Positions 1-64,000 of a stretch of DNA of 64,000 bases are shown piece by piece. The notes beneath the pieces were generated by a model that was given only the letters and a program-made list of their open reading frames with translations, had not been told where the DNA came from and did no database searches. The position numbers and the translations under genes are program-made. Each line of letters opens with the position of its first letter. Positions within the stretch are counted from its first letter, which is position 1. Origin of the DNA: Chiloscyllium plagiosum (lineage: Eukaryota); NCBI RefSeq assembly GCF_004010195.1, contig NC_057746.1, positions 9,987,045 to 10,051,044 on the forward strand. The letters are read 5' to 3'.

Positions 1-1205
1 GCATCTAGGCCATGTATAAAAATGACAATCAGCAGTGGTCCCAAAACAAATCCTTGTGGCAGACCACCAGTAACCAGACGCCAGACTTAAATATTTCCAT
101 CAACTACTACTCTCTGCCTTCTTACAGAAAGTCAGTTTCTAATCCAAAGTGCTAAATCACCCACAATACCTCGCCTCTGCATTTTCTCCAACAGCCTACC
201 ATTTGGACCTTTATTAAAGGCCTTAATGAAGTCCATGTACACCACGTCAACTGTCCTATCCTCATCCACATGCTTGGCCACCTTCTCAAAAAACTCAATG
301 AGGTTTGTGAGACATGACCTGCCCTTGACGAAACTATGTTGGCTATCTGTAATCAAATTCTTATTTGTTAGATGATTTTAAATCCTATATCTTACAATCC
401 TTTCCACAACTTATTCCACAACAGACGTAAGGCTCACAGGTCTATAATTACCCGGTCATCTCTACTGCCCTTCTTCAACAAAAGCATAACATTTACAATC
501 AGACAGTCCTCTAGTACAAGCTTGTAGACAATGACGACTCAAAGATCAAAGCTCAAGGCTCCAACACATCCTCCCTGGATTTCCAGAGAATCCTCCGATA
601 AATCCCACATCTCCACAGGGTCCACGCACAACTTTCCACTTCTGTCTTTGATTGGCCCTATTCCTACTGCAGTCATCCTTTTAATCCTCACTTACCGACA
701 GAAAGCTGTAGGGTTCTCCTTTATTCTACCTGCTAAAGACTGCTCATGTCCTCTGTTTGCTCTTCGTAACCCATTCTTTAAATCCTTCCTAGCTAATCTG
801 TAACTCTCCATTGCCTTGACTGAATTATCTTGTCTCATCGTCACATTAGCCTCCTTCTTCTGCTTAACAAGAGATGCAATTTCAGTAGAAAAACATAGCT
901 CCCTTACCTTGTCACTTCCACCCTGCCCGACAGGGACGTTTAATATCTATTCCTCAAACCAGCTCCACATTTCGATTTTCCCTGTACCTTGCATTTTGCT
1001 ACCCCATTTTATGCATCCTAAGTCTTGCCTAATCGCATCATAATTTCCTTTTTCCCATCGATAATTCTTACTCTGTGGGATGTACATATCCCTTTCCATT
1101 GCTAAACTATCTGAATTATGGTCACTTTCTCCAAATTGCTCACCTACCACTAAATCAAACACCTGGCCTAGTTCATTACCAAGCACCAGACCCAGTGTGG
1201 CCTCG
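1..1205 (-). mobile_element. CR1-clade LINE ORF2 fragment (RT region), degraded
   Basis: Minus-strand ORFs give the CR1 RT motifs SQHSFVKGRSCLTNLIEFFE...VDVVYMDF.KAF (132-356) and LGLVLGNELGQV...GESDHNS (947-1324). Confidence 0.9.
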
Positions 1206-2235
1206 GTGTGCTCGTTTCTGATCTTTTCTTCGTGGTTATTCCACCTGTTCAACTGTACCGCTGACAACTTTGGGAGGATAGTCAATTCGATTGTTATTCC
1301 AGATTGCTGGAAACACCCGGACACAAGACACTATATAACGATGCTGTACTCTGTAATTTACTGAAGGAATTTAATACACAACTGACAAGCCGAGATAAGT
1401 TGCTCACCTGAAACTCGAATACCTAGTGGGTTCTCACTCATCACGAAGTAATTCCCACCCCATCATAGACGTCTTGAGCGATTTACAAATCGATTCTCAA
1501 CATTTGATGGAGAAAAAACCTGTTCAGTCGGTTGATGAATCCATCTTCTGTGTACAGCGAGTCCACTGGCAGGATTTGAACAGAAATGAATAATATTTGT
1601 TGGGCAACAAAAACTGCAATAACTCCAAAATCTCGAATGTCATTTATAACTATGAAATCAATATGACTGTATGCATTTGGTGGAGGCAAATTCGTAGCTC
1701 AGTTTAACTATCACCATACTTCGTTTTGGAACATCATCTCAGACTCAACTGTCATCTGGTAATTTTCTGTCTATTTGGCTTCATATCTAACATTGCCTGA
1801 TCTTAGTTAAATTCAGTGAATTTCAAATGGTACAGATAAAATCGGAGTGTGCTAAGTGGCAGGAAGTCTTCCCTCGGTGCTTTGTTGGCGTATAACAACA
1901 TTATCCCCCCTTTGGTCAGGTTGCTACATCTGGAAATATTTGTATAAACAAACTGCAGCAACATTAACCGTGAAGTGATCCTGAAATTAACATTGGACAC
2001 GGTAGCAAAGTACGGTTAATACGCTGTGAAATGCTGACAAATGGTGAGGGGACCAACAAGAGAGAAAAACATACCTAACGTTATCCTTCCCAATCTGCCA
2101 GCTGCAGAAACATCTGTCCATGACAGTATCTTTAAGCGTGACCATCGCACAGCCCTTGTGAAGACAAAGGTCTGTCTTCATGTTGACTTCATGATTATTA
2201 TCTTCTTTGTGTTTGTGGCACTATCACTGTGCTAA
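1206..2235 (+). pseudogene. Possible decayed, intronless Ig-superfamily membrane protein gene (V-like + C2/I-like domain + TM)
   Basis: Reading across frames gives ISNVIYNYE/QYDC (about 1630-1670; Ig F-strand pattern I.NV...DE..Y.C), C*VAGSLPSVLCWR (1850-1891), ILKLTLDTVAKYG/RCEMLTNGEGT (about 1978-2055) and hydrophobic MIIIFFVFVALSLC (2191-2232). Many stops and frameshifts. Confidence 0.4.
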
Positions 2236-2239
2236 ATGG

Positions 2240-3420
2240 GACAGACTTTAAACAGATCGAGCAACTCAAAACTGGGCATCCATGAAGTGCAGTGGTGCAT
2301 CATCAGAGCAAAATTCAGTCCAACACAATCTGTATTCTCATGGCCCAGCATATCCCCCAGTCAATAATTACCATCAAACGAGGGGATCAACCCTGGTTCA
2401 ATGGGGAGTGCAGGTGGGCATGCTAGGAACAGCATCACTCATATCTGAAGGTGAGGGGTCAACCTGGTGAAGCTACCAAACAGGACAACTTGCTGCCGAG
2501 CAAAATAAACAGAAAGTGGAAGGGACTTATGTCAGCTATAGGACATCTCAGCAGAAGTTCCTTGGGAGTTCATCCGAGGCCCAACCATATTCACCTGCTT
2601 CATCAATGACTTTCCATCACATGGTCAGAAGTGGGGATGTTTCCTGATGATTATTAAATGTTCTCAACTCTGACTAGCTTGGGATGACATGTGGCAAGTA
2701 ACATTCAAGTCACACAAATGCCAGGCTATGACCATCACTAACAACAGACAATCTAATCACTGACCGTTGATGGTGTTACCATCACTGAATTCCCCACTGT
2801 CAAAATCCTGGGAGATACCATTGACTAGAAACTCAACTAAACTCACCACATAAACATAATGGCTACAGCGGCTAGGAATGTTGCAGTGAGTAACCCACCT
2901 CCTGAAACGCCCAACACCTGTCCACCATCGAAAAGACACAAGTCAGGAGTGTGGTGGAATACTCTCCATTTGCCTGGATAAGTGCAGTTCCAACAACACT
3001 CAAGAAACCTGACACCTTCAGGAAAAAGCAGGGTGTTTCATTGCCACTATATCCACAGACAACCACTCCCTTCACCACTGTTGCTCAGTAGCAACAGTGT
3101 GTACCAATTACAAGACACACAGCAGAAATTCAGTAAAGATCCTCAAACAGCACCTTCCAAACACACAATCACTTCCATCTAGAAGGGCAAGGACAGCAGG
3201 TACTTGCGAACACCACCACCTGCAAGTTCCCTTCAAAACCACCTGCTATCATAACTTGAACATATATCGCTGTTCCTTTAGTGTCACTGGGACAAAATCC
3301 TGGAATTCTCTCACTAAGGACATTGAGGGTCAACCAACTCCACATAGACTGCAGCAGTTCAAAAAGGCAGGGCACCATAACCTTCTCAAGAGCACTAGAG
3401 AGGACCAATAAATTTTGGCG
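2240..3420 (+). mobile_element. CR1/L2-group non-LTR retrotransposon, internally deleted, with 3' end
   Basis: RT remnants (GP.IF.CFIND, degenerate FADD-like motif near 2640) and C-terminal motif KSWNSL...PTPHRLQQFKKAGHHNLLK, followed by AATAAA and an A-rich tail. Confidence 0.75.
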
Positions 3421-4067
3421 AGGCATTGAATAAATAAAACAAAAAAAAAACCCATAATGTTCTCTTCTCCACTGGAACAGGCAAAGTGGGGATGTGATGG
3501 ACATTGAAGAGTTAGAGAGCAGTAGCAACTTTCACATTAGGAAGATGAAGGTATTGAGCAGGAGGAACATCGCATTCTGTATGACAGATATAACAATGCC
3601 AAGATGACATGAATTATACTCAAATCCAGTAGATGAGAGCCGCACTGTTCATTTAGTGACTGTACATTTGTTGATGGAAAAGCCAAAGTTTTCAATCTCC
3701 ATCTCTGAAGCGAATGCAGCTTTTCTTTTATTTTGTTTACTTTCGCTGTTGCTGAATTAAAGTGAAGGTTTTCAGCTGCGTGAAGGTGTCTCTTCAGTAT
3801 ATGATCCTCTCCCAATGATGCTTGAGAAGATGTTGAGGTACTCTAGATGTGAATAAACGTGAAATACTCCCTCAGGTAGAATTCTAAGGTGATTGGCAAT
3901 CCAGCTGAGGGCTCTTTAGAAAGAGTGACCTTAATATGATAAAACTCTTTATCAATGTGCAGAGTGATATAATTAATTCTGAGATTAGGGTCCTACACCT
4001 AAACTAAGGAAACTATAATGCTATGAGGAGCAAGCTGGCTATGATAAATTAGGGAACATCACTAATT

Positions 4068-4332
4068 GACCCGGATTCTATTCTCGCCTCAGGCGACTGA
4101 CTGTGTGGATTTTTCATCCTCGTGTCTACGTGGGTTTCCTCCGGGTGCTCCGGTTTCCTCCCACAGTCTAAAGATGTGCAAGTCAGTTGAAGTGGCCATG
4201 ATAAATTGCCCGTAGTTTTAGGTGAAGGGTTACATGTAGGGTATGGGTGGGTTGCGCGTCAGCGGGTCGGTGTGAACTTGTTGGGCCAAAGGGCCTGTTT
4301 CCATACTGTAAGTAATCTAATCTAGTCTAATC
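4068..4332 (+). mobile_element. HE1-like tRNA-derived SINE (V-SINE core, CR1-derived tail)
   Basis: Core gtgggtttcctccgggtgctccggtttcctcccacagt and tail gggcctgtttccatactgtaagt(aatct)n. Confidence 0.85.
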
Positions 4333-4388
4333 ACTGTAAGAGATGACAGTGATAGACAATGGCAAACATTTCTAATTTTAAAGACAAA

Positions 4389-4942
4389 TGTAACATGCTA
4401 ATTCAATTGTTCAAATTACTCAACATTATGTAAAACACAACTTATTCAAAACACAAAATACAACAAAAGAAACAAAGACTTTGAATAACTTAACTCTATT
4501 GGAAAAATTAATAATATAATAGACATTGCAACTACTGCTAATGTACGCTTCCTGTATAATAACATCTCATAAACGTACCTCTTGGCAAAATAACAAATTC
4601 AGAAAAAGATTTGTCTCACAGATTTCTCAGAAACAGAGAGAAACCCCAGCCTCTAACTGTAACTAGAGAGAGAAAATATAACTTCTAATACTTCAAAACT
4701 CTGCCTCGTTGAGACTCCAATAGCAACTGCTTTAAGTTAAACCTAAAAACTAAAAAAAATCTAGAAATTTTGGCCCCACCCAACCATGCTGCTTCTATTG
4801 TTCCAACTTCAAAAAGAAAACGCCGAGGCCTCAAAAGTTGTTTACTTAATTATTGTTCAAACTGGCCAGCTCTGTTCCAGTCTTAAATCCTCTCTTTAAA
4901 AAGAGAAGCACAAAATTACCTCTTAAACCCATAGCATCATCA
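4389..4942 (-). mobile_element. Putative solo LTR inserted in CR1
   Basis: TG...CA ends. The minus-strand start (tgatgatgctatgggtttaaga) resembles the LTR start at 44834 (tgtgaagatgtaatggctttaaga). No clear TSD. Confidence 0.4.
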
Positions 4943-7900
4943 GAATATGAAAAGAAAGAACGAGTGAAAAGAAATGTAGATCCCTTACAGTCAGAAACAG
5001 AGAAAGTTATAATGTGACGTACAAAGAGTTGACAGACCAATTGAAAATATAATTTAATTCTTTCCTCACAAGGGAGGACACAAACAATATTCCAAAGTGT
5101 TGATGAACATATGACAGAGAGGAACAGTAGGAAATCAGTTTCAGTAGGAAAAAGATGTTAGGGATGTTGAAGTTTTTAAAGGCCGACAGGTCCCAAGAGC
5201 GCAACAATTTACATCCTAAAGTGTTGAACGAAGTTCCCCGAGAAAGAATGGTTGCACTGGTTGCCATCTTTCTAGATTCTCTCGACTCTAGAACTGTTGT
5301 TATGGATTAGACGGTAGTTAATGTAACCCCATTATTTAAAAGGGAGACAGAGAGAAACCTGTTCTGAAAGGGCAGTTATTGTCGACAAATCTCCTGAAAT
5401 TTTTAAAGGATGTGGCTAGTGGAATTTTTTTGAGGAATCAGGATATGTGGTTTACCTGGACTACGAGAAGGCTTTCAATAACGTCCCATATGAGAGATTA
5501 ACATGCAAAATTAAAGTATATGAGATTGGGGGTAGTGAATTGACATGGATGGAAAACTGGTTATAGTCATGAAACAAGAGTAGAAATAAATGGAACATTT
5601 TCCGAGTGGCAGCAGGTGACCAATGGGTATGGCAGGATCGGTGCTTGGACCCAAGCGAACATGTGCAATCTGAAAGTGAAAACCGTAAACTGGCGTTTTA
5701 GATTTGGATAAAGCCAACTTTAACAAAATCAATCAGAGTCTACCACAGTAAATTGGGGTAATCTGCTCATTGGTCAAACAACTGGAACACAGTCTAGCAT
5801 GTTTAAGAAAAAACATTCAAAATAATACAAAATCAGTTTGTAACTCTGAGAGGAAAATGCTCCATTTAACAGAAAACAACATTCAGGACATCTGAAGAGA
5901 TAACAGTAAAACTAAAATAAAGGGCTTACAAAAATGCAAAATAAAAGCACAAATTCTTCAGAATGGCAAACGTATAAAGACAACCGAAGGGCCACAAACC
6001 AGCTTATAGGATTTATCATAAAGGATCAATAAAGGAAACTTACCAGGGATATTAAAATCAAGAAATATTGTAACTACATAAAGGAAATGGTCAGGAGGAA
6101 TGTTGGCTTACTAATGACTGAAACTGGGTTAATGTCAATGACTATCAGGAAATGGCAGACATGTTTAATAATTACTTTGTCTCGGTAGAAGAAAATAAAA
6201 CATTTACAGCAGTAAAGGATAAAAGCTTGTCAGAAGTCATGAGGAAGTTAATAGTAGATTGGGAACAGAGACTGAATAAACATTTATATTGTATAAAATA
6301 TTTGAAATGAGGAAATTAATGGAATTAAAGAGTAACAAATTACAGGACCGGACAGTTTCCATCCTAGGATGCTAAAGGAAGTAGAGGAGCTTTCAGAGTT
6401 CGCCAGACACAGAAGTCAACCCTCTAGATTGAAACATTGTACATGTCACTCCACTTTTTAAGAAGCATCAAAGAAGAACGCCAGGAAATGTTCCACCAGT
6501 TAGTCTAATATCTGTGATGGAGAAATTGTTGGAGTCGAAATCAAAGATCAGTTAACTGAACACCTTGAAATTTTTCAGTTAATCAGGAAGTGCCAGCATG
6601 GATTCAGTGACAGGTAGTTCATGCCTGACAAACCTCATTCAATTTTGTGAAATTGTGACTCATGTCTGTGGATTTGTTTATATCGACGTCGAGAAGGCAC
6701 TTGATAAACTCCCACATAATAGAGTGTTAACTAATGTCAAAGGCGACATAATTGAGGGCACATTAATGATAGGGCTGGGAAATTGCTTGAGTGACAGGCG
6801 ACAAAGTAGAGATAATGGGTAGGTATTCAAATTGACAGGATTGTACCTGTTGTCCCACATAGATCTGTGTTGTTTCCTCAATTATTCACCTTATCTATTA
6901 ACTAGTTGGATAATGGCATACAAAGTCATATATCCAAATTTGCTGATGACACAAAATTAGACGACGTTATAAACAGTGTAGAAGGTGGCATAAAATTGCA
7001 ATTGACATTGATAGAACAAGGGAATGGGCAAAAATGTGGCAGTTGGAGTTCAATTTAAGTAAGTGTGAGACTATCGTTTTTGAAACAAAAAACGGATAGA
7101 TCATTTCTTGATTAAATGACATTGAATACTGTGGATGTCCACAAATTTGGGTTTCAGGTGCATAGATTTTGTAACGTCACAAACAGGTGCACAAAATAAT
7201 CAAGAAATTTAGCCTTTATATCTCGATAATGGAATACAAGTTGCAGAAGTTACGAGTGCAGACTTTACGCTGCAGTTTTCTACAGGGGTGTAAACCCATA
7301 ACTCGAACCCACTTGGAGTACTGTGAGCAGACCACACTTTCGAAACAAAGTATTGATCTTGGACTGAGTAGAACGCAGGTTTAAAAGAATGATACCTGTA
7401 CTTCAGGAGTTATGAGCTCAGATTGTCGAAATTAGGCTTGTTTTCTTTGTAGAATTTAGCAGGTTCAGAGGTGATTCCATCTAAGTCCTCAAGCTATTGT
7501 CAGGCAAAGACAGGATTGGTAAACATAAACGATATCCACAGGTTGGGGATTCCAGAATTAGAGTTATAGCCTGTGATGTCAAGAGGATTACAAGAGATAT
7601 TCAGAAGCACTTCTCCACTCAAAGGGTGGTAGATGTTCTGAACACTCTCCCATAAACAGCAGTGGATGCAGGATCAGTTGTTAATTTTACATCTGACATA
7701 AGTAAGTTATTGTTAAACAGAACTGTTAAGGAATGGGCCAAAGACAGTAGATGGAGTTAGGCCATGGATCAGCAGTGATCTCACTGAATGGTGAAATAGG
7801 TTTGAGGGGCTCACTCCTGTTCCTACGTTTCTCTGTCTCAGAATTACTAGAATGGTTTCAAATATATGGACATTGTACAGGATTATGTATTTATATGGCA

Positions 7901-8229
7901 CGAAGAAATAATTGGAGGTGTCATTATTGGACCTTGAAGACTGCATTCCTTTAATCTAATTTTGGGATCCATTCCAACCTTTTCAAACCTTATCCAGATT
8001 TTCTGAAGTCAGAGTCTGACAACCAGAATGATTTACCGAATTCTTCTCGCAGAATCTGAAGGACTTTCAGACTTTGCAGAACTTAGACTGTTTATTCGTT
8101 TTGTGTGAAGGCATTTCTCACATGATATCAATCTTATTCTACAGTCCATTTATGAAGTTCCATCTCATGAATCCACATCAGAGTTGACCAGACCATGTAT
8201 ACAGCCATTCCATTGTCCTGGCTTGTGAT

Positions 8230-8800
8230 TCAAGGGTCTAATAGAAAACAAACAAGCAAAACTAATGTCATTGACAAAATACCGTGCAAGGACAGTAAGA
8301 AACACTACATTGGACAAACAGGCAGAAAACTATCCACCAGGATACATGGACACCAACTAGCCACAAAAACACACGACCCTCTCTCACGAGTATCCTCACA
8401 TACGGATGAGGAAGGACACAACTTCAACTAGGACAACACATCCATCCTTGGACAAGCCAAACAAACACAGGCACAAGAATTCCGAGAAGCATGGCGTTCC
8501 AATCGGACATCTATCAAAAAACACATCAAGTAGACTCCACCTACCACGCCCTGAAAAAAGGAACCGGAAGTAACTTCGCCACAGGAAATAACATCACCAC
8601 AGGTAGTGACATCACCAACCCAAAAATACCCAAACATATAAATAGAAAGCAGGAATTTTCAGCATTGCTTTGCCTGAGGTCCAATGAAGATGCTACTTAG
8701 TAGGATTATGAATCATCTGAAAATGATCCTTCCAGCTCAGCGAGGAAACATATATCCAAACCCCAACCTGAACCACAAATCTCCTCAAAACTCACGAATG
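8230..8800 (+). mobile_element. Penelope-like element 3' end (GIY-YIG endonuclease)
   Basis: NVIDKIPCKDSKKHYIGQTGRKLSTRIHGHQ is a GIY-YIG motif; a degenerate hammerhead-like tail follows near 8680-8720. Confidence 0.85.
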
Positions 8801-9089
8801 TTATTCTTTATTGTGACCTGATTCATGAACTGGCTGATCTACACAGCCAGTTTTTTTTTATTGTTATTCCTTGATGAGGACTGATTTCTGAGCTGACTGA
8901 CCACACAGTCAGAGTGTAACTGCTTTATTTCAGCTCTCTCCAGAGAACTGTTGTTTCACTGGCTGCTTGCAGCCTGTGTGCTACTCTTTGTTCTTTTCAA
9001 GGCATCGACAATGCTTATTTTGCAGCAGGGTCAGCTCTTGCACTATGGATTTTTAATGTCTGCACCTCCTTTTTTGCACGTGTTTTCAC

Positions 9090-10330
9090 TTTTTAAAATT
9101 TGGACTGAGCCCCTGTGAGTCAACTGCACGTTTACAAATGAACTCTATCTCTGAGAGTGGGCCTGAGCATCTGTAGCCGGACCAAACCTCTGTAGAGACT
9201 GAACAACTGTGTGTGATATGAGGTGAGCATTCGTTGCATAATGGAATGCACTCTGCCTTTTTGATGATTGGATTTATCACCTGCACTGCCTTGTGTGTCC
9301 CTGGGTCTGGCAGGCCTTGCTGTGAGCCGGGAAGCTCATAGGTTGGCCAGAAAGCTGTCATTCCGAGAACCTGACGGTGAGTAGGCCGTCCCAAGAACTG
9401 GAGGGTGGGGTGGCCATTCTGAAGCCAGACGGTGGGAGGGCTGTCATGAGTGACCTCATCCTAAGGAGGGAACTGGACGGGCTACCCTAGACATGGCTGC
9501 AAGGTGTGTCAGGGCTGCAGACCGAGAGCCTGAATGGGAGCAAGGGTGGGCCGAGAGCTGGAATGGGCATGGGGTGGGCTGTCTTTGAGTGGCCAGAAGA
9601 TGGGAGACGCGGGCTGGTTGCTTGTTTACCAGGAGTGTCTGTGTAATATGCACTGTTTCATTGTTTTGTTTATTAGACTGTTTTGTGTGTGTTTGTGACT
9701 ACTGTTTCCTTTTTAGTGAGTTAATTTGGGATTTGGGGTTCGTCTGCATTTCCCTGAGAATTGGTTGCACAGTGGGGTTTGGGGCTTGACTGGCTGCGCC
9801 TTTTCCCTGTAAGTTGCTGTGTATTGTAAACTGTTGTTTAGTGTTCACTGTTGACTGGTTGCATTTTGTACAGTTTAAAAAAAAAACAAAAAAAATACAC
9901 ATAACCAGGGTATCCAGACAATCTCACTTCAGGAACTGATTGAGTGGCTGGTTCCAACCAGTGACCCTGGGGAGTATTGTTATTAGGTTCTTTTCTTTGT
10001 GAGAAACTGACCCTTTAATTATCTGACCACAGCCAGTGGTTTGATGGTTGGGGCGAGGGGCGGTGGGGAGAGGGGGGGCGCTTTCTTCTATTAACGAAGC
10101 TGGGTTTCAGCAGTACTGTTATTTTGGCGAAGATGTGGGAATGAAAGAGTCAATTTGGCGACGGGATTATGCTTTGTTCCACGGTGAGCTGTTTGAAATG
10201 AACTTCTAACCTGCCCTGCCTCAACTTCTGTGCATTGACCGAACCGAACCTCCATGGTGGGCCCGACCTCATTGAATAGGCCGATTCGCTGCATGGCGAC
10301 GAGGGCTTGGAGGTGCTGATGTTGGTCGGG
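9090..10330 (+). mobile_element. Degraded Tx1/L1-like LINE fragments
   Basis: GT-rich 3' UTR-like segment ending in an A-rich tail at 9877-9895, and an ORF1-like remnant at 10100-10330. Weak similarity only. Confidence 0.35.
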
Positions 10331-10427
10331 TGTGGCCAAAGTTAAACATCAAACAACACCAGGTTATAGCCCAAAAGGTTTATTTGGAAGTACTAACTTT
10401 CAGAGCGCTGCTCCTTCATCAGGTGGG
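10310..10427 (-). mobile_element. Short Penelope-derived repeat with hammerhead motif (family 2)
   Basis: Minus strand reads ccac-CTGATGA-aggagcagcgctct-GAAA-gtta...aaacc...tataacctggtgttg; same family as 20066 and 27500. Confidence 0.75.
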
Positions 10428-11221
10428 TATGGATATTACGATTATTCTCTTACAATTTATAACCAAAGGAGTCCAGTATTATGGAGATGTGATACAGGAA
10501 ACAATCTGAGATTTTTAATTAAAGCCACAGGATTAAGAGAACTCCTCACTTCAGGGACTGACGCAAAGCTGGCTGGCCACAGCTAGTGTACTGTGTATAA
10601 GTAAATAAAAATTACTTGCCGATGGACCCGGCCTCTGTGCTGCTATTTTAGTCTGTAGAGCCCAGACTGAGCCCTTGTGTATATGCCTGGGCATTTGTGT
10701 GCAGATCAAAAGCTTTTGTGCAGGCCCTGGGCTGTATTTCCTATACAGGAAATAAAGGCAAATTCCATTCAACTCATAATGCAGCTTGACATGAATATAG
10801 TAATTCCTCGAATTTTCTGAAAAGAATTATGATTTTGCAAAAAATATATAACCAGGAGATTCAGCGAATCTCCAGACTTCAGGGTCTGTATCAGCCTGTG
10901 GACTGTGTGCATAAGTGAATTGAAGGATGACTTGGCGACAGAAACAAGCCTCTGTGCTGCTGTTTTGCTGAGTGGATCCTGGAGTGAATCCTTGTACTGT
11001 ATGTGGATTGAGATTCCACATGTGTATACCGCGCCTTCGGAAGTGCACCATGCCTTTCCAGTATACCGTGTCCTTGCGGTAGACTGACTCTTAGTGTGCG
11101 GACCATGTCTCGGTGTGTGGTCTGTGTTCCGTGTATCGACTGAGCATGCCTCCGAGTGAGGACTCTACCTCTGAGTGTGGACTGTGTCGGGTATTTGAAC
11201 CATGCCTCTGTGTGTTTCCAA

Positions 11222-12440
11222 GTAGGATTGATGAGGGCGGAGCGGTCGATATGATCTATTTGGACTTCAGTAAGCCGTTTGAGAAGGTTCCACAAGGGAG
11301 ACTGGTTAGCAAGATTAGATCTCATGGAATACCGGGAGAGCTAGTCATTTGGAGACAGAACTGGCTCAATGGTAGAAGACAGAGGGTGGTGGTGGAGGGT
11401 TGTTTTTCAGACTGGAGACCTGAGACCAGTGTAGTGCCACAAGGATAGGTGTTGGGTCCACTACTTTTCGTCATTTACATAAATGATTTGGATGTGAACA
11501 AAGGAGGTATGGTTTGTAAGTTTGCAGATTACACCAAAGTGAGAGGTGCATTGGGTAGTGAAAAAGGTTAACTCAGACTACAAAGGGATCTTGATCAGAT
11601 GGGGCCAATGGGCTGAGGAGTGGCAGATGAAATTTAATTTAGATAAATGTGATGTACTGCATTTGGAGAAAGCATATCTTAGCAGGACCTATATTCTTAA
11701 TGGTAAGGTCCTTGGGAGTTTTGATGAACAAAGAGACCTTGGAATGCAGGCCCATAGCTCCTTGAAAGTAGAGTCCCAGCTAGATAGGATAGTGAAGAAG
11801 ACGTTTGGTATGTTTCCCTTTACTGGAGAGAGCATTGAGTATAGCTTTTGGGAGGTCATGTTGCAGCTGTACATGACATTGGTTCGGCCACTTTTGGAAT
11901 ATTGTGTGCAGTTCTGGTCTCCTTACTATCGGAAGGATGTTGGGAAACTTGAAAGGGTTGAGAAAACATTTACAAGGATGTTGGTAGGGTTGGAGGATTT
12001 GTGCTGTAAGGAGAGGTTGGATTGGCTGCGGCTGTTTCGCTGGAGGATTGGAGGCTGAGCAGTGAGCTTAGAGGTTTACAAAATCATGAAGAGCGTGGGT
12101 GGAATAAATAGACAAAGTCTTTTCGCTAGTGTGGGCGAGTCTAGAACGAGAGGGCATAGGTTTATTGAGAGAGGGGAAAGATATAAAGGAGACCTGCCGG
12201 GCAGCCTTTTCATGCAGTTTGGTGTGTGAATGGAATGAAATGTCAGAGGAAGTGGTGGAGGTTGGTACACTGCAACATTTAAAAGGCATCTGAATGGGTA
12301 TATGAATAGGAACGGTTTGGAGGGATATGGGCCAGGTGCCGGCAAATGGGATTAGATTAGGTTGGGATATCTGGTCGGCATGGACGAATTGGACCAAAGG
12401 GCATGTTTCCACATTGTACATCTGTGACTGTGTACTCTAT
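11222..12440 (+). mobile_element. 5'-truncated CR1 (HER1-like) LINE, RT to 3' end
   Basis: AVDMIYLDFSKPFEKVP...VPQG and LVRPLLEYCVQFWSPYYRKD, followed by the CR1 3' UTR. Confidence 0.92.
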
Positions 12441-13269
12441 GACTGTGCGACTTGACCGATAGCTTGACTTTTGTGTCGGGAATATCTGAAAAAAATATTC
12501 TATTGTTTGAAATAAAATGTGTTTCTGTACGATGTTCTATGTCAACAGCTCTGCTCTTCAGCAAATTGCCTGGTGCACCGTGACTTTGCCATGTTGGAGA
12601 TTCTGCAACATTATGTGAACTCTGAATTTACTGTTTAAAATGCAATGTGATTTTTCACAGTGTTCTAGATATTTTGCCATTCATCGTGTTTGAGACATTG
12701 TAACATGGTGTGGACTTTTGAGTTTACTGTTTAAACTGAGATGTCTTTTCACAATATGTTGTATGTTAATGTCTCTGCTCTCTTTGATCTGTTTTGCTGT
12801 TATGTACTGTGTCTGTGACGTTATGAAAATTTTTGAATATAAGAAAATATAACCGGGAAAAATATTTATGTATAACACCAGGGGATTCAGAATCTCCTTA
12901 CTTCAGAGGCTGACTCAACATGCTGGCCAGAGCAGTGCAATGTGCACTTGTAAACAAAGGGATGATGGAATACCGGCCTCTTTGCACTTACTTTATATCT
13001 GAATCATCCAAAATCCCTTGGTGTACTGAAGTTTGCAGTCCCCATGTGGTGAAGATAATGTATTCTGATTGACCTGTCAACAGTTACAAGGTACTTCAGG
13101 ACTCTCAAAACAAACTGCTAACTTTCGCCTGACAATGGATGATGATCGGCCCTGTCTGTCTATGAATGGTCGAGTCAATAACCGAACGCCCTTCCCAATT
13201 CTGTTTGGTCCACTGGATAGGTAGCCGTAATACTCCTCACTGTTTGGTCTATTTTCACCAGGGAACAGA

Positions 13270-13587
13270 TGCAGACCAATACTTCCCGGGCTGATTGGTC
13301 TCCTCCCGTGGTGTTTCTCTTCTTGATTGGCCACTCTTTGCACGTATAGCGACTCTGATTGGCTTAACTACCTCTCCCCCCCACCCCCCCCCCCCGATTA
13401 TTGAACATTTCTGATTGGATCCTGTCCTTCTGCCTCCAGCATTGATTGGATATTTCATCCTTAATTCTAATTGGTCAGTGATTGTTGAAGTCCTGTCCCA
13501 CTGCCTATCCCTAGTTCTAATTGGCTAGGATGTTTATTTAACGATCTTTCCGGGTAGTTTGGGTTTCAGTCTCTGTCTCTCCCGGGA
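13270..13587 (+). promoter_or_regulatory. MHC class II beta promoter / 5' UTR with seven inverted CCAAT (Y-box-like) motifs
   Basis: (C/T)T(G/A)ATTGG at 13291, 13323, 13355, 13411, 13442, 13467 and 13517, three of them exact CTGATTGG Y-boxes. AT-rich TTTATTTA at 13533, 55 bp before the ATG at 13588. Confidence 0.7.
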
Positions 13588-14369
13588 ATGGATCTGTTTA
13601 GAGTGTCTGATCGCCGCTCCCTCTCGTGGTGTGATCCTTTATGCACGCCCAGACTGTCAGCCGCACCACACACTGCCCTCGAAGCGGCTGCGGAGGGGCC
13701 GAGACTGTCACACACGTCCTTTTGGAATGTGCCTACACAAAGGAAATCTGGAGACGAATGCAGTGGTGCTCGTCGAGGTCCGTCGCGAGCAGCTCTGTTA
13801 TGCAGGACTCCGTGTTCTATAGTCCATTCCCCAAGACACACACGAGACGAACATCAACTGCGCCTGGAGGATCATCAGCTGGGTCAAAAACGCTCTTTGG
13901 TCTATCCGAAACCTGTTGATCTTCCAGCTGAAGGATCTGACCCGACTGAGCGTTGCAGACTGGCACATTCCAAGGTCCAGTACTACATGTTGAGGAACGC
14001 GCTGAAGCTTGGGGCAGCTGCTGCCAAGGCGTGGTGGGGAAAGACCACCATGTAACTTTTGCCTGCCTAAGAACAGGGGGTCCACGCAGTAAGTGGGCTG
14101 CGCTGATGCCTCAGCTAAATGTATGGATATATGATTGGTAAACGTAAGACCTGTATATGCAAATGATAAACTCTGATCTCTGTACGCAAAGAAATGGAAT
14201 GTTTATGTATGTATGGCATGATCAATTGTACAGATCATCAAAATATTTTATGAATAAAGGACATTATTGAAATTAAAAATAAAGTCTGAAAGCCCCTCCC
14301 TCTGGAGCCGGATCCCCCTCCTCATCGGGACATTTATCCTCCTCAATGGAGAGAGAGACAGCGGAGCTG
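13588..14369 (+). pseudogene. MHC IIB exon 1 (leader), split by LINE insertion: 13588-13610 joined to 14290-14369
   Basis: Removing the insert and one TSD restores in-frame MDLFRVSESPSLWSRIPLLIGTFILLNGERDSGA-G, followed by the donor gtgaga at 14370. Confidence 0.88.
13611..14283 (+). mobile_element. 5'-truncated Tx1/L1-clade LINE (ORF2 C-terminal zinc-binding region + 3' UTR)
   Basis: CPRSGCGGAETVTHVLLECAYTKEIW is a zf-RVT-like CCHC motif; C-terminus ...LKLGAAAAKAWWGKTTM*. AATAAA at 14253, A-rich tail, TSD GTCTGA at 13605-13610 and 14284-14289. Confidence 0.9.
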
Positions 14370-15269
14370 GTGAGAGATCCCCGGAGAGGAGCAAACTCTG
14401 CTCTGCCCGAGTCAGAGGGATAGCAGCTCCGGGGTTAGTGGGGATCGAGTGACTACTGGCTATAACCAAGGGGGTCTGCAGTTACCTCCATGTGGGGTCA
14501 GGTCCTGGGACATCACCGCCAGAGGAGCTTGTAGTGATCTGCTCTCTCGAACCCTTTCTCAGACACAGTATGGATCCGTATTCCTGTGCTCACTTTCTGG
14601 TCATCTCCCCTTGACTCTGTCAACAGTATCCTCAATTGGAAAACTATAATGTTTACATAGAAAGTCATTAGCAACGCTTTCTGCGATACTTTGCGTTTCT
14701 ATCTCTATGGTTCACACTTTGGGTGAAATGTAAGGAATGGTTTGCTCCCTCATGTCCTGACGCATTGTCAAGTTTCCATTTTAAACCCATCCTGTATTGA
14801 ATATTGCGTGCAATTCTGGTCTCTTTGGTATTGGAAATATGTTGTGAAACCTGAAAGGGTTCAGAAAAGATTTGCGCTACAGGAAGAGGCTGAGTTGTTT
14901 TCCCGGAGCATTGGAGGTTGAGGGGTGACCTTACACAGAGGAAACTCGATTATCCGAATGAATTGGTGAGGGGTGGTGGTGCGGGGGCACTGTTTCATTC
15001 AGGTTATTGATTATTCGGTTAATTGATTTCCTCTGGGGCTTGAGGTTTTCTGTGAAGTCTGCTCCCCATTCAGGAAAGGAGGTAGCCTTGGCCCCCAACC
15101 CTGCCTGCACCACCAAGCCCGTCTGCCCGTGCCTGATTTCCCACCCCCACGTCCAACCGCACCCACCGTCCAACACCTGTCTGTGCCCCTGCCGCCCCCG
15201 GTTGGTTTGCCCCCATCTCCACGCCCACCCACCCCCAGGGCAGCTGGACTGTACAGAAACAGTAAGACT

Positions 15270-16510
15270 GAACATAGAACATCACAGCGCAGTACAGGCC
15301 CTTCGCTCCTCAGTGTTGCACCGACCAGTCATACCAATCTGACGCCCATCTAACCGACATTATTCCATGTCCGTCCATATGATTATCAAATGACGACTTA
15401 AATGTACTTAAAGTTCGTGAATCTACTACTGTTACAGGCAAACCATTCCATAACCTTACTACTCTCTGAGTAAATAAACTACCTCTGACATCTGTTCTAT
15501 ATCTAGCATCCCTCAATTTAAAGCTATGCCCCCTCGTGCTCACCGTTACTATACTTGGAAAAAGGGTCTCCCTGTCCACCCTAGCTAACCCTCTGATTAG
15601 CTTATATGTCTCTATTAAGTCAACCTTCTTCTCTCTAACGAAAACAGCCTCAAGTCCCTCAGCCTTTTCTCGTAAGACCTTCCCTGCATACCAGGCAACA
15701 TCCTAGTGAATCTCCTCTGCACCCTTTCCAAAACTTCCACATCCTTCTTGTAATGCGGTGACCAGTTGCGGCCGCAGCAGTGTTTTGTACAGCTGTAGCA
15801 TGGTTCCAGAACACGATCCCTCTATTAATATAAGCTAAAACGCGGTATGCCTTCTGACCAACCCCGTCAACCTGGGTGGCAACTTTCAAGGATCTGTGTA
15901 CCTGGACACCGAGATCTCGCTGGTCATCTACACTACCAAGAATCTTACCATTAGTCCAATACTTTGCATTCCGGTTACTCCGACCAACGTGAATCACCTC
16001 ACACTTGCCCGCATTTAATTCCATTTGCCACCCCTCAGCCCAGCTCTACAGCTTATCTATGTCTCTCTGTAACCTACGACATCTTTTGTCATTATCCACA
16101 ACTCCAACAACCTTAGTGCCGTCTGCAAATTTACTAACCCACCCTTCTATGCCCTCATCCAGGTGGTTTATAAAAATGACAACAGTGGACCCAACACCGA
16201 ACCTTGCGGTACACCACTGAGAACTGGACTCCAGGATGAACAGTTCCCATCAACATTTAGCACCCTCTGTCTTCTTTCAGGAAGCCAATTACTGATCCAA
16301 GCTGCTGTATCTCCCACAATGCCATTCTGCGACATTTTGTACAATCGCCTACTGTGGGGAACCTTATCGAACGCCTTGCTGAAATCCATATACACCACAT
16401 CAACCAGTTTACTCTCATCTACCTGTTTGGTCACCTTCTCAAAGAACTCAATAAAGTTTTCGAGACACGACCTACCCTTCACAAAACCATGCTGACCATC
16501 CTGAATCAAA
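15270..16510 (-). mobile_element. CR1 LINE, RT to 3' end (in MHC intron 1)
   Basis: QHGFVKGRSCLENFIEFFE...DVVYMDFSKAFDKVPH...GVPQGSVLGPLL and TRGHSFKL...FTQRVVRLWNGLP. Confidence 0.92.
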
Positions 16511-16914
16511 GTATTCTTTTGCTGTTGACTTTGCGAGCTGAGTCTCCAAATAGCACACACATGCATACAACTTTTTACTGCAACTTTTTGACAGCTTCCA
16601 CCTTTGCCTTGTAGAGGGCAATGTTAGTGCGATTATCTGGGAATGGGGGTTTGGAGTACACCCTTGTGTAGAATCCTAGGGAAATTGTTGGGGGAAGAGA
16701 GGTCAGTCCTTTTGAGGCGTTGCCTGGACTGTCCAGGACTGCTCTCAGCAGCATTTCAGTGAGCCGAGTTCGTTTTTAATAATTGTACATGTAAACAAAA
16801 GACGCAATCAGGGTTGAAACAGCTCTTTGAGGTTATGTTTCTAACGCGACCTCGTGATCTCATTCGAAGAAGTAAATATTCAGATAATTGGGATATTCAG
16901 AAAATCGAGGTTCC

Positions 16915-17285
16915 ACTGTAGAGGTTTATACCATCATGAGGGGAATAGATAGGGTGAATAGACAAGGCTCATCCCTGGGGTGGGGGTTCAAGAACGAGAG
17001 GGTATTGATTAGGGAGAAAAGCGAAAGATATATAAGGGACTCAAGGGGCAACATTTTCACGCAGAGGGTGCTGAGTGTGTGGAATGAGCTGCCAGAAGAA
17101 GTCGAAGACGCTGGTACTGTTGCAGCATTAAAAGGCATGTGGATGGATGTACGGATAGGAAGGGTTTAGAGGGATATGGGCCAAGTGCTGGCAAATGGGA
17201 CGAGAGTAGGTCGGGATATTTGGTCGGCATGGATAAGTTGAACTGAAGGGTCTATTTCCATACTGTATATCTCCATGACTCTATA
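16915..17285 (+). mobile_element. CR1 3' fragment
   Basis: EVYTIMRGIDRVN...FTQRVLSVWNELPEEV, followed by the CR1 3' UTR. Confidence 0.88.
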
Positions 17286-18174
17286 TAGCAGTCATTGGCT
17301 TCAATTATCGAAGTGTTCATTGCGCTGATGAGAAAGGTGGCCGTTTGCATGTAAACATGAAATGATAAAGCTTTTTTAAACATTGGTCTTATCTCCCTCA
17401 ATTCAGTTTTGGACATTCAGTACTTGGTACACTGAGTTTGAAAGGTGTTCACTCATTCCAGCCAATGAGATGAGCTGATTCACCAGGTTAAAGTACTCAC
17501 GCAGCCTGGTGTTATCGAAGGTTATTTTGTAAGACAGAGGAGTTTTCTGTTCTCAGTAGAAATTGTGTTCCATTTGAATCTTAAAGAAAACTGTTAGCTT
17601 ACTAAAGTGCTGGAAATAGGAATTTAAAAATGATTAAAATGTGCTGAAAAAGCACAGCTGATGTGAACGCATCTGCTGAATGCAATGGTTACTGTTGCAG
17701 GTTAATTACTTTTCTAAAAATGTAAAATGTTTCAAGCAGTGATAAAAGTATAGACAGGAAGATGTGCAAGGCACAAAGATAAAGGGAATATGTGATGGGA
17801 AACAACTTTAATGACAGTTTGCCCAGTAGGGCTGAATAAGTTATTGCATTTTGAGTGAGTCAGAGGACAGGAAGCTATTATATAGTTAGCCTAACATTTG
17901 CCATCTGATGAAAGGTTACCTAACTGAGGTTAGAGTTCCTTAAATTGTTTTTTTTCCTGATCTCACCACAACATAGTTTTACAAAAGAAAAATTGTTAGT
18001 AGTCCTATAGTTGTGGTGCAGTATTACGCATGGTAATCAGAATTAGTATATGTGGTGTGCTTGAATTTCCAAACATATTAAAGCTTGCTGGACAAGATAA
18101 ATTTGCAAATAACACATTTGCATAGATAAACAATTAATGAGTTAACCAGAAGCAGATTGGGAATAATTCTCATC

Positions 18175-19600
18175 TCCTTCCTATTGGAAACATGCTGTGA
18201 AACTTGTAAGAGTTCAGAGAAGATTTGAAAGAATGTTGCCAGCGTTAGAGAATTTGGGCTGTAGGGAGAGGCTGACTAGGCTGGGGCTATTTTCCCTGGA
18301 GTGTCGGAGGCTGAGGGGTGACCTTAGAGGTTTCAAAAATTTTAAGGGACATGGATATGATAAATAGATCTTTCCCTTGGGGTGTGGAGATCAGAACGAG
18401 AGGGCAGGGCTTTAAAATGAGAGGGAAAATATAAAAACTGGACCTAAGGGACAACTTTTTCGCGCAGAAGGTGTGTATATGGAATGAGCTACCAGGCGAA
18501 GTGGTGGAGGCTGGTACAATTACAGCATTTAAAAGGCATCTAGATGGGTATATGAATAGATTTAATGGGATACAGGGCAAGTGCTGGCAAATGGGACGAG
18601 ATTAGGCTCGGATATCTGGTCAGCATTGACAAGTTAGGCTGAACGGTCTGTTTCCGTGTTGTACCTCTACGACTCTAACTCTAAACGGCAAGCTGCCTCT
18701 GTACAATGCCACAGGGATGGGATGAGATGTTAATCTCAATTATCTACGATTTAAGCTGGATGAGTGGACTGAATGTACGATAGTGAAATTTAATGAGACC
18801 AAGTTAAGAGGTGAGTATGCAAAGGAGTTAAGTGAATGGTTAAAATTTGATAGGTGGAGGATTATGTGGATAAATGTGAACATTCCGATTTTGGATTGAA
18901 TAATAGATAATTTAAATGGGGAGAGATATAGCAAAACCTGAATGTAGAGAGCAATCTGAGTGTGTTCGAACATAAATGAAAATTGAACTGGAAATAGCGA
19001 TTCAGAAGGCAAAAAGAATGTTATTGCTTACTGCAAGGAGAATAGTAATTAACTTCTATGGAAGTTTTTCAGGGTTTTGATGAGACCACATTTGGAGTAG
19101 AATAGAATTTTGTTCTCTTTTGGGGGCAGGGACTTAACTGATTCAGAAGCTGTTCAGAAAAGGTTTAGTTGATTGATTCCTGGGGTCAAGGGCTTAGCTT
19201 GCAAGGGAAGGCTGAACAGTTAACTCCATATAGGTTGATGTTGAGATAAATTAAGTGACCTTATTGGAACACACAAGAAGGGACCGGATACTAGGGAATG
19301 TCGGGGGTGGGGGGAGGGATTGGTTTCTTTTATTGGGGGAAGCTCAGTAAATAGTTCTAGGGGTAAGTCTCCTTTTTAAGACAACATATATTGAGGGCCA
19401 TCAGAATGTGGAATTTTAATCCCAGCAGCTAGTGGAGGCTTGATCATTAAACTTATTCAAGGCAATCTCACTCAAGCTTATCAAAAAATCTAAGAAGTCA
19501 TGGGTTAAGGGAAGGAGAGGTGAGACCACACAAGACCAGCCATGATATTATTGAATAGAACAGCAAACTTAAAGGATTGAATAGCTTAATATTGTTCTGA
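18175..19600 (+). mobile_element. Two CR1 3' fragments (younger 18175-18680, older 18740-19600)
   Basis: CR1 C-terminal coding remnants (RPHLEY-like, WNELP-like) and 3' UTR. Confidence 0.8.
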
Positions 19601-19639
19601 TGAGAGCATATTGATATTCTGGGTAATCCAAGGTGGAGA

Positions 19640-20065
19640 ACAGGAAAAACTATGTCTGTAAAGAGGTGGTCCTTTTTGAGGTTTTTAGGTGTTGGAGGTC
19701 ATTTCCTTGAATTACAGGAGCAACTATTTCATTACTGTTTCATATGCTGTTCCATTGTTTTGGAGTTTGGAGAGAAAAGTTTAAACAACGGCACTTTAAA
19801 ATGATGAAAGGCAGACAAAGAAAGCAAGCACTTAGTCAGAAGCGAGGCAGACAGACAGAAATAAACCTGCTAACTGACAGTGAATCCGCACAATTAGTGC
19901 CTTTGCTGTTTGAGTTCATGAATCTCTGGACAGCAGAGTGCATCTCGGAAAAAAAAAAACAAGCAGTGAAATTCACAATTAACTTTGGAGGAACCAGCAC
20001 AGGAACAGATAAGTACATAGTTTTTAAAGTGCACCATTGCTGTAGGTCTGCAGTACTGAATAGAG
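19640..20065 (+). mobile_element. LINE (CR1) 5' UTR-like repeat
   Basis: Closely similar to 49740-50190, which there runs into a CR1 ORF1 zinc-finger start. Confidence 0.6.
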
Positions 20066-20203
20066 CTAAAAGATCACACAACCACCTGATGAAGGAGCGC
20101 CGCTTAGAAAACTAGTGCTTGCAATTAAACCTGTTGGATTATAACCTGGTGTTGTGTGATTTTTTACTTTGCATACACCAGACCAACACAAGCATCTCCA
20201 AAT
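20066..20203 (+). mobile_element. Short Penelope-derived hammerhead repeat (family 2) with 15-bp TSD
   Basis: TSD cagtactgaatagag at 20051-20065 and 20204-20218; CTGATGA at 20086 and GAAA at 20107, stems degraded. Confidence 0.8.
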
Positions 20204-20214
20204 CAGTACTGAAT

Positions 20215-21190
20215 AGAGTCAGAGTCGTAGAGATGAACAGCATAGAAACAGACCCATCGGTCCAACCTGCCCATGCCGACCAGATATCCCAACTCAATCT
20301 CGTCCCACCTGCCAGCACCCGGCCCATATCCCTCCAAACACTTACGATTCATCTCCCCATCCAAATGTTGCAATTCTACCAGCGTCCACCATCTCCTCCG
20401 GCAGCTTTTTGCATACACTGCGTGAAAACCTTTCCCCTTAGGTCTCTTTTATATCTTTCCCCTCGCTCCCTAAACCTATGGCCTCTAGTTCTGGACTCCC
20501 CGACCCCAGGGAAAATACATTGTCTATTTATCCTATCCTTGCCCCTCATGATTTTGTAAACCTCCATAAGGTCATCCCTCAGCCTCTGCCGCTACAGGGA
20601 AAACAACCCCAGCCTGTTCAGCCTCTCCTTATAGCTCAAATCCTCCAACCCTGGCAACACCCTTGTAGATCCTTTCCAAACCCTTTCAAGTTTCCCAACA
20701 TCATTCCGTTAGGAAGGAGACCAGAATTGCACGCAATATTCCAACAGTGGCCCAACCAATGACCTGTACAGCCGAAACATGACCTCCCAACCCCTGTACT
20801 CAAGACTCTGACCAATAAAGGAATGCATACCAAACACCTTCTTCACTATCCTATCTACCTGCGATTCCACTGTCAAGGAGCTATGAACCTGCACGCCAAG
20901 GTTTCTTTGTTAAGCAACAGTCTCTAGGACCTTACCATTAAGTGTAGAAGTCCTGTTCAGATTTGCTTACCCAAAATGCAGCACTTCGCATTTATCTGAA
21001 TTAAACTCCATCTGCCACTTTTCAGCGCATTGACCCATCTGATCAGATCCTGTTGTAATCTGAGGTAACCTTCTTCGCTGTCCACCACACCTCCAATTTT
21101 GGTGTCATCTGCAAACTTACTACCATACGTTTTATGCTCGCATCTAAATCATTTATATAAATGACAAAAAGTAGAGGAACCAGCGTGGGT
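20215..21190 (-). mobile_element. CR1 LINE RT/3' fragment
   Basis: PLLFVIYINDLD, LLEYCVQFWSP and EVYKIMRGKDRINRQ...TRGHRF. Confidence 0.9.
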
Positions 21191-21219
21191 TCGTTCTTGA
21201 TTATGCTTAATTGAAACGT

Positions 21220-21730
21220 CTCTTGAAGTTCTGGTCTCCTGCCTATCCGAAGGATGTTGTGAAACTTGAAAGTTTCCAAAATGATTTACAAGGATGTTGC
21301 CAGAGTTTGAGCTCTCGGGAGAGGGTAAATATACTGGGGCTGTTTTCCCTGGAGCATCGGAAGCTAAGTGTTCTCGTGGTTTATAAATTTGAGGGGCATG
21401 GATAGCATAAATAGACAAGTCTTTTTCCCTAGGGTGGGGAAGTCCAAAATTTGAGGTGTAGGTTTAGGGTGAGACGGGAAAGATATAAAAGAAACCTAAG
21501 GGGCAAATGTTTCACGGAGTGGGTGGTGCGTGTATAGAATGACCTGCCAAAGTAAGTGGTGGAGGCTAGTACAATTACTGCATTTAAAAGGCATCCGGAT
21601 GGATATATGAGTAGGAAGGGTTTAGAGGGATGTGGGCCGAGTGCTGGCAAATGGAAGTAGATTAGGTTAGGATATCTGGTCAACATTGACCAGTTGGATC
21701 GAACGGTTTGTTTCTGTGCTGTACAGCTGA
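21220..21730 (+). mobile_element. CR1 3' fragment
   Basis: FWSPAYPKDVVKLE... followed by the CR1 3' UTR. Confidence 0.88.
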
Positions 21731-21821
21731 CTGAATATATAGTAATCAGACAAGTAAATAAACAAAAGATGTGTTGTTATTAATAAGAATGCAGAAGCAT
21801 TACAAACAACTAGCATCAACA

Positions 21822-21957
21822 CTATTCCTGATGAAGGGCTTTTGCCCGAAACGTCGATTTTCCTGCTCCTCGGATGCTGCCTGACTTGCTGTGCTTTTCC
21901 AGCACCACGCTGATCTAAAGTTTGGTTTCCGGCATCTGCAGTCCTCACTTTTGCCTG
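21822..21957 (+). mobile_element. 136-bp Penelope pLTR-derived unit carrying a hammerhead ribozyme, 9-bp TSD
   Basis: TSD gcatcaaca at 21813-21821 and 21958-21966; the sequence matches the terminal repeats of the Penelope element at 34072-38860. Confidence 0.85.
21824..21860 (+). ncRNA. Minimal type I hammerhead ribozyme (intact core)
   Basis: CTGATGA(21828)-A-GGGC-TTTT-GCCC-GAAA-CGTC; loop-less palindromic ACGT stem III; predicted cleavage after C21855. Confidence 0.8.
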
Positions 21958-22259
21958 GCATCAACAAATGTTGAGCAGTGTTTTTGAGTTTTTGAACCAA
22001 GTCTGAAACATCTAAAGTGTTTAATGGAATGTTTATGCTTCTTCAATATTCAACCGTTTGATGTATGTCCCCATCTAAGGAAAGTGAAGCTTTATGATAT
22101 GTACTGCAATTTTTTTTATAATGTTGATATTGAGTGAAATGTACTCCTTTTGTTAATATGAGACATACACAGAGGTTTGATGGCAATAATGAATCAAAGT
22201 TTCGACATTAATCTGATGTGCATGTGACTTAGTTCCCCGAGTTTTCATGGAATGATTGC

Positions 22260-22530
22260 TTCGTCCTATTAGTGTGGAAATAGGCCGTTCGGCCAAACAC
22301 GTCCGCACCGACCCTCCGAAGAGCAACCCACTCTCCTTCACCTAACACTTCAGGCAATTTATCTTGGCTAATTCATCTAAACTGCACATGTTTGACTGTC
22401 AGAGGAAACGGGAGCAACCAAAGGAAACGTGGAGAAAATGAAAACTCCACGCAGACAGTTGCCTGAGGTGGGGATTGAACCCAGTCTCTGGCGCTGTGAG
22501 GCAGCAGGGCTAACCACTGTGTCACCCACT
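22260..22530 (-). mobile_element. HE1-like SINE
   Basis: Reverse complement of the V-SINE core and tRNA-like head (...gcagcagggctaaccactgtgtcacc). Confidence 0.8.
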
Positions 22531-23119
22531 ACTGTTTTTGTTCAAAATATTTAAGTTGAAACCAAATTAGGAGGGCTGATATGACAGAGTGGTAATGTCC
22601 CCATCTGAGCCAGGAGGTGTGGGGTTAATACCCATCTGCTCTCGAGGTAGTAATAAAATATGTGAACAGGTGAATTTGAAAATTTCTAGGCTATGGAACT
22701 CCTGCAGATGTGTCCATGGACTGTGATGGTTGACCATAAACAATCTCAAATCGTGGGGCTCTTGTATTGCAGTGGTAGTATCCCTGCCTCTTGGGGTGTG
22801 GGGTGTGTGTGTGTCTTGCACCGAGTGGTCATGTCCTTATCTGTAACAAGAAGGCCTGGGTTCCTGTTTGGTCTGCCAGGAAGATGCAATTGTGTCTAAA
22901 TTTGTTGTCTTAAGTTGATATTTATAAGATTATATTAATTTCCCAAAGTATCTCACCCCAGTGGGCATTCAGGGGGTTATGAAAATGTGCTGCTGTCTTC
23001 CCCTCCAGCTTGTTTTCATACCTAACATTGTGATTACTGTGGATGGTACTGATATTTAATACAAATGACCAGCAGGTTTGGACCCACACGAACTCCATCT
23101 ATGTCCTTGTGCCTATCAG

Positions 23120-23380
23120 AGACTCGCGCCTTGAGTGTAGCTGCCGGCTGTGAGTTTAACAGCTCTGGGAACTGGACCTACTTCGACCAGTTCATCCACC
23201 ACCAACAGCTGATCATGTATTTCGACTTTAGCCAGAAGAGGTTCATTGCAGTGAAGGACTAGATGAAGTATTATGCGGAGAGATTCAGGAAAGAGAGAGG
23301 GGAAGCCATATACCAAGAAGTTCTCGCTATATGTCCGTCTCCCATTGGTATCCTGGAGAGTGAGGTGCTGACCTGGAAAG
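23120..23380 (+). pseudogene. MHC IIB exon 2 (beta1 domain) with in-frame stop
   Basis: cag| (E)TRALSVAAGCEFNSSGNWTYFDQFIHHQQLIMYFDFSQKRFIAVKD*MKYYAERFRKERGEAIYQEVLAICPSPIGILESEVLTWK |gtgaga. Both cysteines and the NSS glycosylation site are kept; TAG at 23260-23262 sits where Trp is expected. Confidence 0.92.
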
Positions 23381-23899
23381 GTGAGAGCGGCTCTGGGGAT
23401 GGGGCGGTGTGGCAAAGGGAGATGACTGCACAGCCCCTCCTCCCCCTGGGTAGATGTGGGAGCACAGGAAGATCTAAGCACTGCCACTGCCTCCCCGGGG
23501 CACAGTGAGATTCCAGCAGTGCCCCTTACCCCAGTGTGTGTCTGAGAGGATAGCTTTTCCAAGGTTGTGTTTCAACACCATCCCCTGGACTGGGCAACAC
23601 TGCATCGCACTGAAAACATGGTCCCTGACTCAGACTGAGTTAGAGATCCTCAGCCCACACTGTTCCTGTTATAGGGATCTTTTGCACGATCAGCCCTCTG
23701 CAACCTCAAAAGATTATGATGCACAGGGCCACTTGGCCCATTATGACTGTACAAGCTCTTCAATCATCACGACCTATTACAAATCTCCCGCCTTTACTCC
23801 ATATCCCTATACCATTTCTATCCAAATAATCACCCCAGTCCCCCTTGTATGCCTCCATTGAAGCCTGCCTCAACCACATGCATTGTGTTTACGTGTTCT

Positions 23900-24480
23900 G
23901 ACAGCATTTTTGCTAAACATGCTTGACGAGGACATTAGTCTACCATGTGGAAACTTGTCAAAGACTCAATTACTGAAGTTAGGTCACATGGGAATCAGAA
24001 AGAGCTTGCCAATGGGATACAAAATTAGCTTGATGGCAGGAGACGGTAATGGCGGAGGGTTGTTTTTCAAACTGGACGCCTGTGATCAGCAGTGCTCCAA
24101 AAGGGTCTGTCTGGGTAGTCTTGTTTGTCACTTATAAAATGGATTTGGGAAATTAGAAGGCATGGTTAGTAAATTTACAGACACCAAAATTGATGACAGT
24201 AGACTAAGAAAATTATCTAAGAGTACAGAGGGATCTTAATCAGTTGGGCTGAAAAATGGCAGATGGGGTTCAGTCTGGATAAGTTGAGGTATTTGCATTT
24301 TGATACAACATACAGGAGTAGGGATTATACAATAAATTGTAGGGCTGTAGATAGCTCTATCGTAGAGGGACCTGGGGTGCCGGTACATAAGTCTTTGAAG
24401 TTTGCCTCACATGTATACAGGGTTTATGTAAAGGTGTTTGACACGCTTGTCTTCATTGCTCAGTCCTTTGAGTGCAGGAG
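23900..24480 (+). mobile_element. Old CR1 RT fragment (MHC intron 2)
   Basis: Degenerate KF.DTKI motif and CR1 C-terminal remnants. Confidence 0.7.
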
Positions 24481-25535
24481 TTGTTTTGTGGCTCCTCTGT
24501 TTTATCATGTGCTACTTATCACATCCATTCACCGGATGCTATTATGTTTTCTAATCAACCTATTCAGTGCTGCAATGACACCCCTCAGGAACAGGTGGGA
24601 CTTAAATGTAGGGACACTACCACTGTGCCTCAAGAGACCTTCTGTTACTTTGTGTTTATTTTATTTTCTACTTTTGTGTCTGTGATTTTTATACAAATAG
24701 ATGTCTCTTCCCTGCTTTGGGTTTATAAACGGGTTCAATAACATCAACATTTCCCACTGTCTATATTTTACACATTTACTGCTTTTAGCCAATTACAGTG
24801 AGCACACTTAATCTCATTTCACCGCAGATACCCTGGCCTAAAACTAAGACCTTGAGAGTTTCATATTTTTCTCGTTTAAATACAATATTGCACTTTGATC
24901 ACATTGTGGTCACTGTAAGATAAATATTCATGCTCTGCTCGTTTTAGTGTCCCGACTGCATTGAGGCCCAGATTTAAGCCCCACCGCCAAGGTTTCTAAT
25001 AAAGTGTCCAAACAGGTTGATTAATGAAATAGCTTAAAATTTTAAGTTAAATCTGACCTTACTCATTTCTAAATAGTGATGCCTGACACTGAAAAATAGG
25101 TATTCCGTGCTGATGCTGTACATTATGCTGTTTGTTTGGACCTTGCTCAGCGTAATTTAGAAGTTACTGCAGTTAATATCCAACATTGTCACTTCGCACT
25201 GTTTGAGCTGTCACCTAGTCTGACTAGCAGGTTACACTAGGGTTTCTGGAGAGTTCGAGCCATTTAGAATGAGACTAAATCTTACTGTGGATCAATCGGG
25301 GATATTTGGAGTTGTTTTTAAGTATTGTGTTTCTGTTGCAATTTCACAATTTCCAAAGCATATGTTAATTTTGGTCACCTGAATGAAGGCTAGGCCTAAC
25401 ATAGGCATCCAACAGGATATAACAGATCCAATTGGGGTTATTCAGGAATTCAAATGAGGATGGTAGAGTCAGACACAAACCGAAAACGTTTGAACTTATC
25501 CTGTGCTTTTGTTATGAACTTTCTTTCTGTTCCAG

Positions 25536-25818
25536 TTGAACCGACAGTCACTCTCTGACCTAAAGCATCTCAGCATTCTGCACAGTCAGCTCTGCTCTCA
25601 CGTCATGTCACTAGATTTTACCCTCCCGAGATCAAAGTCGCATGGCTGAAAAATAGAGCACCAATTCCTGGTGGTGTCATCAACACTGTCCTGTTATCAG
25701 ATGTTTACTGGAACTATCAGGTGGAGGATCTCCTCCAGTACCAGCCAGTGTCCGAGGGATAAATTCACCTGTCGTGTGCAACACAGCAGCCTGAATGGAC
25801 GCAAGAATGTGGACTGGT
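25536..25818 (+). pseudogene. MHC IIB exon 3 (beta2 Ig C1 domain), disrupted
   Basis: (V)EPTVTL*PKASQHSAQSALLSRHVTRFYPPEIKVAWLKN...WNYQVEDLLQYQPVS/GDKFTCRVQHSSLNGRKNVDW. C1 motifs FYP and CxVxHxSL are present; stop at 25556, Cys>Arg at 25601, extra base near 25755. Confidence 0.93.
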
Positions 25819-27144
25819 GTAAGAGACACTTTTTTTAAAATTCTGAAGCAATATTATGAAGATTATACAATGTTGAAGTGCTCTGATCTGTGGGGGAGAG
25901 TAACAGAATTAACAGGTTAACCCATCATTAATAAATATAAATGACAACTGAATTCTAAGTCACCACTTTACCCACATTGAGTTCCAGGGAAACTTTTCTT
26001 AATTGCTGCCGTTTCTCTTCCATTATAAGCTGTTTGTTATTCCTTTTCTGTATCAACTTAACTTCTCCAATAGGTTTCAATATGAATCCCTAAGTGTTCT
26101 CTTGATCATCTAGGCACATTTTTGTGCCATTTCTCCAAGGTGTGCTGTTCATGTGAAGCAGCTGAAGATGCTTGGATTGAGGACACTGACCTGAGGAGCT
26201 CCTGCTCTGATGGAAATGATTGACCTCCAATAGAACAAGCTTCCTTTGAGCTAGAAATGACTGCAATCAAAGCTTCCCCATTGATGCTCACTGACTTCAA
26301 TTTTACTACAGTCCCCTTGATACTATTTTTGATCAAATGTTGTTTTAATGAAAATGTTAACCACACTCCTCTCCCTTTTCGGATGCTACTTTCATGTCTG
26401 GACCATGGCTGTAATGAAGTATGGAGCCAACTAATCCTGACAACACAAAATGAGCTCAGTTTCGTTGACAAAAACTATTTTCTGCATATTTGTGTATGGA
26501 GCTGTATTGAAAATTAGCAGCATCTTGATTCAATGTTGGCAACTTGCAAGCCACTTTTCGCCCACCTGTAAAACATTGCTTTGGTCGGAAAGGCAACCAA
26601 TTATATTCTGTCCGATCTTAATGGACACAATTACCCTTAATCAGTTGCTGCTCAAGCCCATGGAATCTTACCTTGAATTCAGTGTAACATTGTACAGATT
26701 ATTCTATACCACTACAGTGGTATAAAAAAAGTGCTGCTGGAAGTCCAGTACAGTCTGCACTTCCTATTCTTCCTTCCTTTTTTTCTCTCCAGTGAAGAAT
26801 GTTTGCACAAGTTGGATCTTAACCCATTCATGTTCTTTTGTGGGTAGCTTGTGGAATTCCATTCACAAAGTAGTGGAAGCTGTTATTGAATTTACGTAAG
26901 TTACATTTTTGATCAACCAGGGTATTGACATTGTGGGAGCAGGGTAGGGAAAGTGCAGTTCAGCTGCAATCTGATCGGTCCGGATATTAGTAACTGGTAA
27001 GCCAGGCTTGAAAGGCCAAATTGCCTTCTGTCCTCCTAAGTCATGTTTCTATTTCCTCTGAACATCGGACCTAAACCAGAAGGTAGCTCCCTAATGTTAT
27101 TGTCAATATGAAGTTTATGACACCATCTGTTTTGACTTGAACAG

Positions 27145-27261
27145 AAGTCTGGAGTATTCCTGAATCGGCACATCCAAAGATTGTTGTCGGAGCCCTGTTC
27201 TTTGGGATTTGGCTGATCATCTTGCTGGCTGGAGTGATAATGAGGCTGAAGAATAATAAAG
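27145..27261 (+). pseudogene. MHC IIB exon 4 (connecting peptide/transmembrane)
   Basis: cag|AA-VWSIPESAHPKIVVGALFFGIWLIILLAGVIMRLKNNK-G|gtgag, a class II beta-type PES..KI.VG TM entry. Confidence 0.9.
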
Positions 27262-27494
27262 GTGAGCCTCTAGGGTTTGGGGGGGGGGGGGGGCGGGAAG
27301 AGAAACGAAAATAGGACAATCCTCCAAATAGAAAAGGACTACGAAAATAGAGAATGGAGCTGGCTGTGCCAACGCCATGATAGGAATACACAGTTTTACT
27401 GTCTGGCATTCAAATTTCAATTCATAGTGGGGAACTCTCGTTTCACATTTGACCTCATTGCACTATAGGCATTGTTGCATGCTGATTACCATGA

Positions 27495-27615
27495 CTTGGA
27501 GGTGCTGATGTTGGACTGGGCTGGACAAAGTTTAAAAATCTCACAACACCTGGTTATTGTCCGACAGGTTTATTTGCAAAGCACTGGCTTTCGAAATGAT
27601 CCTTCTTCATATGCT
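27495..27615 (-). mobile_element. Short Penelope-derived repeat (family 2), degraded
   Basis: Matches the 10310 and 20066 family (cacaacacc.ggtta..gtcc.acaggtttatttg). Confidence 0.7.
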
Positions 27616-27984
27616 ACAGAATTTATACGAAAAGTGCTACAGTCATGCAGTTGTAATGATATATTAGACTAATTTCGAGGAAGTCTTTTAGATTGGGATA
27701 TACTGTTTTACATTCTTTAATAAATAAATCCCAGAACTCTTTTTACTGTGAAGATAGTATAAAGAGCTGAGGTAATCACTGTTCTCTTTAGGAAGTATTC
27801 CGTTTGAGCCCATTCAAATTGAATGGTAAAATCTGATGTGTTGACTGAGGCTGGTCCTTGAACTTGTCAATCTAATAGCGTCTCCTGCACAACATCTGGG
27901 ATGAGGCACCTCACTCTGCTTCACTGAGCAGCTATGTTGATGTTGTGCCTGTCTAGAATCCTGGCTGAGAGCTGTTTCACCTTA

Positions 27985-28480
27985 ATCTGGTTGTCTGCAT
28001 GTATCTTTGCTCGCTGAGCTGAAGTGTTTGTTTTCAGCCGTTTTGTCAACATGCTAGGTAACATCAGTAAGCCTCTGGTGAAGAGCTGGTTTTATGTCCC
28101 GCTTTCCAATTGTTTCGATTTGCTTGGATGGGTGATTTAATTTCATGTGGTAAACCATTTCCTGTATTGGTCGTGCCACTTCCTGTTCTTTTTGAGGGTG
28201 ATAAATGAGGCCCACGTCAATGTGTGTGTTTATAGAGTTGTAGTTGGAATGCCATGCTTCGAGGAATTCTCGAGGATATCTGTTTGGCCTGTCCTTCAAT
28301 GGATGTGTTGTCCCAGTCGGGGACCATGTCTTTTTGTGGCTAGTTGATGTTTATTTACCCTGGTGTCTAGTTTTCTGCCTGTTTCTCCAATGTAGTGTTT
28401 GTTACAGTTCTTGCGAGGTATTTTGTAAATGATGTTAATTTTGTTTGTTGTCTGTATCAGTTCTTTTAAGTTGAGCTTCA
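27985..28480 (-). mobile_element. Penelope-like element 3' end (GIY-YIG)
   Basis: NIIYKIPRKNCNKHYIGETGRKLDTRVNKHQ and REFLEAWHSN. Confidence 0.88.
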
Positions 28481-29135
28481 TACAAGACTAAATATTGCTG
28501 GTTACCTGAGGTGGCATTGGTTAGGGTTCCTTTTCTTTCCTTCACTTGGACTGGGTAGAGCATTGCTGTATCTAAAGATCTGTCACCTCCTGAGGTGCCA
28601 AACTCAACATCAGCCCTGACTGTCACTCTAAAGCTGCCTGTGTGCTGAGATATGACTGAAGGCAGTCAGATGCTTCCTTTAGCTGTCTGTCATTTATAAT
28701 TGCCACCGGGTTTAGTGCAGCCGTTTGGCCGTTTGCTGAACAAACTGCATGCTGTATTAGTCATTATGACAGTCTACACATGGATAGGGTTCAAAACAAC
28801 TTCAGTACACCAAGGTAATCTGCTGTATCATCTGATGTGTGCATATGGCTACATAATTGACTTCCAAATTTAAAAGAAAAAGTAATCTGTCATCGTTTGA
28901 AGGGTAAACAACGATCAAAACTTCAGCTTTTAATTTTGCCAAATGAATCTTTCACTTCTAAGGCAGAGGGGACCTGAATTTACTATGTCAGCCAAAAATC
29001 AGCAGCTCTAACAGTGCAGCAGTCTGGAATATCGCAATAGCGTATAACCCTGTTACGTTTAATCCCTCAAATGAGACTTGAAACCATAGCCATCCTCACT
29101 GGAGACAAACTAACCTCATTTTCTTTCTCTTGCAG

Positions 29136-29165
29136 CTATCCTGGACTCCAGCTATCACAGTCCAT
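29136..29165 (+). pseudogene. MHC IIB exon 5 (cytoplasmic tail)
   Basis: Strong polypyrimidine tract and tgcag| (A)ILDSSYHSP-T |gtaagt; phase-compatible with exon 4. Confidence 0.8.
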
Positions 29166-30029
29166 GTAAGTATAACAGCTATTTTGGATGTGGTGAAAGG
29201 AGGAATACTTTCAAACAAGGTTCCAGTTCTGACCAGTAGCAGCATTCCTGTGTAATTCTCGCTGTGAATGCTGTAATGAGCGGAACTAGACTATTAACCC
29301 CTTCAACCTACTTTGCCATTTAATAAGGTTAAGGGTATCTGATGGCCACAATACTGCATTCCTACCTAACCTCAGACAGGTACATCCTGGGTTCGATTGT
29401 AAAACCTCCCCCAGGAAATGTATTGAAGCTGCCCCCAAACCCACTTCATATCAGATTTTGCTGGTTGCAGTGTAAGTTGAACCCTTCCTAGCGGTGAAAC
29501 AGTACTTAACTCACCCCCCCCCCCCGCCCCCTCCACACCCCGTCTGTAATGAGAGAGCAATGAAAGAGGTAATCTCTGGACACTATAGGGATTCTTTGTA
29601 AAACCTGAAGCACCCTGGACCCTACCCTGTCTCAGACTGATCTGTTAGATGTATGAATAATACTGGTTCCTGTCATAAGATCTGAGTCTAGTTTTTTCCT
29701 TCTACCACACGTGACTCCTGATTGCATTGTCATTGCCAATCCTGTATTTTTAATTTATTCAGAGATATGGATTTTTTGCAGACTGCTCACTGTATACCCT
29801 GGAGACGTTGGTGGAGGACTGCTGCTGTCTTGAATTGATGCAGCTCCTTTGGTGTAGGAATACCATGTTATTAAGGAGGGACTCTAGGTATTTCACCAGC
29901 AACAGTGAAAGAATAGTGATGTTTCCGAGTCAGTGATTGCTGTAACTTTTGGAAATTTCTTGAATGGTAATCTACCATCCATTACACAACTGTAAATGTC
30001 TACTGTCAGTATAATGCACAGCTCCAGAG

Positions 30030-30235
30030 ACCATGGAGCAAAATCAGGGTATTCAGCCCATCAGATCTGCTCCACCATTTAACTGTGGCTGATGTGTTTC
30101 CCAACCCCATCCTCCTGCCTTCTCCCTGTAACCCCTGGTCCCATTACCAGTCAAGAACCTATCTATCCCTGTATTACATACACTCTATGACTTAGTTTCC
30201 ATAGCCACCTGCAGCAATGAGTTCCACAGATTAAC
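30030..30235 (-). mobile_element. CR1 3' end fragment
   Basis: Reverse complement of the CR1 tail (WNSL..., gggttacaggg, aaatggtggagcaga). Confidence 0.7.
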
Positions 30236-30348
30236 CTTGGAATTACTATCTGTCTGATTTGCAGGTTGCCTGTGCACTTTAGTAATTTCTATTCACTGTG
30301 TACATGAAAGTGGGTCATCTGCTTTCTAACTCAAACTCTCTATTCCAG

Positions 30349-30371
30349 GTTGGAGTACAGCTGGAAGTTAA
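30349..30371 (+). pseudogene. MHC IIB exon 6 (last codons and stop), followed by a probable 3' UTR
   Basis: tctctattccag| GT TGG AGT ACA GCT GGA AGT TAA; candidate AATAAA at 31122. Confidence 0.6.
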
Positions 30372-30873
30372 ATGTGGACTTGACCTGAAAGAGTGAAGTG
30401 ACGTCATGGATTAAACAGCTCTAAAATGCTTCAATTTTCAATGTGGCCACAGATCATCATATAGGCTGCTTCACGTTGACTTTTGTTCGAGGTTAATCTC
30501 GTGAAATGCATGAGACTTGTACACTGTAACTTTTTAATCATGTTGAAATGACCTGTAAAAACAGATGTTTAATGTACAGCTACCACAGTGTGATTAACTC
30601 CTCTCTTTGCACCCCATCCTCATCCTGAGTTACTGGGATCAGTGCTTGAATGGCTCTCTCTTTTTAACTTCACTTTCTGTTCGCAAAGCTTTGTTGTAAA
30701 TGTTCTGAAATCTCCATTATTTACTTCAAAAATAATGTGTCTTGTATCTAAACAATTTTAATGTAACAATTGATTTTTTTTAAGATCCATTACATGGACT
30801 TTAGTTTTGATATTATAGCTGCAATCAGTTTGATAAAGACCATTTGTACTTGGGTTTGCTGTTGTTTGTCCTT

Positions 30874-31080
30874 GAAAATGTGTTGCTGGAAAAGCGCAGC
30901 AGGTCAGGCAGCATCCAGGGAACAGGAGAATCGACGTTTCGGGCATAAGCCCTTCCTGAAGAAGGGCTTATGCCCGAAACGTCGATTCTCATGTTCCCTG
31001 GATGCTGCCCGACCTGCTGCGCTTTTACAGCAACACATTCTCAGCTCTGATCTCCAGCATCTGCAGACCTCACTTTCTCT
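30874..31080 (+). mobile_element. Penelope pLTR unit with inverted 5' copy (fold-back) and hammerhead, 14-bp TSD
   Basis: TSD tgttgtttgtcctt at 30860-30873 and 31081-31094; 30874-30955 is the near-perfect reverse complement of 30961 to about 31042. Confidence 0.88.
30953..30988 (+). ncRNA. Minimal type I hammerhead ribozyme (intact core)
   Basis: CTGAAGA(30956)-A-GGGC-TTAT-GCCC-GAAA-CGTC(30983). Confidence 0.75.
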
Positions 31081-31357
31081 TGTTGTTTGTCCTTTACAAT
31101 GAAAAGCTTCAACTACTAACTAATAAACTTTGGGTCTGTACAATTGGCCACTGCATTTTCCAATCCAAAAAAAATGTGCAAATGGCAGTCATTCCGTACA
31201 GAATTTTGGTAGACTGAGTCCAGTTTGTGGAATGTGCCCTTCATGTGAATTTTCCTATGGTAAAGCTGAGCTATTTCAGGGCGGAGAATCTGTCAGCCAC
31301 TGGCTGTATGCAATGCTGATCCAAACATACATGAAGCAATATTGACCACTTGTGTCG

Positions 31358-31811
31358 TGGAAATTAAATCGACTTGACGCAATTATTAGCAAGAGCAAAT
31401 AAATGAGGTTTATTCTTAATCCTGCAGGATTGACTCACTACACTAATCCAGATGCCTCAATGCAAGGAGTACTGAGCATTGTTCAGAGGCTTGTCTTATA
31501 CTGTTTCTTATCATGCTCTCAAGGACAGAGACTGGGAGAGCACAAGGAATTATTCTCTTATTCCGTGGTCTTAGATGCAATAATTCTTCAACTTTCGTTG
31601 AGTTTGACTATCACAAGTTCAAGTCGAATGTTTACATGATTCAAACAGAGATAAGCTAACTACAGACCTTCATCAAAGTATCGTTTACAAAGCTCTGTAC
31701 AGCATTCAATTGAAGAAAAGCATTCTCCTTCAACTTTCACAGTAAATGGATCATTAATTTCACAGTAAATGGATCATTAATTTCACAGTAAATGGATAAT
31801 TTTTCATTCCA
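31358..31811 (-). mobile_element. 3' LTR of the endogenous retrovirus
   Basis: On the minus strand it starts TGGAA right after the polypurine tract aaaaagggggaaaa (31812-31825) and ends TTCCA (inverted termini). TATAAG near 31500 and AATAAA at 31414-31409 are in the expected order. Confidence 0.8.
31735..31803. repeat. 23-bp tandem repeat (about 3 copies) in the LTR U3 region
   Basis: tttcacagtaaatggatcattaa repeated directly. Confidence 0.9.
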
Positions 31812-34071
31812 TTTTCCCCCTTTTTGACATAAACTGACAATAAGGACTACTACAGCAATAACACATTAAATCTAGAGCCAGAATAGCTAAACATCAGAAA
31901 ATGTTAAGGAAACACCAGGCCTTTCCTCACACACCACCTCCCCGAAACACAGCTGTGTGGCGGTATCGTCACTTGCTCTGGTGTGCCCTGTACACAGCCC
32001 ATGTTCACACGTCATACTCGCCAAAGTCATGGTAGTGTGGCGTCCACGCAATGCCCGTGCCCTTATAATAGTCCAACCAGGGCGCTTGCTAAAAGTGTGA
32101 GCTGTGGCAGCCCCATATTCGTATGAAGCTTCTAATCACTACTTGCACTTAATTGGTTCCAGTGCTGTCCGATGTCTCCTCCAGCCCAGCTACACGCTTG
32201 CAATGGCTGGTATATATCCACGTGGCTCTTTCTGCGACTTTAACAGTTGTCTGTATTTCAAGGAGCACTTGAAACGGTCCAAGCCACCTCTTCACCTTCC
32301 AGTTATTCCTCGTGAATTCTTTCACCACTATCCAGTCTACAGGTTCTAGATCATGCAGTTTCCGTCCTGCTGGTTGGGGTAGTGCTGCTTTCACTTGATT
32401 CTGTATTTGTGATAAAAATATATAGAGTTTTATACAGTAATGTAACATCTCATCCTCACAGTGGCTTGTTAGCTGCCTTACCTTATATCTTGGGCCAATT
32501 CTTTTGTTGGGCGGTCTACCAAACAAAATCTCAAATGAGCTAAGGTTAGCTCTTCCTCTCCTCCGAGATCTGATACACATTATCACAATCAGAAGAGACT
32601 TTGTCCATGTCACCTCTAGGTTCTCACAACTTTTTGTCATTTTTTTTTAGGGTAGCACTTTCTCTTTCCACTGCCCCACCGCTCGCTGGGTGTAGGCATC
32701 GTGTTGTCTCATATGTATTCCCAAATAATCACTGATCTGTTGAAATCATTATTGGCAAATGGTGTCCCATTGTCACTACTAAGCCTTTCAGGAATTATTT
32801 CTGTAAGCAAAGCTTTAGCTACTGCACTGGCATCCTGTTTAGACGAAACGCTTCCACCCATTTGGAAAACATATCAACTTTTACCAGGCAATACGTTTTC
32901 CCTTCTTTGGGCGTTAGTTCAATGAAATCCATCTGTAAATATTCAAAGGGTTTTTGGGGTTGGGGGTGTGCTGCCTGACTCATCTCTATTCCTCTCCCCA
33001 CATTATTAGTGACACAGATTACATAACACCCACAATATTTCTGGGAATAATAAGTAATTCCCTTCGTGTACCAGTGTGCTGAAATAATGTCGTACACCAC
33101 CCTCCCCACCCCACTTTTGACACACGGTCCTTACAATGTGTCAGTTTGGCATAGAATGGAAATAATGATCGTGGTAGAGAGGGTTTACAATTGGGGCCAC
33201 ATCATACTCCTTCCCTCGCACTGCAGCCTGCTTTTGTCCACTCACGATTTTCTTCTGATGTGGCCTGTGACTGTAACTCCCGCATGTCTGCTGTTGGGGT
33301 ACAACGTTTTGTTTTACACATGTCAATCTGCTCATTTTGCAGATGCTGTGCTGCCGTTCTTGCTGCTGATTCTGCCTTTGCATTGCCTTTGGAAATAAAA
33401 TCATTTTTGTGTGTGGGCTTCACATTTACACACAACGATTGATTTGGGCAATACGACCTCTTCCAGGAGGTCAGAAATCAGGCTACGGTGTGAGATGGGC
33501 TTTCCAGTGGAGATAAAGAAGCATCCTGTGTTTCCACAGGTTTCTGAAATCATGTACAATCTCCAATTAATATCTACTATTGGTGTAAATATTCAGTGTC
33601 TTTCCCTCAGCTAATTTACATGCCTCAGTCAAGGCAATCAGCTCTGCTGCTTGCGCTGACAGATGAGAAGGGAGTGATCCCGCTTTGACAATCTCGTAGA
33701 TAATCACTACAACATACCCAAAACAATTCCAGCCTGTCTCCTTGCTCCTGAATGCTGACCCGTCCACAAAAAAAACTCCATATCTGATTTCTGAAGTGGT
33801 GAATCCTGCAAATCTTGTCGAGGGCTGCAAATCTCATTCGTTACTGGGACATAATCATGTGGGTCTCTGTCGACTTCTGTGGGGAGAAGGCAAGCAGGGT
33901 TTAGGACGTTACATCACTTTATTGTAAAGTTAGACATCTCCAAGAGCACAGTATTATATCTGAGCCAACGTGCTGCTGACATGTGTGCGGCCATTTCCTC
34001 GGATAGAAGTAAGGATACTGAATGTGGGACCAGACGGGTTAATTCACCATAGCCGACTATAACCCTGGATA

Positions 34072-37000
34072 TTCCTGAAGAAGGGCTTATGCCCAAAACG
34101 TCGATTCTCCTGTTCCTTTGATGCTGCCTGACCTGCTGCGCTTTTCCAGCAACACTTTTTTAAGCTCTGATCTCCAGCATCTGCAGTCCTCACTTTCTCC
34201 TAGTTGATTTTAACCTACTGTGAATCTTCTTGCAAGGATGCCTTCCTTGAAGAAGCTCTCCTCCTCCCTCTACAAGGATCTCAGCGATTCCCTCTCTCAC
34301 TGCACCCCTTCCCCCGGGTCATCTCCTCTACCCTGAAGCTCTTCAGCCACGTCCTCAAACAGACTCGCTACCACAGCCACATCACCTTCCTCAGCAGACG
34401 TCCCCAAGAGTATCCTTCCACCGACACTCTCATTCTTTTGGCCGAACTGGTCCTCACCCTTAACAATTTGTCCTTTGAATCCTCCCACTTCCTCCAGACC
34501 AAAGGGGTAGCCATGGGCACACGTATGGGCCCCAGCTGTGCCTGTCTCTTTGATGGCTACGGAGAACAGTTGATCTTCCGTAATTACACCGGCACCACTC
34601 CCCACCTCTTCCTCCGCTACATTGATGACTGCATTGGCGCCACCTCGTGCTCCCGCGAGGAGGTTGAGCAGTTCATCAACTTCACCTACACATTCCACCC
34701 TGACCTTACATTTACCTGGACCATCTCAGACACCTCCCTCCATCTCCATTAGTGACGACCGACTTGACACTGACATTTTTAACAAACCCACCGACTCCCT
34801 CAGCTACCTGGATTACACATCTTCCCATCCTATCTCTTGCAAAAATGCCATCCGGTATTCCCAATTCCTCCGCCTCTGCCGTATCTGCTCCCAGGAGGAC
34901 CAGTTCCACCATAGAACACACCAGATGGCCTCCTTCTTTAGAGACCACAATTTCTCTTCCCACGTGGTTAAAGATGCCCTCCAACGCATCTCGTCCACAT
35001 CCCGCACCTCCGCCCTCAGATCCCACCCCTCCAACCGTAAGCAGGACAGAACGACCCTGGTGCTCACCTTCCACCCTTACAAACCTCCGCATAAACCAAA
35101 TCATCTGCTGACATTTCCGCCACATCCAAAAAGACCCCACCACCAGGGATATATTTCCCTCCCCACCCCTTTCCGCCTTCCGCAAAGACCGTTCCCTCCG
35201 TGACTACCTGGTCAGATCCACGCCCCCCTACGACACACCCTCCCATCCTTGCACTTTCCCCTGCCACCGCAGGAACTGTAAAACCTGTGTCCACACCTCC
35301 TTCCTCACCTCTATCCAAGGTCGTAAAGGAGCCTTCCATATCCATCAAAATTTTACCTGCACATCCACTAATATCATTTATTGTATCCGTTGCTCCCGAT
35401 GCGGTCTCCTCTACATCGGGGAGACTGGGTGCCTCCTAGCAGAGCGCTTTAGGGAACATCTCCGAGGCACCCGCACCAATCAACCAAACTGCCCCGTGGC
35501 CCAACATTTCAACTGCCCATCCCACTCTCCTGAGGATATGAAGGTGCTGGGCCTCCTCCACCGCCTCTCCCTCACCACCAGACGCATGGAGGAAGAACGC
35601 CTCATCTTCTGCCTCGGAACACTTCAACCCCAGGGCATCAATGTGGACTTCAACAGCTTCCTAATTTCCCCTTCCCCCACCTCATCCTAGTTTCAAACTT
35701 CCAGCTCAACACTGTCCTCTTGTCTTGTCCGGACTTGTCCGACCTGCCCAGCTCATTTTCCACCTATCCACTCCACCCTCTCCTCCCTTATCTATCACCT
35801 TCATCTCCTCCCCCACTGACCTATTGTACTCTATGCTCCTCCCTCCCCACCCCCACCTTCCTCTAGCTTATCTCTCCACGATTCAGGCTCTATGCCTTTA
35901 TTCCTGATGAAGGTATTTTGCCCGAAACGTCGATTTTGCTGAAGCTCCTCGGATGCTGCCTGAACTGCTGTGCTCTTCCAGCACCATTGATCCAGAATCT
36001 GGTTTCCAGCATCTGCAGTCTTTGTTTTTACCTTTTTAACTTGTTTACAGAAGCGACTGACCAATCATGGACTCCGGACTACATTCAGAACAACAAAATT
36101 TGGACTCAACCAAGCGCTCGGGCACCATTAACCATGCGGCCGCTGCAGCAATCGCCGCCAACAATGACGTCATTTCCGCCCCCACCGACCATGCAGCCTC
36201 CGCGATCGTCGCCCAGACAACTGCCTCCACGATCGCCAGGAAGATCATCGCTGACAGATTCGCGGCCTCCGTGGGGTCCACAACCAACGGGAACAACACC
36301 GTTTCTGCATTCGCCACAGCCACTTCCGCCCCTGGAGTTTCCGTCGCCGCATCTACGTCCGCCCCAGTGACGTCACTCGCCTGCACAATGATTACGTCGC
36401 ATGCGTCTCTGCCCCCACGCCAATCCCCGCCACTGCGCCGAACCCTGTCCCAACGCCTAACTCCGCCTCCATGCCTAACACCGTCCCCACGCCTAACCCC
36501 GCCCCACACCAAACCCCGCCCCACTCCCAGCTCCACAGGTCCTAGCTCCCAGCCATGCCGTATATTCACCATCTCTCCAGACCTCCCCCTCTCTGAGGAT
36601 GAAAGACGAGTCCTTAGCAGAGCCCTCACTTTCATTCCCCTAAGCTCCCGGAATAACAAATTCAACATGCGGCGAGAAATCGAGCATTTCTTCTGCTGCC
36701 TTCCCCTCCAAATTTACTTCTTCAACCAGCACTTCCGCCCACCCTCGGACGACCCCATCCACCTGGACACCCCGTGCTGGCCTCTTAGCTGCCCTCGATC
36801 TTTTCATAGCCAACTGCCGCTGTGACATTGAACGCCTCAACCTGCCCACCCCTCTCACCCACTCCAACCTCTCACCCTCGCAACGTGCAGCCCTCCACTC
36901 CCTCCGCTCCAACCCCAACCTCACCATCAAACTGCCAGACAAGGGAGGTGCAGTGGTAGTTTGGCGCACCGATCTTTATATTGCTGAGGCTAAACGCCAG

Positions 37001-38860
37001 CTCGTGGGCACCTCCTCCTACTGCCCCTTGACCATGGCCCCACCTCCCACCACCAAACCATCATTTCCAGACCATACATAGCCTCATCACCTCAGGGGAA
37101 ATCCCATTCACCACCTCCAACCTCATAGTCCCACAACCCCGCACTGCCCGTTTCTACCTCCTGACCAAAATCCACAAACCTGACTGCCCCAGGCGACCCA
37201 TTGTCTCAGCCTGCTCCTGCCCCACCATACTCATTTCTGCATACCTTGACACGGTCCTGTCATCCTTAGTCCAAGAACTCCCCACTTACGTTCGGGACAC
37301 CACCCACGCCCTCCACCTCCTCCATGATTTTCACATCCCCGGCCCACAACGCCTTATTTTCACCATTGACATCCAGTCCCAATACACCTTCATCCCCCAT
37401 CACGAAGGCCACAAAGCCCCCCGCTTCTTCCTTTGCTGTCGAATCAACCAGTACCCTTACACTGACACCCTCCTTCCAATGATTGAACTGGTCCTCACTC
37501 TGAACAACTTCTCTTTCCAATCCTCCCACTTCCTCCAAACCAAAGGAGTAGCCATGGGCACCGGCATGGGCCCCAGCTATGCCTGCCTCTTCGTTGGATA
37601 TGTGGAACAGTCCATCTTCCGCAGCTACACTGGCACCACCCCCCACCTTTTCCTCCGCTACATCGATGACTGTAACGGGGCTACCTCGTGCTCCCACGAG
37701 GAGGTTGAACTGTTCATCCACTTTACTAACACCTTCCACCCTGACCTTAAATTTACTTGGACCGTCTCAGACTCCTCCCTCCCCTTCCTCGACCTCACCA
37801 TTTCTATCTCAGACGACCGACTCAACACGGATGTTTACTATAAACCGACTGACTCCCACAGCTACCTAGATTACACCTCCTCCCACCTTGCCCCCTGTAA
37901 AAACGCAATCCCATATTCCCTATTCCTTCACCTTTGCCGCATCAGCTCCCAGGAGGACGAATTCCACTACCGAACAACCCAGATACATCGTATCATTCTT
38001 CATCATTTCCACCACCTCCAAACAGACCCCACCACCAAGGAGATATTTCCCTCCCCACCCCTATCAGTGTTCCGGAAAGACCACTCCTTCCGCGACTTCC
38101 TCGTCAGATCTACAGCCCACACCAACACAACCTCCACTCCCAGCACCTTCCCCTGCAACCGCAAGAAATGCAAAACTTGCGCCCACACCTCCCCCCTCAC
38201 TTCCCTCCAAGGCACCAAGGGATCCTTCCATACCCGTCAGAAATTTACCTGCACCTCCACACACATCATTTACTGCATCTGCTATACCCGATATGGCCTC
38301 TTATACATTGGGGAGACAGGCCGACTACTTGCAGAACGTTTCAGAGAACACCTCTGGGACACCCGCACCAACCAACCCAACCACCCTGTGGCTGAACACT
38401 TTAACTCCCCCTCCCACTCCGCCAAGGACATGCAGGTCCTTGGCCTCCTCCATCGCCAGGCCATGGCAACACGACGTCTGGAGGAAGAGCACCTCATCTT
38501 CCGCTGATGAACCCTCCAACCACAAGGGATGAATGCAGATTTCTCCAGCTTTCTCATTTTCCCTTCCCCAAAATTTTCTCAGTCTCAACCCTCAGACTCA
38601 GCACCGCATTCTTGACCTGCAATCTTCTTCCCGACCTCTCCGCCCCCAACCCCTCTCCGGCCTATCACCCTCACCTTAACCTCCTTCCACCTGTCATATT
38701 CCCAGCGCCTCTCCCCCAAGTCCCTCCTCCCTATCTTTTATCTTAGCCTGCTTGGCACTCCCTCCTCATTCCTGAAGGAGGGCTTTGCCCGAAACATTGA
38801 TTATCCTGTTCCTTTGATGCTGCCTGACCTGCTGCGCTTTTCCAGCAACACATTTTTAAG
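34072..38860 (+). mobile_element. Near full-length Penelope-like element (RT + GIY-YIG, direct pLTRs) inserted in ERV pol
   Basis: TSD ctataacc(c/t)tggata at 34057-34071 and 38861-38875. ORF 37479-38507 has QTKGVAMGT, FLRYIDDC and IIYCICYTRYGLLYIGETGR; hammerhead-bearing repeats sit at both ends. Confidence 0.93.
34395..36035 (+). mobile_element. 5'-truncated Penelope copy of a second subfamily nested in the outer Penelope
   Basis: Abrupt jump from the N-terminal region (HSHITFLS) into RT (RRPQEYPSTDTLI...YIDD), GIY-YIG region near 35370-35430 and a distinct pLTR variant near 35900-36035; the outer element then resumes. Confidence 0.8.
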
Positions 38861-40259
38861 CTATAACCTTGGATACTACAACACTCTTTTCAACTGCGGC
38901 CACGGCTGAATCCTGGCGCTAAACGATCCTGCCGCTACAGGGTCTAGTTTAGCTAAAAAATATGCTTCCGGCCTCAATCTTCCCCCATGATCCTGCCAGA
39001 ACACAGATGTCATGCAGCCACGCTTCTCATCTACCGTTTGTACAAAAGGCTTGTTTGGATTCGGAATCCCCAGTGAAGGTGTAGTTTGAAGCGCCTTTTT
39101 TAGTTCAACAAAGACACTTTCAGCCTCAGGGATACACTGCAACGGACTCTAGTTCGGCAAACCTTTGCCATGGGCTATGTCACTTAGGGGACGCTCAAGG
39201 ATAAACCCATAATGTGGGATAAACATTCCACAGTCGAAGCACATGCCCCAAATAGATAGTAATTGTGTTTTCGTGTGAGGCTTTGGAATTTGCAGGATTG
39301 TTTGAACTCTGTCTTGACCAATGGCCTTCCCTTGTTCAAATATTAAGTGACCTAAGAACTTCACCTGTTGTTGCACAAATTGCAGCTTTGCGAGACTAGC
39401 TTTGTGTCCTTCCCTTGCTAGGTGGCAGAGCAACGCAATGGTATCCTTCTCACATTGTTCCTTTGTTGGTGTCGCTATCAAGCAATCACCTACATACTAC
39501 AGAAGCACTGACCCCGGGGTTAGAACAGAAGTCTCCAGACTTTTGCGTAGAGCCACATTATATATGGTGGGGGACTCACAGTAACCTTGATAAAGTCGTG
39601 TGAATGTGTATGATTTTCCTTTGAATGAAAAAGCGAACCAGAATTGACTATCTGGGTGCACAGTTACACGAATGAAGGCACTAGCTAAATGCAGAACAAT
39701 GAACCATTTCCTGTCCGGTAGAATTTGAGTTAATATCGTATAGGGGTTGGGAAAATTTGGGGCGCATGGGGCAAAAGCATTATTGACTGCCTGCAGGTCA
39801 TGAACAAACCTCCATTCCTCCGGTTCACAGGGAATGCTTGCCGTTTTACCCGTAAAATGGGGGTTCTCACCAGTGAGTTTTCACAGGGGATTATCACTCC
39901 TGCCTTTAAGAGGGACTCAAAGACTGGAGTAATTCCTTCTGTGGCCTCGGGTTTTAACGGGTATTGTGCTCTGCAAGGTTGATACTCAGACTTCATGGTT
40001 ATTCTTATTGGTTCACAGCCTCGTATGATTACCACATCATGTTTGCCTTTTGTCCACACCTCAGTAGGAGACGTTTTTAATCTTGGGTCCGAGACTTCTA
40101 TCTTAGGGAAACGCCAGGCTACCCTCCTAGGCTTTTTAGTGCGAGAGCGGGTTACCTGGACCGTCCTATCTGCCTGAGTTAGCCAATTTGGTTTCCTCCT
40201 ATATGTCCACATAACTGCATTGAACCATATATGCACATCGTCCCAGAAGACTCAACCTT

Positions 40260-40760
40260 TCGTTCTTTGTGCCTTTCGCACCCATGGTCCAAAGTCATGC
40301 CACCTGTCACCTGTCTTCCCCAGTGACACGTGAAGAGCTGAGCCTTCCACATCAAAATGACAATTTACAATGCAGGCTATTTCCTGAAGCACTGTCTCTC
40401 ATTAAGCCGTGTCAACATTCAATTGATCCCTTTAGCCACAAGGGCTATATCTACTTTCTTCTTTAAAATGCAATCTGTCACAGGTACTTTAGATAAGTTT
40501 ACACTGACTTCACATGTGTGATCAATACAATAAAATTCGCAAAGTAACAAGTGATCTAGTTTAACCAATCTCCTGAACCAATCCTCCTCATCTGATTCAT
40601 TAGGACCATCGCAGTGTACGTGTGCTGTGCAGTGCAGCATTACCTCAGTAAGAAAATCGTTGTTAATAGGTTTAACATGTTTACTTGCTTCCAGAGTGAG
40701 TGAATCACTCACCGAACCTATTGCTCTCCGGATTAATCGACATTCATAGACATACATCAG
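40260..40760 (-). other. 2H phosphoesterase-like domain remnant in ERV pol, between protease and RT
   Basis: LHCTAHV (HCT 40634-40626) and SALHVSLGK...WHDFGPWV (HVS 40332-40324) form the paired Hx[T/S] signature; split by an insert of about 125 bp containing CR1-tail sequence. Confidence 0.75.
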
Positions 40761-43029
40761 GGGTCGTGGGTCATGGTTACACCCTACACAGGTAAATCTT
40801 CACTTTGAATTTCCTGCAAGCCCTTCGGAGTATTGATTAAATCCAAACCCAGTCTCCCTATGAGATTCCGACCCAACAGATTTCAAGGACAGAATTTCGA
40901 TAACAAGAATGAGAATTGGAATGTTTGCCCGTTACTGGTTTTGCACAATAGGGGTGCAGAATATCTCTCTCGTACAGCGACTTCTGATGCACCCATTGTG
41001 TTCAGGACGCATCCACTCACCTTTATTGGCGTCGATTGTCTAAACTGGCTTAATTTAAGGACTGAATATGTTGCTCCGGGATCTAGCAAAACGGTAACTG
41101 TTGTATCTTCCACATATAACTCAGAGGTAGGCATCGACTTATACGCAACATTGTTACATTGAACACATTGTCCACACTTCGCAATATAGAGGAGGGACAT
41201 TTCTCAGTGCCCCGTAAGGGTAGTAGAAGAGTTTAGCATAAGCGAGTCTTCATTGCCAAGCATAAGGGAAAGAGGCTTACCTGTACCTTGTGGGGTGCCC
41301 ACCTCCACCTCAGCCGTCCCGTCTGTCACCAGCCTCAAGGGCCGATTGGGGCTGTCTGTGCAGACATTGTCTCGCCCAGTGGTCCATTGCTCCGCAAAAA
41401 AGCACCCGCCAGTTCTACCTCGACCAGCGCCTCTTCCACAACTCCTTTTCCTCTTCCACGATCTCCATCTCTGCCTCTCTCTCTCTCTTCCTGCAGCACC
41501 TCCTCCAACGGCTGGGTGACCATTTGCATCATAGTAAGCTGAGCCTTATGTGCTTGCTGGTCCATCTTTAGTTTCTGATTATCCTTCTCGTGTTTAAGCA
41601 GTTTTTCAGCTTGCATCGCATGTTGTTCTATCAAATTCAGCTTTCCCGTGTCCCAGGTAATATATGTGTCTTTTACCTTTTTTGCTATTTCCTTCTTCAT
41701 TCCATTGAGGAAGCTGCTCCTCAGGTGTGCTTCATACGCTGTGATTTCTGCCGCCGTTATGTCGTCGGGTGGTCTCAGTCCACTGTGGGTGTTATGGACG
41801 TCAGTGAGGCGCATAAGGTACTGGGACAGTCTCAACTTCCCGTTGTTTCTGGGAATGCCTCCCTACAGACTGCTGCCAGTGTTGCAACAAAAGCATTAAA
41901 GTCTCCATTCTCTTCTGCTTGCGGGTCAGTTGATCTGGCATGGCCAATTATACTTGATTTTGGTGTCATAGGCACCCAGCTTTCATTCCAGAAGATAGCC
42001 CATATCATGTGACATGCGATGGAACTCGGAATATAACTTTGCCACTTCTTCAGCGAACTTATTACCTCCAGCTTCGCGTGCGTCAGGCAACTGCCCATAG
42101 GCACTTTCCTAATCCTTCATGATCCATGGTCAGTGGACCAGCATTATGTGCCCTTCTAGACCTGCAACTTCAACCATTGGTGCTTGCAGGATTACCTGGT
42201 AAGATAAATGTATGCTAATATTCTCGGCTGACTCATCATCCATCATGGGGAGAGCACGAGCAGGCCCTGGATGCCTTTTCGTCTTGGAGTGGCCATCGCA
42301 ATTTTGAGCTTCTTCCTTTAATTGGTTTCAGGTATGACTTGATATCAATGATTCAGCAGACCCTGAGGCGGCGGTTGCTGACTTGGAATCTTCGCCAGGC
42401 GGATCTCATGGGGGAGGTGTAGGTCTCGGAGGACATTCATCAACGTCAGGATCTGGAACAGACTTAAGATACTGTACAGCTTCGTTAGGTTGTTTTCTGC
42501 GCGGATCTGCATGTGTGTTAGAGTTTGTGCACATATTTGATCAAATCTATTACTTGAGATTTCCTTTCTCTGATAACAGCCTCAGCTTCCACATGTTATT
42601 AGCACTCCAATTGACAGTTTCTGTTTTTCCCTTCCGTTTCTCCTTCTCTTTCTCTCTCCTCCAACCTCGACCTGAATATTTCCAACTGCCTTTTACTAAA
42701 ACTTCCTCCCTTCCGAAAACCACATTACTTGATCCACAATTCTAACTGCTTTACAGACACTGGGCCGTAACTATTTAGCATGTAATGTGTTTTTCGTTGG
42801 CCATTCCAAGTCCTCTGTGGTGCCTCTTCTTGTTTGCACTTGCTGGGACACATTTGTAGCGTTACTGGAAAAGTGTTCAACCTTCTGTCTGTCGTGGTAC
42901 GGTTATCTTTTTCCCTTTGACTTGCTTTTTCTCTGAATTCGACTGCTCGCAAGGCCGGGTTGAGCGTTTGCAAAGTTCAGCAAAAACGAGCTGTCTCCTC
43001 GATTGCAGAATTCAGCAAAGTGTTTGCAA

Positions 43030-44833
43030 AGTTCATAAAAGTATTAAATTGAGCAAAGCATTCCCATTCAGATTTCTCAGTGAATGTTAATTTTGTTAAT
43101 TTTCCATTAAAATAGGAAAAGAAAGGAAAAGATAATCTGGTACTAGCTGTAACACAGAGCGAAGAACCAAGTTCAGATAATTCCAAATTGAACATCCCTC
43201 AAATTAATTGGACAATGATTAAGTTCTCAAAAAAGTGATAGATTATTTGATTACTTTCCAGATGAATATCGAAAGGACCTGGAAGTGTTATTACAATCAA
43301 ATGGGGACATATATTGGATTAAGCTCCGAAGTGAAAATCTTATGATGCGTGATGGAGATACAGGAAATGCTGTTCCAAATAAGCAACATGCTTATGGACA
43401 TAAACCTCCAAAATTCACACAGGTTCAAAAGGAGACTATTTGCATAGTCAAAGACAATATAATCGGAATGAGTTGAAGCAACTGGGTCTCACCCAATATA
43501 AAGTTGCTGAAACCAAATGACACCTATTCACCATGTATGGACTTTCGCAAAGTCGATGACATTGCAAAATCTGATTCATCTCCTACTTCATATTTGGATG
43601 ACTCCATTCAGAATGTAGGACAAGGTACATTGATTTCAAGGATGAACTTATTCAGAAGATACAGACAGTTGTCTTAATCTGAAAGAACAAATGAAATTTC
43701 AGCCTTCCTGATATCGAATGGTCTGCGCCAATTTATCGTCATGCCATTTGTTAGGAAAACTGAGCCAGCTACATTTAAAAGATTTAAATAATAAAGTGAA
43801 TTTCGATTTAGCTAACTGTGTGGTGTATGTCGATGGTGTGGTGATTTTTAGTCACACATGGCAGGAATATTTGAAGCATATATCTGAATTATTTGGGAAT
43901 AGATTAGCGTTGTGAAGCAGCCTTGACGATAAACCTTGTTCACAGCGAGTTCGCAAAAGCTCAAGTCACATTCCTGGGTTATGTCATTGAACATAGACAA
44001 GTGACCCCATAGGATGAGAAAATAAAGGTTATTAGGGAGCATTATATCGCATTGATGAAGAGGAAATTGCGATTGCTGGGACTGAGTAGGCTTATCCGAA
44101 TTTTAGAAGTGTGGTCACTCACTAGCTGACTTGTTGAAGAAGAGCACAAATCTTAGCAGGCACAGCAATGTCAAAGACATTTGTTGCCTGGAATCTGTGT
44201 TAGCCACTGTTCCAGTGTTAGTCATACCTAATTACATATTGCTGAAAATGTGTTGCTGGAAAAGCGCAGCAGGTCATATCTAATTACATATTGCCATTCA
44301 ATGTGGTCGTTGCTGCAAATGACTTGGGTGACGTTGCTGGTCTCTTGCAAGAAGAAAATAAAAAGACCGATTGGATTTTTTTTCAGCAAATTAAATTGTA
44401 ATCAACTGAAATATTCCACAATTGGAAAGGAGGTTTTGCGTTTGGTGTTAGCATTCCATCATTCCAATATTTATATTTGCTGTATTTAGTCTGAGACAAT
44501 TGTATAAACTGTCAGTAAGGAGTTAAAGTTTTTAGAAAAAATGAGGCTAAAAATTCTCGACTCTTCAGATGGAGATTATTATTACAGACATTCTATTTGA
44601 AGGTTAACCTTGTGACAGGATGAGAGAACGTAATTGTCAATTTGTTGCTGCGACTATGAGGAAGGAAGGTGATGGGACAAGAACAGACTATAATGGACTG
44701 TAGCAGCGAATATTTCATATTAGAATCCATGTGATGTATAAGTATTGCTTTGTAGTATTAGTATAAAACTAAGTCTTTTTCAAAAATGAAGCCGTTTTTG
44801 TATATTAATGGTTCTTTTCTTTTAGAGAGGAGG
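43030..44833 (+). mobile_element. Degraded Gypsy-group LTR retrotransposon RT-RNase H (possibly Gmr1-like domain order)
   Basis: GNAVPNKQHAY (usual form PIKQHPY), VYVDGVVIFSHTWQEYLKH and PIGFFFSKLNCNQLKYSTIGKEVL. Pol ends after RNase H near 44660, followed by a purine tract at 44824-44833. Confidence 0.8.
44243..44272 (-). mobile_element. 30-bp abortive Penelope tail insertion with 22-bp TSD
   Basis: tgaaaatgtgttgctggaaaagcgcagcag is flanked by gtcata(c/t)ctaattacatattgc at 44221-44242 and 44273-44294. Confidence 0.85.
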
Positions 44834-45240
44834 TGTGAAGATGTAATGGCTTTAAGATGCTTGACTGAGGTTGAGACAGAGATACTGAGCGTTCTGTTCG
44901 AAGCCAATAAAGTGAACAACTTGTGAGGTCTGTTTTTTTTATTCATAAAATTGGAAATATAGACACAGCCGAAATGAGTAGGCTCCAGCTTCCAATGAAG
45001 CACAATTTGTAAGTTGACGTTCAGCAGTGGCTGGGGTCTTGAAGATGGATGTAGGAGCTGTTATTCCTCTCTTGCTTCAGGCGAAATGCTGGGGTTGTCT
45101 TTTATCTGCTCGAATTTTATGTGAGGTAATCTATTATACTGAAATTGCCTTTGCCAAAGTTTTGTTCATTGAATGTTACTAAATTTTAATAGTTGCTGCT
45201 TAGTGGTTAAATAATCTATTATTCCAGTAAATGCTTGAAA
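44834..45240 (+). mobile_element. Putative 3' LTR of the Gypsy element (right end uncertain)
   Basis: TGTGA start immediately after the purine tract; similar to the start of the 4942 LTR-like segment. Confidence 0.5.
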
Positions 45241-45764
45241 GCATTTTCCCCCTTAATCTTTGGCTTAGAATTGGAAGAGCGATCAATGGCAAACTCTGAT
45301 TTGTACAGGGAAATCCAACATTTTTATTCAATTTGTGTTGCAAAGATCAAACATAGCGTAGTCACTATGTTTGCCCTAAATTGCGTCCGTCCAATCCTTT
45401 AAAAAACACACATTACTCAATGATGGGCATTCCTCTAGAAAACTTCCAGGTTACCGTGACCTCGTGGAGTTTTACAGGCATCTTAATTTTTGGGCCTTTG
45501 GATCTTCCTATGCATCCTATTCATTTGATTTCAATGTTACTCACTACACACCTTCAGATGTGTCTCAGGCTTGCTGATCTCTAAAGACAACTCAAATGCT
45601 GTTACTCATTGCATTTTTCACTATCCAAATTATAAATGCAAAAATAGACAAACACACCTTAGTTTTTACTACTTTGTATTAGATTTGTAATGTTGATTTC
45701 TGTTATAAAGTTTGGATATACATAGCTGCTTCAGCTTTTCGCCCTTTGTGATTAACAAGTTGTG

Positions 45765-46770
45765 TGGAGGTTGAGCAATTCATCAACTTCACCAACACAT
45801 TCCACCCTGACCTTAAATTTGCCTGGACCATCTCTGACACCTCCCTCCATCTCCATTAGTGACGACCGACTTGACACTGACATTTTTTACAAACCCACCG
45901 ACTCCCCCAGCTACCTGGATTACACCTCTTCCCAGCCTATCTCTTGCAAAAATGCCATCCCGTATTCCCAATTCCCCCGCCTCCGCCGTATCTGTTCCCA
46001 GGAGGACCAGTTCCACCATAGAACACACAAGATGGCCTCCTTCTTTAGAGACCGCAATTTCCCTTCCCGCATGGTTAAAGATTCCCTCCAACGCATCTCG
46101 TCCACATCCCGCACCTCCGCCCTCAGACACCACCCCTCCAACCGTAACAAGAACAGAACGACCCTGGTGCTCACCTTCCACCCTACAAACCTCCGCAAAA
46201 ACCAAATCATCTGCCGACATTTCCGCCACCTCCAAAAAGACCCCAACACCAGGGATATATTTCCCTCCCCACTCCTTTCCGCCTTCCGCAAAGACCGTTC
46301 CCTCCATGACTACCTGGTCAGATCCACGCCCCCCTACGACCCACCCTCACATCTTGGCAGGGGGTGGGCCCTCCTCTAGCTTATCTCTCCATGCCCCACC
46401 CCCACCCTCCCCTAGCTTATCTCTCCACGCTTCAGGCTCTCTGCCTTTATTCTTGATGAAAGTCTTTTGCCCGAAATGTCGATTTTGCTGCTCGTTGGAT
46501 GCTGCCTGAATTGGTGTGCTCTTCCAGCACCACTGATCCAGAATCTGGTTTCCAGCATCTGCAGTTATTGTTTTTACCTCGTTGATTTTAACCCTACTGC
46601 GAATCCTCTTGTAAGGATGCCGACCTTGAAGAAGTTTTCCTCCTCTCACTACAAGAATCTCAGGGAGTCCTTCTCCCACTGCAACTCCCAGGTCATTTCC
46701 TCTGCCCTGAAGCTCTTCAACCATGTCATGAAACACACTCTTTACCACAACCACATTTGCTTCTTTCATC
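45765..46770 (+). mobile_element. 5'-truncated, internally deleted Penelope copy with pLTR and tail running into the next ORF start
   Basis: DIFYKPTDSPSYLDYTSSQPISCKNAIPYSQF; same pLTR variant as 35900-36035; tail MPTLKKFSSSHYKNL... Confidence 0.88.
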
Positions 46771-48427
46771 AATATCAGACTTGGCATTTTTAGAGATCGG
46801 AGAAACGGAGGCTAATTACATTTCAATTCTAGGTTTTTGTTCCAAATGCTTCTATTAAATTTTGGATATACGTGCATCTATACCTATGGTGAAATTTATC
46901 CCTATGATTGTCTGAAGAATTCTTAACTGGAACATGCTTTTTAATATTGCGATTAAATTCAAAGAAACAACTATTTACGAAAAAGTAAATTGAACTGTTG
47001 TGTTTGACGATGCTTAGGGAGTCCATTTGGTTCGTTCATGGGCTGAGACTGGCATCTGGTGCTATTCGATGACTGATGAGGCTGGGATCTATTGATTGTC
47101 TGCCTTTCGGCATTGTCCTATATAATCTGTCTCGAATGGTTGCTCGCTCGGCCCCTTCAATGATCTGAGAATGGCTCTGTTCAAAGGTACCATAATCTTT
47201 CACTGTATATGCAGGTTTTTAAATTTTGCTGATGTTTCGTCAGTCATTTTGTCTAAGTAGTCACTGGCCATTTTTGTCTAAGCAGGTACGGGCCACCACA
47301 ACAAATCTTCAATATTGTTATGTTATAGCAATCCTTGTTTCTGTTGTTGTATTTTAATTATCGCGTATAAATAACGTTTTTTTTTCGTGCTTCAAGACTG
47401 GTAGTTGCAAGACTAATCGAGTTGCATCTAGACAGGAACACCTGGAATTGACAACAAAAGAGAAATAGAATCTTGGCTATCTCCTTGTCATGTGTTGAGG
47501 GGGTTTGGTCTCGTCCATAAGATACGATAGGTTTATACTAACTTTGATTTTACTTTACATGCGCCTTCAAGGAAGACGAGAAGAAAAAAAATCCTTTGAT
47601 GTGTGGCAAAATTATCTACTTCTGGTTAAGAAAATACATTTTAAAAAAATGACAAGTTGTTATCTAACGTGACAATTTCATTCGTGTAATGTGTTGTTCA
47701 AACCAGCCGTAATTTTCTAATAATGTGTTCGGCAGAGCTTTATTGATGCTTATCATACAGTTCCATACTCGCAACCAAATATTCACGGTTGAAGCAAAAA
47801 ATTCCATACCCAGTTTATGTTTAATTGGAATGCAATATGTTGCATTTTATTTGACATAATTATCTGATCTGTGTCATTCTGCTTGGATAAAAATCAAGAA
47901 TATTTTTAGTAAACTTACGACTTGCCAGTCCATCATTTTTCCATTCATCACAAAATGCTGAATTTCCATTCCATTCTCTGATGTGCATGCTGTCAAAAAG
48001 GTAGAAGAAATTGTGCTCGTTTTCCATTGAAAATATTGTGATACTTTTAGCTATTATGTTTCAGGTGGAATCCTAAATCATAAACAAAAAACACGGAGCT
48101 ATTTCCATATTACTGGCTATCCCACACATAATAGTTGCTTACGAATATAAATATGTATCAAACATTTTTTTTTCCAAAAAAAACACCTGACATTTTTTAT
48201 GCCGTCAGAAATTATTTTAAAATTTAAGTAGATGCATTAGTTGTTTTATTTCAAGTAGACAATAAATTAAACGCGACAAACAAAACATCGCTATGTTCTT
48301 TGCGGGGTGAGCTGTGAGGTAGAGGCATAGAATCTCCAATTTGAATATTATGCACTTTCTCTGAAAGAAGTGGAAAACTGTTCATTATTTCAATATTTTC
48401 AATTAAGGTTGTTCCATTTCATTTGAT

Positions 48428-48564
48428 TGTTCCATTCCATTCCTGAAGAAGGGCCTGTGCCCGAAACGTCGAATCTCCTGTTCCCTGGATGCTGCCTGAC
48501 CTGCTGTGCTGTTCCAGCAATAAAGTTTCAACTTTGATCTCCAGCATCTGCAGACCTCACTTTC
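48428..48564 (+). mobile_element. 137-bp Penelope pLTR-derived unit with hammerhead, 15-bp TSD
   Basis: TSD tccatttcatttgat at 48413-48427 and 48565-48579. Confidence 0.87.
48439..48474 (+). ncRNA. Minimal type I hammerhead ribozyme (best-preserved copy)
   Basis: ATTC-CTGAAGA-A-GGGC-CTGT-GCCC-GAAA-CGTC-GAAT: stem I ATTC/GAAT, stem II GGGC/GCCC, predicted cleavage after C48470. Confidence 0.82.
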
Positions 48565-49734
48565 TCCATTTCATTTGATGCCTTGGAATCCAGGCTTAGC
48601 TGACGATGCTATGACCTCTGTAGTCAAGCATTATAGTTTAGCCTTGTTTTCATATACCACATAAGCTATTGCCTTTGACGTCAGATTTATCTTTCTCAGC
48701 ATGCACGAACACAGAAATTGAAACTAAACAAGTAGTAATTTATTGTGGCTCGAAGACCAGTCTTCTCTTTGTTTTTTTTTAAACAATCGGAATCTTTACT
48801 CCTCTTGGCATTTTAAGACGTTGTTTCAATGACATTTATTTCAATTTTTAACATGTATAACGAAAATGTCAGAACTAACCAGGTAAAGTTAGTATTTTCT
48901 ATAGGGATTGTTCTTTTGTTATCAATGATAGACATTAGGGTGCTGCAAATATTTTTTTTTGTCGAACTAATTACTTATGTTACATTTTTATGCAGCACAG
49001 GACAGCCGGTCTGGGTGTGCTGTTCTTCAGAAGGTCTGCGTGGACTTGATGGAAACTTGACTGTTTCCGCACTGTAGAGATTCTATGAGTTTTATGCAAT
49101 ATTACCATTTAGAGAGGTGTCAACGCTTTGTTCCATTAGAGTCAACAACGTTCGTCTTTTGGCTTTAATCATGTTACATGTTGTAATGAGTATGATGTAC
49201 GATCATGTCGAATTTGACGAAAATGTTTGGATTTTTCTGGTGGTATTCCATCCAGAAGCCCTTCTGATTGCAAAACTTCCCAATGTCAAATGAATAGTCG
49301 GGAGGAATTTAGATATATTCATAGTCTTGAGAGTTCATGGATAGGCTAGCATCTTTACGTGTCCATAGGATGGTTAAGGGTAAAACACAGTCCTTTGCAT
49401 CTGAAGTCACATTTGCTCGACACTAGATAAAGATGATCAATTTCACTCACTGAAGTTCATCATTGAACCAATGCATTTTGTACAACTTTGAAAAGTGGTT
49501 ACGCAGCCACCATAAATCTCTCTATTTACTTTAAAGTCCATTAAAAAAAAGAAATCGAATTTCAATAACTGCCATGCTGGCATTTGAGCCCATTGCTGTA
49601 GAATACTAACTTGAGATTTTTGGTTTGCTGTCCAGTAAAATCATCAATACATCATCATCAACATGCTTAACTGTGAAAGTTACAGTTAAATGGATATGAA
49701 ATATTACTTCATTATTATTAATTTCTGGTTGGAA

Positions 49735-50685
49735 CAGACTGCTCCTTTCTTGAGGCATTTTCGGTGTTTGAGGTGATTTCCTCGAATTTGAGGGACAGCA
49801 ATTACTGTTTTATACGATGTTGTATTGTTTTGGAAGTTTGGAAAAAAAGGTTAAAACAACAGTCTTCGAAAAGGGAGAGAAACAGACAAAGGCAGCACAT
49901 GGTGAGGTCAGTGCAGGAGAGACAGAGAGAGAGGGGGGGGGGGGGGGGGGAAGAAACCCGCACACTGACTGACACAGCAATGGACATGCACAGTCAATGT
50001 CTTTGCTGTTGAATTTTTATATTGCGAGAAATAGGACAGCATCTGGGAACATTAACAAACAGTGAAATTCACAACTGATCTTGGAGGAACTTGTTTGGGA
50101 GAGGTCACAGTGCGGAGACAGATCGGCGAAGAGCTTTAAGTGAGGCCACGGGGCCTTGTTGGAAGTCTGCAGTAGTGAATAGAGTGGAGTATTTCTTCAT
50201 TATCCGTTTTATTGAGATATATCTCTTGATTAAACTTAAATATATAAGCCATAAGTATTAAGTTAGCTGGGATCAGTGTTTGGTCGAGGAATACGACGGC
50301 GTTATTTTCTGGGTCTGCAAATTTGAAGAAGAAAAAATTGCCCTCAGTAGAGTGATATGCTCTTCTTGTTGGATATTGGAGTTTAGGGAGAGTTTATGTG
50401 TTGCTGAGGATTACATCTGCAATAAATATCGTTGGTTGTGAATCCTATCAAATTGAATGGAACGGTTGGAGTACAGTCAGAGGCAATGGGAAATTCACAG
50501 GTGCAAGGGGGTCTGATGTATGGCAGTTACAGGAATGGAGAAAAGTCGCAGATACAATGACATAGAAAGGTTAACTCCAGGAAAGTTAAGAGAGGAAGGA
50601 ACATATTGCAGGAATCTTCTGTGGCTTTCCACATTTCAAACATGGATGCTGTTTTGGAAAACATAGGGGGTGAAGGATTCCCAGG
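49735..50685 (+). mobile_element. CR1 5' UTR and ORF1 N-terminus (zinc-finger remnant)
   Basis: RVICSSCWILEFRESLCVAEDYICNK near 50350-50430 resembles the CR1 ORF1 start. Confidence 0.65.
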
Positions 50686-50830
50686 CGCTGTTCTCAATAT
50701 TCGGACCAATAAAGGAAAGCATACCAAACGCCTTCTTCACTAGCATATCTACCTGTGACTCCACTTTCAAGGAGATGAGTACCTGCACTCCAATGTCTCT
50801 TTGTTCAGCAACAGTCCCTAAGATGTTACT
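50686..50830 (-). mobile_element. CR1 RT fragment
   Basis: EQRDIGVQVLISLKVESQVDMLVKKAFGML. Confidence 0.8.
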
Positions 50831-51599
50831 CACTTCAAGGGAAGTAGTATATTGTTCACTGACTTATGAAAATACGCTTTTTGCAATAAATTCTCATTTT
50901 ATACAATTGTAATAAGTTGGGAGGCCGGACAGGAAAGGAACGCCTTTTTTTGTCTATTTAAATAGAGAGACTACTTGTTACATATGCTGACTAGTCACAA
51001 TTTGGAACAGACAGTGACGCATTCAAACTATCTAGAAACCTTATTGCACACCTCTAGACCAAGTGGGACTTGAATTTTGGTCTTTTGGTCTAGGATTAGG
51101 GACAATATCGCTACACCACAAGAGCCCCTCCTGGGAGAGCTTTATATCTTTATTAAGTTATTTTTCTAATCCACCCATTTATAAATCTTATTCCACACCT
51201 CTGGATCAGGTGGGATTTCAACACTGGCTTCATGGTCAAGGTGTATGGACACTATTATGGTGCAACACTGTGTTTTACCATTTTATCGGTAGCAAAGATT
51301 TATTTTCTTTATAGTCCAGAGCCCATCGTTAGTGCGTAGAAACTAGAATGGAGATAAAACGGGACTTTTTTTATTCGAAGTCCTTTTTTTGAATAAGTTA
51401 AACGTAGAAAGCGCCTGGAAACACTCAATATACTGGGTCTGCGTTAACAAAATAACATATTTTTCTAATCAATACGTTCAGAGATATTATTATGAAAAGA
51501 GGTGGAGCTTGAACTTGGGTCTTCTGGTCCAGGCGGAGGGACAATAATAGTGCAACACCAGAAGTTCCCGGAGTCTGCTCTATTTCATGTATTAAAACC

Positions 51600-53560
51600 T
51601 ACTTTTCTCATCAACATTGTCATGCACGATACTGTCCTTTGTTAACTTTATACTAACATAGTTACTGCATAACCCCTCAATATCCAGCTGGAGATAAGTG
51701 TAGATAATTTTCAATTGACAAAGTATTTGCTACCCAACCAGCTTTTCATATAAATCTTTAATGCATGACATACAGTAGCTATCTAAGGAAGAATATATGT
51801 TGACTGTCAGCTCATAATCCCCACAGAGATCAACCAAAGAATCAAGTTTTACAATTGCAACTACTGGCAGGGCCCAGTCACCAAAAAGTGTTGGGCACAT
51901 TATGCTAATTTCCGTTAATTTTAGCCTCCGCTTTGGCATGGAGGGCAGATGTCATGCATTGAATCAATTTGGTTGAATCTCCAGTTCTACATTAGTTTTT
52001 GCCCTGGCGCCTTTCGTCTTCCTGAGCACTCTTAAAACCTTGCTCAATGACTACACCAATGCACACTATTAAGATCTGCTGCAATCCAGGCAGATTTTCT
52101 GAAGCAGTCCCTTCCCAAAAGTTCCTGACTTGGCCCTTTCCCCAGCGTTAATGGAGTCGGACTGTCTGTTGTTCATGATGATAGAATCACTGCAGTGCAG
52201 ATAAAGTCCATTTGGCACACTACGTTTGCGCAAACCCGCACAAATGCATCCCACCCTATGCATTTAACCTCACATTTAGCAGAGTCAACACATCTCACCT
52301 GCACACTACGAGGGAATTAGTCATGGTGAATCAATGCACATCCTTGGAGTATGGGTGGAAGACAAAACACCTGGAGGAAACCCACACAGACATAGGAAGA
52401 ACGTACAAACTCGCCACAGACAGTCGCCCCATGGTGCAATCGAATCCTGGTCCAGTGAGGCAGCACTGCTAAGAACTGAGCCACTGACAGCATCTGCATT
52501 AATTTTGGCGACAGTATTCCCAATAGTATGTAAGGACTCAGCATTGCATGTGACTAATATGACGTTGTTATCTTGCAGGTTTAAAGGAAAGATGCCACAC
52601 CGGAATTCATTAAAGGTTTGCTACCCAGCAATGGGGTACACTGGTACCTGTATCGAAATTCATGTTCAGGTGCTGGTCATTTCTCAGAGTTTTTCTCTCA
52701 AATCGAGGCCATTTTGAGAACAGTGATGCAATTTAGCTGTATCAATTCCTCATCCTTGAACTGATTAATTTGCAAAACGATGTCTTCAATTGGCTTCACC
52801 CTTTGTCGTTGGGAAAATGTATTTTACCCGTTTCAGTCGTCTCGTATGAGGAAAATTCTATGACCACAAGTTCGACATGATGTTCTTACTCATCACTGTA
52901 TTGTGGAGAATAGTCCTGTGCAGTTCTCTGGCTTACAGCCTCTGACTCCAATCCCCTTTCCTTGGTAACACACAGAAGTCAAGAGTGGTATCCTGCTGGG
53001 GCCTTGGTTCTGTGTCATGTGCGTCAAACGTATTTGAGGACACCACCGTTTGAGACTCCTCAGTCTCATTCCTTTGTTTCGTGGGAAAGAGCCAGAATAT
53101 TGCTTTCTCTAGGAGTGGACTTGGTGCAGTCATCAGCTGTACTTGTTTTCAGTTGTAATATAATGAATTCCACCGTCTTGAACACAATCCGAAAAGAGAT
53201 AATTTATGGGAACACTACGATATAATAGATAATTTAGTGTCGTACTGGTCTGCTCCTATTTCTAACAGTTTGATTCCAGGGTTGCCAGCTGAGCTAAACT
53301 CTACATGATGCTGCAATTTAGGGATCCTCAAGTGGTCTGCCAAATGATGCTTTGTGTGATCACTCCTCTTCCATTTGCCTAGATTAAAAAAAAGATTCTA
53401 ATTCTTTTGAGGTACTGGAGCCAATTCTCCACACCTGTATCATAATGTTCCAGTTTCTTGAGCAGCAGTATTTCCGATATTTACTAATCACAGTATAACT
53501 GCATTCAATGAAAGGCGTGACTGCCTGAAATGTTTATTTGCTCTTGCCTGCAATGAAATA
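51600..53560 (-). mobile_element. Highly degraded Gypsy gag-pol remnant
   Basis: WALPVVAIVKLDSLVDLCGDYELTVN matches the Gypsy RT motif WA.P.V.V.K.DG..RLCGDYK.TVN; gag-like remnants lie further right. Confidence 0.65.
52190..52485 (-). mobile_element. HE1-like SINE inserted in the Gypsy remnant
   Basis: ggaggaaacccacacagacataggaagaacgtacaaactc...gtgaggcagcactgctaa is the reverse complement of the core and head. Confidence 0.8.
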
Positions 53561-54289
53561 ACTCAGGATGACCGACGAAAAAGGAACATTATAAATTGTT
53601 GCACAGCAAAATAGTGCCACTACTAGTCCCAGTTCCCTCCCTTGTATGTGTTATTCTTAACTTCACAAGAGGCCCTGGTCTGCATTATAAATAGTGCGGG
53701 TAATGCGTTCCATCTGGGTCTGTCATTGCTTCGTGCCAAGGGAACTCCAATTGTATCTTCTCCACAAGAAGATTATTTAGCGATTCTCATGGGCCTTGTA
53801 GAGTTTATTACAACACAGTGTAATACGAACCCAACGTGTGCGCATACTATTTTACAATAGCCTAAGAATTCAGGAGGCTAGTTTGGAAGTTAGTGAAAAT
53901 GAATACCAAAATAAATGAAGTTCTCTTCACTCCTTGTGGCAATACAAAAAAAGTACGTAGAATGATGGAAGTGATGAGTGTGTTCATGAGCAATGCACCT
54001 TCAGAAGTACTTCTCGCGATTGCATGGCATTTATTCCACCTTTTTGAGATGATAACCGTTGCACATATCGAAAATATTGTGTGGTGACAAATTTCCTTTT
54101 AGCGCCACATGTTATTGCCATTTTGAAGGCTGGAACCAAAATGGGAAGGAATTCGTGCTCCCAGAAATAAATAAGAAAATAGGTAGTCTGGTAAACAGAG
54201 AAATTGACGAGTCAGGTAATAGTAGATAATGTGATAGCTCGCCCATTCGTATCTTTCTCGTTAGAGAGAAAATGAGCAAATTCTAAAAT

Positions 54290-55205
54290 AGTCCCGAGAC
54301 GACACTAACGTAAGTGGTCGAGCGAAGAATGCAGAGGACACTGAAAATCTGCAGAGGCATATAGATATTTTAATGAGTTGGCAAGGATCTGGCAGATGAC
54401 GCACAATGTTGGTCATCTGGTTTAGTAGGGAAAGTAGCACAATTTGCAATTATATTAATGGTGAAAGATTGCAGCAAGCTGCTGTGCAGAGGACCTCCTG
54501 TGGTCCGTGTGCATGAATCACAATAAGTTGGTTTGCAGGTTCAGTAATTAAGAAGGCAAATGGAATGCTGTCATTTACTCTTAGAGGGGTGGAGTTTAAC
54601 ACTAGGGAGATTTTCCTGCAGCTGTATACTGTGCTGGTGAGGCCACATCTTGAGTACTGTGTACAGTTTTGGTCTCCTGACTTGAGAGAGGGTGTACTGT
54701 CATTGGAGGGGATGCAGATGAAGTTCATTAGGCTGATTCCGAAGGTGAGAGTGATGATGAGAGCTTGAGTAGACTGGTATTATGCTGACTGAAATTTAGA
54801 AGAATGAAAGCGCATCTTACAGAATCATAAACGCTATGGTGGAAATAGAGAAGATAGAAACAGGGAGATTGCTTCCACTGGAGGGTGAAATTGGAAATAA
54901 GGGGCATAGCATCAAAATTAGAGGGAGAAGACTTAAGACTGTGTTGAGGTAAAGCTTCTTCACCCAGAGGGTTTTGAATCTTTGGAATTCCCTTCTGAGT
55001 GAAGCAGCTGCTGTTACCTCATTGAAAGTTGTTGAGGAAAAGATGGATAAATTTGGGAATAGTAATAGAATTAAGAGTTATGGGATGTGGCCGGGTAAGT
55101 AGAGTTGAGTCCATGAAAAGATGAGTCCAACCATGATCTTATTGAATGACAGAGCTTGTTTTTTGTATCAGATGTCCGACTCCTGTTCCACGTTCTATGT
55201 TCTGA
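54290..55205 (+). mobile_element. CR1 RT C-terminus and 3' end
   Basis: LYTVLVRPHLEYCVQFWSP. Confidence 0.88.
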
Positions 55206-55987
55206 AGTTATTTTGTGCATTCTTATGAAGAAACCAAATATGGGATATAAAATTCGTGATCTGCTGTTTCTGATGTTAAAGCTGAAGTATGATGATCTGT
55301 TCATTAATACAGAACTCAATTAAAGAAGGACATGTTAAATGTTCACGTATACAAGGTGTGAAGAAAGGTTGTAAGGGAAGAATGTGGCAGCTGTATCGGA
55401 AATTGGTATTATTCAGTTACTGGAAGGACAAAAAAATGCCGAAGTTGTGGGAAAGTCAGGTTCTATTTGGCAATAGCTAAGAAGAAAGAAACAACAAGAA
55501 AAAGACATAAAATTGTGTTTTTTAGAGTAATACATAGGTCTGAAGGTAATGGGTAAATAAAGCAGCATGGTTGTGAACCGAATGTGTCGAGAAGATCAAG
55601 AATTATACACTAAATAAATATAAGTTACGCTGATGTAGATTGGCTTAGTACAAGTGTAAGTGCAGAGAATGGCCAAAAAATGTGTTCATGGTAATGTTCT
55701 TCATCAATTAAACAGCAATGCAAAACAAACGAAACAATAAAAAAAGTGGCCTTGCTGGATCTGATAATTGAAGATGACTCAGATCAATCAAGGACATTGC
55801 AAGGTCGCATTAGTGCCCCAATGGTAATTATCTTATGAGTGTCACATTACTTGTGCTAAATTGTAAATAGCAGTTCGGACTAGAATAATGAAGCACAGAC
55901 AACGTCAAATCATTTATGATATGCCTTTTAATCCTTTCAGATGCTGTAATTTTGTGGGATGCTTTATTACTGTTTTTTTTCCCCTTT

Positions 55988-56805
55988 AGGGATCTCTATT
56001 ATCCGAATATCAATTATCTGAATATCAGCAAAGGAGCTCTCGAGGTCCCGATAGAAACATGACATCAAAGACATATTTACAACTTTGATTGCAACTTTTA
56101 TTTACAAAAGTGAACTTGGCTTACTGAAATGTCGCCGAGAACATTCCTGGACATCGATGGGAGCCCAGGAGCCGTCTCCAAATGACTGACCTCCCACCCT
56201 CTCTCTCTCTGCCCACACTTTCCATGCAGTTCTGCACAGGCATGTACCCTAAACAGCCCTTCCCCAGATAATCTCTCGCACATTTTCCTCGACAGGACAG
56301 AAGTGGATCCTGTCAAAAAAGTTTCAGTCAAGAGTTGTGTGTGTGTGTATGTCTGTGTGTGTGTGTATACGCGTGCGTGCATTGTTTGGATATCCACCAA
56401 ATGGCAGCAGCAGCAGCAGTCTTTCTGTTGGTGTCCAAACCGGCTGACGTGAGGGGTGGGGGCAGTGTTAGACAGGGGTGGAGTGCAGAGGTAGGGGTTG
56501 GGGGGCGCTCGGAGGGGTGGGCGGGGGCGGTGTTGGACCCGGTTGGGGCGTCAGGTTGGGCGTGCTGTTAGATGGGTTGGAGAGGGCGAGGGTGAACGAG
56601 GGCGGTATTGGACGGGGTTGAGGGGCTGATAGCGGGTCGGGCGCTGGTGCGTGGTGTGATGCTGCCTCATCTTCTGAATGGGAAGCAGACATAACAGAAA
56701 ACCACATCCCTAGAGGAAAGGCATTGAATCAATTAACCAAATACACAATTTTCCAAATGAAATAGAGCCCAACCATCTCGTTTGGATAATCGAGATTCCT
56801 CTGTA
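55988..56805. mobile_element. Non-autonomous Tigger/pogo-like DNA transposon (MITE)
   Basis: Imperfect terminal inverted repeats: left ...ggatctctattatccgaa, right ttggataatcgagattcctctgta. No transposase ORF. Confidence 0.55.
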
Positions 56806-57049
56806 TTCGAAAGTCTGTGTTCTCTAGAGATGCCATAGTATGCAAAGGACTTGAAACTATGGCTGTACCATCAATGATCACGGCTATGTTTTTACTTCTC
56901 TTTCGAGCTCTTCTGTTCACCTCCTCAATTAAGATGTCGATTTATTTGAAGCACTATGTTGACATAATGTGTCGCGTTCCAAGTCACTATTCGTTAATGA
57001 ATTTTCTTAGTTTATGAAGCTGAACAATATAACCTTTCTGTTGTTTTTA

Positions 57050-57365
57050 ATTAGAATTCCTACTGTATGTAAACAAGCCTATAAGTCCAACAAGTACATA
57101 ACGCCCCTCTGAAGACTACCATACCAATATACCCATTACCCTACATTTTCCCTGACTAATGCACCTAGCCTACACATCCCTGAACACTATGGGCAATTTA
57201 GCCTGGCCAATTCACCTAACATGCACGTCTTTGGACTTCTGGAGGAAACCGGAGCACCTGTTGGAAACTCATGCAAACACGGGGAGAATGTGTAAACTCC
57301 ACACAAACAGTCGTCCGAGTCCCTGGCGCTGTCAGACAGCAGTGCTAATCACTGAGCCACCGTGT
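57050..57365 (-). mobile_element. HE1-like SINE
   Basis: ggaggaaaccggagcacctg...aaactccacacaaacagtcg...cagtgctaatcactgagccaccgtg. Confidence 0.85.
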
Positions 57366-57848
57366 TACCCCGTTTGAAAAGGCGAAAACAGTGAAAAGGC
57401 CTGTACACTGCATTAATTTAATGGGGCTGTAATAATAGACAGACCTGTGTAAATTTCCTTCAGGCATTTGGTGCCAGTCATTCACCATTTATTTAATCTA
57501 CCGAAGACCTACAGATAAACAAAACAGCCAAAGAGTTAGGAACCAAATCGTTTAAGAAAGACTGTCACATGATTTATGCACACTAATTAGGGGAGCAAAT
57601 GAAATGAATTTCAAATGTTTTATGAACAATATTCGTTCAAAGAATTAAGTATTTTTCTTCCAACATTGACGTTTATAATTAATATTGCAGTCATTTGATC
57701 ATGGAACCATAACTTTGCAATGAAGCAATTTACTGTCCCCATGGATACTCCCGACAATATAAATGAAAGGTCTTTGTTATCCCTCATTCAAAAAAATACT
57801 TCAGAGACAGTCAGCAAAAAATAGAGATATCACATCACCCAAACAGTT

Positions 57849-57912
57849 ATGGACATAATTCTCAATATCAAGAAAGTATACTACATGATTCTTGCAGTCA
57901 TTGGTGTTCCTG
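57849..57912 (+). pseudogene. GPR139-like GPCR first exon with mutated splice donor
   Basis: MDIILNIKKVYYMILAVIGVP-G is followed by gaaag where a phase-1 GT donor is expected. It is paralogous to 63723-63792; no second exon was recognised. Confidence 0.55.
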
Positions 57913-58624
57913 GAAAGGTGTTACGCCACTCTTGTCTGGGTAAAAATATTTTGAGATTTTTTTCAAATTTACTCTGTTAATAATAACATTCTCCGTAGAT
58001 CGACCTGCCAACATTATCTACAGAATTTTCATATACTTTCCTTGAAAACCCAGAAGTTTTAGTCAATTGCAACTAAATCTATTTTTTCGGTATTTTCTGT
58101 TTTATTCAGTTATTTGTCATCGTCATCGATTCAATTGCCACAATTATCTTTCCCCAAACGTATCTCAGCAGTTTTAGTCAATCATACATATTTCATGCGA
58201 ACTTACTATTTTCTATACCTTTCTATTTTATGTCACATCAATATCTTTATCATACACTGTTGAGTCACAATAGCAACTTTTTGTGTCAAATTGTTAGTGG
58301 TACTATCTGTTAACTTAGAACAGCACTGAAGTGGATTATTAACTAATCCTGTTTCCTAAGACTTGTTGAGAGTGTTTTCTCTTTTTAAGTTTGACACAAT
58401 CCAATCCTGCTATCAAGTGACTTTCGTAATTCAACATGATAACTCGGATATCAGCCTCCTCTGATATTCACTCATCAGCAGCTGTGGTAAATCAACATAA
58501 TTAGTGCAGGAGGTGAAGCCTATAATTGCTCACGCGCACTTTTCAGGAAGGGAAGAATGCTTTTTCTGTTTGAACGTTTGTGTCGAATGTTAAAGTCTTG
58601 TTCAAAGGCATGCGGTGACTGATG

Positions 58625-59830
58625 GGAACATGTGCCACAAGGATCTGTATTGGGACCACTGCCCTTAGTCATTTTTATAAACGACTTGGGTGCAGGAAAG
58701 GTGATTAGATTAGATTACGTACAGTGTGGAAACAGGCCCGTCGAGGCAACAAGTCCACACCGACCCACCGAATCGCAACCTACCCAGACCCATTCACCTT
58801 CACCGAACACGACGGGCAATTTAGCATGGCAAATTCACCTGACCTGCATATTTTTATACTGCGGGAGGAAACTGGAGCACCCGGAGGAAACCAACACAGA
58901 CACACTCCACACAGTCCCACTCCGAGGCGGCAAGTGAACCCTGGTTTCTGGCACAATGGCACAGGTGGATGGTTATTAAGTTTGCAGATGGTACTAAAGT
59001 CGGTGGAGTGGTGGACAGTGTGGGAGCATGTTGCAAGCTGCAGAGAAGCTTGGATAAACTGTAGAATTTGGCTGAAAGATGGCAATTGGAGTTCAATACA
59101 GATACATGTGAGATGAATCGCCTTGGGAAGAATAACAGAAAGGAAGAATACTGAGTCAGTGGTAAGTTTCAAAATAGCGTGGATGTGCAGAGTGATCTTG
59201 GTGTCCATGTACATAGATCCCTGAGAGTTGCTACCCAGGTTGATAGTGCTCTTAAGAAGGCATACGGTGTGTTATGTTTTATAGGTAGAGGGATTCAGTC
59301 CAGGAGCCGTGACGTCATGCTGCAACTGTACAAAACAGTGGGTGCGGCCTCACTTGGAGAATTGTGTGCAGTTCTGGTCGCCCTATTGCAGGAAGGATGT
59401 GGAAGCATTGAAAAGGGTGCAGACGAGATTTATCAGGACGTTGCCTGGTGTGGAGGGAAGTTCTTACGAGGAAAGGCCGAGGGACTTGTGGTGATTCTCA
59501 TTGGAGAGACGAAGGCTAAGAGGGGATATAATAGACACGTACAACTTGATCAGAGGGTGAGATAGGATGGGCACTGAGAGTCTTTTTCCTAGAATGGTGA
59601 CATCTACTTGTATGAGGGGGCATAGATGAAAGTTGAGGGGTGATAGATTTAAGAGAGATGTCACAGGCAGGTGTGCAACTTAGAGAGTAGTCAGAGCATG
59701 GATAAGTTCTTGGATAAGCATAATGATGATGGTGGGAAAGTGTAGAGGCTTAGATTAGTTCACAGGACCACGCAACATCGAGGGCCGAAGGTCCTGTTCT
59801 GCGCTATATTGTTTTATGTACTATGTTCTA
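58625..59830 (+). mobile_element. CR1 RT to 3' end, interrupted by an HE1-like SINE (- strand, about 58702-58960)
   Basis: PQGSVLGPLPLVIFINDL, KFADGTK and RPHLENCVQFWSP; SINE core gaggaaactggagcacccggaggaaacc. Confidence 0.9.
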
Positions 59831-60849
59831 TGCAATGATAGTAATTGATCAGTCAGCTACAATTATTCTGCCCTTTGTGACTGTTTAGTTCCTCATCTCT
59901 CTTTTAATCCTGGCTCGGTCGACCCTGTTGTTTTAGAAGGACAATGCATTAAGAATTCTATTAGCTGCTTGTGAAACAAGCACAAAATTAAGTTACAAAC
60001 CCTTGGTGTGGAAGTAATATTCGGATCCAATGACAGCACACCCGGTGGTCTTCAAGACACCACTCAGAACTTTTACTTCACTCCTTCATAATGTCAGTCT
60101 AATTGAATATTGCTTATACCGAATTTCTTGAGTTGTGCGTGAACTCATTTCATCTTATTAATCAATGAGAACCAGAGCTACAAGCAGCACTTGTTTGCAA
60201 AAACAAATTCAGCTATAATGCATTGTGAACACTTCCATCAACGAATCAAACTTGCCCACTATCCAATCACAGGTTTCTTTTGTAATTTTCTCAATTTAAC
60301 AGTGACTTTCTGGGATTTGGTATGGTGTTATATGTGCCAAATGCAAAGAAATTTATCGGTTCCGTTAAAAGATAATCTGTCCATAAATATCCCTTTTTAT
60401 TAGTGGAAGTTCTTCATCATTTCGTGATTTATAACAATCTCTGTATGTTTACTTCGAATGATTAATTATCCGAGAGCATACACGAGATCCATGCATGTTG
60501 CAAATTTTAGGAGCGAATGTCATGCTGTTGAAATTTGCCTCGAACAGACACTTGTATTGACCCTGATGGGGTTTCCTCCAGAAGCTATGCATCTGCATTC
60601 CTAACTGTCTTTGTCCAGCAACATTCCACAAGACCTAAAAATTAACGGTTTTTTTAACCCTTGTACTTTTTCTAACATAACATCTGCCACTTCTCAATTC
60701 ACTGACCTATCTGATCAAGGTCCAGTTGTATTCTGAGATAATCTTCTTCCGTGTCCACTACATAGTCCCTTTTTGTGATTTCTGTAAATATAATAACCAT
60801 GCCTCCTATATTCACGACTAACTGATTTATAGAGATGACAAAATTCAAT

Positions 60850-61745
60850 AGACTTTTACCGTCCATGTGGCACATCGATGATCACAGGCCTTCAGTCCAA
60901 AAAGCAAACCTCTATCACTGCCTTCTGTATTCGACCTTCAAGCAGATTTTGCATTCAATTGGCCAGCTCCCCTTATATTTCATGTGATCTAACTTTACTA
61001 ACCAGTCCACCATGCGGATTCTTGAAGGACCCTTTGCTGAACTCCACAAGCAATGTATAGAGCGCTGCTTGTATCAGTGATCTTTGTCACCTCTTCAAAA
61101 ATGTTAATCAAATTAGTAAGACACAATTTCCCGCTTTACGTTTCCAAACGCATGCAAATTCTATTTCTCAGAATCCCCTGCCAACAACTTGACATTAGTG
61201 AGACCACTTTAAAAATATCTTGTAAAATTCTGTAGGAAAGATGTTGTTAAGCTTCAGAGAGCGCAGAAAAGATTTACAAGAATGTTGTCAGGAATGTACA
61301 GTTTTTGTTAGAAAGAGAGACTGAATCGACTGGGCTTTTCTCCCTGGAGCTTTGACGGCTGAGGAATGATGTTACAGAGGTTTACAAAATCAAGAGGTGC
61401 ACGGACATGATGATTAACCAATGTCCCTTTACTGCGGTGATCAATTTTAAAACTAGAGGGCATAAGTTTAACTGAAAGTGGAAAGATTTAGAAAGGACCT
61501 GAGGGATGATTTTTATTTTTAACAGAAGGGAGAGTGCGTCCGTGGAAGGAGCTGCCAGGGGAATTGGTAGAAATGGATATAAGTGCAATATTTAAAAGAC
61601 ATCGGGATGGGTTTATGCACAGGATGCGTTGAGAGGCATATGTGCTAAATTATGGAAAATAGGACGATTTCAAATTGGATTTGGCAGTCAGCTTGGATGA
61701 GTTGGGCTGTAGTGTCTCTTTCCATGATGTGCGATTGTATGCCTG
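60850..61745. mobile_element. CR1 fragments (- strand about 60850-61170; + strand about 61230-61745)
   Basis: Degenerate RT remnant and RKDVVKL...TRGHKF 3' region. Confidence 0.75.
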
Positions 61746-63722
61746 TATAAGTCCGCCTTATTCGAACAATTGGGTTTCTTCAGCAGGGTTGTGTTAATCA
61801 GAATTAGTATCGTATCATCTGATTTCTAATGCAGTTCATTCTCTAAGTTGATGATGAGTAGGTGATCTGATAGGTCCCATTAGATTAAGTTGGCGAGAAA
61901 TATTTGACAATCATTTGCTAGATTCAGAAGCTTTATGAAAATATCAGAATTGCTTCTACACAGCTAATCTTGTTATCTTTTCAATTTCCTTAAATTAGCA
62001 TTTGAAGTGTCATAACAGTCAAGATTATGAGCCAAGTCCTGGAAAGTGAGACATTTTGCAGATTTACTGTGAGTTTTTTTATACAACCTGATGAGCAAAA
62101 AGACTACTTTTAAACTTTGCGATTCTGTAACTCTCTGTGTTAGTGCCTTATACTCTTATGGCCTTATGCACTTATGATGCACAGAACAGTGGAATTGACT
62201 TTTCCTTTTATGTGAGTGCATGCATTTCCAAGTAAATAAGGATGTACTAATTAGGCGCAGCAGTGAACCATGTGGCCACAGAAATATCTCTAACATTCAA
62301 CAAACGCAGAGGTGATGTGTTGGGTTGTTTTTCATTCGTCGTTTCTGTCACGCTGATTTATCTTTAAAGACAGCACCAAAGAAGAATCGATCGTCTTTTC
62401 TACAAAAAAATTTAATGTTCCCACCTCCTGTAGCACAGAACACTTTGAAAGAGAAAATAAACTAATTATTGCTCTCTCTGTTTTTGGTTTCCATCTGCTG
62501 ATGACAAATTGTTCCTTTCGAATGTTTCTTTGTAGTTGATATATTGGTCATATGCATCTTTTAAAACACCTCCTTATGTTTTCTTTCCGTTGAGTTCACA
62601 TTTGTCGAGCACATTATGACAACTTCCTTCTCTTAAATCAGCTTTCTTCTCCATATATTCGTTCTTATTTATCATTAAAAAATATTAGAGGCAGATTCTG
62701 TTCGCTTTCATTCTGGATGCAAACCAGAACTATGAATTGATTAAGATTTTAGCATCTTTTTTGATTAATGAGTTTCCTACGAAATTTCATTTCAGGCTGT
62801 GACTGAGAATTATGTTAGAGATATGGAAATACCAAAAGATCTAACATATTAGATGACCGATCTTGCAATCCCATTTGTAACTGTTCTACAGTGAACTAAT
62901 CAAATTTGGAAAGGAAAATTTCAAAAACAAAACGAAATTCTTTCCAACTGCATGGAGAGCACATGAGCAATAAGACAGAATACAGTAAATTGTGCAGCTT
63001 TAGTTGTTCAAGAATCTTTCTAGATGCAAAGTCGGTAACTACACAAATAGGACACTACACAAAATGGAGTACAATCAAGTACAATTTCCCCTTTAAGCCA
63101 TTCGATTCTTGATCTTTGAAGAATATTGGCTTGCTTATCCCGCTGCTGGGCAAAAAAAAAAACAAGGACTTCTTGATAATTGAAAAGGGTCCAGAGTTAA
63201 ACGAGATTTGACGTGGGCAATAATGAATCCCCACCAGTTATTCAGGTCGATTGGCTAAATAAATCAGTTGGCTGAGCTTTAAAAGGAATGACAATTATGT
63301 GATCAAAACAAACTATGCAAAAGCGTGACGATGTATGAGAGAGAGGGACAAAGAGGAAAAAAAGAGAGAAAGACTAAAATTCGTAGAATTCTAACAAACT
63401 TTAAAAAGTGATTTGTGCACGTAACACACATGGAATGACATTAAATTGTAGCATTGAACTTTAGTAGTGTTGCAGGAGTAGAAAAATTGAAATATATTAA
63501 ATCTAATTACAATTATTATTGAACCTGCTTAAAGTTTTAATTCATTTGGGAAACATTCATAAAAGATTCGTTACACAACGAAGGAGTGACACCAGTTGTT
63601 TACAATCGATATATTTTATTGCATACACCAGAGATTTCTCAATTTGCATATATTAAGCACTGATGTAAATGTGCACGAAGAGTGCAAATCATACTGACAG
63701 TCAAAGCAAACCATCATACAGT

Positions 63723-63792
63723 ATGGAGCGAGCAATTATTCTTCAGATAGCAGACATTTATTATCCTTTCTTGGCCACTATTGGTGTACCTG
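63723..63792 (+). CDS. First coding exon of a GPR139-like rhodopsin-class GPCR (partial; rest outside the window)
   Basis: MERAIILQIADIYYPFLATIGVP-G|gtatgt. The YYP.LA..GVP TM1 entry with a phase-1 intron is typical of GPR139/GPR142-like genes as I recall them. Confidence 0.65.
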
Positions 63793-64000
63793 GTATGTAA
63801 GATATTAACTCTGCTTATTCATTTCGTTTTCCTACAATTTTTAGCTGGTGATATTGGTTAAAACAACAACGTACTTAAATGTGTAGCAAGCATTCCTATA
63901 TTCATCAGACAGAAATTACCTGTAGTTCCAAGATCGACATTGGTCTAATATGATGTCATCTTTCTAAAAGCTCTTTACTTCAGGTAAATCTCTGAACATA

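What the first reader, a model, noticed from the sequence alone, without database searches (positions are those of the whole stretch)
13588..14369. A Tx1-type LINE landed in codon 8 of an MHC class II beta leader: a natural gene trap
Seen: a 673-bp 5'-truncated LINE sits between two copies of GTCTGA (13605-13610 and 14284-14289). Excising it restores an in-frame leader, MDLFRVSESPSLWSRIPLLIGTFILLNGERDSGA, ending at a GT donor. The insert is in sense orientation and brings its own AATAAA (14253) and A-tail. Inference: transcripts from the MHC promoter would be polyadenylated inside exon 1. This could be the founding knockout of the gene, or a later hit on an already dead gene.
Basis: partly seen in the sequence, partly recalled or inferred. 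Interest (0 to 1): 0.8.

Follow-up and report, generated by a model that had tools for sequence, protein, structure and literature searches.

The report
Old LINE insertion in shark MHC pseudogene
A fragment of a jumping gene sits inside the first exon of a dead shark immune (MHC class II beta) gene; it is real, ancient and shared with a related species, but it is an ordinary kind of gene-killing event and only one of at least six defects in this gene.

Summary
The insertion is real, but its anatomy needs correcting. The ATG at 13588, both GTCTGA copies, the AATAAA at 14253 and the GT donor at 14370 are all there.

**Target-site duplication.** It is about 32 bp (13605-13637 and 14284-14315), not 6 bp, so the LINE itself is 13638-14283 (646 bp). 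Intact whale-shark and bamboo-shark class II beta chains start MDLFRVSD.../MDLYRVCD.... Leader residues 7-12 occur twice in the window.

**The gene.** It is a pseudogene with several lesions:
- TAG in beta1
- TGA, a lost Ig cysteine and a +1 frameshift in beta2
- a stop at the exon 3/4 junction codon

**Age.** Contigs of a second species cross both junctions. A second, about 87% identical copy in the same species carries the 3' junction. The insertion is therefore old and fixed.

**Polyadenylation.** RNA reads show that the family's 3' end at 14283 is followed by poly(A). I found no transcript assignable to this locus.

**Open points.** Whether the insertion was the first lesion is unresolved. 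The "Tx1" label is plausible but untested, because the copy has no reverse-transcriptase domain.

This is a new example of a known kind of event, of low to moderate interest. The scan noted a similar leader insertion 527 kb away (s1-886024).

The parts
13291..13418 (+). Promoter-like region: the only three exact CTGATTGG (Y-box/CCAAT-type) motifs of the 64-kb window, within 300 bp upstream of the ATG
   Evidence: 3 matches in the window, all here (3.4 expected over the whole window, so it is the clustering and not the number that stands out). The motif name is recalled. Function not tested.
13588..13604 (+). Start of exon 1: ATG and leader codons 1-6 (first two bases of codon 6)
   Evidence: 13588-13623 is 11/12 identical to residues 1-12 of whale-shark class II beta P0081.
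13605..13637 (+). Target-site duplication, upstream copy (leader codons 6-17, with a 3-nt insertion and substitutions)
   Evidence: 25/33 columns; 0/2000 shuffles. (it encodes SDRRSL, as intact leaders do). (single-copy depth through 13623).
13638..14283 (+). 5'-truncated LINE 3' end (L1 superfamily, possibly Tx1 clade), in sense to the MHC gene. It holds the last ~140 codons of ORF2 with two frameshifts (near 13800-13830 and near 13936-13941), a Cys-His knuckle at 13674-13730, the ORF stop TAA at 14053-55, a 3' UTR, AATAAA at 14253-58 and the A-rich tail to 14283
   Evidence: three frames. (zf-RVT, E 0.004, below cut-off). (summed contig depth 10^3-10^4 times the single-copy depth in three species; 73 RNA reads continue as poly(A) after 14283).
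14284..14315 (+). Target-site duplication, downstream copy
   Evidence: table 3: the second copy and species B read C at 14291, G at 14295 and T at 14307. That brings the first 20 nt of the two repeat copies from 17/20 to 19/20 identical (counted by eye).
14316..14369 (+). Rest of exon 1 (hydrophobic core and end of the signal peptide), ending in phase 1; GT donor at 14370-71
   Evidence: 14285-14380 is 24/32 to P0081 residues 7-38..
23120..23380 (+). Exon 2 (beta1 domain), in phase with exon 1. Both cysteines and the NSS site are kept. In-frame TAG at 23260-62, where intact relatives have Trp
   Evidence: (54/84 to C. plagiosum P0076).
25536..25818 (+). Exon 3 (beta2, Ig C1-set). It has a TGA at 25556-58 in place of Arg, the Ig cysteine changed to Arg (CGT at 25601-03), a one-base insertion near 25753-57 (the exon is 283 nt where 282 are expected), and a last base T at 25818 that would make the exon 3/4 junction codon a stop
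   Evidence: 61/73 to P0076; Pfam C1-set 35.8 bits, cut-off 21.
27145..27261 (+). Exon 4 (connecting peptide, transmembrane segment, start of tail), open
   Evidence: (34/39 to P0076).
29136..29166 (+). Exon 5 (cytoplasmic tail, AILDSSYHSP), open
   Evidence: (8/10, E 6.5 on its own; the acceptor, donor and phase fit).

Best explanation
Shown: this is an ancient, fixed retrotransposon insertion in the signal-peptide exon of a bamboo-shark-type MHC class II beta gene.

The anatomy is that of target-primed reverse transcription (inferred from it). A 5'-truncated 646-bp 3' end of an abundant poly(A)-tailed LINE (L1 superfamily, probably Tx1 clade) lies in sense orientation. It is flanked by a staggered-break duplication of about 32 bp covering leader codons 6-17.

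The insertion alone is a null mutation (inferred from the reading frame). Translation from the ATG runs out of the leader after codon 13 into LINE sequence, so no hydrophobic signal core is made. The LINE's own AATAAA and cleavage site would also be expected to end transcripts at about 14283 (inferred; for the family, RNA reads do continue as poly(A) after that position).

Shown: the gene now carries at least five further lesions and is a pseudogene. The insertion predates the split from a second species, and probably predates a duplication that made a second copy in the same genome.

Not settled: whether the insertion came first.
For: - Boundaries and repeat.
- Leader identity: P0081 starts and P0083 contains MDLFRVSDSRSLWIRIPLLIGTFILLNGGRDSG; P0076 starts MDLYRVCDPRSLW.... 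tblastn gives 11/12 and 24/32, with residues 7-12 matched twice.
- Class II beta identity of the relatives: names given by NCBI and UniRef. The best solved-structure hits of P0076 are HLA-DQ and HLA-DR beta chains (E 5.9e-39). The window's beta2 piece hits C1-set at 35.8 bits.
- Lesions.
- Reads: X1 record 3 spans the 5' junction (13461-13686, 5 differences). Species B record 9 (12763-13653, 86 differences) crosses 13637/13638, and a contig of about 116 nt (14246-14361, derived from the from_end values) crosses 14283/14284. X1 record 5, at depth 8 against about 20 for the window's own copy, runs from 14177 to 14393 with 28 differences; it is a second copy with the same 3' junction.
- Family poly(A): 73 RNA reads with an A-run after 14283.
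- Decay of comparable age: 11-12 private replacements in 67 beta2 codons, against 2/67 between the two Chiloscyllium species. Two frameshifts in the LINE ORF.
Against: - The 5' junction of the second copy in organism A was not seen. Record 2 stops at 13631, inside the repeat, so on its own it could also come from an uninserted paralogue.
- Organism C gives no junction information; its contig starts at 14311.
- X1 may be the sample the assembly was made from, so it is not independent support.
- The far end of the repeat (13625-13637) aligns poorly. The duplication could be as short as about 22-25 bp.
- No read evidence that this locus is transcribed or polyadenylated.
- The clade of the LINE is unproven.
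Confidence: 0.85

Rival explanations
1. Later hit: the class II beta copy had already lost function (a stop codon, or loss of its alpha partner or of expression) when the LINE landed. The insertion is one neutral event among many in a decaying pseudogene.
For: - At least five other lesions exist.
- Introns and flanks are full of retroelements, so neutral insertions are common here.
- Private beta2 replacements (11-12 in 67 codons) suggest relaxed constraint for at least as long as the divergence from the second copy (about 12.7%, 106/837).
Against: - The insertion is at least as old as the split from species B and from the second copy. It therefore falls in the earliest part of the pseudogene's history.
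- Both repeat copies still encode a normal leader segment (S-D/E-R-R-S-L-W once the letters of species B are used), so the target exon was intact when hit.
- An exon of about 100 bp is a small target for a neutral hit.
Confidence: 0.45
2. Founding knockout: the LINE insertion inactivated a working but redundant class II beta gene. The stops and the frameshift followed, and the dead gene was later copied by segmental duplication.
For: - Same age arguments as above.
- Divergence between the two repeat copies (3/20 to 8/33) is of the same order as the private decay of beta2, though the error is very wide.
- The insertion is by itself sufficient for a null.
Against: - No ordering data.
- With six or more lesions, the prior for any one of them being first is low.
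Confidence: 0.4
3. Assembly artefact or chimeric join: the LINE was misplaced into exon 1 by the assembler.
For: None beyond the general difficulty of assembling repeats. Window letter A at 14352 is not seen in any contig of X1, X10 or X15; all read G.
Against: Independent short-read contigs of a different species and study cross both junctions. An X1 contig crosses the 5' junction. The duplicated target is the signature of a real insertion.
Confidence: 0.02

Closest known systems
Primate DRB6 class II beta pseudogene with an integrated MMTV-related retroviral LTR
   Same: It is an MHC class II beta gene thought to have been inactivated long ago by a retroelement at its 5' end. The integration is shared across species (human, chimpanzee, macaque), and the pseudogene has been kept and copied within the class II region (passages of PMC11610599 read, which cites Mayer et al. 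1993; that paper was not seen).
   Different: There the element is an LTR in intron 1 that replaced the promoter and exon 1 and now drives transcription. Here it is a promoterless 3' fragment of a non-LTR LINE inside exon 1, with the native promoter region still upstream. No transcription of the shark locus was seen.
Sense-oriented L1 insertions that truncate host transcripts by premature polyadenylation ('gene breaking')
   Same: A sense-oriented LINE with AATAAA lies inside a transcription unit, and the family's 3' end is used as a poly(A) site in RNA.
   Different: The mammalian cases are mostly intronic and use internal L1 signals. This knowledge is recalled: only the reference-list entries for Perepelitsa-Belancio & Deininger 2003 and Han et al. 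2004 were seen. Here the insert is exonic and breaks the coding frame as well, and truncation at this locus is not shown.
Tx1 / L1-like LINEs of cartilaginous fish
   Same: It has a poly(A)-type tail, a target-site duplication and a Cys-His knuckle after the RT. The whale-shark genome paper says sharks lack full L1 but have 'Tx1 L1-like repeats' (PMC8455134, section 31 passage).
   Different: Clade membership rests on RT phylogeny, which this truncated copy cannot give. The target here is not A/T-rich and is a single site, so no target specificity can be claimed.
Elasmobranch MHC class II beta chains (e.g. Chiloscyllium plagiosum 'MHC class II antigen beta chain' P0076; Rhincodon typus P0081 and P0083)
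   Same: Same exon plan and phases. The leader is almost identical. Identity to P0076 is 61/73 in beta2 and 34/39 in the transmembrane exon.
   Different: The window's gene has the LINE insertion, three stop codons, a frameshift and a lost Ig cysteine.

Membership tests
MHC class II beta chain gene | Leader exon ending in phase 1 and homologous to the leaders of known class II beta chains | tested here: met
   11/12 and 24/32 to whale-shark P0081. G|GT at 14369/70, and exon 2 continues the frame.
MHC class II beta chain gene | Beta1 domain with the conserved cysteine pair and N-glycosylation site | tested here: met
   GCEFNSS... and ...AICPS align with P0076 (54/84). Pfam MHC_II_beta gave no hit on the two short pieces. 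It is only sub-threshold on intact P0081 (E 0.0034, 18 bits against 20.9), so the Pfam model is weak for this lineage as a whole.
MHC class II beta chain gene | Membrane-proximal Ig C1-set domain | tested here: met
   C1-set 35.8 bits (cut-off 21) on 25559-25759. The first Ig cysteine is mutated to Arg.
MHC class II beta chain gene | The closest intact relatives are class II beta chains | tested here: met
   (source names); the best solved-structure matches of P0076 are HLA-DQ and HLA-DR beta chains, E 5.9e-39.
MHC class II beta chain gene | Open reading frame (functional gene) | tested here: not met
   LINE in exon 1, TAG at 23260, TGA at 25556, a +1 frameshift, and a stop at the exon 3/4 junction codon. 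It is a pseudogene of the family.
L1-superfamily LINE (L1/Tx1) | A-rich or poly(A) 3' end with a polyadenylation signal, flanked by a target-site duplication | tested here: met
   73 RNA reads carry an A-run after 14283.
L1-superfamily LINE (L1/Tx1) | Cys-His zinc knuckle downstream of the RT in ORF2 | tested here: inconclusive
   a C-x4-C-x7-H-x4-C pattern at 13674-13730, seen by eye; zf-RVT E 0.004, 18.2 bits, below the cut-off of 27.5; no solved-structure match; only a weak atlas lead to zf-RVT.
Tx1 clade | RT (and AP-endonuclease) domain grouping with Tx1 elements in a phylogeny | not testable with these tools
   The copy is truncated downstream of the RT, and no full-length family member could be fetched. 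The only support is the literature statement that sharks have Tx1-like but no full L1 elements.
Tx1 clade | Sequence-specific target choice (typical of many Tx1-clade elements; recalled) | not tested
   One site only. Earlier notes s1-883676 and s1-886024 are untested leads.
Natural poly(A) gene trap | Chimeric transcript from the host promoter ending at the insert's poly(A) site | tested here: inconclusive
   about 2 in 100 of one single-cell poly(A) run was read. Only 2 of 865 laid reads are 99% or more alike, and there is no depth in 13470-13546. Family-level poly(A) use is seen; locus-level use is not.

The most novel reading that the evidence does not exclude
The LINE family may have a target preference for this leader sequence. 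In that case the similar 'leader exon with Tx1 insertion' noted 527 kb away (s1-886024) would be an independent hit, not a copy of this one. A site-selective Tx1-clade element would then have repeatedly disabled class II beta genes in this shark lineage. My data do not exclude this for the second copy, whose 5' truncation point I did not see. They argue against it for species B, which shares the truncation point.
Probability: 0.05. Interest if true: 0.6.

Novelty: new member of a known kind. Interest (0 to 1): 0.2.

Why it matters
This is a clean, datable example of a retroelement disrupting an antigen-presentation gene in a cartilaginous fish. The insertion is shared across copies and species, so it can serve as a marker for the history of duplications in the expanded class II region of carpet sharks (Orectolobiformes).

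If the other copies carry the insertion but not the stop codons, it would document a LINE as the founding lesion of an MHC pseudogene family.

It does not reveal a new mechanism. Insertional knockouts, premature polyadenylation by LINEs and retroelement-inactivated class II beta pseudogenes (DRB6) are all known.

Tried and rejected
**Searches that gave nothing**
- A protein search with the 155-aa ORF that runs from the MHC ATG through the LINE was blank (233 candidates, none scored).
- A search with the 148-aa antisense ORF over exon 2 was also blank (27 candidates). This ORF is codon-aligned with the sense frame. I hoped it would pull the same ORF from the second copy or from other species and so show whether the TAG is shared.
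- Classifying the LINE through solved structures (only a chance hit, E 1.1) and through the protein atlas (weak zf-RVT lead) led nowhere.
- The search of earlier findings by sequence was blank.
- Rfam at gathering thresholds over the whole window: 0 matches.
- blastn of the insert, promoter and exons against the window found no second copy inside the window.

**Readings rejected**
- A 6-bp duplication with a 673-bp insert: replaced, see above.
- An assembly artefact: contradicted.
- A coincidental upstream ATG: contradicted by the 11/12 match to the whale-shark leader.
- RNA reads on 14317-14393 as evidence that this locus is transcribed. They carry G at 14352 and mostly T at 14307, which are the intact-leader states also found in all DNA contigs. 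There is no depth in the next intron bin. They therefore fit spliced mRNAs of intact paralogues and cannot be assigned to this locus.

**Literature**
- Searches (listings and abstract starts only) showed no paper describing this insertion. This is not proof that none exists.
- Supplementary files were not opened. The repeat tables of PMC8455134 (its Supplementary files 20-21) could bear on the Tx1 label.

Full report
**What is in the sequence.**
- ATG at 13588.
- GTCTGA at 13605-13610 and at 14284-14289.
- AATAAA at 14253-14258.
- An A-rich tail ending at 14283.
- Exon 1 ending G|GT at 14369/14370.

The three-frame translation of the stretch between shows the tail of a LINE ORF2 on the + strand. 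There is a Cys-His knuckle (C-x4-C-x7-H-x4-C, 13674-13730). The reading frame then has to be followed through two frameshifts (near 13800-13830 and near 13936-13941) to the stop TAA at 14053-55. About 230 nt of 3' UTR follow. Pfam gives only a sub-threshold zf-RVT hit (E 0.004, 18.2 bits against 27.5). No other copy of the insert or of the exons lies in the window.

**The target-site duplication is about 32 bp.** A profile-free search with the beta2 piece and a follow-up search returned intact elasmobranch class II beta chains. Their N-termini settle the leader:
- Whale-shark P0081 starts, and P0083 contains, MDLFRVSDSRSLWIRIPLLIGTFILLNGGRDSG.
- Chiloscyllium plagiosum P0076 starts MDLYRVCDPRSLW....
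- C. punctatum P0079 has ...CRVSDRRSLWIGIPLL.

In tblastn, window 13588-13623 (MDLFRVSDRRSL) matches P0081 residues 1-12 at 11/12. Window 14285-14380 matches residues 7-38 at 24/32. Residues 7-12 are therefore encoded twice.

At the DNA level, 13605-13637 aligns with 14284-14315 at 25 of 33 columns. 0 of 2000 shuffles and 3 of 2000 random window pairs reach that score.

Depth agrees. Bin 13547-13623 is at single-copy depth in all three DNA runs. Repeat-level depth starts in bin 13624-13700.

The second copy and species B read C at 14291, G at 14295 and T at 14307 (table 3). This raises the identity of the first 20 nt of the repeat from 17/20 to 19/20 (by eye) and restores ...RRSLWI.... The LINE proper is therefore 13638-14283 (646 bp). 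The far end of the repeat (13625-13637) aligns poorly, so the duplication could be as short as about 22-25 bp.

| Exon | Coordinates | Content | State |
|---|---|---|---|
| 1 | 13588-14369 | leader | interrupted by the LINE |
| 2 | 23120-23380 | beta1, in phase | cysteines and NSS kept; TAG at 23260-62 where relatives have Trp |
| 3 | 25536-25818 | beta2 (C1-set 35.8 bits) | TGA at 25556-58 in place of Arg; Ig cysteine changed to Arg (25601-03); one extra base near 25753-57 (283 nt, 282 expected); final T that makes the junction codon with exon 4 a stop |
| 4 | 27145-27261 | connecting peptide, transmembrane segment | open |
| 5 | 29136-29166 | cytoplasmic tail | open |

Sources.

The nearest intact relatives are Chiloscyllium chains: 61/73 in beta2, 34/39 in the transmembrane exon and 54/84 in beta1 against P0076. 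Over the 67-aa beta2 piece, the window matches both Chiloscyllium chains at 55/67 and whale shark at 51/67. The two Chiloscyllium species match each other at 65/67. The window thus carries about 11-12 private replacements, a sign of long relaxed constraint. P0076 is a bona fide class II beta chain (solved-structure hits HLA-DQ and HLA-DR beta, E 5.9e-39). By these similarities it is a carpet shark close to the bamboo sharks.

**Reads.** The stretch 12700-15000 was laid at 85% likeness on four runs: X1 (organism A), X10 (organism B), X15 (organism C) and X21 (single-cell poly(A) RNA of organism A, about 2 in 100 of the run read).

- *Organism A.* Record 3 spans the 5' junction (13461-13686, 5 differences). 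X1 may be the assembly's own sample.
- *Second copy in organism A.* A second set of contigs has depth about 8, against about 20 for the window's copy. It is about 87% identical. Record 2 covers 12795-13631 with 106 differences and 13 gaps. Record 5 covers 14177-14393 with 28 differences and 14469-14763 with 32. Record 5 joins the LINE 3' end to exon 1 exactly as in the window. Record 2 stops inside the upstream repeat, so it does not prove the 5' junction.
- *Organism B.* This is a different study. Record 9 (12763-13653, 86 differences) runs 16 nt past 13637 into the LINE. A contig covering about 14246-14361 (derived from the from_end values in table 3) crosses the 3' junction. Organism B thus shares both junctions, including the 5' truncation point, which marks a single ancestral event.
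- *Organism C.* It is uninformative: its contig starts at 14311.
- *Family abundance.* Summed depth over the LINE reaches 10^3-10^4 times the single-copy depth in all three species. The tool warns that this is not a copy number.
- *RNA.* 865 reads were laid. Only 2 are 99% or more alike, and 844 lie only partly on the stretch. 73 reads end at 14283 and go on as an A-run. There is no depth in 13470-13546 or in 14394-14470.
- *Reads on 14317-14393.* They carry G at 14352 (13 of 13) and T at 14307 (5 of 6). These are the states of intact leaders and of all DNA contigs. They are best read as spliced mRNAs of intact paralogues.

**How it works.**
- Shown: a sense-oriented LINE 3' fragment with a long duplication of the target lies in the signal-peptide exon. 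The target exon was intact when hit, because both repeat copies encode normal leader residues.
- Inferred: insertion by target-primed reverse transcription with early 5' truncation.
- Inferred from the sequence: it is a null allele whatever the 3'-end processing. The ATG frame leaves the leader after codon 13 and runs 155 codons through LINE sequence, so the hydrophobic core is never translated.
- Supported for the family only: transcripts in sense would be cleaved and polyadenylated at about 14283.

**Ordering.** The insertion predates the divergence from species B (about 9.7%, 86/891) and probably from the second copy (about 12.7%, 106/837). The private decay of beta2 and the divergence of the two repeat copies are of the same order, with wide errors. 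The insertion is therefore early, but 'first' is not shown. I put founding at about 0.4 and later hit at about 0.45.

**Comparison with what is known.** The closest analogue inside the MHC is primate DRB6. It is a class II beta pseudogene thought to have been inactivated long ago by an MMTV-related LTR, shared by human, chimpanzee and macaque (passages of PMC11610599). Truncation of host transcripts by sense LINEs is textbook knowledge for mammalian L1. It is recalled here; only reference-list entries were seen.

The 'Tx1' label fits the statement that whale shark has no full L1 but has Tx1 L1-like repeats (PMC8455134, section 31 passage). It cannot be tested on a copy without an RT domain.

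I found no paper on this particular insertion in the listings.

The scan itself noted a similar leader insertion 527 kb beyond this window (s1-886024, 805 letters against 782 here). It fits the second copy seen in the reads, but I did not read that DNA.

**Verdict.** The feature is real, and its anatomy is corrected: a 32-bp duplication and a 646-bp LINE. It is a new example of a known kind of event, in a multi-lesion pseudogene. Interest is low to moderate. Its main value is as a shared marker for reconstructing duplications of the class II region in these sharks.

Noticed in passing
window 13291-13418 (wider: 13270-13545): All three exact CTGATTGG motifs of the 64-kb window lie within 130 bp, just upstream of the leader ATG, among further ATTGG repeats. 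This looks like a multi-Y-box class II promoter, as noted in s1-886292. No clear X box with normal spacing was seen by eye.
   Followed up: partly
window 25818 with 27145-27146: The last base of exon 3 is T where intact relatives need G. The spliced junction codon with exon 4 would therefore be a stop.
   Followed up: partly
window 14352: The window reads A (Glu codon), but every DNA contig of organisms A, B and C and 13 of 13 RNA reads read G (Gly, as in intact leaders). It is either a private allele of the assembled individual or a consensus error.
   Followed up: no
window 14779-14932: A short CR1-like fragment (LEYCVQFWS motif) has the highest summed contig depth of the stretch, about 10^6 in all three species. 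It is also abundant in the RNA run on both strands.
   Followed up: no
window 13588-14055: The MHC ATG opens a 155-codon ORF that crosses the LINE, mostly out of the ORF2 frame, and ends at the ORF2 stop. This is a long open stretch for a wrong frame. It is probably chance in GC-rich sequence, and a protein search found nothing.
   Followed up: partly
window 32152-32640 (-) and 37479-38504 (+): An ORF with an MLV-type integrase C-terminal domain (E 9.2e-08) fits the endogenous retrovirus noted in s1-885810. A weak GIY-YIG hit (E 0.00055, below cut-off) suggests a Penelope-like fragment. The high-GC, strongly C-skewed block at 34-38 kb was not explained.
   Followed up: no
proteins P0003, P0060-P0084: Precomputed Pfam lists for these elasmobranch class II beta chains lack MHC_II_beta (PF00969). 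A direct scan of whale-shark P0081 gives only 18 bits against a cut-off of 20.9. The divergent beta1 is a trait of the whole lineage and is not special to this pseudogene, which bears on note s1-886134.
   Followed up: partly

Follow-up and report, generated by a model that had tools for sequence, protein, structure and literature searches.

The features considered here lie in a window of 64,000 nucleotides of the Chiloscyllium plagiosum genome (3.56 Gb; contig NC_057746.1, positions 9,987,045 to 10,051,044); by the window we mean this whole stretch. They comprise two short inserts, referred to below as minis, each matching the terminal unit of a Penelope-like element (PLE), together with other copies of this element and of a second hammerhead family:

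about 10300-10430, minus strand: copy of the second hammerhead family, AGCT palindrome, predicted cut after UA
20076-20205, plus strand: copy of the second hammerhead family, AGCT palindrome, predicted cut after UA
21813-21821, plus strand: left TSD of mini copy 1, 9 bp, GCATCAACA
21822-21957, plus strand: mini copy 1, a solo PLE terminal unit, +1 at 21824
21824-21859, plus strand: minimal type I hammerhead of copy 1, by descriptor match, predicted cut 21855^21856
21958-21966, plus strand: right TSD of mini copy 1, GCATCAACA
30874-31080, both strands: head-to-head insertion of the terminal unit, short (~+95) arm on the minus strand and long (+130) arm on the plus strand
34072-38860, plus strand: composite dead PLE insertion with three terminal units and deleted or frameshifted ORF pieces
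37032-38507, plus strand: open stretch of 491 amino acids with RT and GIY-YIG similarity (RVT_1, E 3.3e-6; GIY-YIG, E 0.0012)
46394-46793, plus strand: further copy with 3' UTR end, unit (+1 at 46449) and ORF start
48413-48427, plus strand: left TSD of mini copy 2, 15 bp
48428-48564, plus strand: mini copy 2, a solo PLE terminal unit, +1 at 48439
48439-48474, plus strand: minimal hammerhead of copy 2, by descriptor match, predicted cut 48470^48471
48565-48579, plus strand: right TSD of mini copy 2, 15 bp

Positions in the unit are counted from the A of ATTCCTGA as +1 (21824 in copy 1, 48439 in copy 2). The earlier note on this DNA had described 21822-21957 and 48428-48564 as inserts between TSDs of 9 and 15 bp that begin a few bases before the CTGAnGA core and end at nearly the same point, and both are confirmed with intact hammerheads: each mini starts at or just before the A of ATTCCTGA and stops at +130. 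The long 3' end of copy 1 lies at 21955, with two extra nucleotides on either side of the unit; copy 2 has 11 extra junction nucleotides (48428-48438) ahead of +1, and the first three nucleotides of its right TSD also match the normal 3' end of the element. In both minis the hammerhead (+1 to +36) is followed by about 95 nt more, up to +130. Their mutual identity is only 80%, and they fall into different subfamilies, copy 2 being a member of a young subfamily that has 100%-identical copies elsewhere in the genome. A long hairpin is predicted from about +40 to +118 (21864-21945 and 48478-48556); it encloses a second, shorter 3' end site described below, whereas about 12 nt separate its base from the long site beyond. 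An AATAAA motif at 48522-48529, just before the short site, occurs in the young subfamily and is absent from the others.

The hammerhead motif reported in the earlier note satisfies a minimal type I descriptor, built from the features given in PMC4209133, in both minis. From +1 to +36 it consists of helix I, the CTGAnGA core, an extra A, helix II, GAAA, and the ACGT palindrome that forms helix III, with a predicted cut at C32^G33. Copy 1 has helix I ATTC/GATT, the core CTGATGA (21828-21834), helix II GGGC/GCCC, GAAA and palindromic ACGT, and copy 2 has a perfect helix I, ATTC/GAAT. The descriptor matches the two minis alone in the window, 46 places in a 1.6-Mb genomic sample, and none in each of five dinucleotide shuffles. 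The extra position (9/10.1) is A in 45 of the 46 matches, and the helices and the palindrome covary between families. A search of Rfam returned no hammerhead family at E<=1. Minimum free energy folds of the monomer retain helix II without the active shape, with unremarkable energies (z from -2.0 to +0.2). Matches of Rfam microRNA models to the fold-back at 30.9 kb were rejected as chance similarity.

The terminal unit comes after the 3' UTR of an ORF encoding RT and GIY-YIG domains, and in tandems it precedes the ORF start, occupying, for instance, the 3' UTR/ORF junction in the copy at 46394-46793. Therefore it is the outer part of the pseudo-LTR (pLTR) of an EN+ PLE. Other features of this class were found as well: the unit stands at the 3' end of an ORF whose GIY-YIG domain is C-terminal, the 30-40 bp tail is optional, terminal repeats are both direct and inverted, and insertions have TSDs. 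Both domain scores at 37032-38507 are under the Pfam gathering cut-offs, because this copy is decayed. Between the two domains lies a CxxxxCxxC motif (CNRKKCKTC), and such a Zn-finger-like linker is a feature of the Neptune and Nematis groups (PMC8557442); judging from these translated remnants, the element is likely a PLE of the Neptune type. The PLE origin proposed earlier for the minis is supported. The unit is an EN+ PLE terminal-repeat insertion with a minimal hammerhead, and truncated PLE ends with such hammerheads are already known.

The composite insertion, previously put forward as the parent of the minis, is flanked by a 15-bp TSD with one mismatch (34057-34071 and 38861-38875). It consists, in order, of a unit (+1 to +130) whose 5' hammerhead carries G12A in its core, an ORF start, a deleted RT-EN piece, a second unit (35900-36033), a longer RT-EN body, and a third unit (38768-38860) that stops at the short site. 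Being a broken composite, with G12A and only 84% and 87% identity to the two minis within the unit, it is a relative and not the parent.

The ends of the unit were mapped in a blind sample of 160 stretches of 10 kb at round coordinates, that is, 1.6 Mb (44.8 kb masked) or 0.045% of the genome. It yielded 252 arms of the family, with 3' ends scored in 251 and 5' ends in 225; since 18 of the 27 arms left out of 5' scoring (those adjoining N or an edge) are long copies, the share of minis is somewhat overstated. The 3' ends are bimodal, 71 of 251 falling at +93 to +100 and 120 at +126 to +131, and these two sites, about +95 and +130, account for the 30-40 bp PLE tail. The 5' ends of 116 of the 225 arms lie within 10 nt of +1 (5.5 per nt), against 3 at -50 to -11 (0.07 per nt); the remainder fall at +11 to +30 (27), +31 to +50 (22), further in (13), further up than -50 (33), or beyond the reference (11). 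For solo arms the figure is 50 of the 72 within ±50 (p 9e-19). The favoured start point is 4 nt ahead of the CTGAnGA core.

Genome-wide exact counts for the young subfamily give the same picture: 2,560 copies reach +11 and 1,726 reach +2, while 940 extend to 6 nt upstream and 812 to 20 nt upstream (the last counted with a pattern whose 3' part is shorter), a loss per nt of 0.044, 0.087 and 0.011 over successive intervals. Here, 63% of copies end inside 16 nt, with about 1% loss per nt beyond. The 5' peak is thus about 16 nt wide and not a single base, and its +2 to +30 portion consists partly of inverted junctions. Since the 5' ends peak near +1 both in the sample and in the genome-wide counts, random 5' truncation, named earlier among the results that would refute a ribozyme-defined family, is excluded. 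Copies starting at TTCCATTCC in an early genome search had been selected by the query's own junction bases and were excluded from the end statistics. Among the 51 solo minis of the sample, 20 have a TSD score of at least 8, compared with 0 of 300 mismatched flank pairs; the score is below this threshold in the other 31, many of them old. The earlier claim that the PLE machinery copied the minis as single TSD-flanked events is supported, as are sharply peaked 5' and 3' ends.

The sample also contains 51 head-to-head inserts, in which two arms are joined at their 5' ends inside one TSD (detected in 38 of 51, versus 2 of 300 controls). For instance, the arms of the insertion at 30874-31080 meet at the 5' edge of the hammerhead, between copies of a 14-bp TSD (30860-30873 and 31081-31094). 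One long and one short arm are paired in 44 of the 51, the other seven having one irregular arm, and pairs of two long or two short arms are absent. Solo minis use both sites about evenly (26 long, 22 short, 3 other). The second hammerhead family shares no sequence relationship with the first and is linked at one locus to a GIY-YIG piece, yet it behaves similarly: among its 100 arms in the 1.6 Mb, 45 of 75 5' ends lie within 10 nt of the edge, the 3' ends are near +88 and +124, and 25 of 29 pairs are long with short (one long with long, one short with short). The strict pairing points to either one RNA, each site of which is used once by two target strands, or snap-back of a cDNA; two independent RNAs are disfavoured, because independent site choice would give like-with-like pairs half the time. 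Two further related families were noticed (L085:3668-3812, L059:602-746 and others), one with a U3-A8 core variant, and many of their copies appear to start just before the core.

We suggest that the minis are probably dead by-products of PLE replication, formed by priming at one of two fixed internal sites and run-off where the RNA probably begins, immediately ahead of a hammerhead left uncut. Here, +1 would be the transcription start in the pLTR, in an Inr-like pyrimidine-ATT context, and the GIY-YIG endonuclease would cut both target strands about 9-16 nt apart. Within the 5' leader copy, the RT would then prime at +130 or +95, much like the anole PLE protein, which in vitro starts at two internal sites. 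A single productive priming may yield a solo mini with both ends fixed, and priming from both strands, with each site used once, the head-to-head form. The uncut RNA would serve as template, and the hammerhead would be carried along because it stands at the front of the RNA.

Several published observations agree with this reading. PLE start sites have been placed inside the pLTR (PMC2377424, PMC8557442), and the anole element has two internal RT start sites, the gap between which corresponds to the tail; its main substrate is unprocessed RNA, and no reads ending at the cut site are described for it (PMC11167929). Other observations count against it, including the width of the 5' peak. The D. 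virilis hammerhead is found about 120 nt downstream of the start site, beyond an intron (PMC2377424, PMC4209133), a geometry different from that of the present element. In vitro, start-site use by the anole protein did not differ between strands (PMC11167929), whereas coupling is seen in the genome. An extra cap-derived G was not evident by eye at 23 solo junctions, and none of the sequence matches listed is recorded as RNA. A 2026 poly(A) single-cell run labelled as this species showed no pile-up of molecule starts or ends on a 3' UTR-unit-ORF stretch, where depth over the unit was only about 3 and a second, inverted unit absorbed nearly all reads. A splice acceptor at +1 was rejected, there being no AG in most subfamilies.

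For the head-to-head forms alone, snap-back of one cDNA could replace priming from both strands, with solo minis arising as above. Two arms within an insert resemble each other more than arms taken from separate inserts do (0.88 versus 0.78), and self-priming has been proposed for rotifer PLEs (PMC3846280). We nevertheless regard snap-back as rather unlikely, since 22 of the 51 solo minis have the short site as their end, which indicates that this site works as an independent start, and since junction positions vary, the two arms often stopping at different points.

Another possibility is that solo minis and 3' pLTRs are transcribed from +1 by an internal promoter and recopied in trans, with or without a role of the ribozyme, so that the minis would spread in the manner of SINEs. 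Their fixed length and two peaked ends fit this, as do their number (some 117,000 solo minis by rough extrapolation), the location of the D. virilis promoter inside the pLTR (PMC2377424), and the existence of non-autonomous PLE derivatives such as MRC1 (PMC8557442) and retrozymes (PMC7229834). However, the anole protein requires RNA downstream of its priming sites (PMC11167929), which the minis lack, and none of the larger clades with good support consists of minis alone. Across a tree built from 121 arms (80 mini and 41 long, over 87 columns, most forks open), the mini and long labels change 31 times, versus 34.3 after shuffling (48 of 500 shuffles as low). Long copies are no more distant than minis when nearest neighbours are compared (0.087 versus 0.093), and minis occur alongside long copies in every subfamily. 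One four-row mini-only cluster (97/95) is present, and a three-row one, tested further, has long members in 11 of 30 loci. Neither a master lineage nor diagnostic variants of the minis were found in these 87 columns, although small mini-only lineages could be missed, given so few columns, the open forks and a sample of 0.045%.

Copies that retain coding sequence point in the same direction. By hand count, 11 of 27 scorable copies selected by the ORF start begin within 10 nt of +1, two extend upstream, and five begin near the tail start (+88 to +101). Of 29 copies selected by the inner ORF, five were scorable, and three of these, nearly full-length, begin at +1. Because ORF-bearing copies share the left edge of the minis, the element itself has its left edge at +1, with the minis as its shortest products. 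Thus SINE-like spread is improbable. The interpretation in the earlier note is partly supported, but its independent SINE-like family is not, the minis being end-pieces of a very abundant Penelope-type element. In the ORF-bearing copies with a 5' end at +88 to +101 (L198, L202, L204, L211, L219), the tail alone comes first, as described for old Drosophila Penelope copies. At 16 of 29 ORF-start loci a new unit begins, from +1 to +9, straight after 190-410 nt of ORF start, a form that the ORF-start query may favour. Short tandems without a 3' UTR (L193, L196, L197, L199-L201, L208-L211, L213 and others) resemble template jumps after run-off.

The +1 edge could also be made during or after copying, through nuclease resolution of an intermediate or through release of the RT where a protein-bound hammerhead fold ends. 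The edge follows the 5' strand of helix I in both families that were measured, a match also seen by eye in two others. In the anole element, the endonuclease has a preference for ATT close to the junction of ORF and pLTR, and the hammerhead is assisted by protein (PMC11167929). We find this quite unlikely. The edge of the second family has neither ATT nor a C-rich run, which argues against sequence-specific causes of the boundary. Moreover, an RT moving 3' to 5' would meet the fold at +36 and not at +1, about one third of young copies read through unhindered, and at some junctions the first bases are briefly repeated, which, counted without a control, suggests run-off.

The predicted cut lies about 32 nt inside the unit, and the site is retained intact. 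Only 5 of 225 arms start at +33, most of them at inverted junctions, and only 1 of 123 solo arms does so; for some, complementarity of helix I supplies microhomology. Genome-wide, in one subfamily, a purine stands just before G33 in 14 copies, compared with 6 for a control position and with 2,463 copies that are uncut; this test detects about half of such ends, and therefore cut-site starts make up about 1% at most. The +33 sub-peak was accordingly rejected as a cleavage signal. A unit set by dimer self-cleavage or circular RNA, as in retrozymes and as implied by the term ribozyme-defined in the earlier note, is thus highly improbable and, as regards the boundary, largely refuted, despite the intact, covarying hammerheads and the few +33 starts, because the copies begin 32 nt before the cut and are dispersed, with no head-to-tail repeats whose ends are set by ribozyme cleavage.

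In LTR retroelements, strong-stop cDNA arises when priming inside the RNA, close to its 5' end, is followed by run-off, and in L1 twin priming the second target strand primes internally. The minis would work like minus-strand strong-stop cDNA or like L1 twin priming, with two differences: unlike in the former, there is no tRNA primer or integrase, and unlike in L1 inversions, both arms copy the same stretch of RNA. More tentatively, and with a chance that we consider limited, PLEs in general may replicate via an LTR-like strong-stop step, in which a protein dimer bound to a single RNA primes the two cut target strands at two fixed 5'-leader sites, each used once, copies to the capped end, and then jumps, either to the 3' pLTR, giving a full copy, or to another place on that RNA. 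If so, the minis, the long/short hairpins and the tandems of unit, ORF start and unit (the 16 of 29 loci above) would be failed or mis-aimed jumps; the regeneration of pseudo-LTRs, the tandems and the inverted ends would be accounted for, and the hammerhead would stand where it could act as a switch by removing a capped leader of 32 nt.

Insertions of EN+ PLEs are known to include 5'-truncated and inverted-pLTR forms with a 30-40 bp tail (PMC8557442, PMC3846280). The present ones resemble them in the pLTR unit, the tail of about 35 bp at one end only of inverted inserts, the head-to-head arms, the TSDs of 9-16 bp and the solo pLTRs, and differ in that most copies stop at one narrow boundary, whereas variable 5' truncation has been described, and in a near-obligate pairing of long with short arms (44/51; 25/29). 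The one-ended tail is known qualitatively (PMC8557442), and no pairing counts were found in the portions of the literature searched; likewise, no report of a fixed 5' boundary or of twin priming in PLEs was found in the open-access literature. A further parallel is the Anolis Poseidon element PAc (Frangieh et al. 2024, PMC11167929), which shares two internal RT starts matching genomic ends, an uncut RNA template, extension of both target strands and a predicted dimer. In PAc the starts lie 111 or more nt inside the ORF, while here both precede ORF-like sequence, and the fixed 5' boundary and site coupling seen here are not among the properties reported in the sections of that paper considered.

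The hammerhead corresponds to the minimal one of metazoan PLEs (Cervera and De la Pena 2014, PMC4209133) in the core boxes, the extra base 9/10.1, G10.1-C11.1 and the palindromic helix III. There, too, the motifs are mostly single and dispersed, 'probably related to truncated PLEs', and the U3-A8 variant occurs in both; the difference is the place of the putative ribozyme, here at the very front of the copied unit. Non-LTR retrozymes (PMC7229834; bioRxiv 10.64898/2026.07.22.740005) similarly have a type I hammerhead, PLE pLTR ancestry, no coding capacity and monomer copies, and the shark retrozyme families of the latter source could include this unit. Unlike retrozymes, which are head-to-tail repeats cut from ribozyme to ribozyme, the copies here are dispersed, solo or head-to-head, with ends that bear no relation to the cut site.

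With a fixed left edge, two start sites and near-obligate pairing, exact coordinates are available for testing where PLE RNA begins. They also let the existing in vitro system address the timing of ribozyme cleavage relative to copying, and the question of whether both target strands are primed by a single RNA.

Finally, a piece of 32-34 bp from the middle of the unit was noticed in the window at 44243-44276 (minus strand). Judged from translations, broken LTR-retroelement-like gag/pol remnants lie at 32149-32646 and 39497-42012 (minus strand), and fragments at 11543-12058, 15310-16623, 24221-24685 and 59155-59565 presumably encode RT of CR1/L2-type LINEs.

What the first reader, a model, noticed from the sequence alone, without database searches (positions are those of the whole stretch)
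40260..40760. Shark endogenous retrovirus with a 2H phosphoesterase domain between protease and reverse transcriptase
Seen: about 200 extra codons separate the protease from RT. They contain LHCTAHV (40634-40626) and, past an insert of about 125 bp with CR1-tail sequence, FDVEGSALHVSLGKTGDRWHDFGPWV (HVS 40332-40324); the second motif is missed by the ORF track. Known: paired Hx[T/S] motifs define the 2H phosphoesterase superfamily. Viral members (coronavirus ns2, rotavirus VP3 C-terminus) degrade 2'-5' oligoadenylates, phage Acb1 degrades cyclic oligonucleotides, and a 2H domain has been noted in some fish retroviral pol proteins. Inference: this cartilaginous-fish retrovirus lineage carried a pol-embedded nuclease, plausibly an antagonist of nucleotide second-messenger immunity (OAS-RNase L or cGAS-STING) or an RNA-end processing enzyme. 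Both catalytic motifs survive in this dead copy; the substrate cannot be read from sequence.
Basis: partly seen in the sequence, partly recalled or inferred. Interest (0 to 1): 0.85.

Follow-up and report, generated by a model that had tools for sequence, protein, structure and literature searches.

The report
CNPase-like domain inside shark retroviral Pol
A dead endogenous retrovirus carries, between its protease and reverse transcriptase, a conserved two-histidine domain predicted to fold like the vertebrate enzyme CNPase; such a domain was already noted in fish retroviruses, and it likely opens cyclic-phosphate RNA ends rather than destroying the immune messenger 2-5A, though this is untested.

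Summary
HCT (40634-40626) and HVS (40332-40324) lie in a ~190-codon domain between protease and RT. A ~112-bp LINE-derived insert interrupts it; 59 of 59 other genomic copies examined lack the insert. A natural open-frame copy, folded with 114 homologues (pLDDT 89), matches CNPase best (Z 15.1, 2.7 Å over 159 residues), then a fungal RNA kinase entry (Z 11.7). Acb1 (7.9), ns2 (7.3) and AKAP18 (6.9) score far lower. Among viral models, walleye WEHV-1 and WDSV polyproteins rank 2 and 3. A profile search found 197 homologue clusters; the second histidine is their most conserved column. This is a new member of the fish-retroviral 2H/CNPase-like domain already in print, not a shark novelty. All 11 clusters with a named animal host are teleosts, which lost OAS-RNase L, so 2-5A antagonism is unlikely to be the shared function. 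Best guess (0.5): a virion-borne 2',3'-cyclic phosphodiesterase that heals RNA ends. cGAMP cleavage is not excluded (0.2). I found no functional test in print. The scan has reported this domain five times before, once in this genome.

The parts
42924..43109 (-). 5' LTR remnant
   Evidence: 83% identical over 186 bp to the repeat found at both ends of another copy
41335..42933 (-). gag region, decayed (assigned by position; no Pfam hit)
   Evidence: 79% DNA identity to another copy over 41456-42933; no informative family
40883..41164 (-). retroviral aspartyl protease
   Evidence: Pfam RVP E 0.0035, under cut-off; 42% identity to flatfish ERV Pol
40476..40784 (-). 2H domain, first part, with motif 1 HCT at 40634-40626
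   Evidence: 67% aa identity to natural open-frame copy L007; motif position
40363..40474 (-). insert private to this copy; first half is the coding tail of a high-copy LINE (CR1-like, name recalled), same sense as pol
40110..40362 (-). 2H domain, second part, with motif 2 HVS at 40332-40324; contains one stop near 40254
38927..40100 (-). reverse transcriptase and connection, broken by stops and frame changes
   Evidence: Pfam RVT_1 E 3.6e-8, RT_RNaseH_2 E 5.1e-7; tblastn with flatfish Pol
34071..38861 (+). later insertions of RT + GIY-YIG (Penelope-like, name recalled) elements that split pol
   Evidence: Pfam RVT_1 and GIY-YIG; the stretch is absent from three other copies
32191..34069 (-). 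RNase H and integrase
   Evidence: Pfam RNase_H E 2.9e-9, rve E 6.2e-6
31851..32190 (-). remnant of the env region; about 1.8 kb is missing, with the same junction as in six other copies
31353..31850 (-). 3' LTR remnant
   Evidence: both ends match another copy's LTR at 82-83%

Best explanation
This is a decayed epsilon-like endogenous retrovirus whose pol gene holds, between protease and RT, a two-histidine domain predicted to fold like CNPase, which likely worked as a virion-packaged 2',3'-cyclic phosphodiesterase that opens cyclic-phosphate RNA ends. Shown: position, both motifs, their conservation across distant fish ERVs, and past purifying selection similar to RT. Predicted: the CNPase-type fold. 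Inferred: the domain was made as part of Gag-Pol, so it was packaged in low copy next to RT and genomic RNA and either released by the protease or left on RT. There it would turn 2',3'-cyclic phosphate ends left by metal-independent host RNases (on primer tRNA or nicked viral RNA), or free 2',3'-cyclic nucleotides, into 2'-phosphate/3'-OH, the reaction known for CNPase and the tRNA-ligase CPD domain (established knowledge). A 3'-OH end is what RT needs to extend. This copy is dead and makes no such protein.
For: Model pLDDT 89.4, pTM 0.85 from 121 sequences. Foldseek PDB: all 40 rows shown are CNPase/RICH, best E 3.2e-5. Independent VIA search of 48,161 chains: CNPase Z 13.6 (4.1 Å, 167 aligned), next 9.2; Acb1 7.9, MHV ns2 7.3, AKAP18 6.9, rotavirus VP3 5.5-5.8, penguinpox cGAMP PDE 4.9. 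Re-ranking: human CNPase Z 15.1 (2.7 Å, 159 aligned), fungal RNA kinase entry 6u05 Z 11.7 (recalled as tRNA ligase kinase-CPD), LigT up to 8.5. By sequence, the only 2H hits of a domain profile in PDB are goldfish RICH (E 0.025) and human CNPase (E 0.52), with LHCT aligned to LHCT. Atlas neighbours of the flatfish domain at 0.93-0.94 carry tRNA_lig_CPD (10-22% of members) or 2H-SAK (91%). In 150 listed homologues His119 is the most conserved column (0.96; His52 0.81, Thr54 0.87; median column 0.37); Hx[TS] in 92 of 121 rows covering motif 1 and 80 of 116 covering motif 2. Shared variants among genomic copies have pN/pS 0.45 in the domain, 0.46 in RT, 0.37 in protease; private variants 0.98. 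9 of 11 teleost-named representatives keep both motifs although ray-finned fish lost OAS-RNase L (PMC10400998).
Against: No activity has been measured. Identity to CNPase is only 14-18% and the domain does not reach Pfam CNPase in 0 of 121 sequences. Substrate is plastic within the 2H fold (PMC11410667), so a shared fold does not fix it. No retroviral step is known to need cyclic-phosphate opening and most retroviruses lack the domain (recalled); whether RT extends a primer with a 2'-phosphate is unknown to me. 28 of 92 homologue rows have lost His52 or the motif-2 Ser/Thr, so catalysis was not always kept. The homologues were collected with a profile that contains the motifs, which inflates their conservation. 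Within this genome the motif columns are no better conserved than average (0.83-0.88 vs median 0.84). The pN/pS count is not tree-aware.
Confidence: 0.5

Rival explanations
1. The domain destroys cyclic dinucleotides such as 2'3'-cGAMP. Delivered with the viral core, it would blunt STING signalling set off by reverse-transcription products.
For: 2H-fold enzymes of avian poxviruses and phage Acb1 cleave cGAMP (PMC11410667). After the three retroviral rows, the next BFVD hits are Acb1-labelled proteins (E 4.6e-4, 6.8e-4). Pol delivery puts it where cDNA is made (inference). Both host groups are thought to have cGAS-STING (recalled, not tested).
Against: Acb1 Z 7.9 and penguinpox PDE Z 4.9 against CNPase 13.6 in the same search; TM-scores to Acb1 models 0.37-0.39. 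Few Pol copies per virion suit a local RNA job better than clearing a diffusible messenger (inference).
Confidence: 0.2
2. The domain acts without catalysis: a nucleotide- or RNA-end-binding module, a spacer, or a decoy against host CNP, which blocks HIV-1 assembly by binding Gag.
For: Loss of His52 and of the motif-2 Ser/Thr go together (12 of 17 rows without His52 also lack Ser/Thr) and occur at several separate places in the tree, with the domain still in frame. Host CNP restricts HIV-1 independently of its enzyme activity (PMC5758531, one passage).
Against: 64 of 92 rows keep His52 and the motif-2 Ser/Thr, and the His columns are among the most conserved. Rows are not independent, and decayed ERVs lose motifs by drift.
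Confidence: 0.13
3. The domain degrades 2'-5' oligoadenylate and blocks RNase L, like coronavirus ns2 and rotavirus VP3.
For: This genome has an OAS gene cluster (15 exon matches over cut-off). The pathway works with ghost-shark proteins in yeast (PMC10400998). ns2, AKAP18 and VP3 share the fold.
Against: Those enzymes score Z 5.5-7.3, about half of CNPase. Intact motifs are kept in ERVs of teleosts and the domain is in walleye viruses, hosts without OAS-RNase L. The known viral 2',5'-PDEs descend from AKAP7-like genes (PMC10835031).
Confidence: 0.07
4. It hydrolyses another cyclic phosphate, such as ADP-ribose-1'',2''-cyclic phosphate, within NAD+/ADP-ribose conflicts.
For: 2H domains are known or predicted to resolve this substrate (PMC9503650 section 21); some fish ERVs also carry macro domains (PMC4977317); CPDases rank second and seventh (Z 9.2, 7.0).
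Against: CPDases score well below CNPase; no macro domain was reported by Pfam in the pieces scanned.
Confidence: 0.08

Closest known systems
2H/CNPase-like domain of fish retroviruses (WDSV, WEHV; teleost epsilon-like ERVs). Mazumder 2002 as cited in PMC9503650; Basta 2009 as cited in PMC4977317; neither original was held
   Same: Best viral structural matches are Q2VF30 (unnamed in the output; recalled as salmon swim bladder sarcoma virus), WEHV-1 Q9WHI8 and WDSV A4GTG3, E 2.9e-8 to 2.5e-6, TM 0.61-0.73. Teleost ERV homologues are 25-41% identical and lie between protease and RT.
   Different: Host appears to be a cartilaginous fish; high-copy, decayed family (at least 150 scored matches of 900 candidates); His spacing 67 against a usual 57-63. 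The position of the match inside the walleye polyproteins was not shown by the tool.
Vertebrate CNPase / fish RICH catalytic domain (PDB 1woj, 2xmi, 2i3e; Pfam PF05881)
   Same: Best solved match, Z 15.1, 2.7 Å over 159 residues; same LHCT first motif; the host's own CNPase exons read LHCTTKF and AHITL.
   Different: 14-18% identity; below Pfam detection; profile match to the host exons is weak (E 0.005 and 0.19); embedded in a polyprotein with no CNPase N-terminal domain.
Fungal tRNA ligase cyclic phosphodiesterase (Pfam PF08302; PDB 6u05, identity recalled)
   Same: Z 11.7; weak Pfam hits in 3 of 121 sequences, best E 0.0024; Atlas neighbours.
   Different: 8% identity; no ligase or kinase partner here.
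Viral immune-messenger PDEs: MHV ns2, rotavirus VP3 C-terminus, phage Acb1, avian poxvirus cGAMP PDE; cellular AKAP7/AKAP18
   Same: Same two-histidine fold.
   Different: Z 4.9-7.9, a separate branch from the CNPase-like group; many hosts of this domain lack OAS-RNase L.

Membership tests
2H phosphoesterase superfamily | two Hx[T/S] motifs, conserved across the family | tested here: met
   92 of 121 and 80 of 116 rows; both in 58 of 91; His119 is the top column
2H phosphoesterase superfamily | two-lobed 2H fold with each His at the start of a strand | tested here: met
   model pLDDT 89, strands start at 52 and 119; ranks 1-21 of the wide VIA search are 2H-type entries by title or recall
2H phosphoesterase superfamily | motifs align with the catalytic motifs of a solved member | tested here: inconclusive
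   motif 1 aligns with RICH/CNPase LHCT at E 0.025; motif 2 with host CNPase AHIT only at E 0.19; structural tools gave no residue pairing
2H phosphoesterase superfamily | phosphoesterase activity | not testable with these tools
   needs an assay
Fish-retroviral Pol 2H domain (WDSV/WEHV type) | in frame in pol between protease and RT | tested here: met
   L007 open frame; 35 of 40 longer homologues carry RVP and/or RVT_1
Fish-retroviral Pol 2H domain (WDSV/WEHV type) | homology to WDSV/WEHV polyproteins | tested here: met
   BFVD ranks 2 and 3, E 4.5e-7 and 2.5e-6; matched region not shown
Fish-retroviral Pol 2H domain (WDSV/WEHV type) | RT phylogeny with epsilonretroviruses | not tested
   no reference RT sequences were fetched; 'epsilon-like' rests on 43-58% identity to flatfish ERV RT and the literature (PMC4977317, PMC4422223)
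Vertebrate CNPase family (PF05881) | Pfam gathering score | tested here: not met
   0 of 121 sequences
Vertebrate CNPase family (PF05881) | closest solved fold | tested here: met
   works like, not filed as, a CNPase
AKAP7-derived viral 2',5'-PDEs (ns2, VP3) | closest cellular relative is AKAP7-like | tested here: not met
   AKAP18 Z 6.9 (4.3 Å, 139 aligned) against CNPase Z 13.6 (4.1 Å, 167 aligned) in one search
AKAP7-derived viral 2',5'-PDEs (ns2, VP3) | host has OAS and RNase L | tested here: inconclusive
   OAS present; RNase L not identified: the two KEN-domain exons found look like IRE1 by recall; teleost hosts lack both

The most novel reading that the evidence does not exclude
Fish and shark retroviruses captured a CNPase-branch enzyme and carry it inside Pol as a virion-delivered nuclease against 2'3'-cGAMP, which would be the first retrovirus-encoded destroyer of an immune second messenger and a new substrate for the CNPase branch.
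Probability: 0.2. Interest if true: 0.75.

Novelty: new member of a known kind. Interest (0 to 1): 0.3.

Why it matters
The domain is an extra enzyme in Pol that a wide group of fish retroviruses has kept, and I found no test of it. Two recent surveys of viral 2H enzymes do not mention retroviruses (0 occurrences: PMC10835031; PMC11410667). Either outcome of an assay would be informative: an RNA end-healing step in reverse transcription that other retroviruses lack, or a retroviral counter to cGAS-STING. This locus itself adds little: one more broken copy, and the extension of a known domain to a likely cartilaginous-fish host. The work here narrows the assay to CNPase-type substrates first and 2-5A last.

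Tried and rejected
Pfam finds nothing in the window's two domain pieces or in L007's domain; single-sequence PDB search gave only chance hits. A first fold from 10 close copies failed (pLDDT 37) and was not searched. Word-index homologue searches found 0, 1 and 1 proteins. No relatives in phage records or viral contigs. Motif conservation among copies in this genome was rejected as evidence because it equals background. Motif spacing alone was rejected (11 chance pairs). RNase L was not identified in the genome by one Pfam search, which does not show absence. Whether the domain stayed under selection after env loss could not be decided: env-deleted copies do not form one clade in a star-like tree of 54 of 60 copies. 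Splicing as cause of the shared env deletion was rejected: ends are TG..CG with ATT on both sides. Expression: no RNA holder listed; 0 reads from two RNA runs of one sample on this copy, which is no test; family-wide expression stays open. Literature searches for a functional test found none; the library lacks most subscription papers, and Mazumder 2002, Basta 2009 and Paul 2006 were not held. cGAS and STING were not searched in the genome. No supplements were read.

Full report
1. Observation. On the minus strand, HCT is at 40634-40626 and HVS at 40332-40324, in different frames. Protease lies upstream (Pfam RVP E 0.0035, under cut-off) and RT, RNase H and integrase downstream; a flatfish ERV Pol aligns along the whole of pol. 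A DNA search of the genome scored 40 of 587 candidates; the other copies matched on both sides of about 40474-40363 but not across it. The insert is absent from 58 of 58 other copies and from L007. Contigs of a public DNA run span both junctions (may be the assembly's own sample). About 46-59 bp of it match the coding tail of a high-copy LINE ('CR1' is recalled). The domain continues to about 40110, and this copy also has a stop near 40254 and a frame change near 40790-40760. Eleven chance motif pairs exist in the window's six frames, so the motif pair alone proved little.

2. The family in this genome. A protein search scored 150 of 900 candidates, all strong matches. Ten of 60 fetched copies have the domain free of stops; one, L007, has a natural 561-aa frame through protease, domain and RT start and was used for all searches and folds. 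Among the 60 copies motif columns are no more conserved than others, as expected after neutral decay. Variants private to one copy have pN/pS 0.98 in the domain, while variants shared by five or more copies have 0.45, against 0.46 in RT and 0.37 in protease (a simple count, not tree-aware). So the domain was under purifying selection while the element replicated. The tree of 54 copies is star-like, mean identity 86%. The element has LTRs and, in 4 of 20 measurable copies, a 2.1-kb env region with a TLV_coat match; the window copy lacks most of env.

3. Homologues elsewhere. Word-index searches found only a flounder ERV Pol, 37% identical over the domain. A full HMMER search of 1.84 billion representatives found 197 proteins at E <= 0.001 and listed 150. 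His119 is the most conserved column (0.96), with His52 0.81 and Thr54 0.87 against a median of 0.37; Hx[TS] stands in 92 of 121 and 80 of 116 rows, both in 58 of 91. The profile contained the motifs, so these figures lean high. Of 40 longer hits, 35 carry protease and/or RT. Of 21 clusters looked up, 11 are named to teleosts, one to a bacterial metagenome bin, nine are unnamed; 9 of the 11 teleost representatives keep both motifs. The shark sequences fall among these in a tree of 88 of 156 rows, at up to 41% identity.

4. Fold. A shallow alignment failed (pLDDT 37); 121 sequences gave pLDDT 89.4, pTM 0.85. All 40 Foldseek rows shown from PDB are CNPase or RICH. The independent wide search ranks CNPase at Z 13.6, then a CPDase 9.2, LigT-type 8.1-8.7, Acb1 7.9, ns2 7.3, AKAP18 6.9, VP3 5.5-5.8, penguinpox cGAMP PDE 4.9. 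Re-ranking gives human CNPase Z 15.1 at 2.7 Å over 159 residues and a fungal RNA kinase entry 11.7. Sequence profiles and the Atlas point the same way, weakly. Among viral models the top three are Q2VF30, WEHV-1 and WDSV polyproteins (the latter two carry an 'envelope polyprotein' label there, and the matched region is not shown). The domain does not reach the Pfam CNPase family, so it works like, but is not filed as, a CNPase.

5. Mechanism. Position in pol implies synthesis with Gag-Pol and packaging beside RT (established retroviral biology). The two closest solved relatives open 2',3'-cyclic phosphates to 2'-phosphate/3'-OH (established knowledge). I therefore commit to a virion-borne RNA end-healing phosphodiesterase at 0.5; the substrate and its role in priming are inferred. 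2-5A cleavage (0.07) is disfavoured because OAS-RNase L was lost in ray-finned fish (PMC10400998, passages) while their ERVs keep the motifs; against this, the host here has OAS genes and the pathway works in a ghost shark; RNase L was not identified here. cGAMP cleavage (0.2) is possible since 2H substrates vary (PMC11410667, passages). A non-catalytic role (0.13) is kept open by 28 of 92 rows with motif loss and by CNP's enzyme-independent block of HIV-1 assembly (PMC5758531, one passage).

6. What is known. PMC9503650 (passages and section 21) lists 2H domains in fish retroviruses including WDSV, citing Mazumder 2002. PMC4977317 (passages) reports CNPase and macro domains in ray-finned-fish ERVs, citing Basta 2009. 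The originals were not held. PMC4422223 (first of two parts) describes epsilon-like ERVs in elephant shark without this domain in the part read. PMC10835031 (passages) and PMC11410667 have no retrovirus mention; PMC3185748, PMC6307210, PMC8672886, PMC6001957 and bioRxiv 2021.11.23.469661 (term searches) added nothing. Seven searches found no functional test; the library is partial. After my own tests, the scan's notes showed five earlier reports of the same domain with the same reading, one from this genome; they are not independent support.

7. Verdict. Real, well supported as a 2H domain of the CNPase branch, and a new member of a known kind. The open question, its substrate, is worth an assay but is not new, and this broken copy is not needed to test it. 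Interest 0.3.

Noticed in passing
L098:5125-5898 (-), L082:3567-3857 (+); missing from the window copy: The start of the env region in env-bearing copies encodes an immunoglobulin V-set domain (Pfam E 7.4e-6, 26.6 bits, over the cut-off of 26; second copy E 2.7e-4), ahead of a TLV_coat match. It looks like a captured CD300/pIgR-type domain (recalled). Term searches in three fish-ERV papers found no mention; no library-wide search was left.
   Followed up: partly
window 31851-32190; L086, L088, L089, L092, L097, L100: Seven of 20 measurable copies, the window's included, share one ~1.8-kb env deletion with the same junction; four others have 72 bp or less between integrase and LTR; four keep about 2.1 kb; five are intermediate; 4 of 24 stretches could not be measured. 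Much of the family may have spread without env.
   Followed up: partly
window 43404-49321 and L081:4494-9500 (G000:C37, about 370 kb away): A second copy on the same contig shares about 5 kb of upstream flank (83-85%) and groups with the window copy (support 0.99), but keeps env and has a different downstream flank. Old duplication plus recombination between copies is my guess.
   Followed up: partly
P0026, P0032, P0039, P0050, P0056, P0057, P0061, P0080, P0090, P0021: Homologues that have lost both motifs together (for example QCT with HIP) while the domain stays in frame, on several branches: candidate pseudo-enzymes.
   Followed up: partly
P0116 (587 aa), P0125 (302 aa): Two database proteins join the domain to Ig domains or an ALKBH8 N-terminal match instead of pol parts; probably gene-model chimeras, possibly co-option.
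   Followed up: no
P0058 cluster: A protease-2H-RT protein is labelled as a Cetobacterium metagenome bin; likely fish DNA in a gut bin.
   Followed up: no
G000:C25:15317927-15378388: Tandem cluster of about three OAS genes in the host genome.
   Followed up: no
window 43400-45760: A second, plus-strand LTR-element remnant (RT_RNaseH hits at 44232-44486) lies just upstream of the provirus.
   Followed up: no
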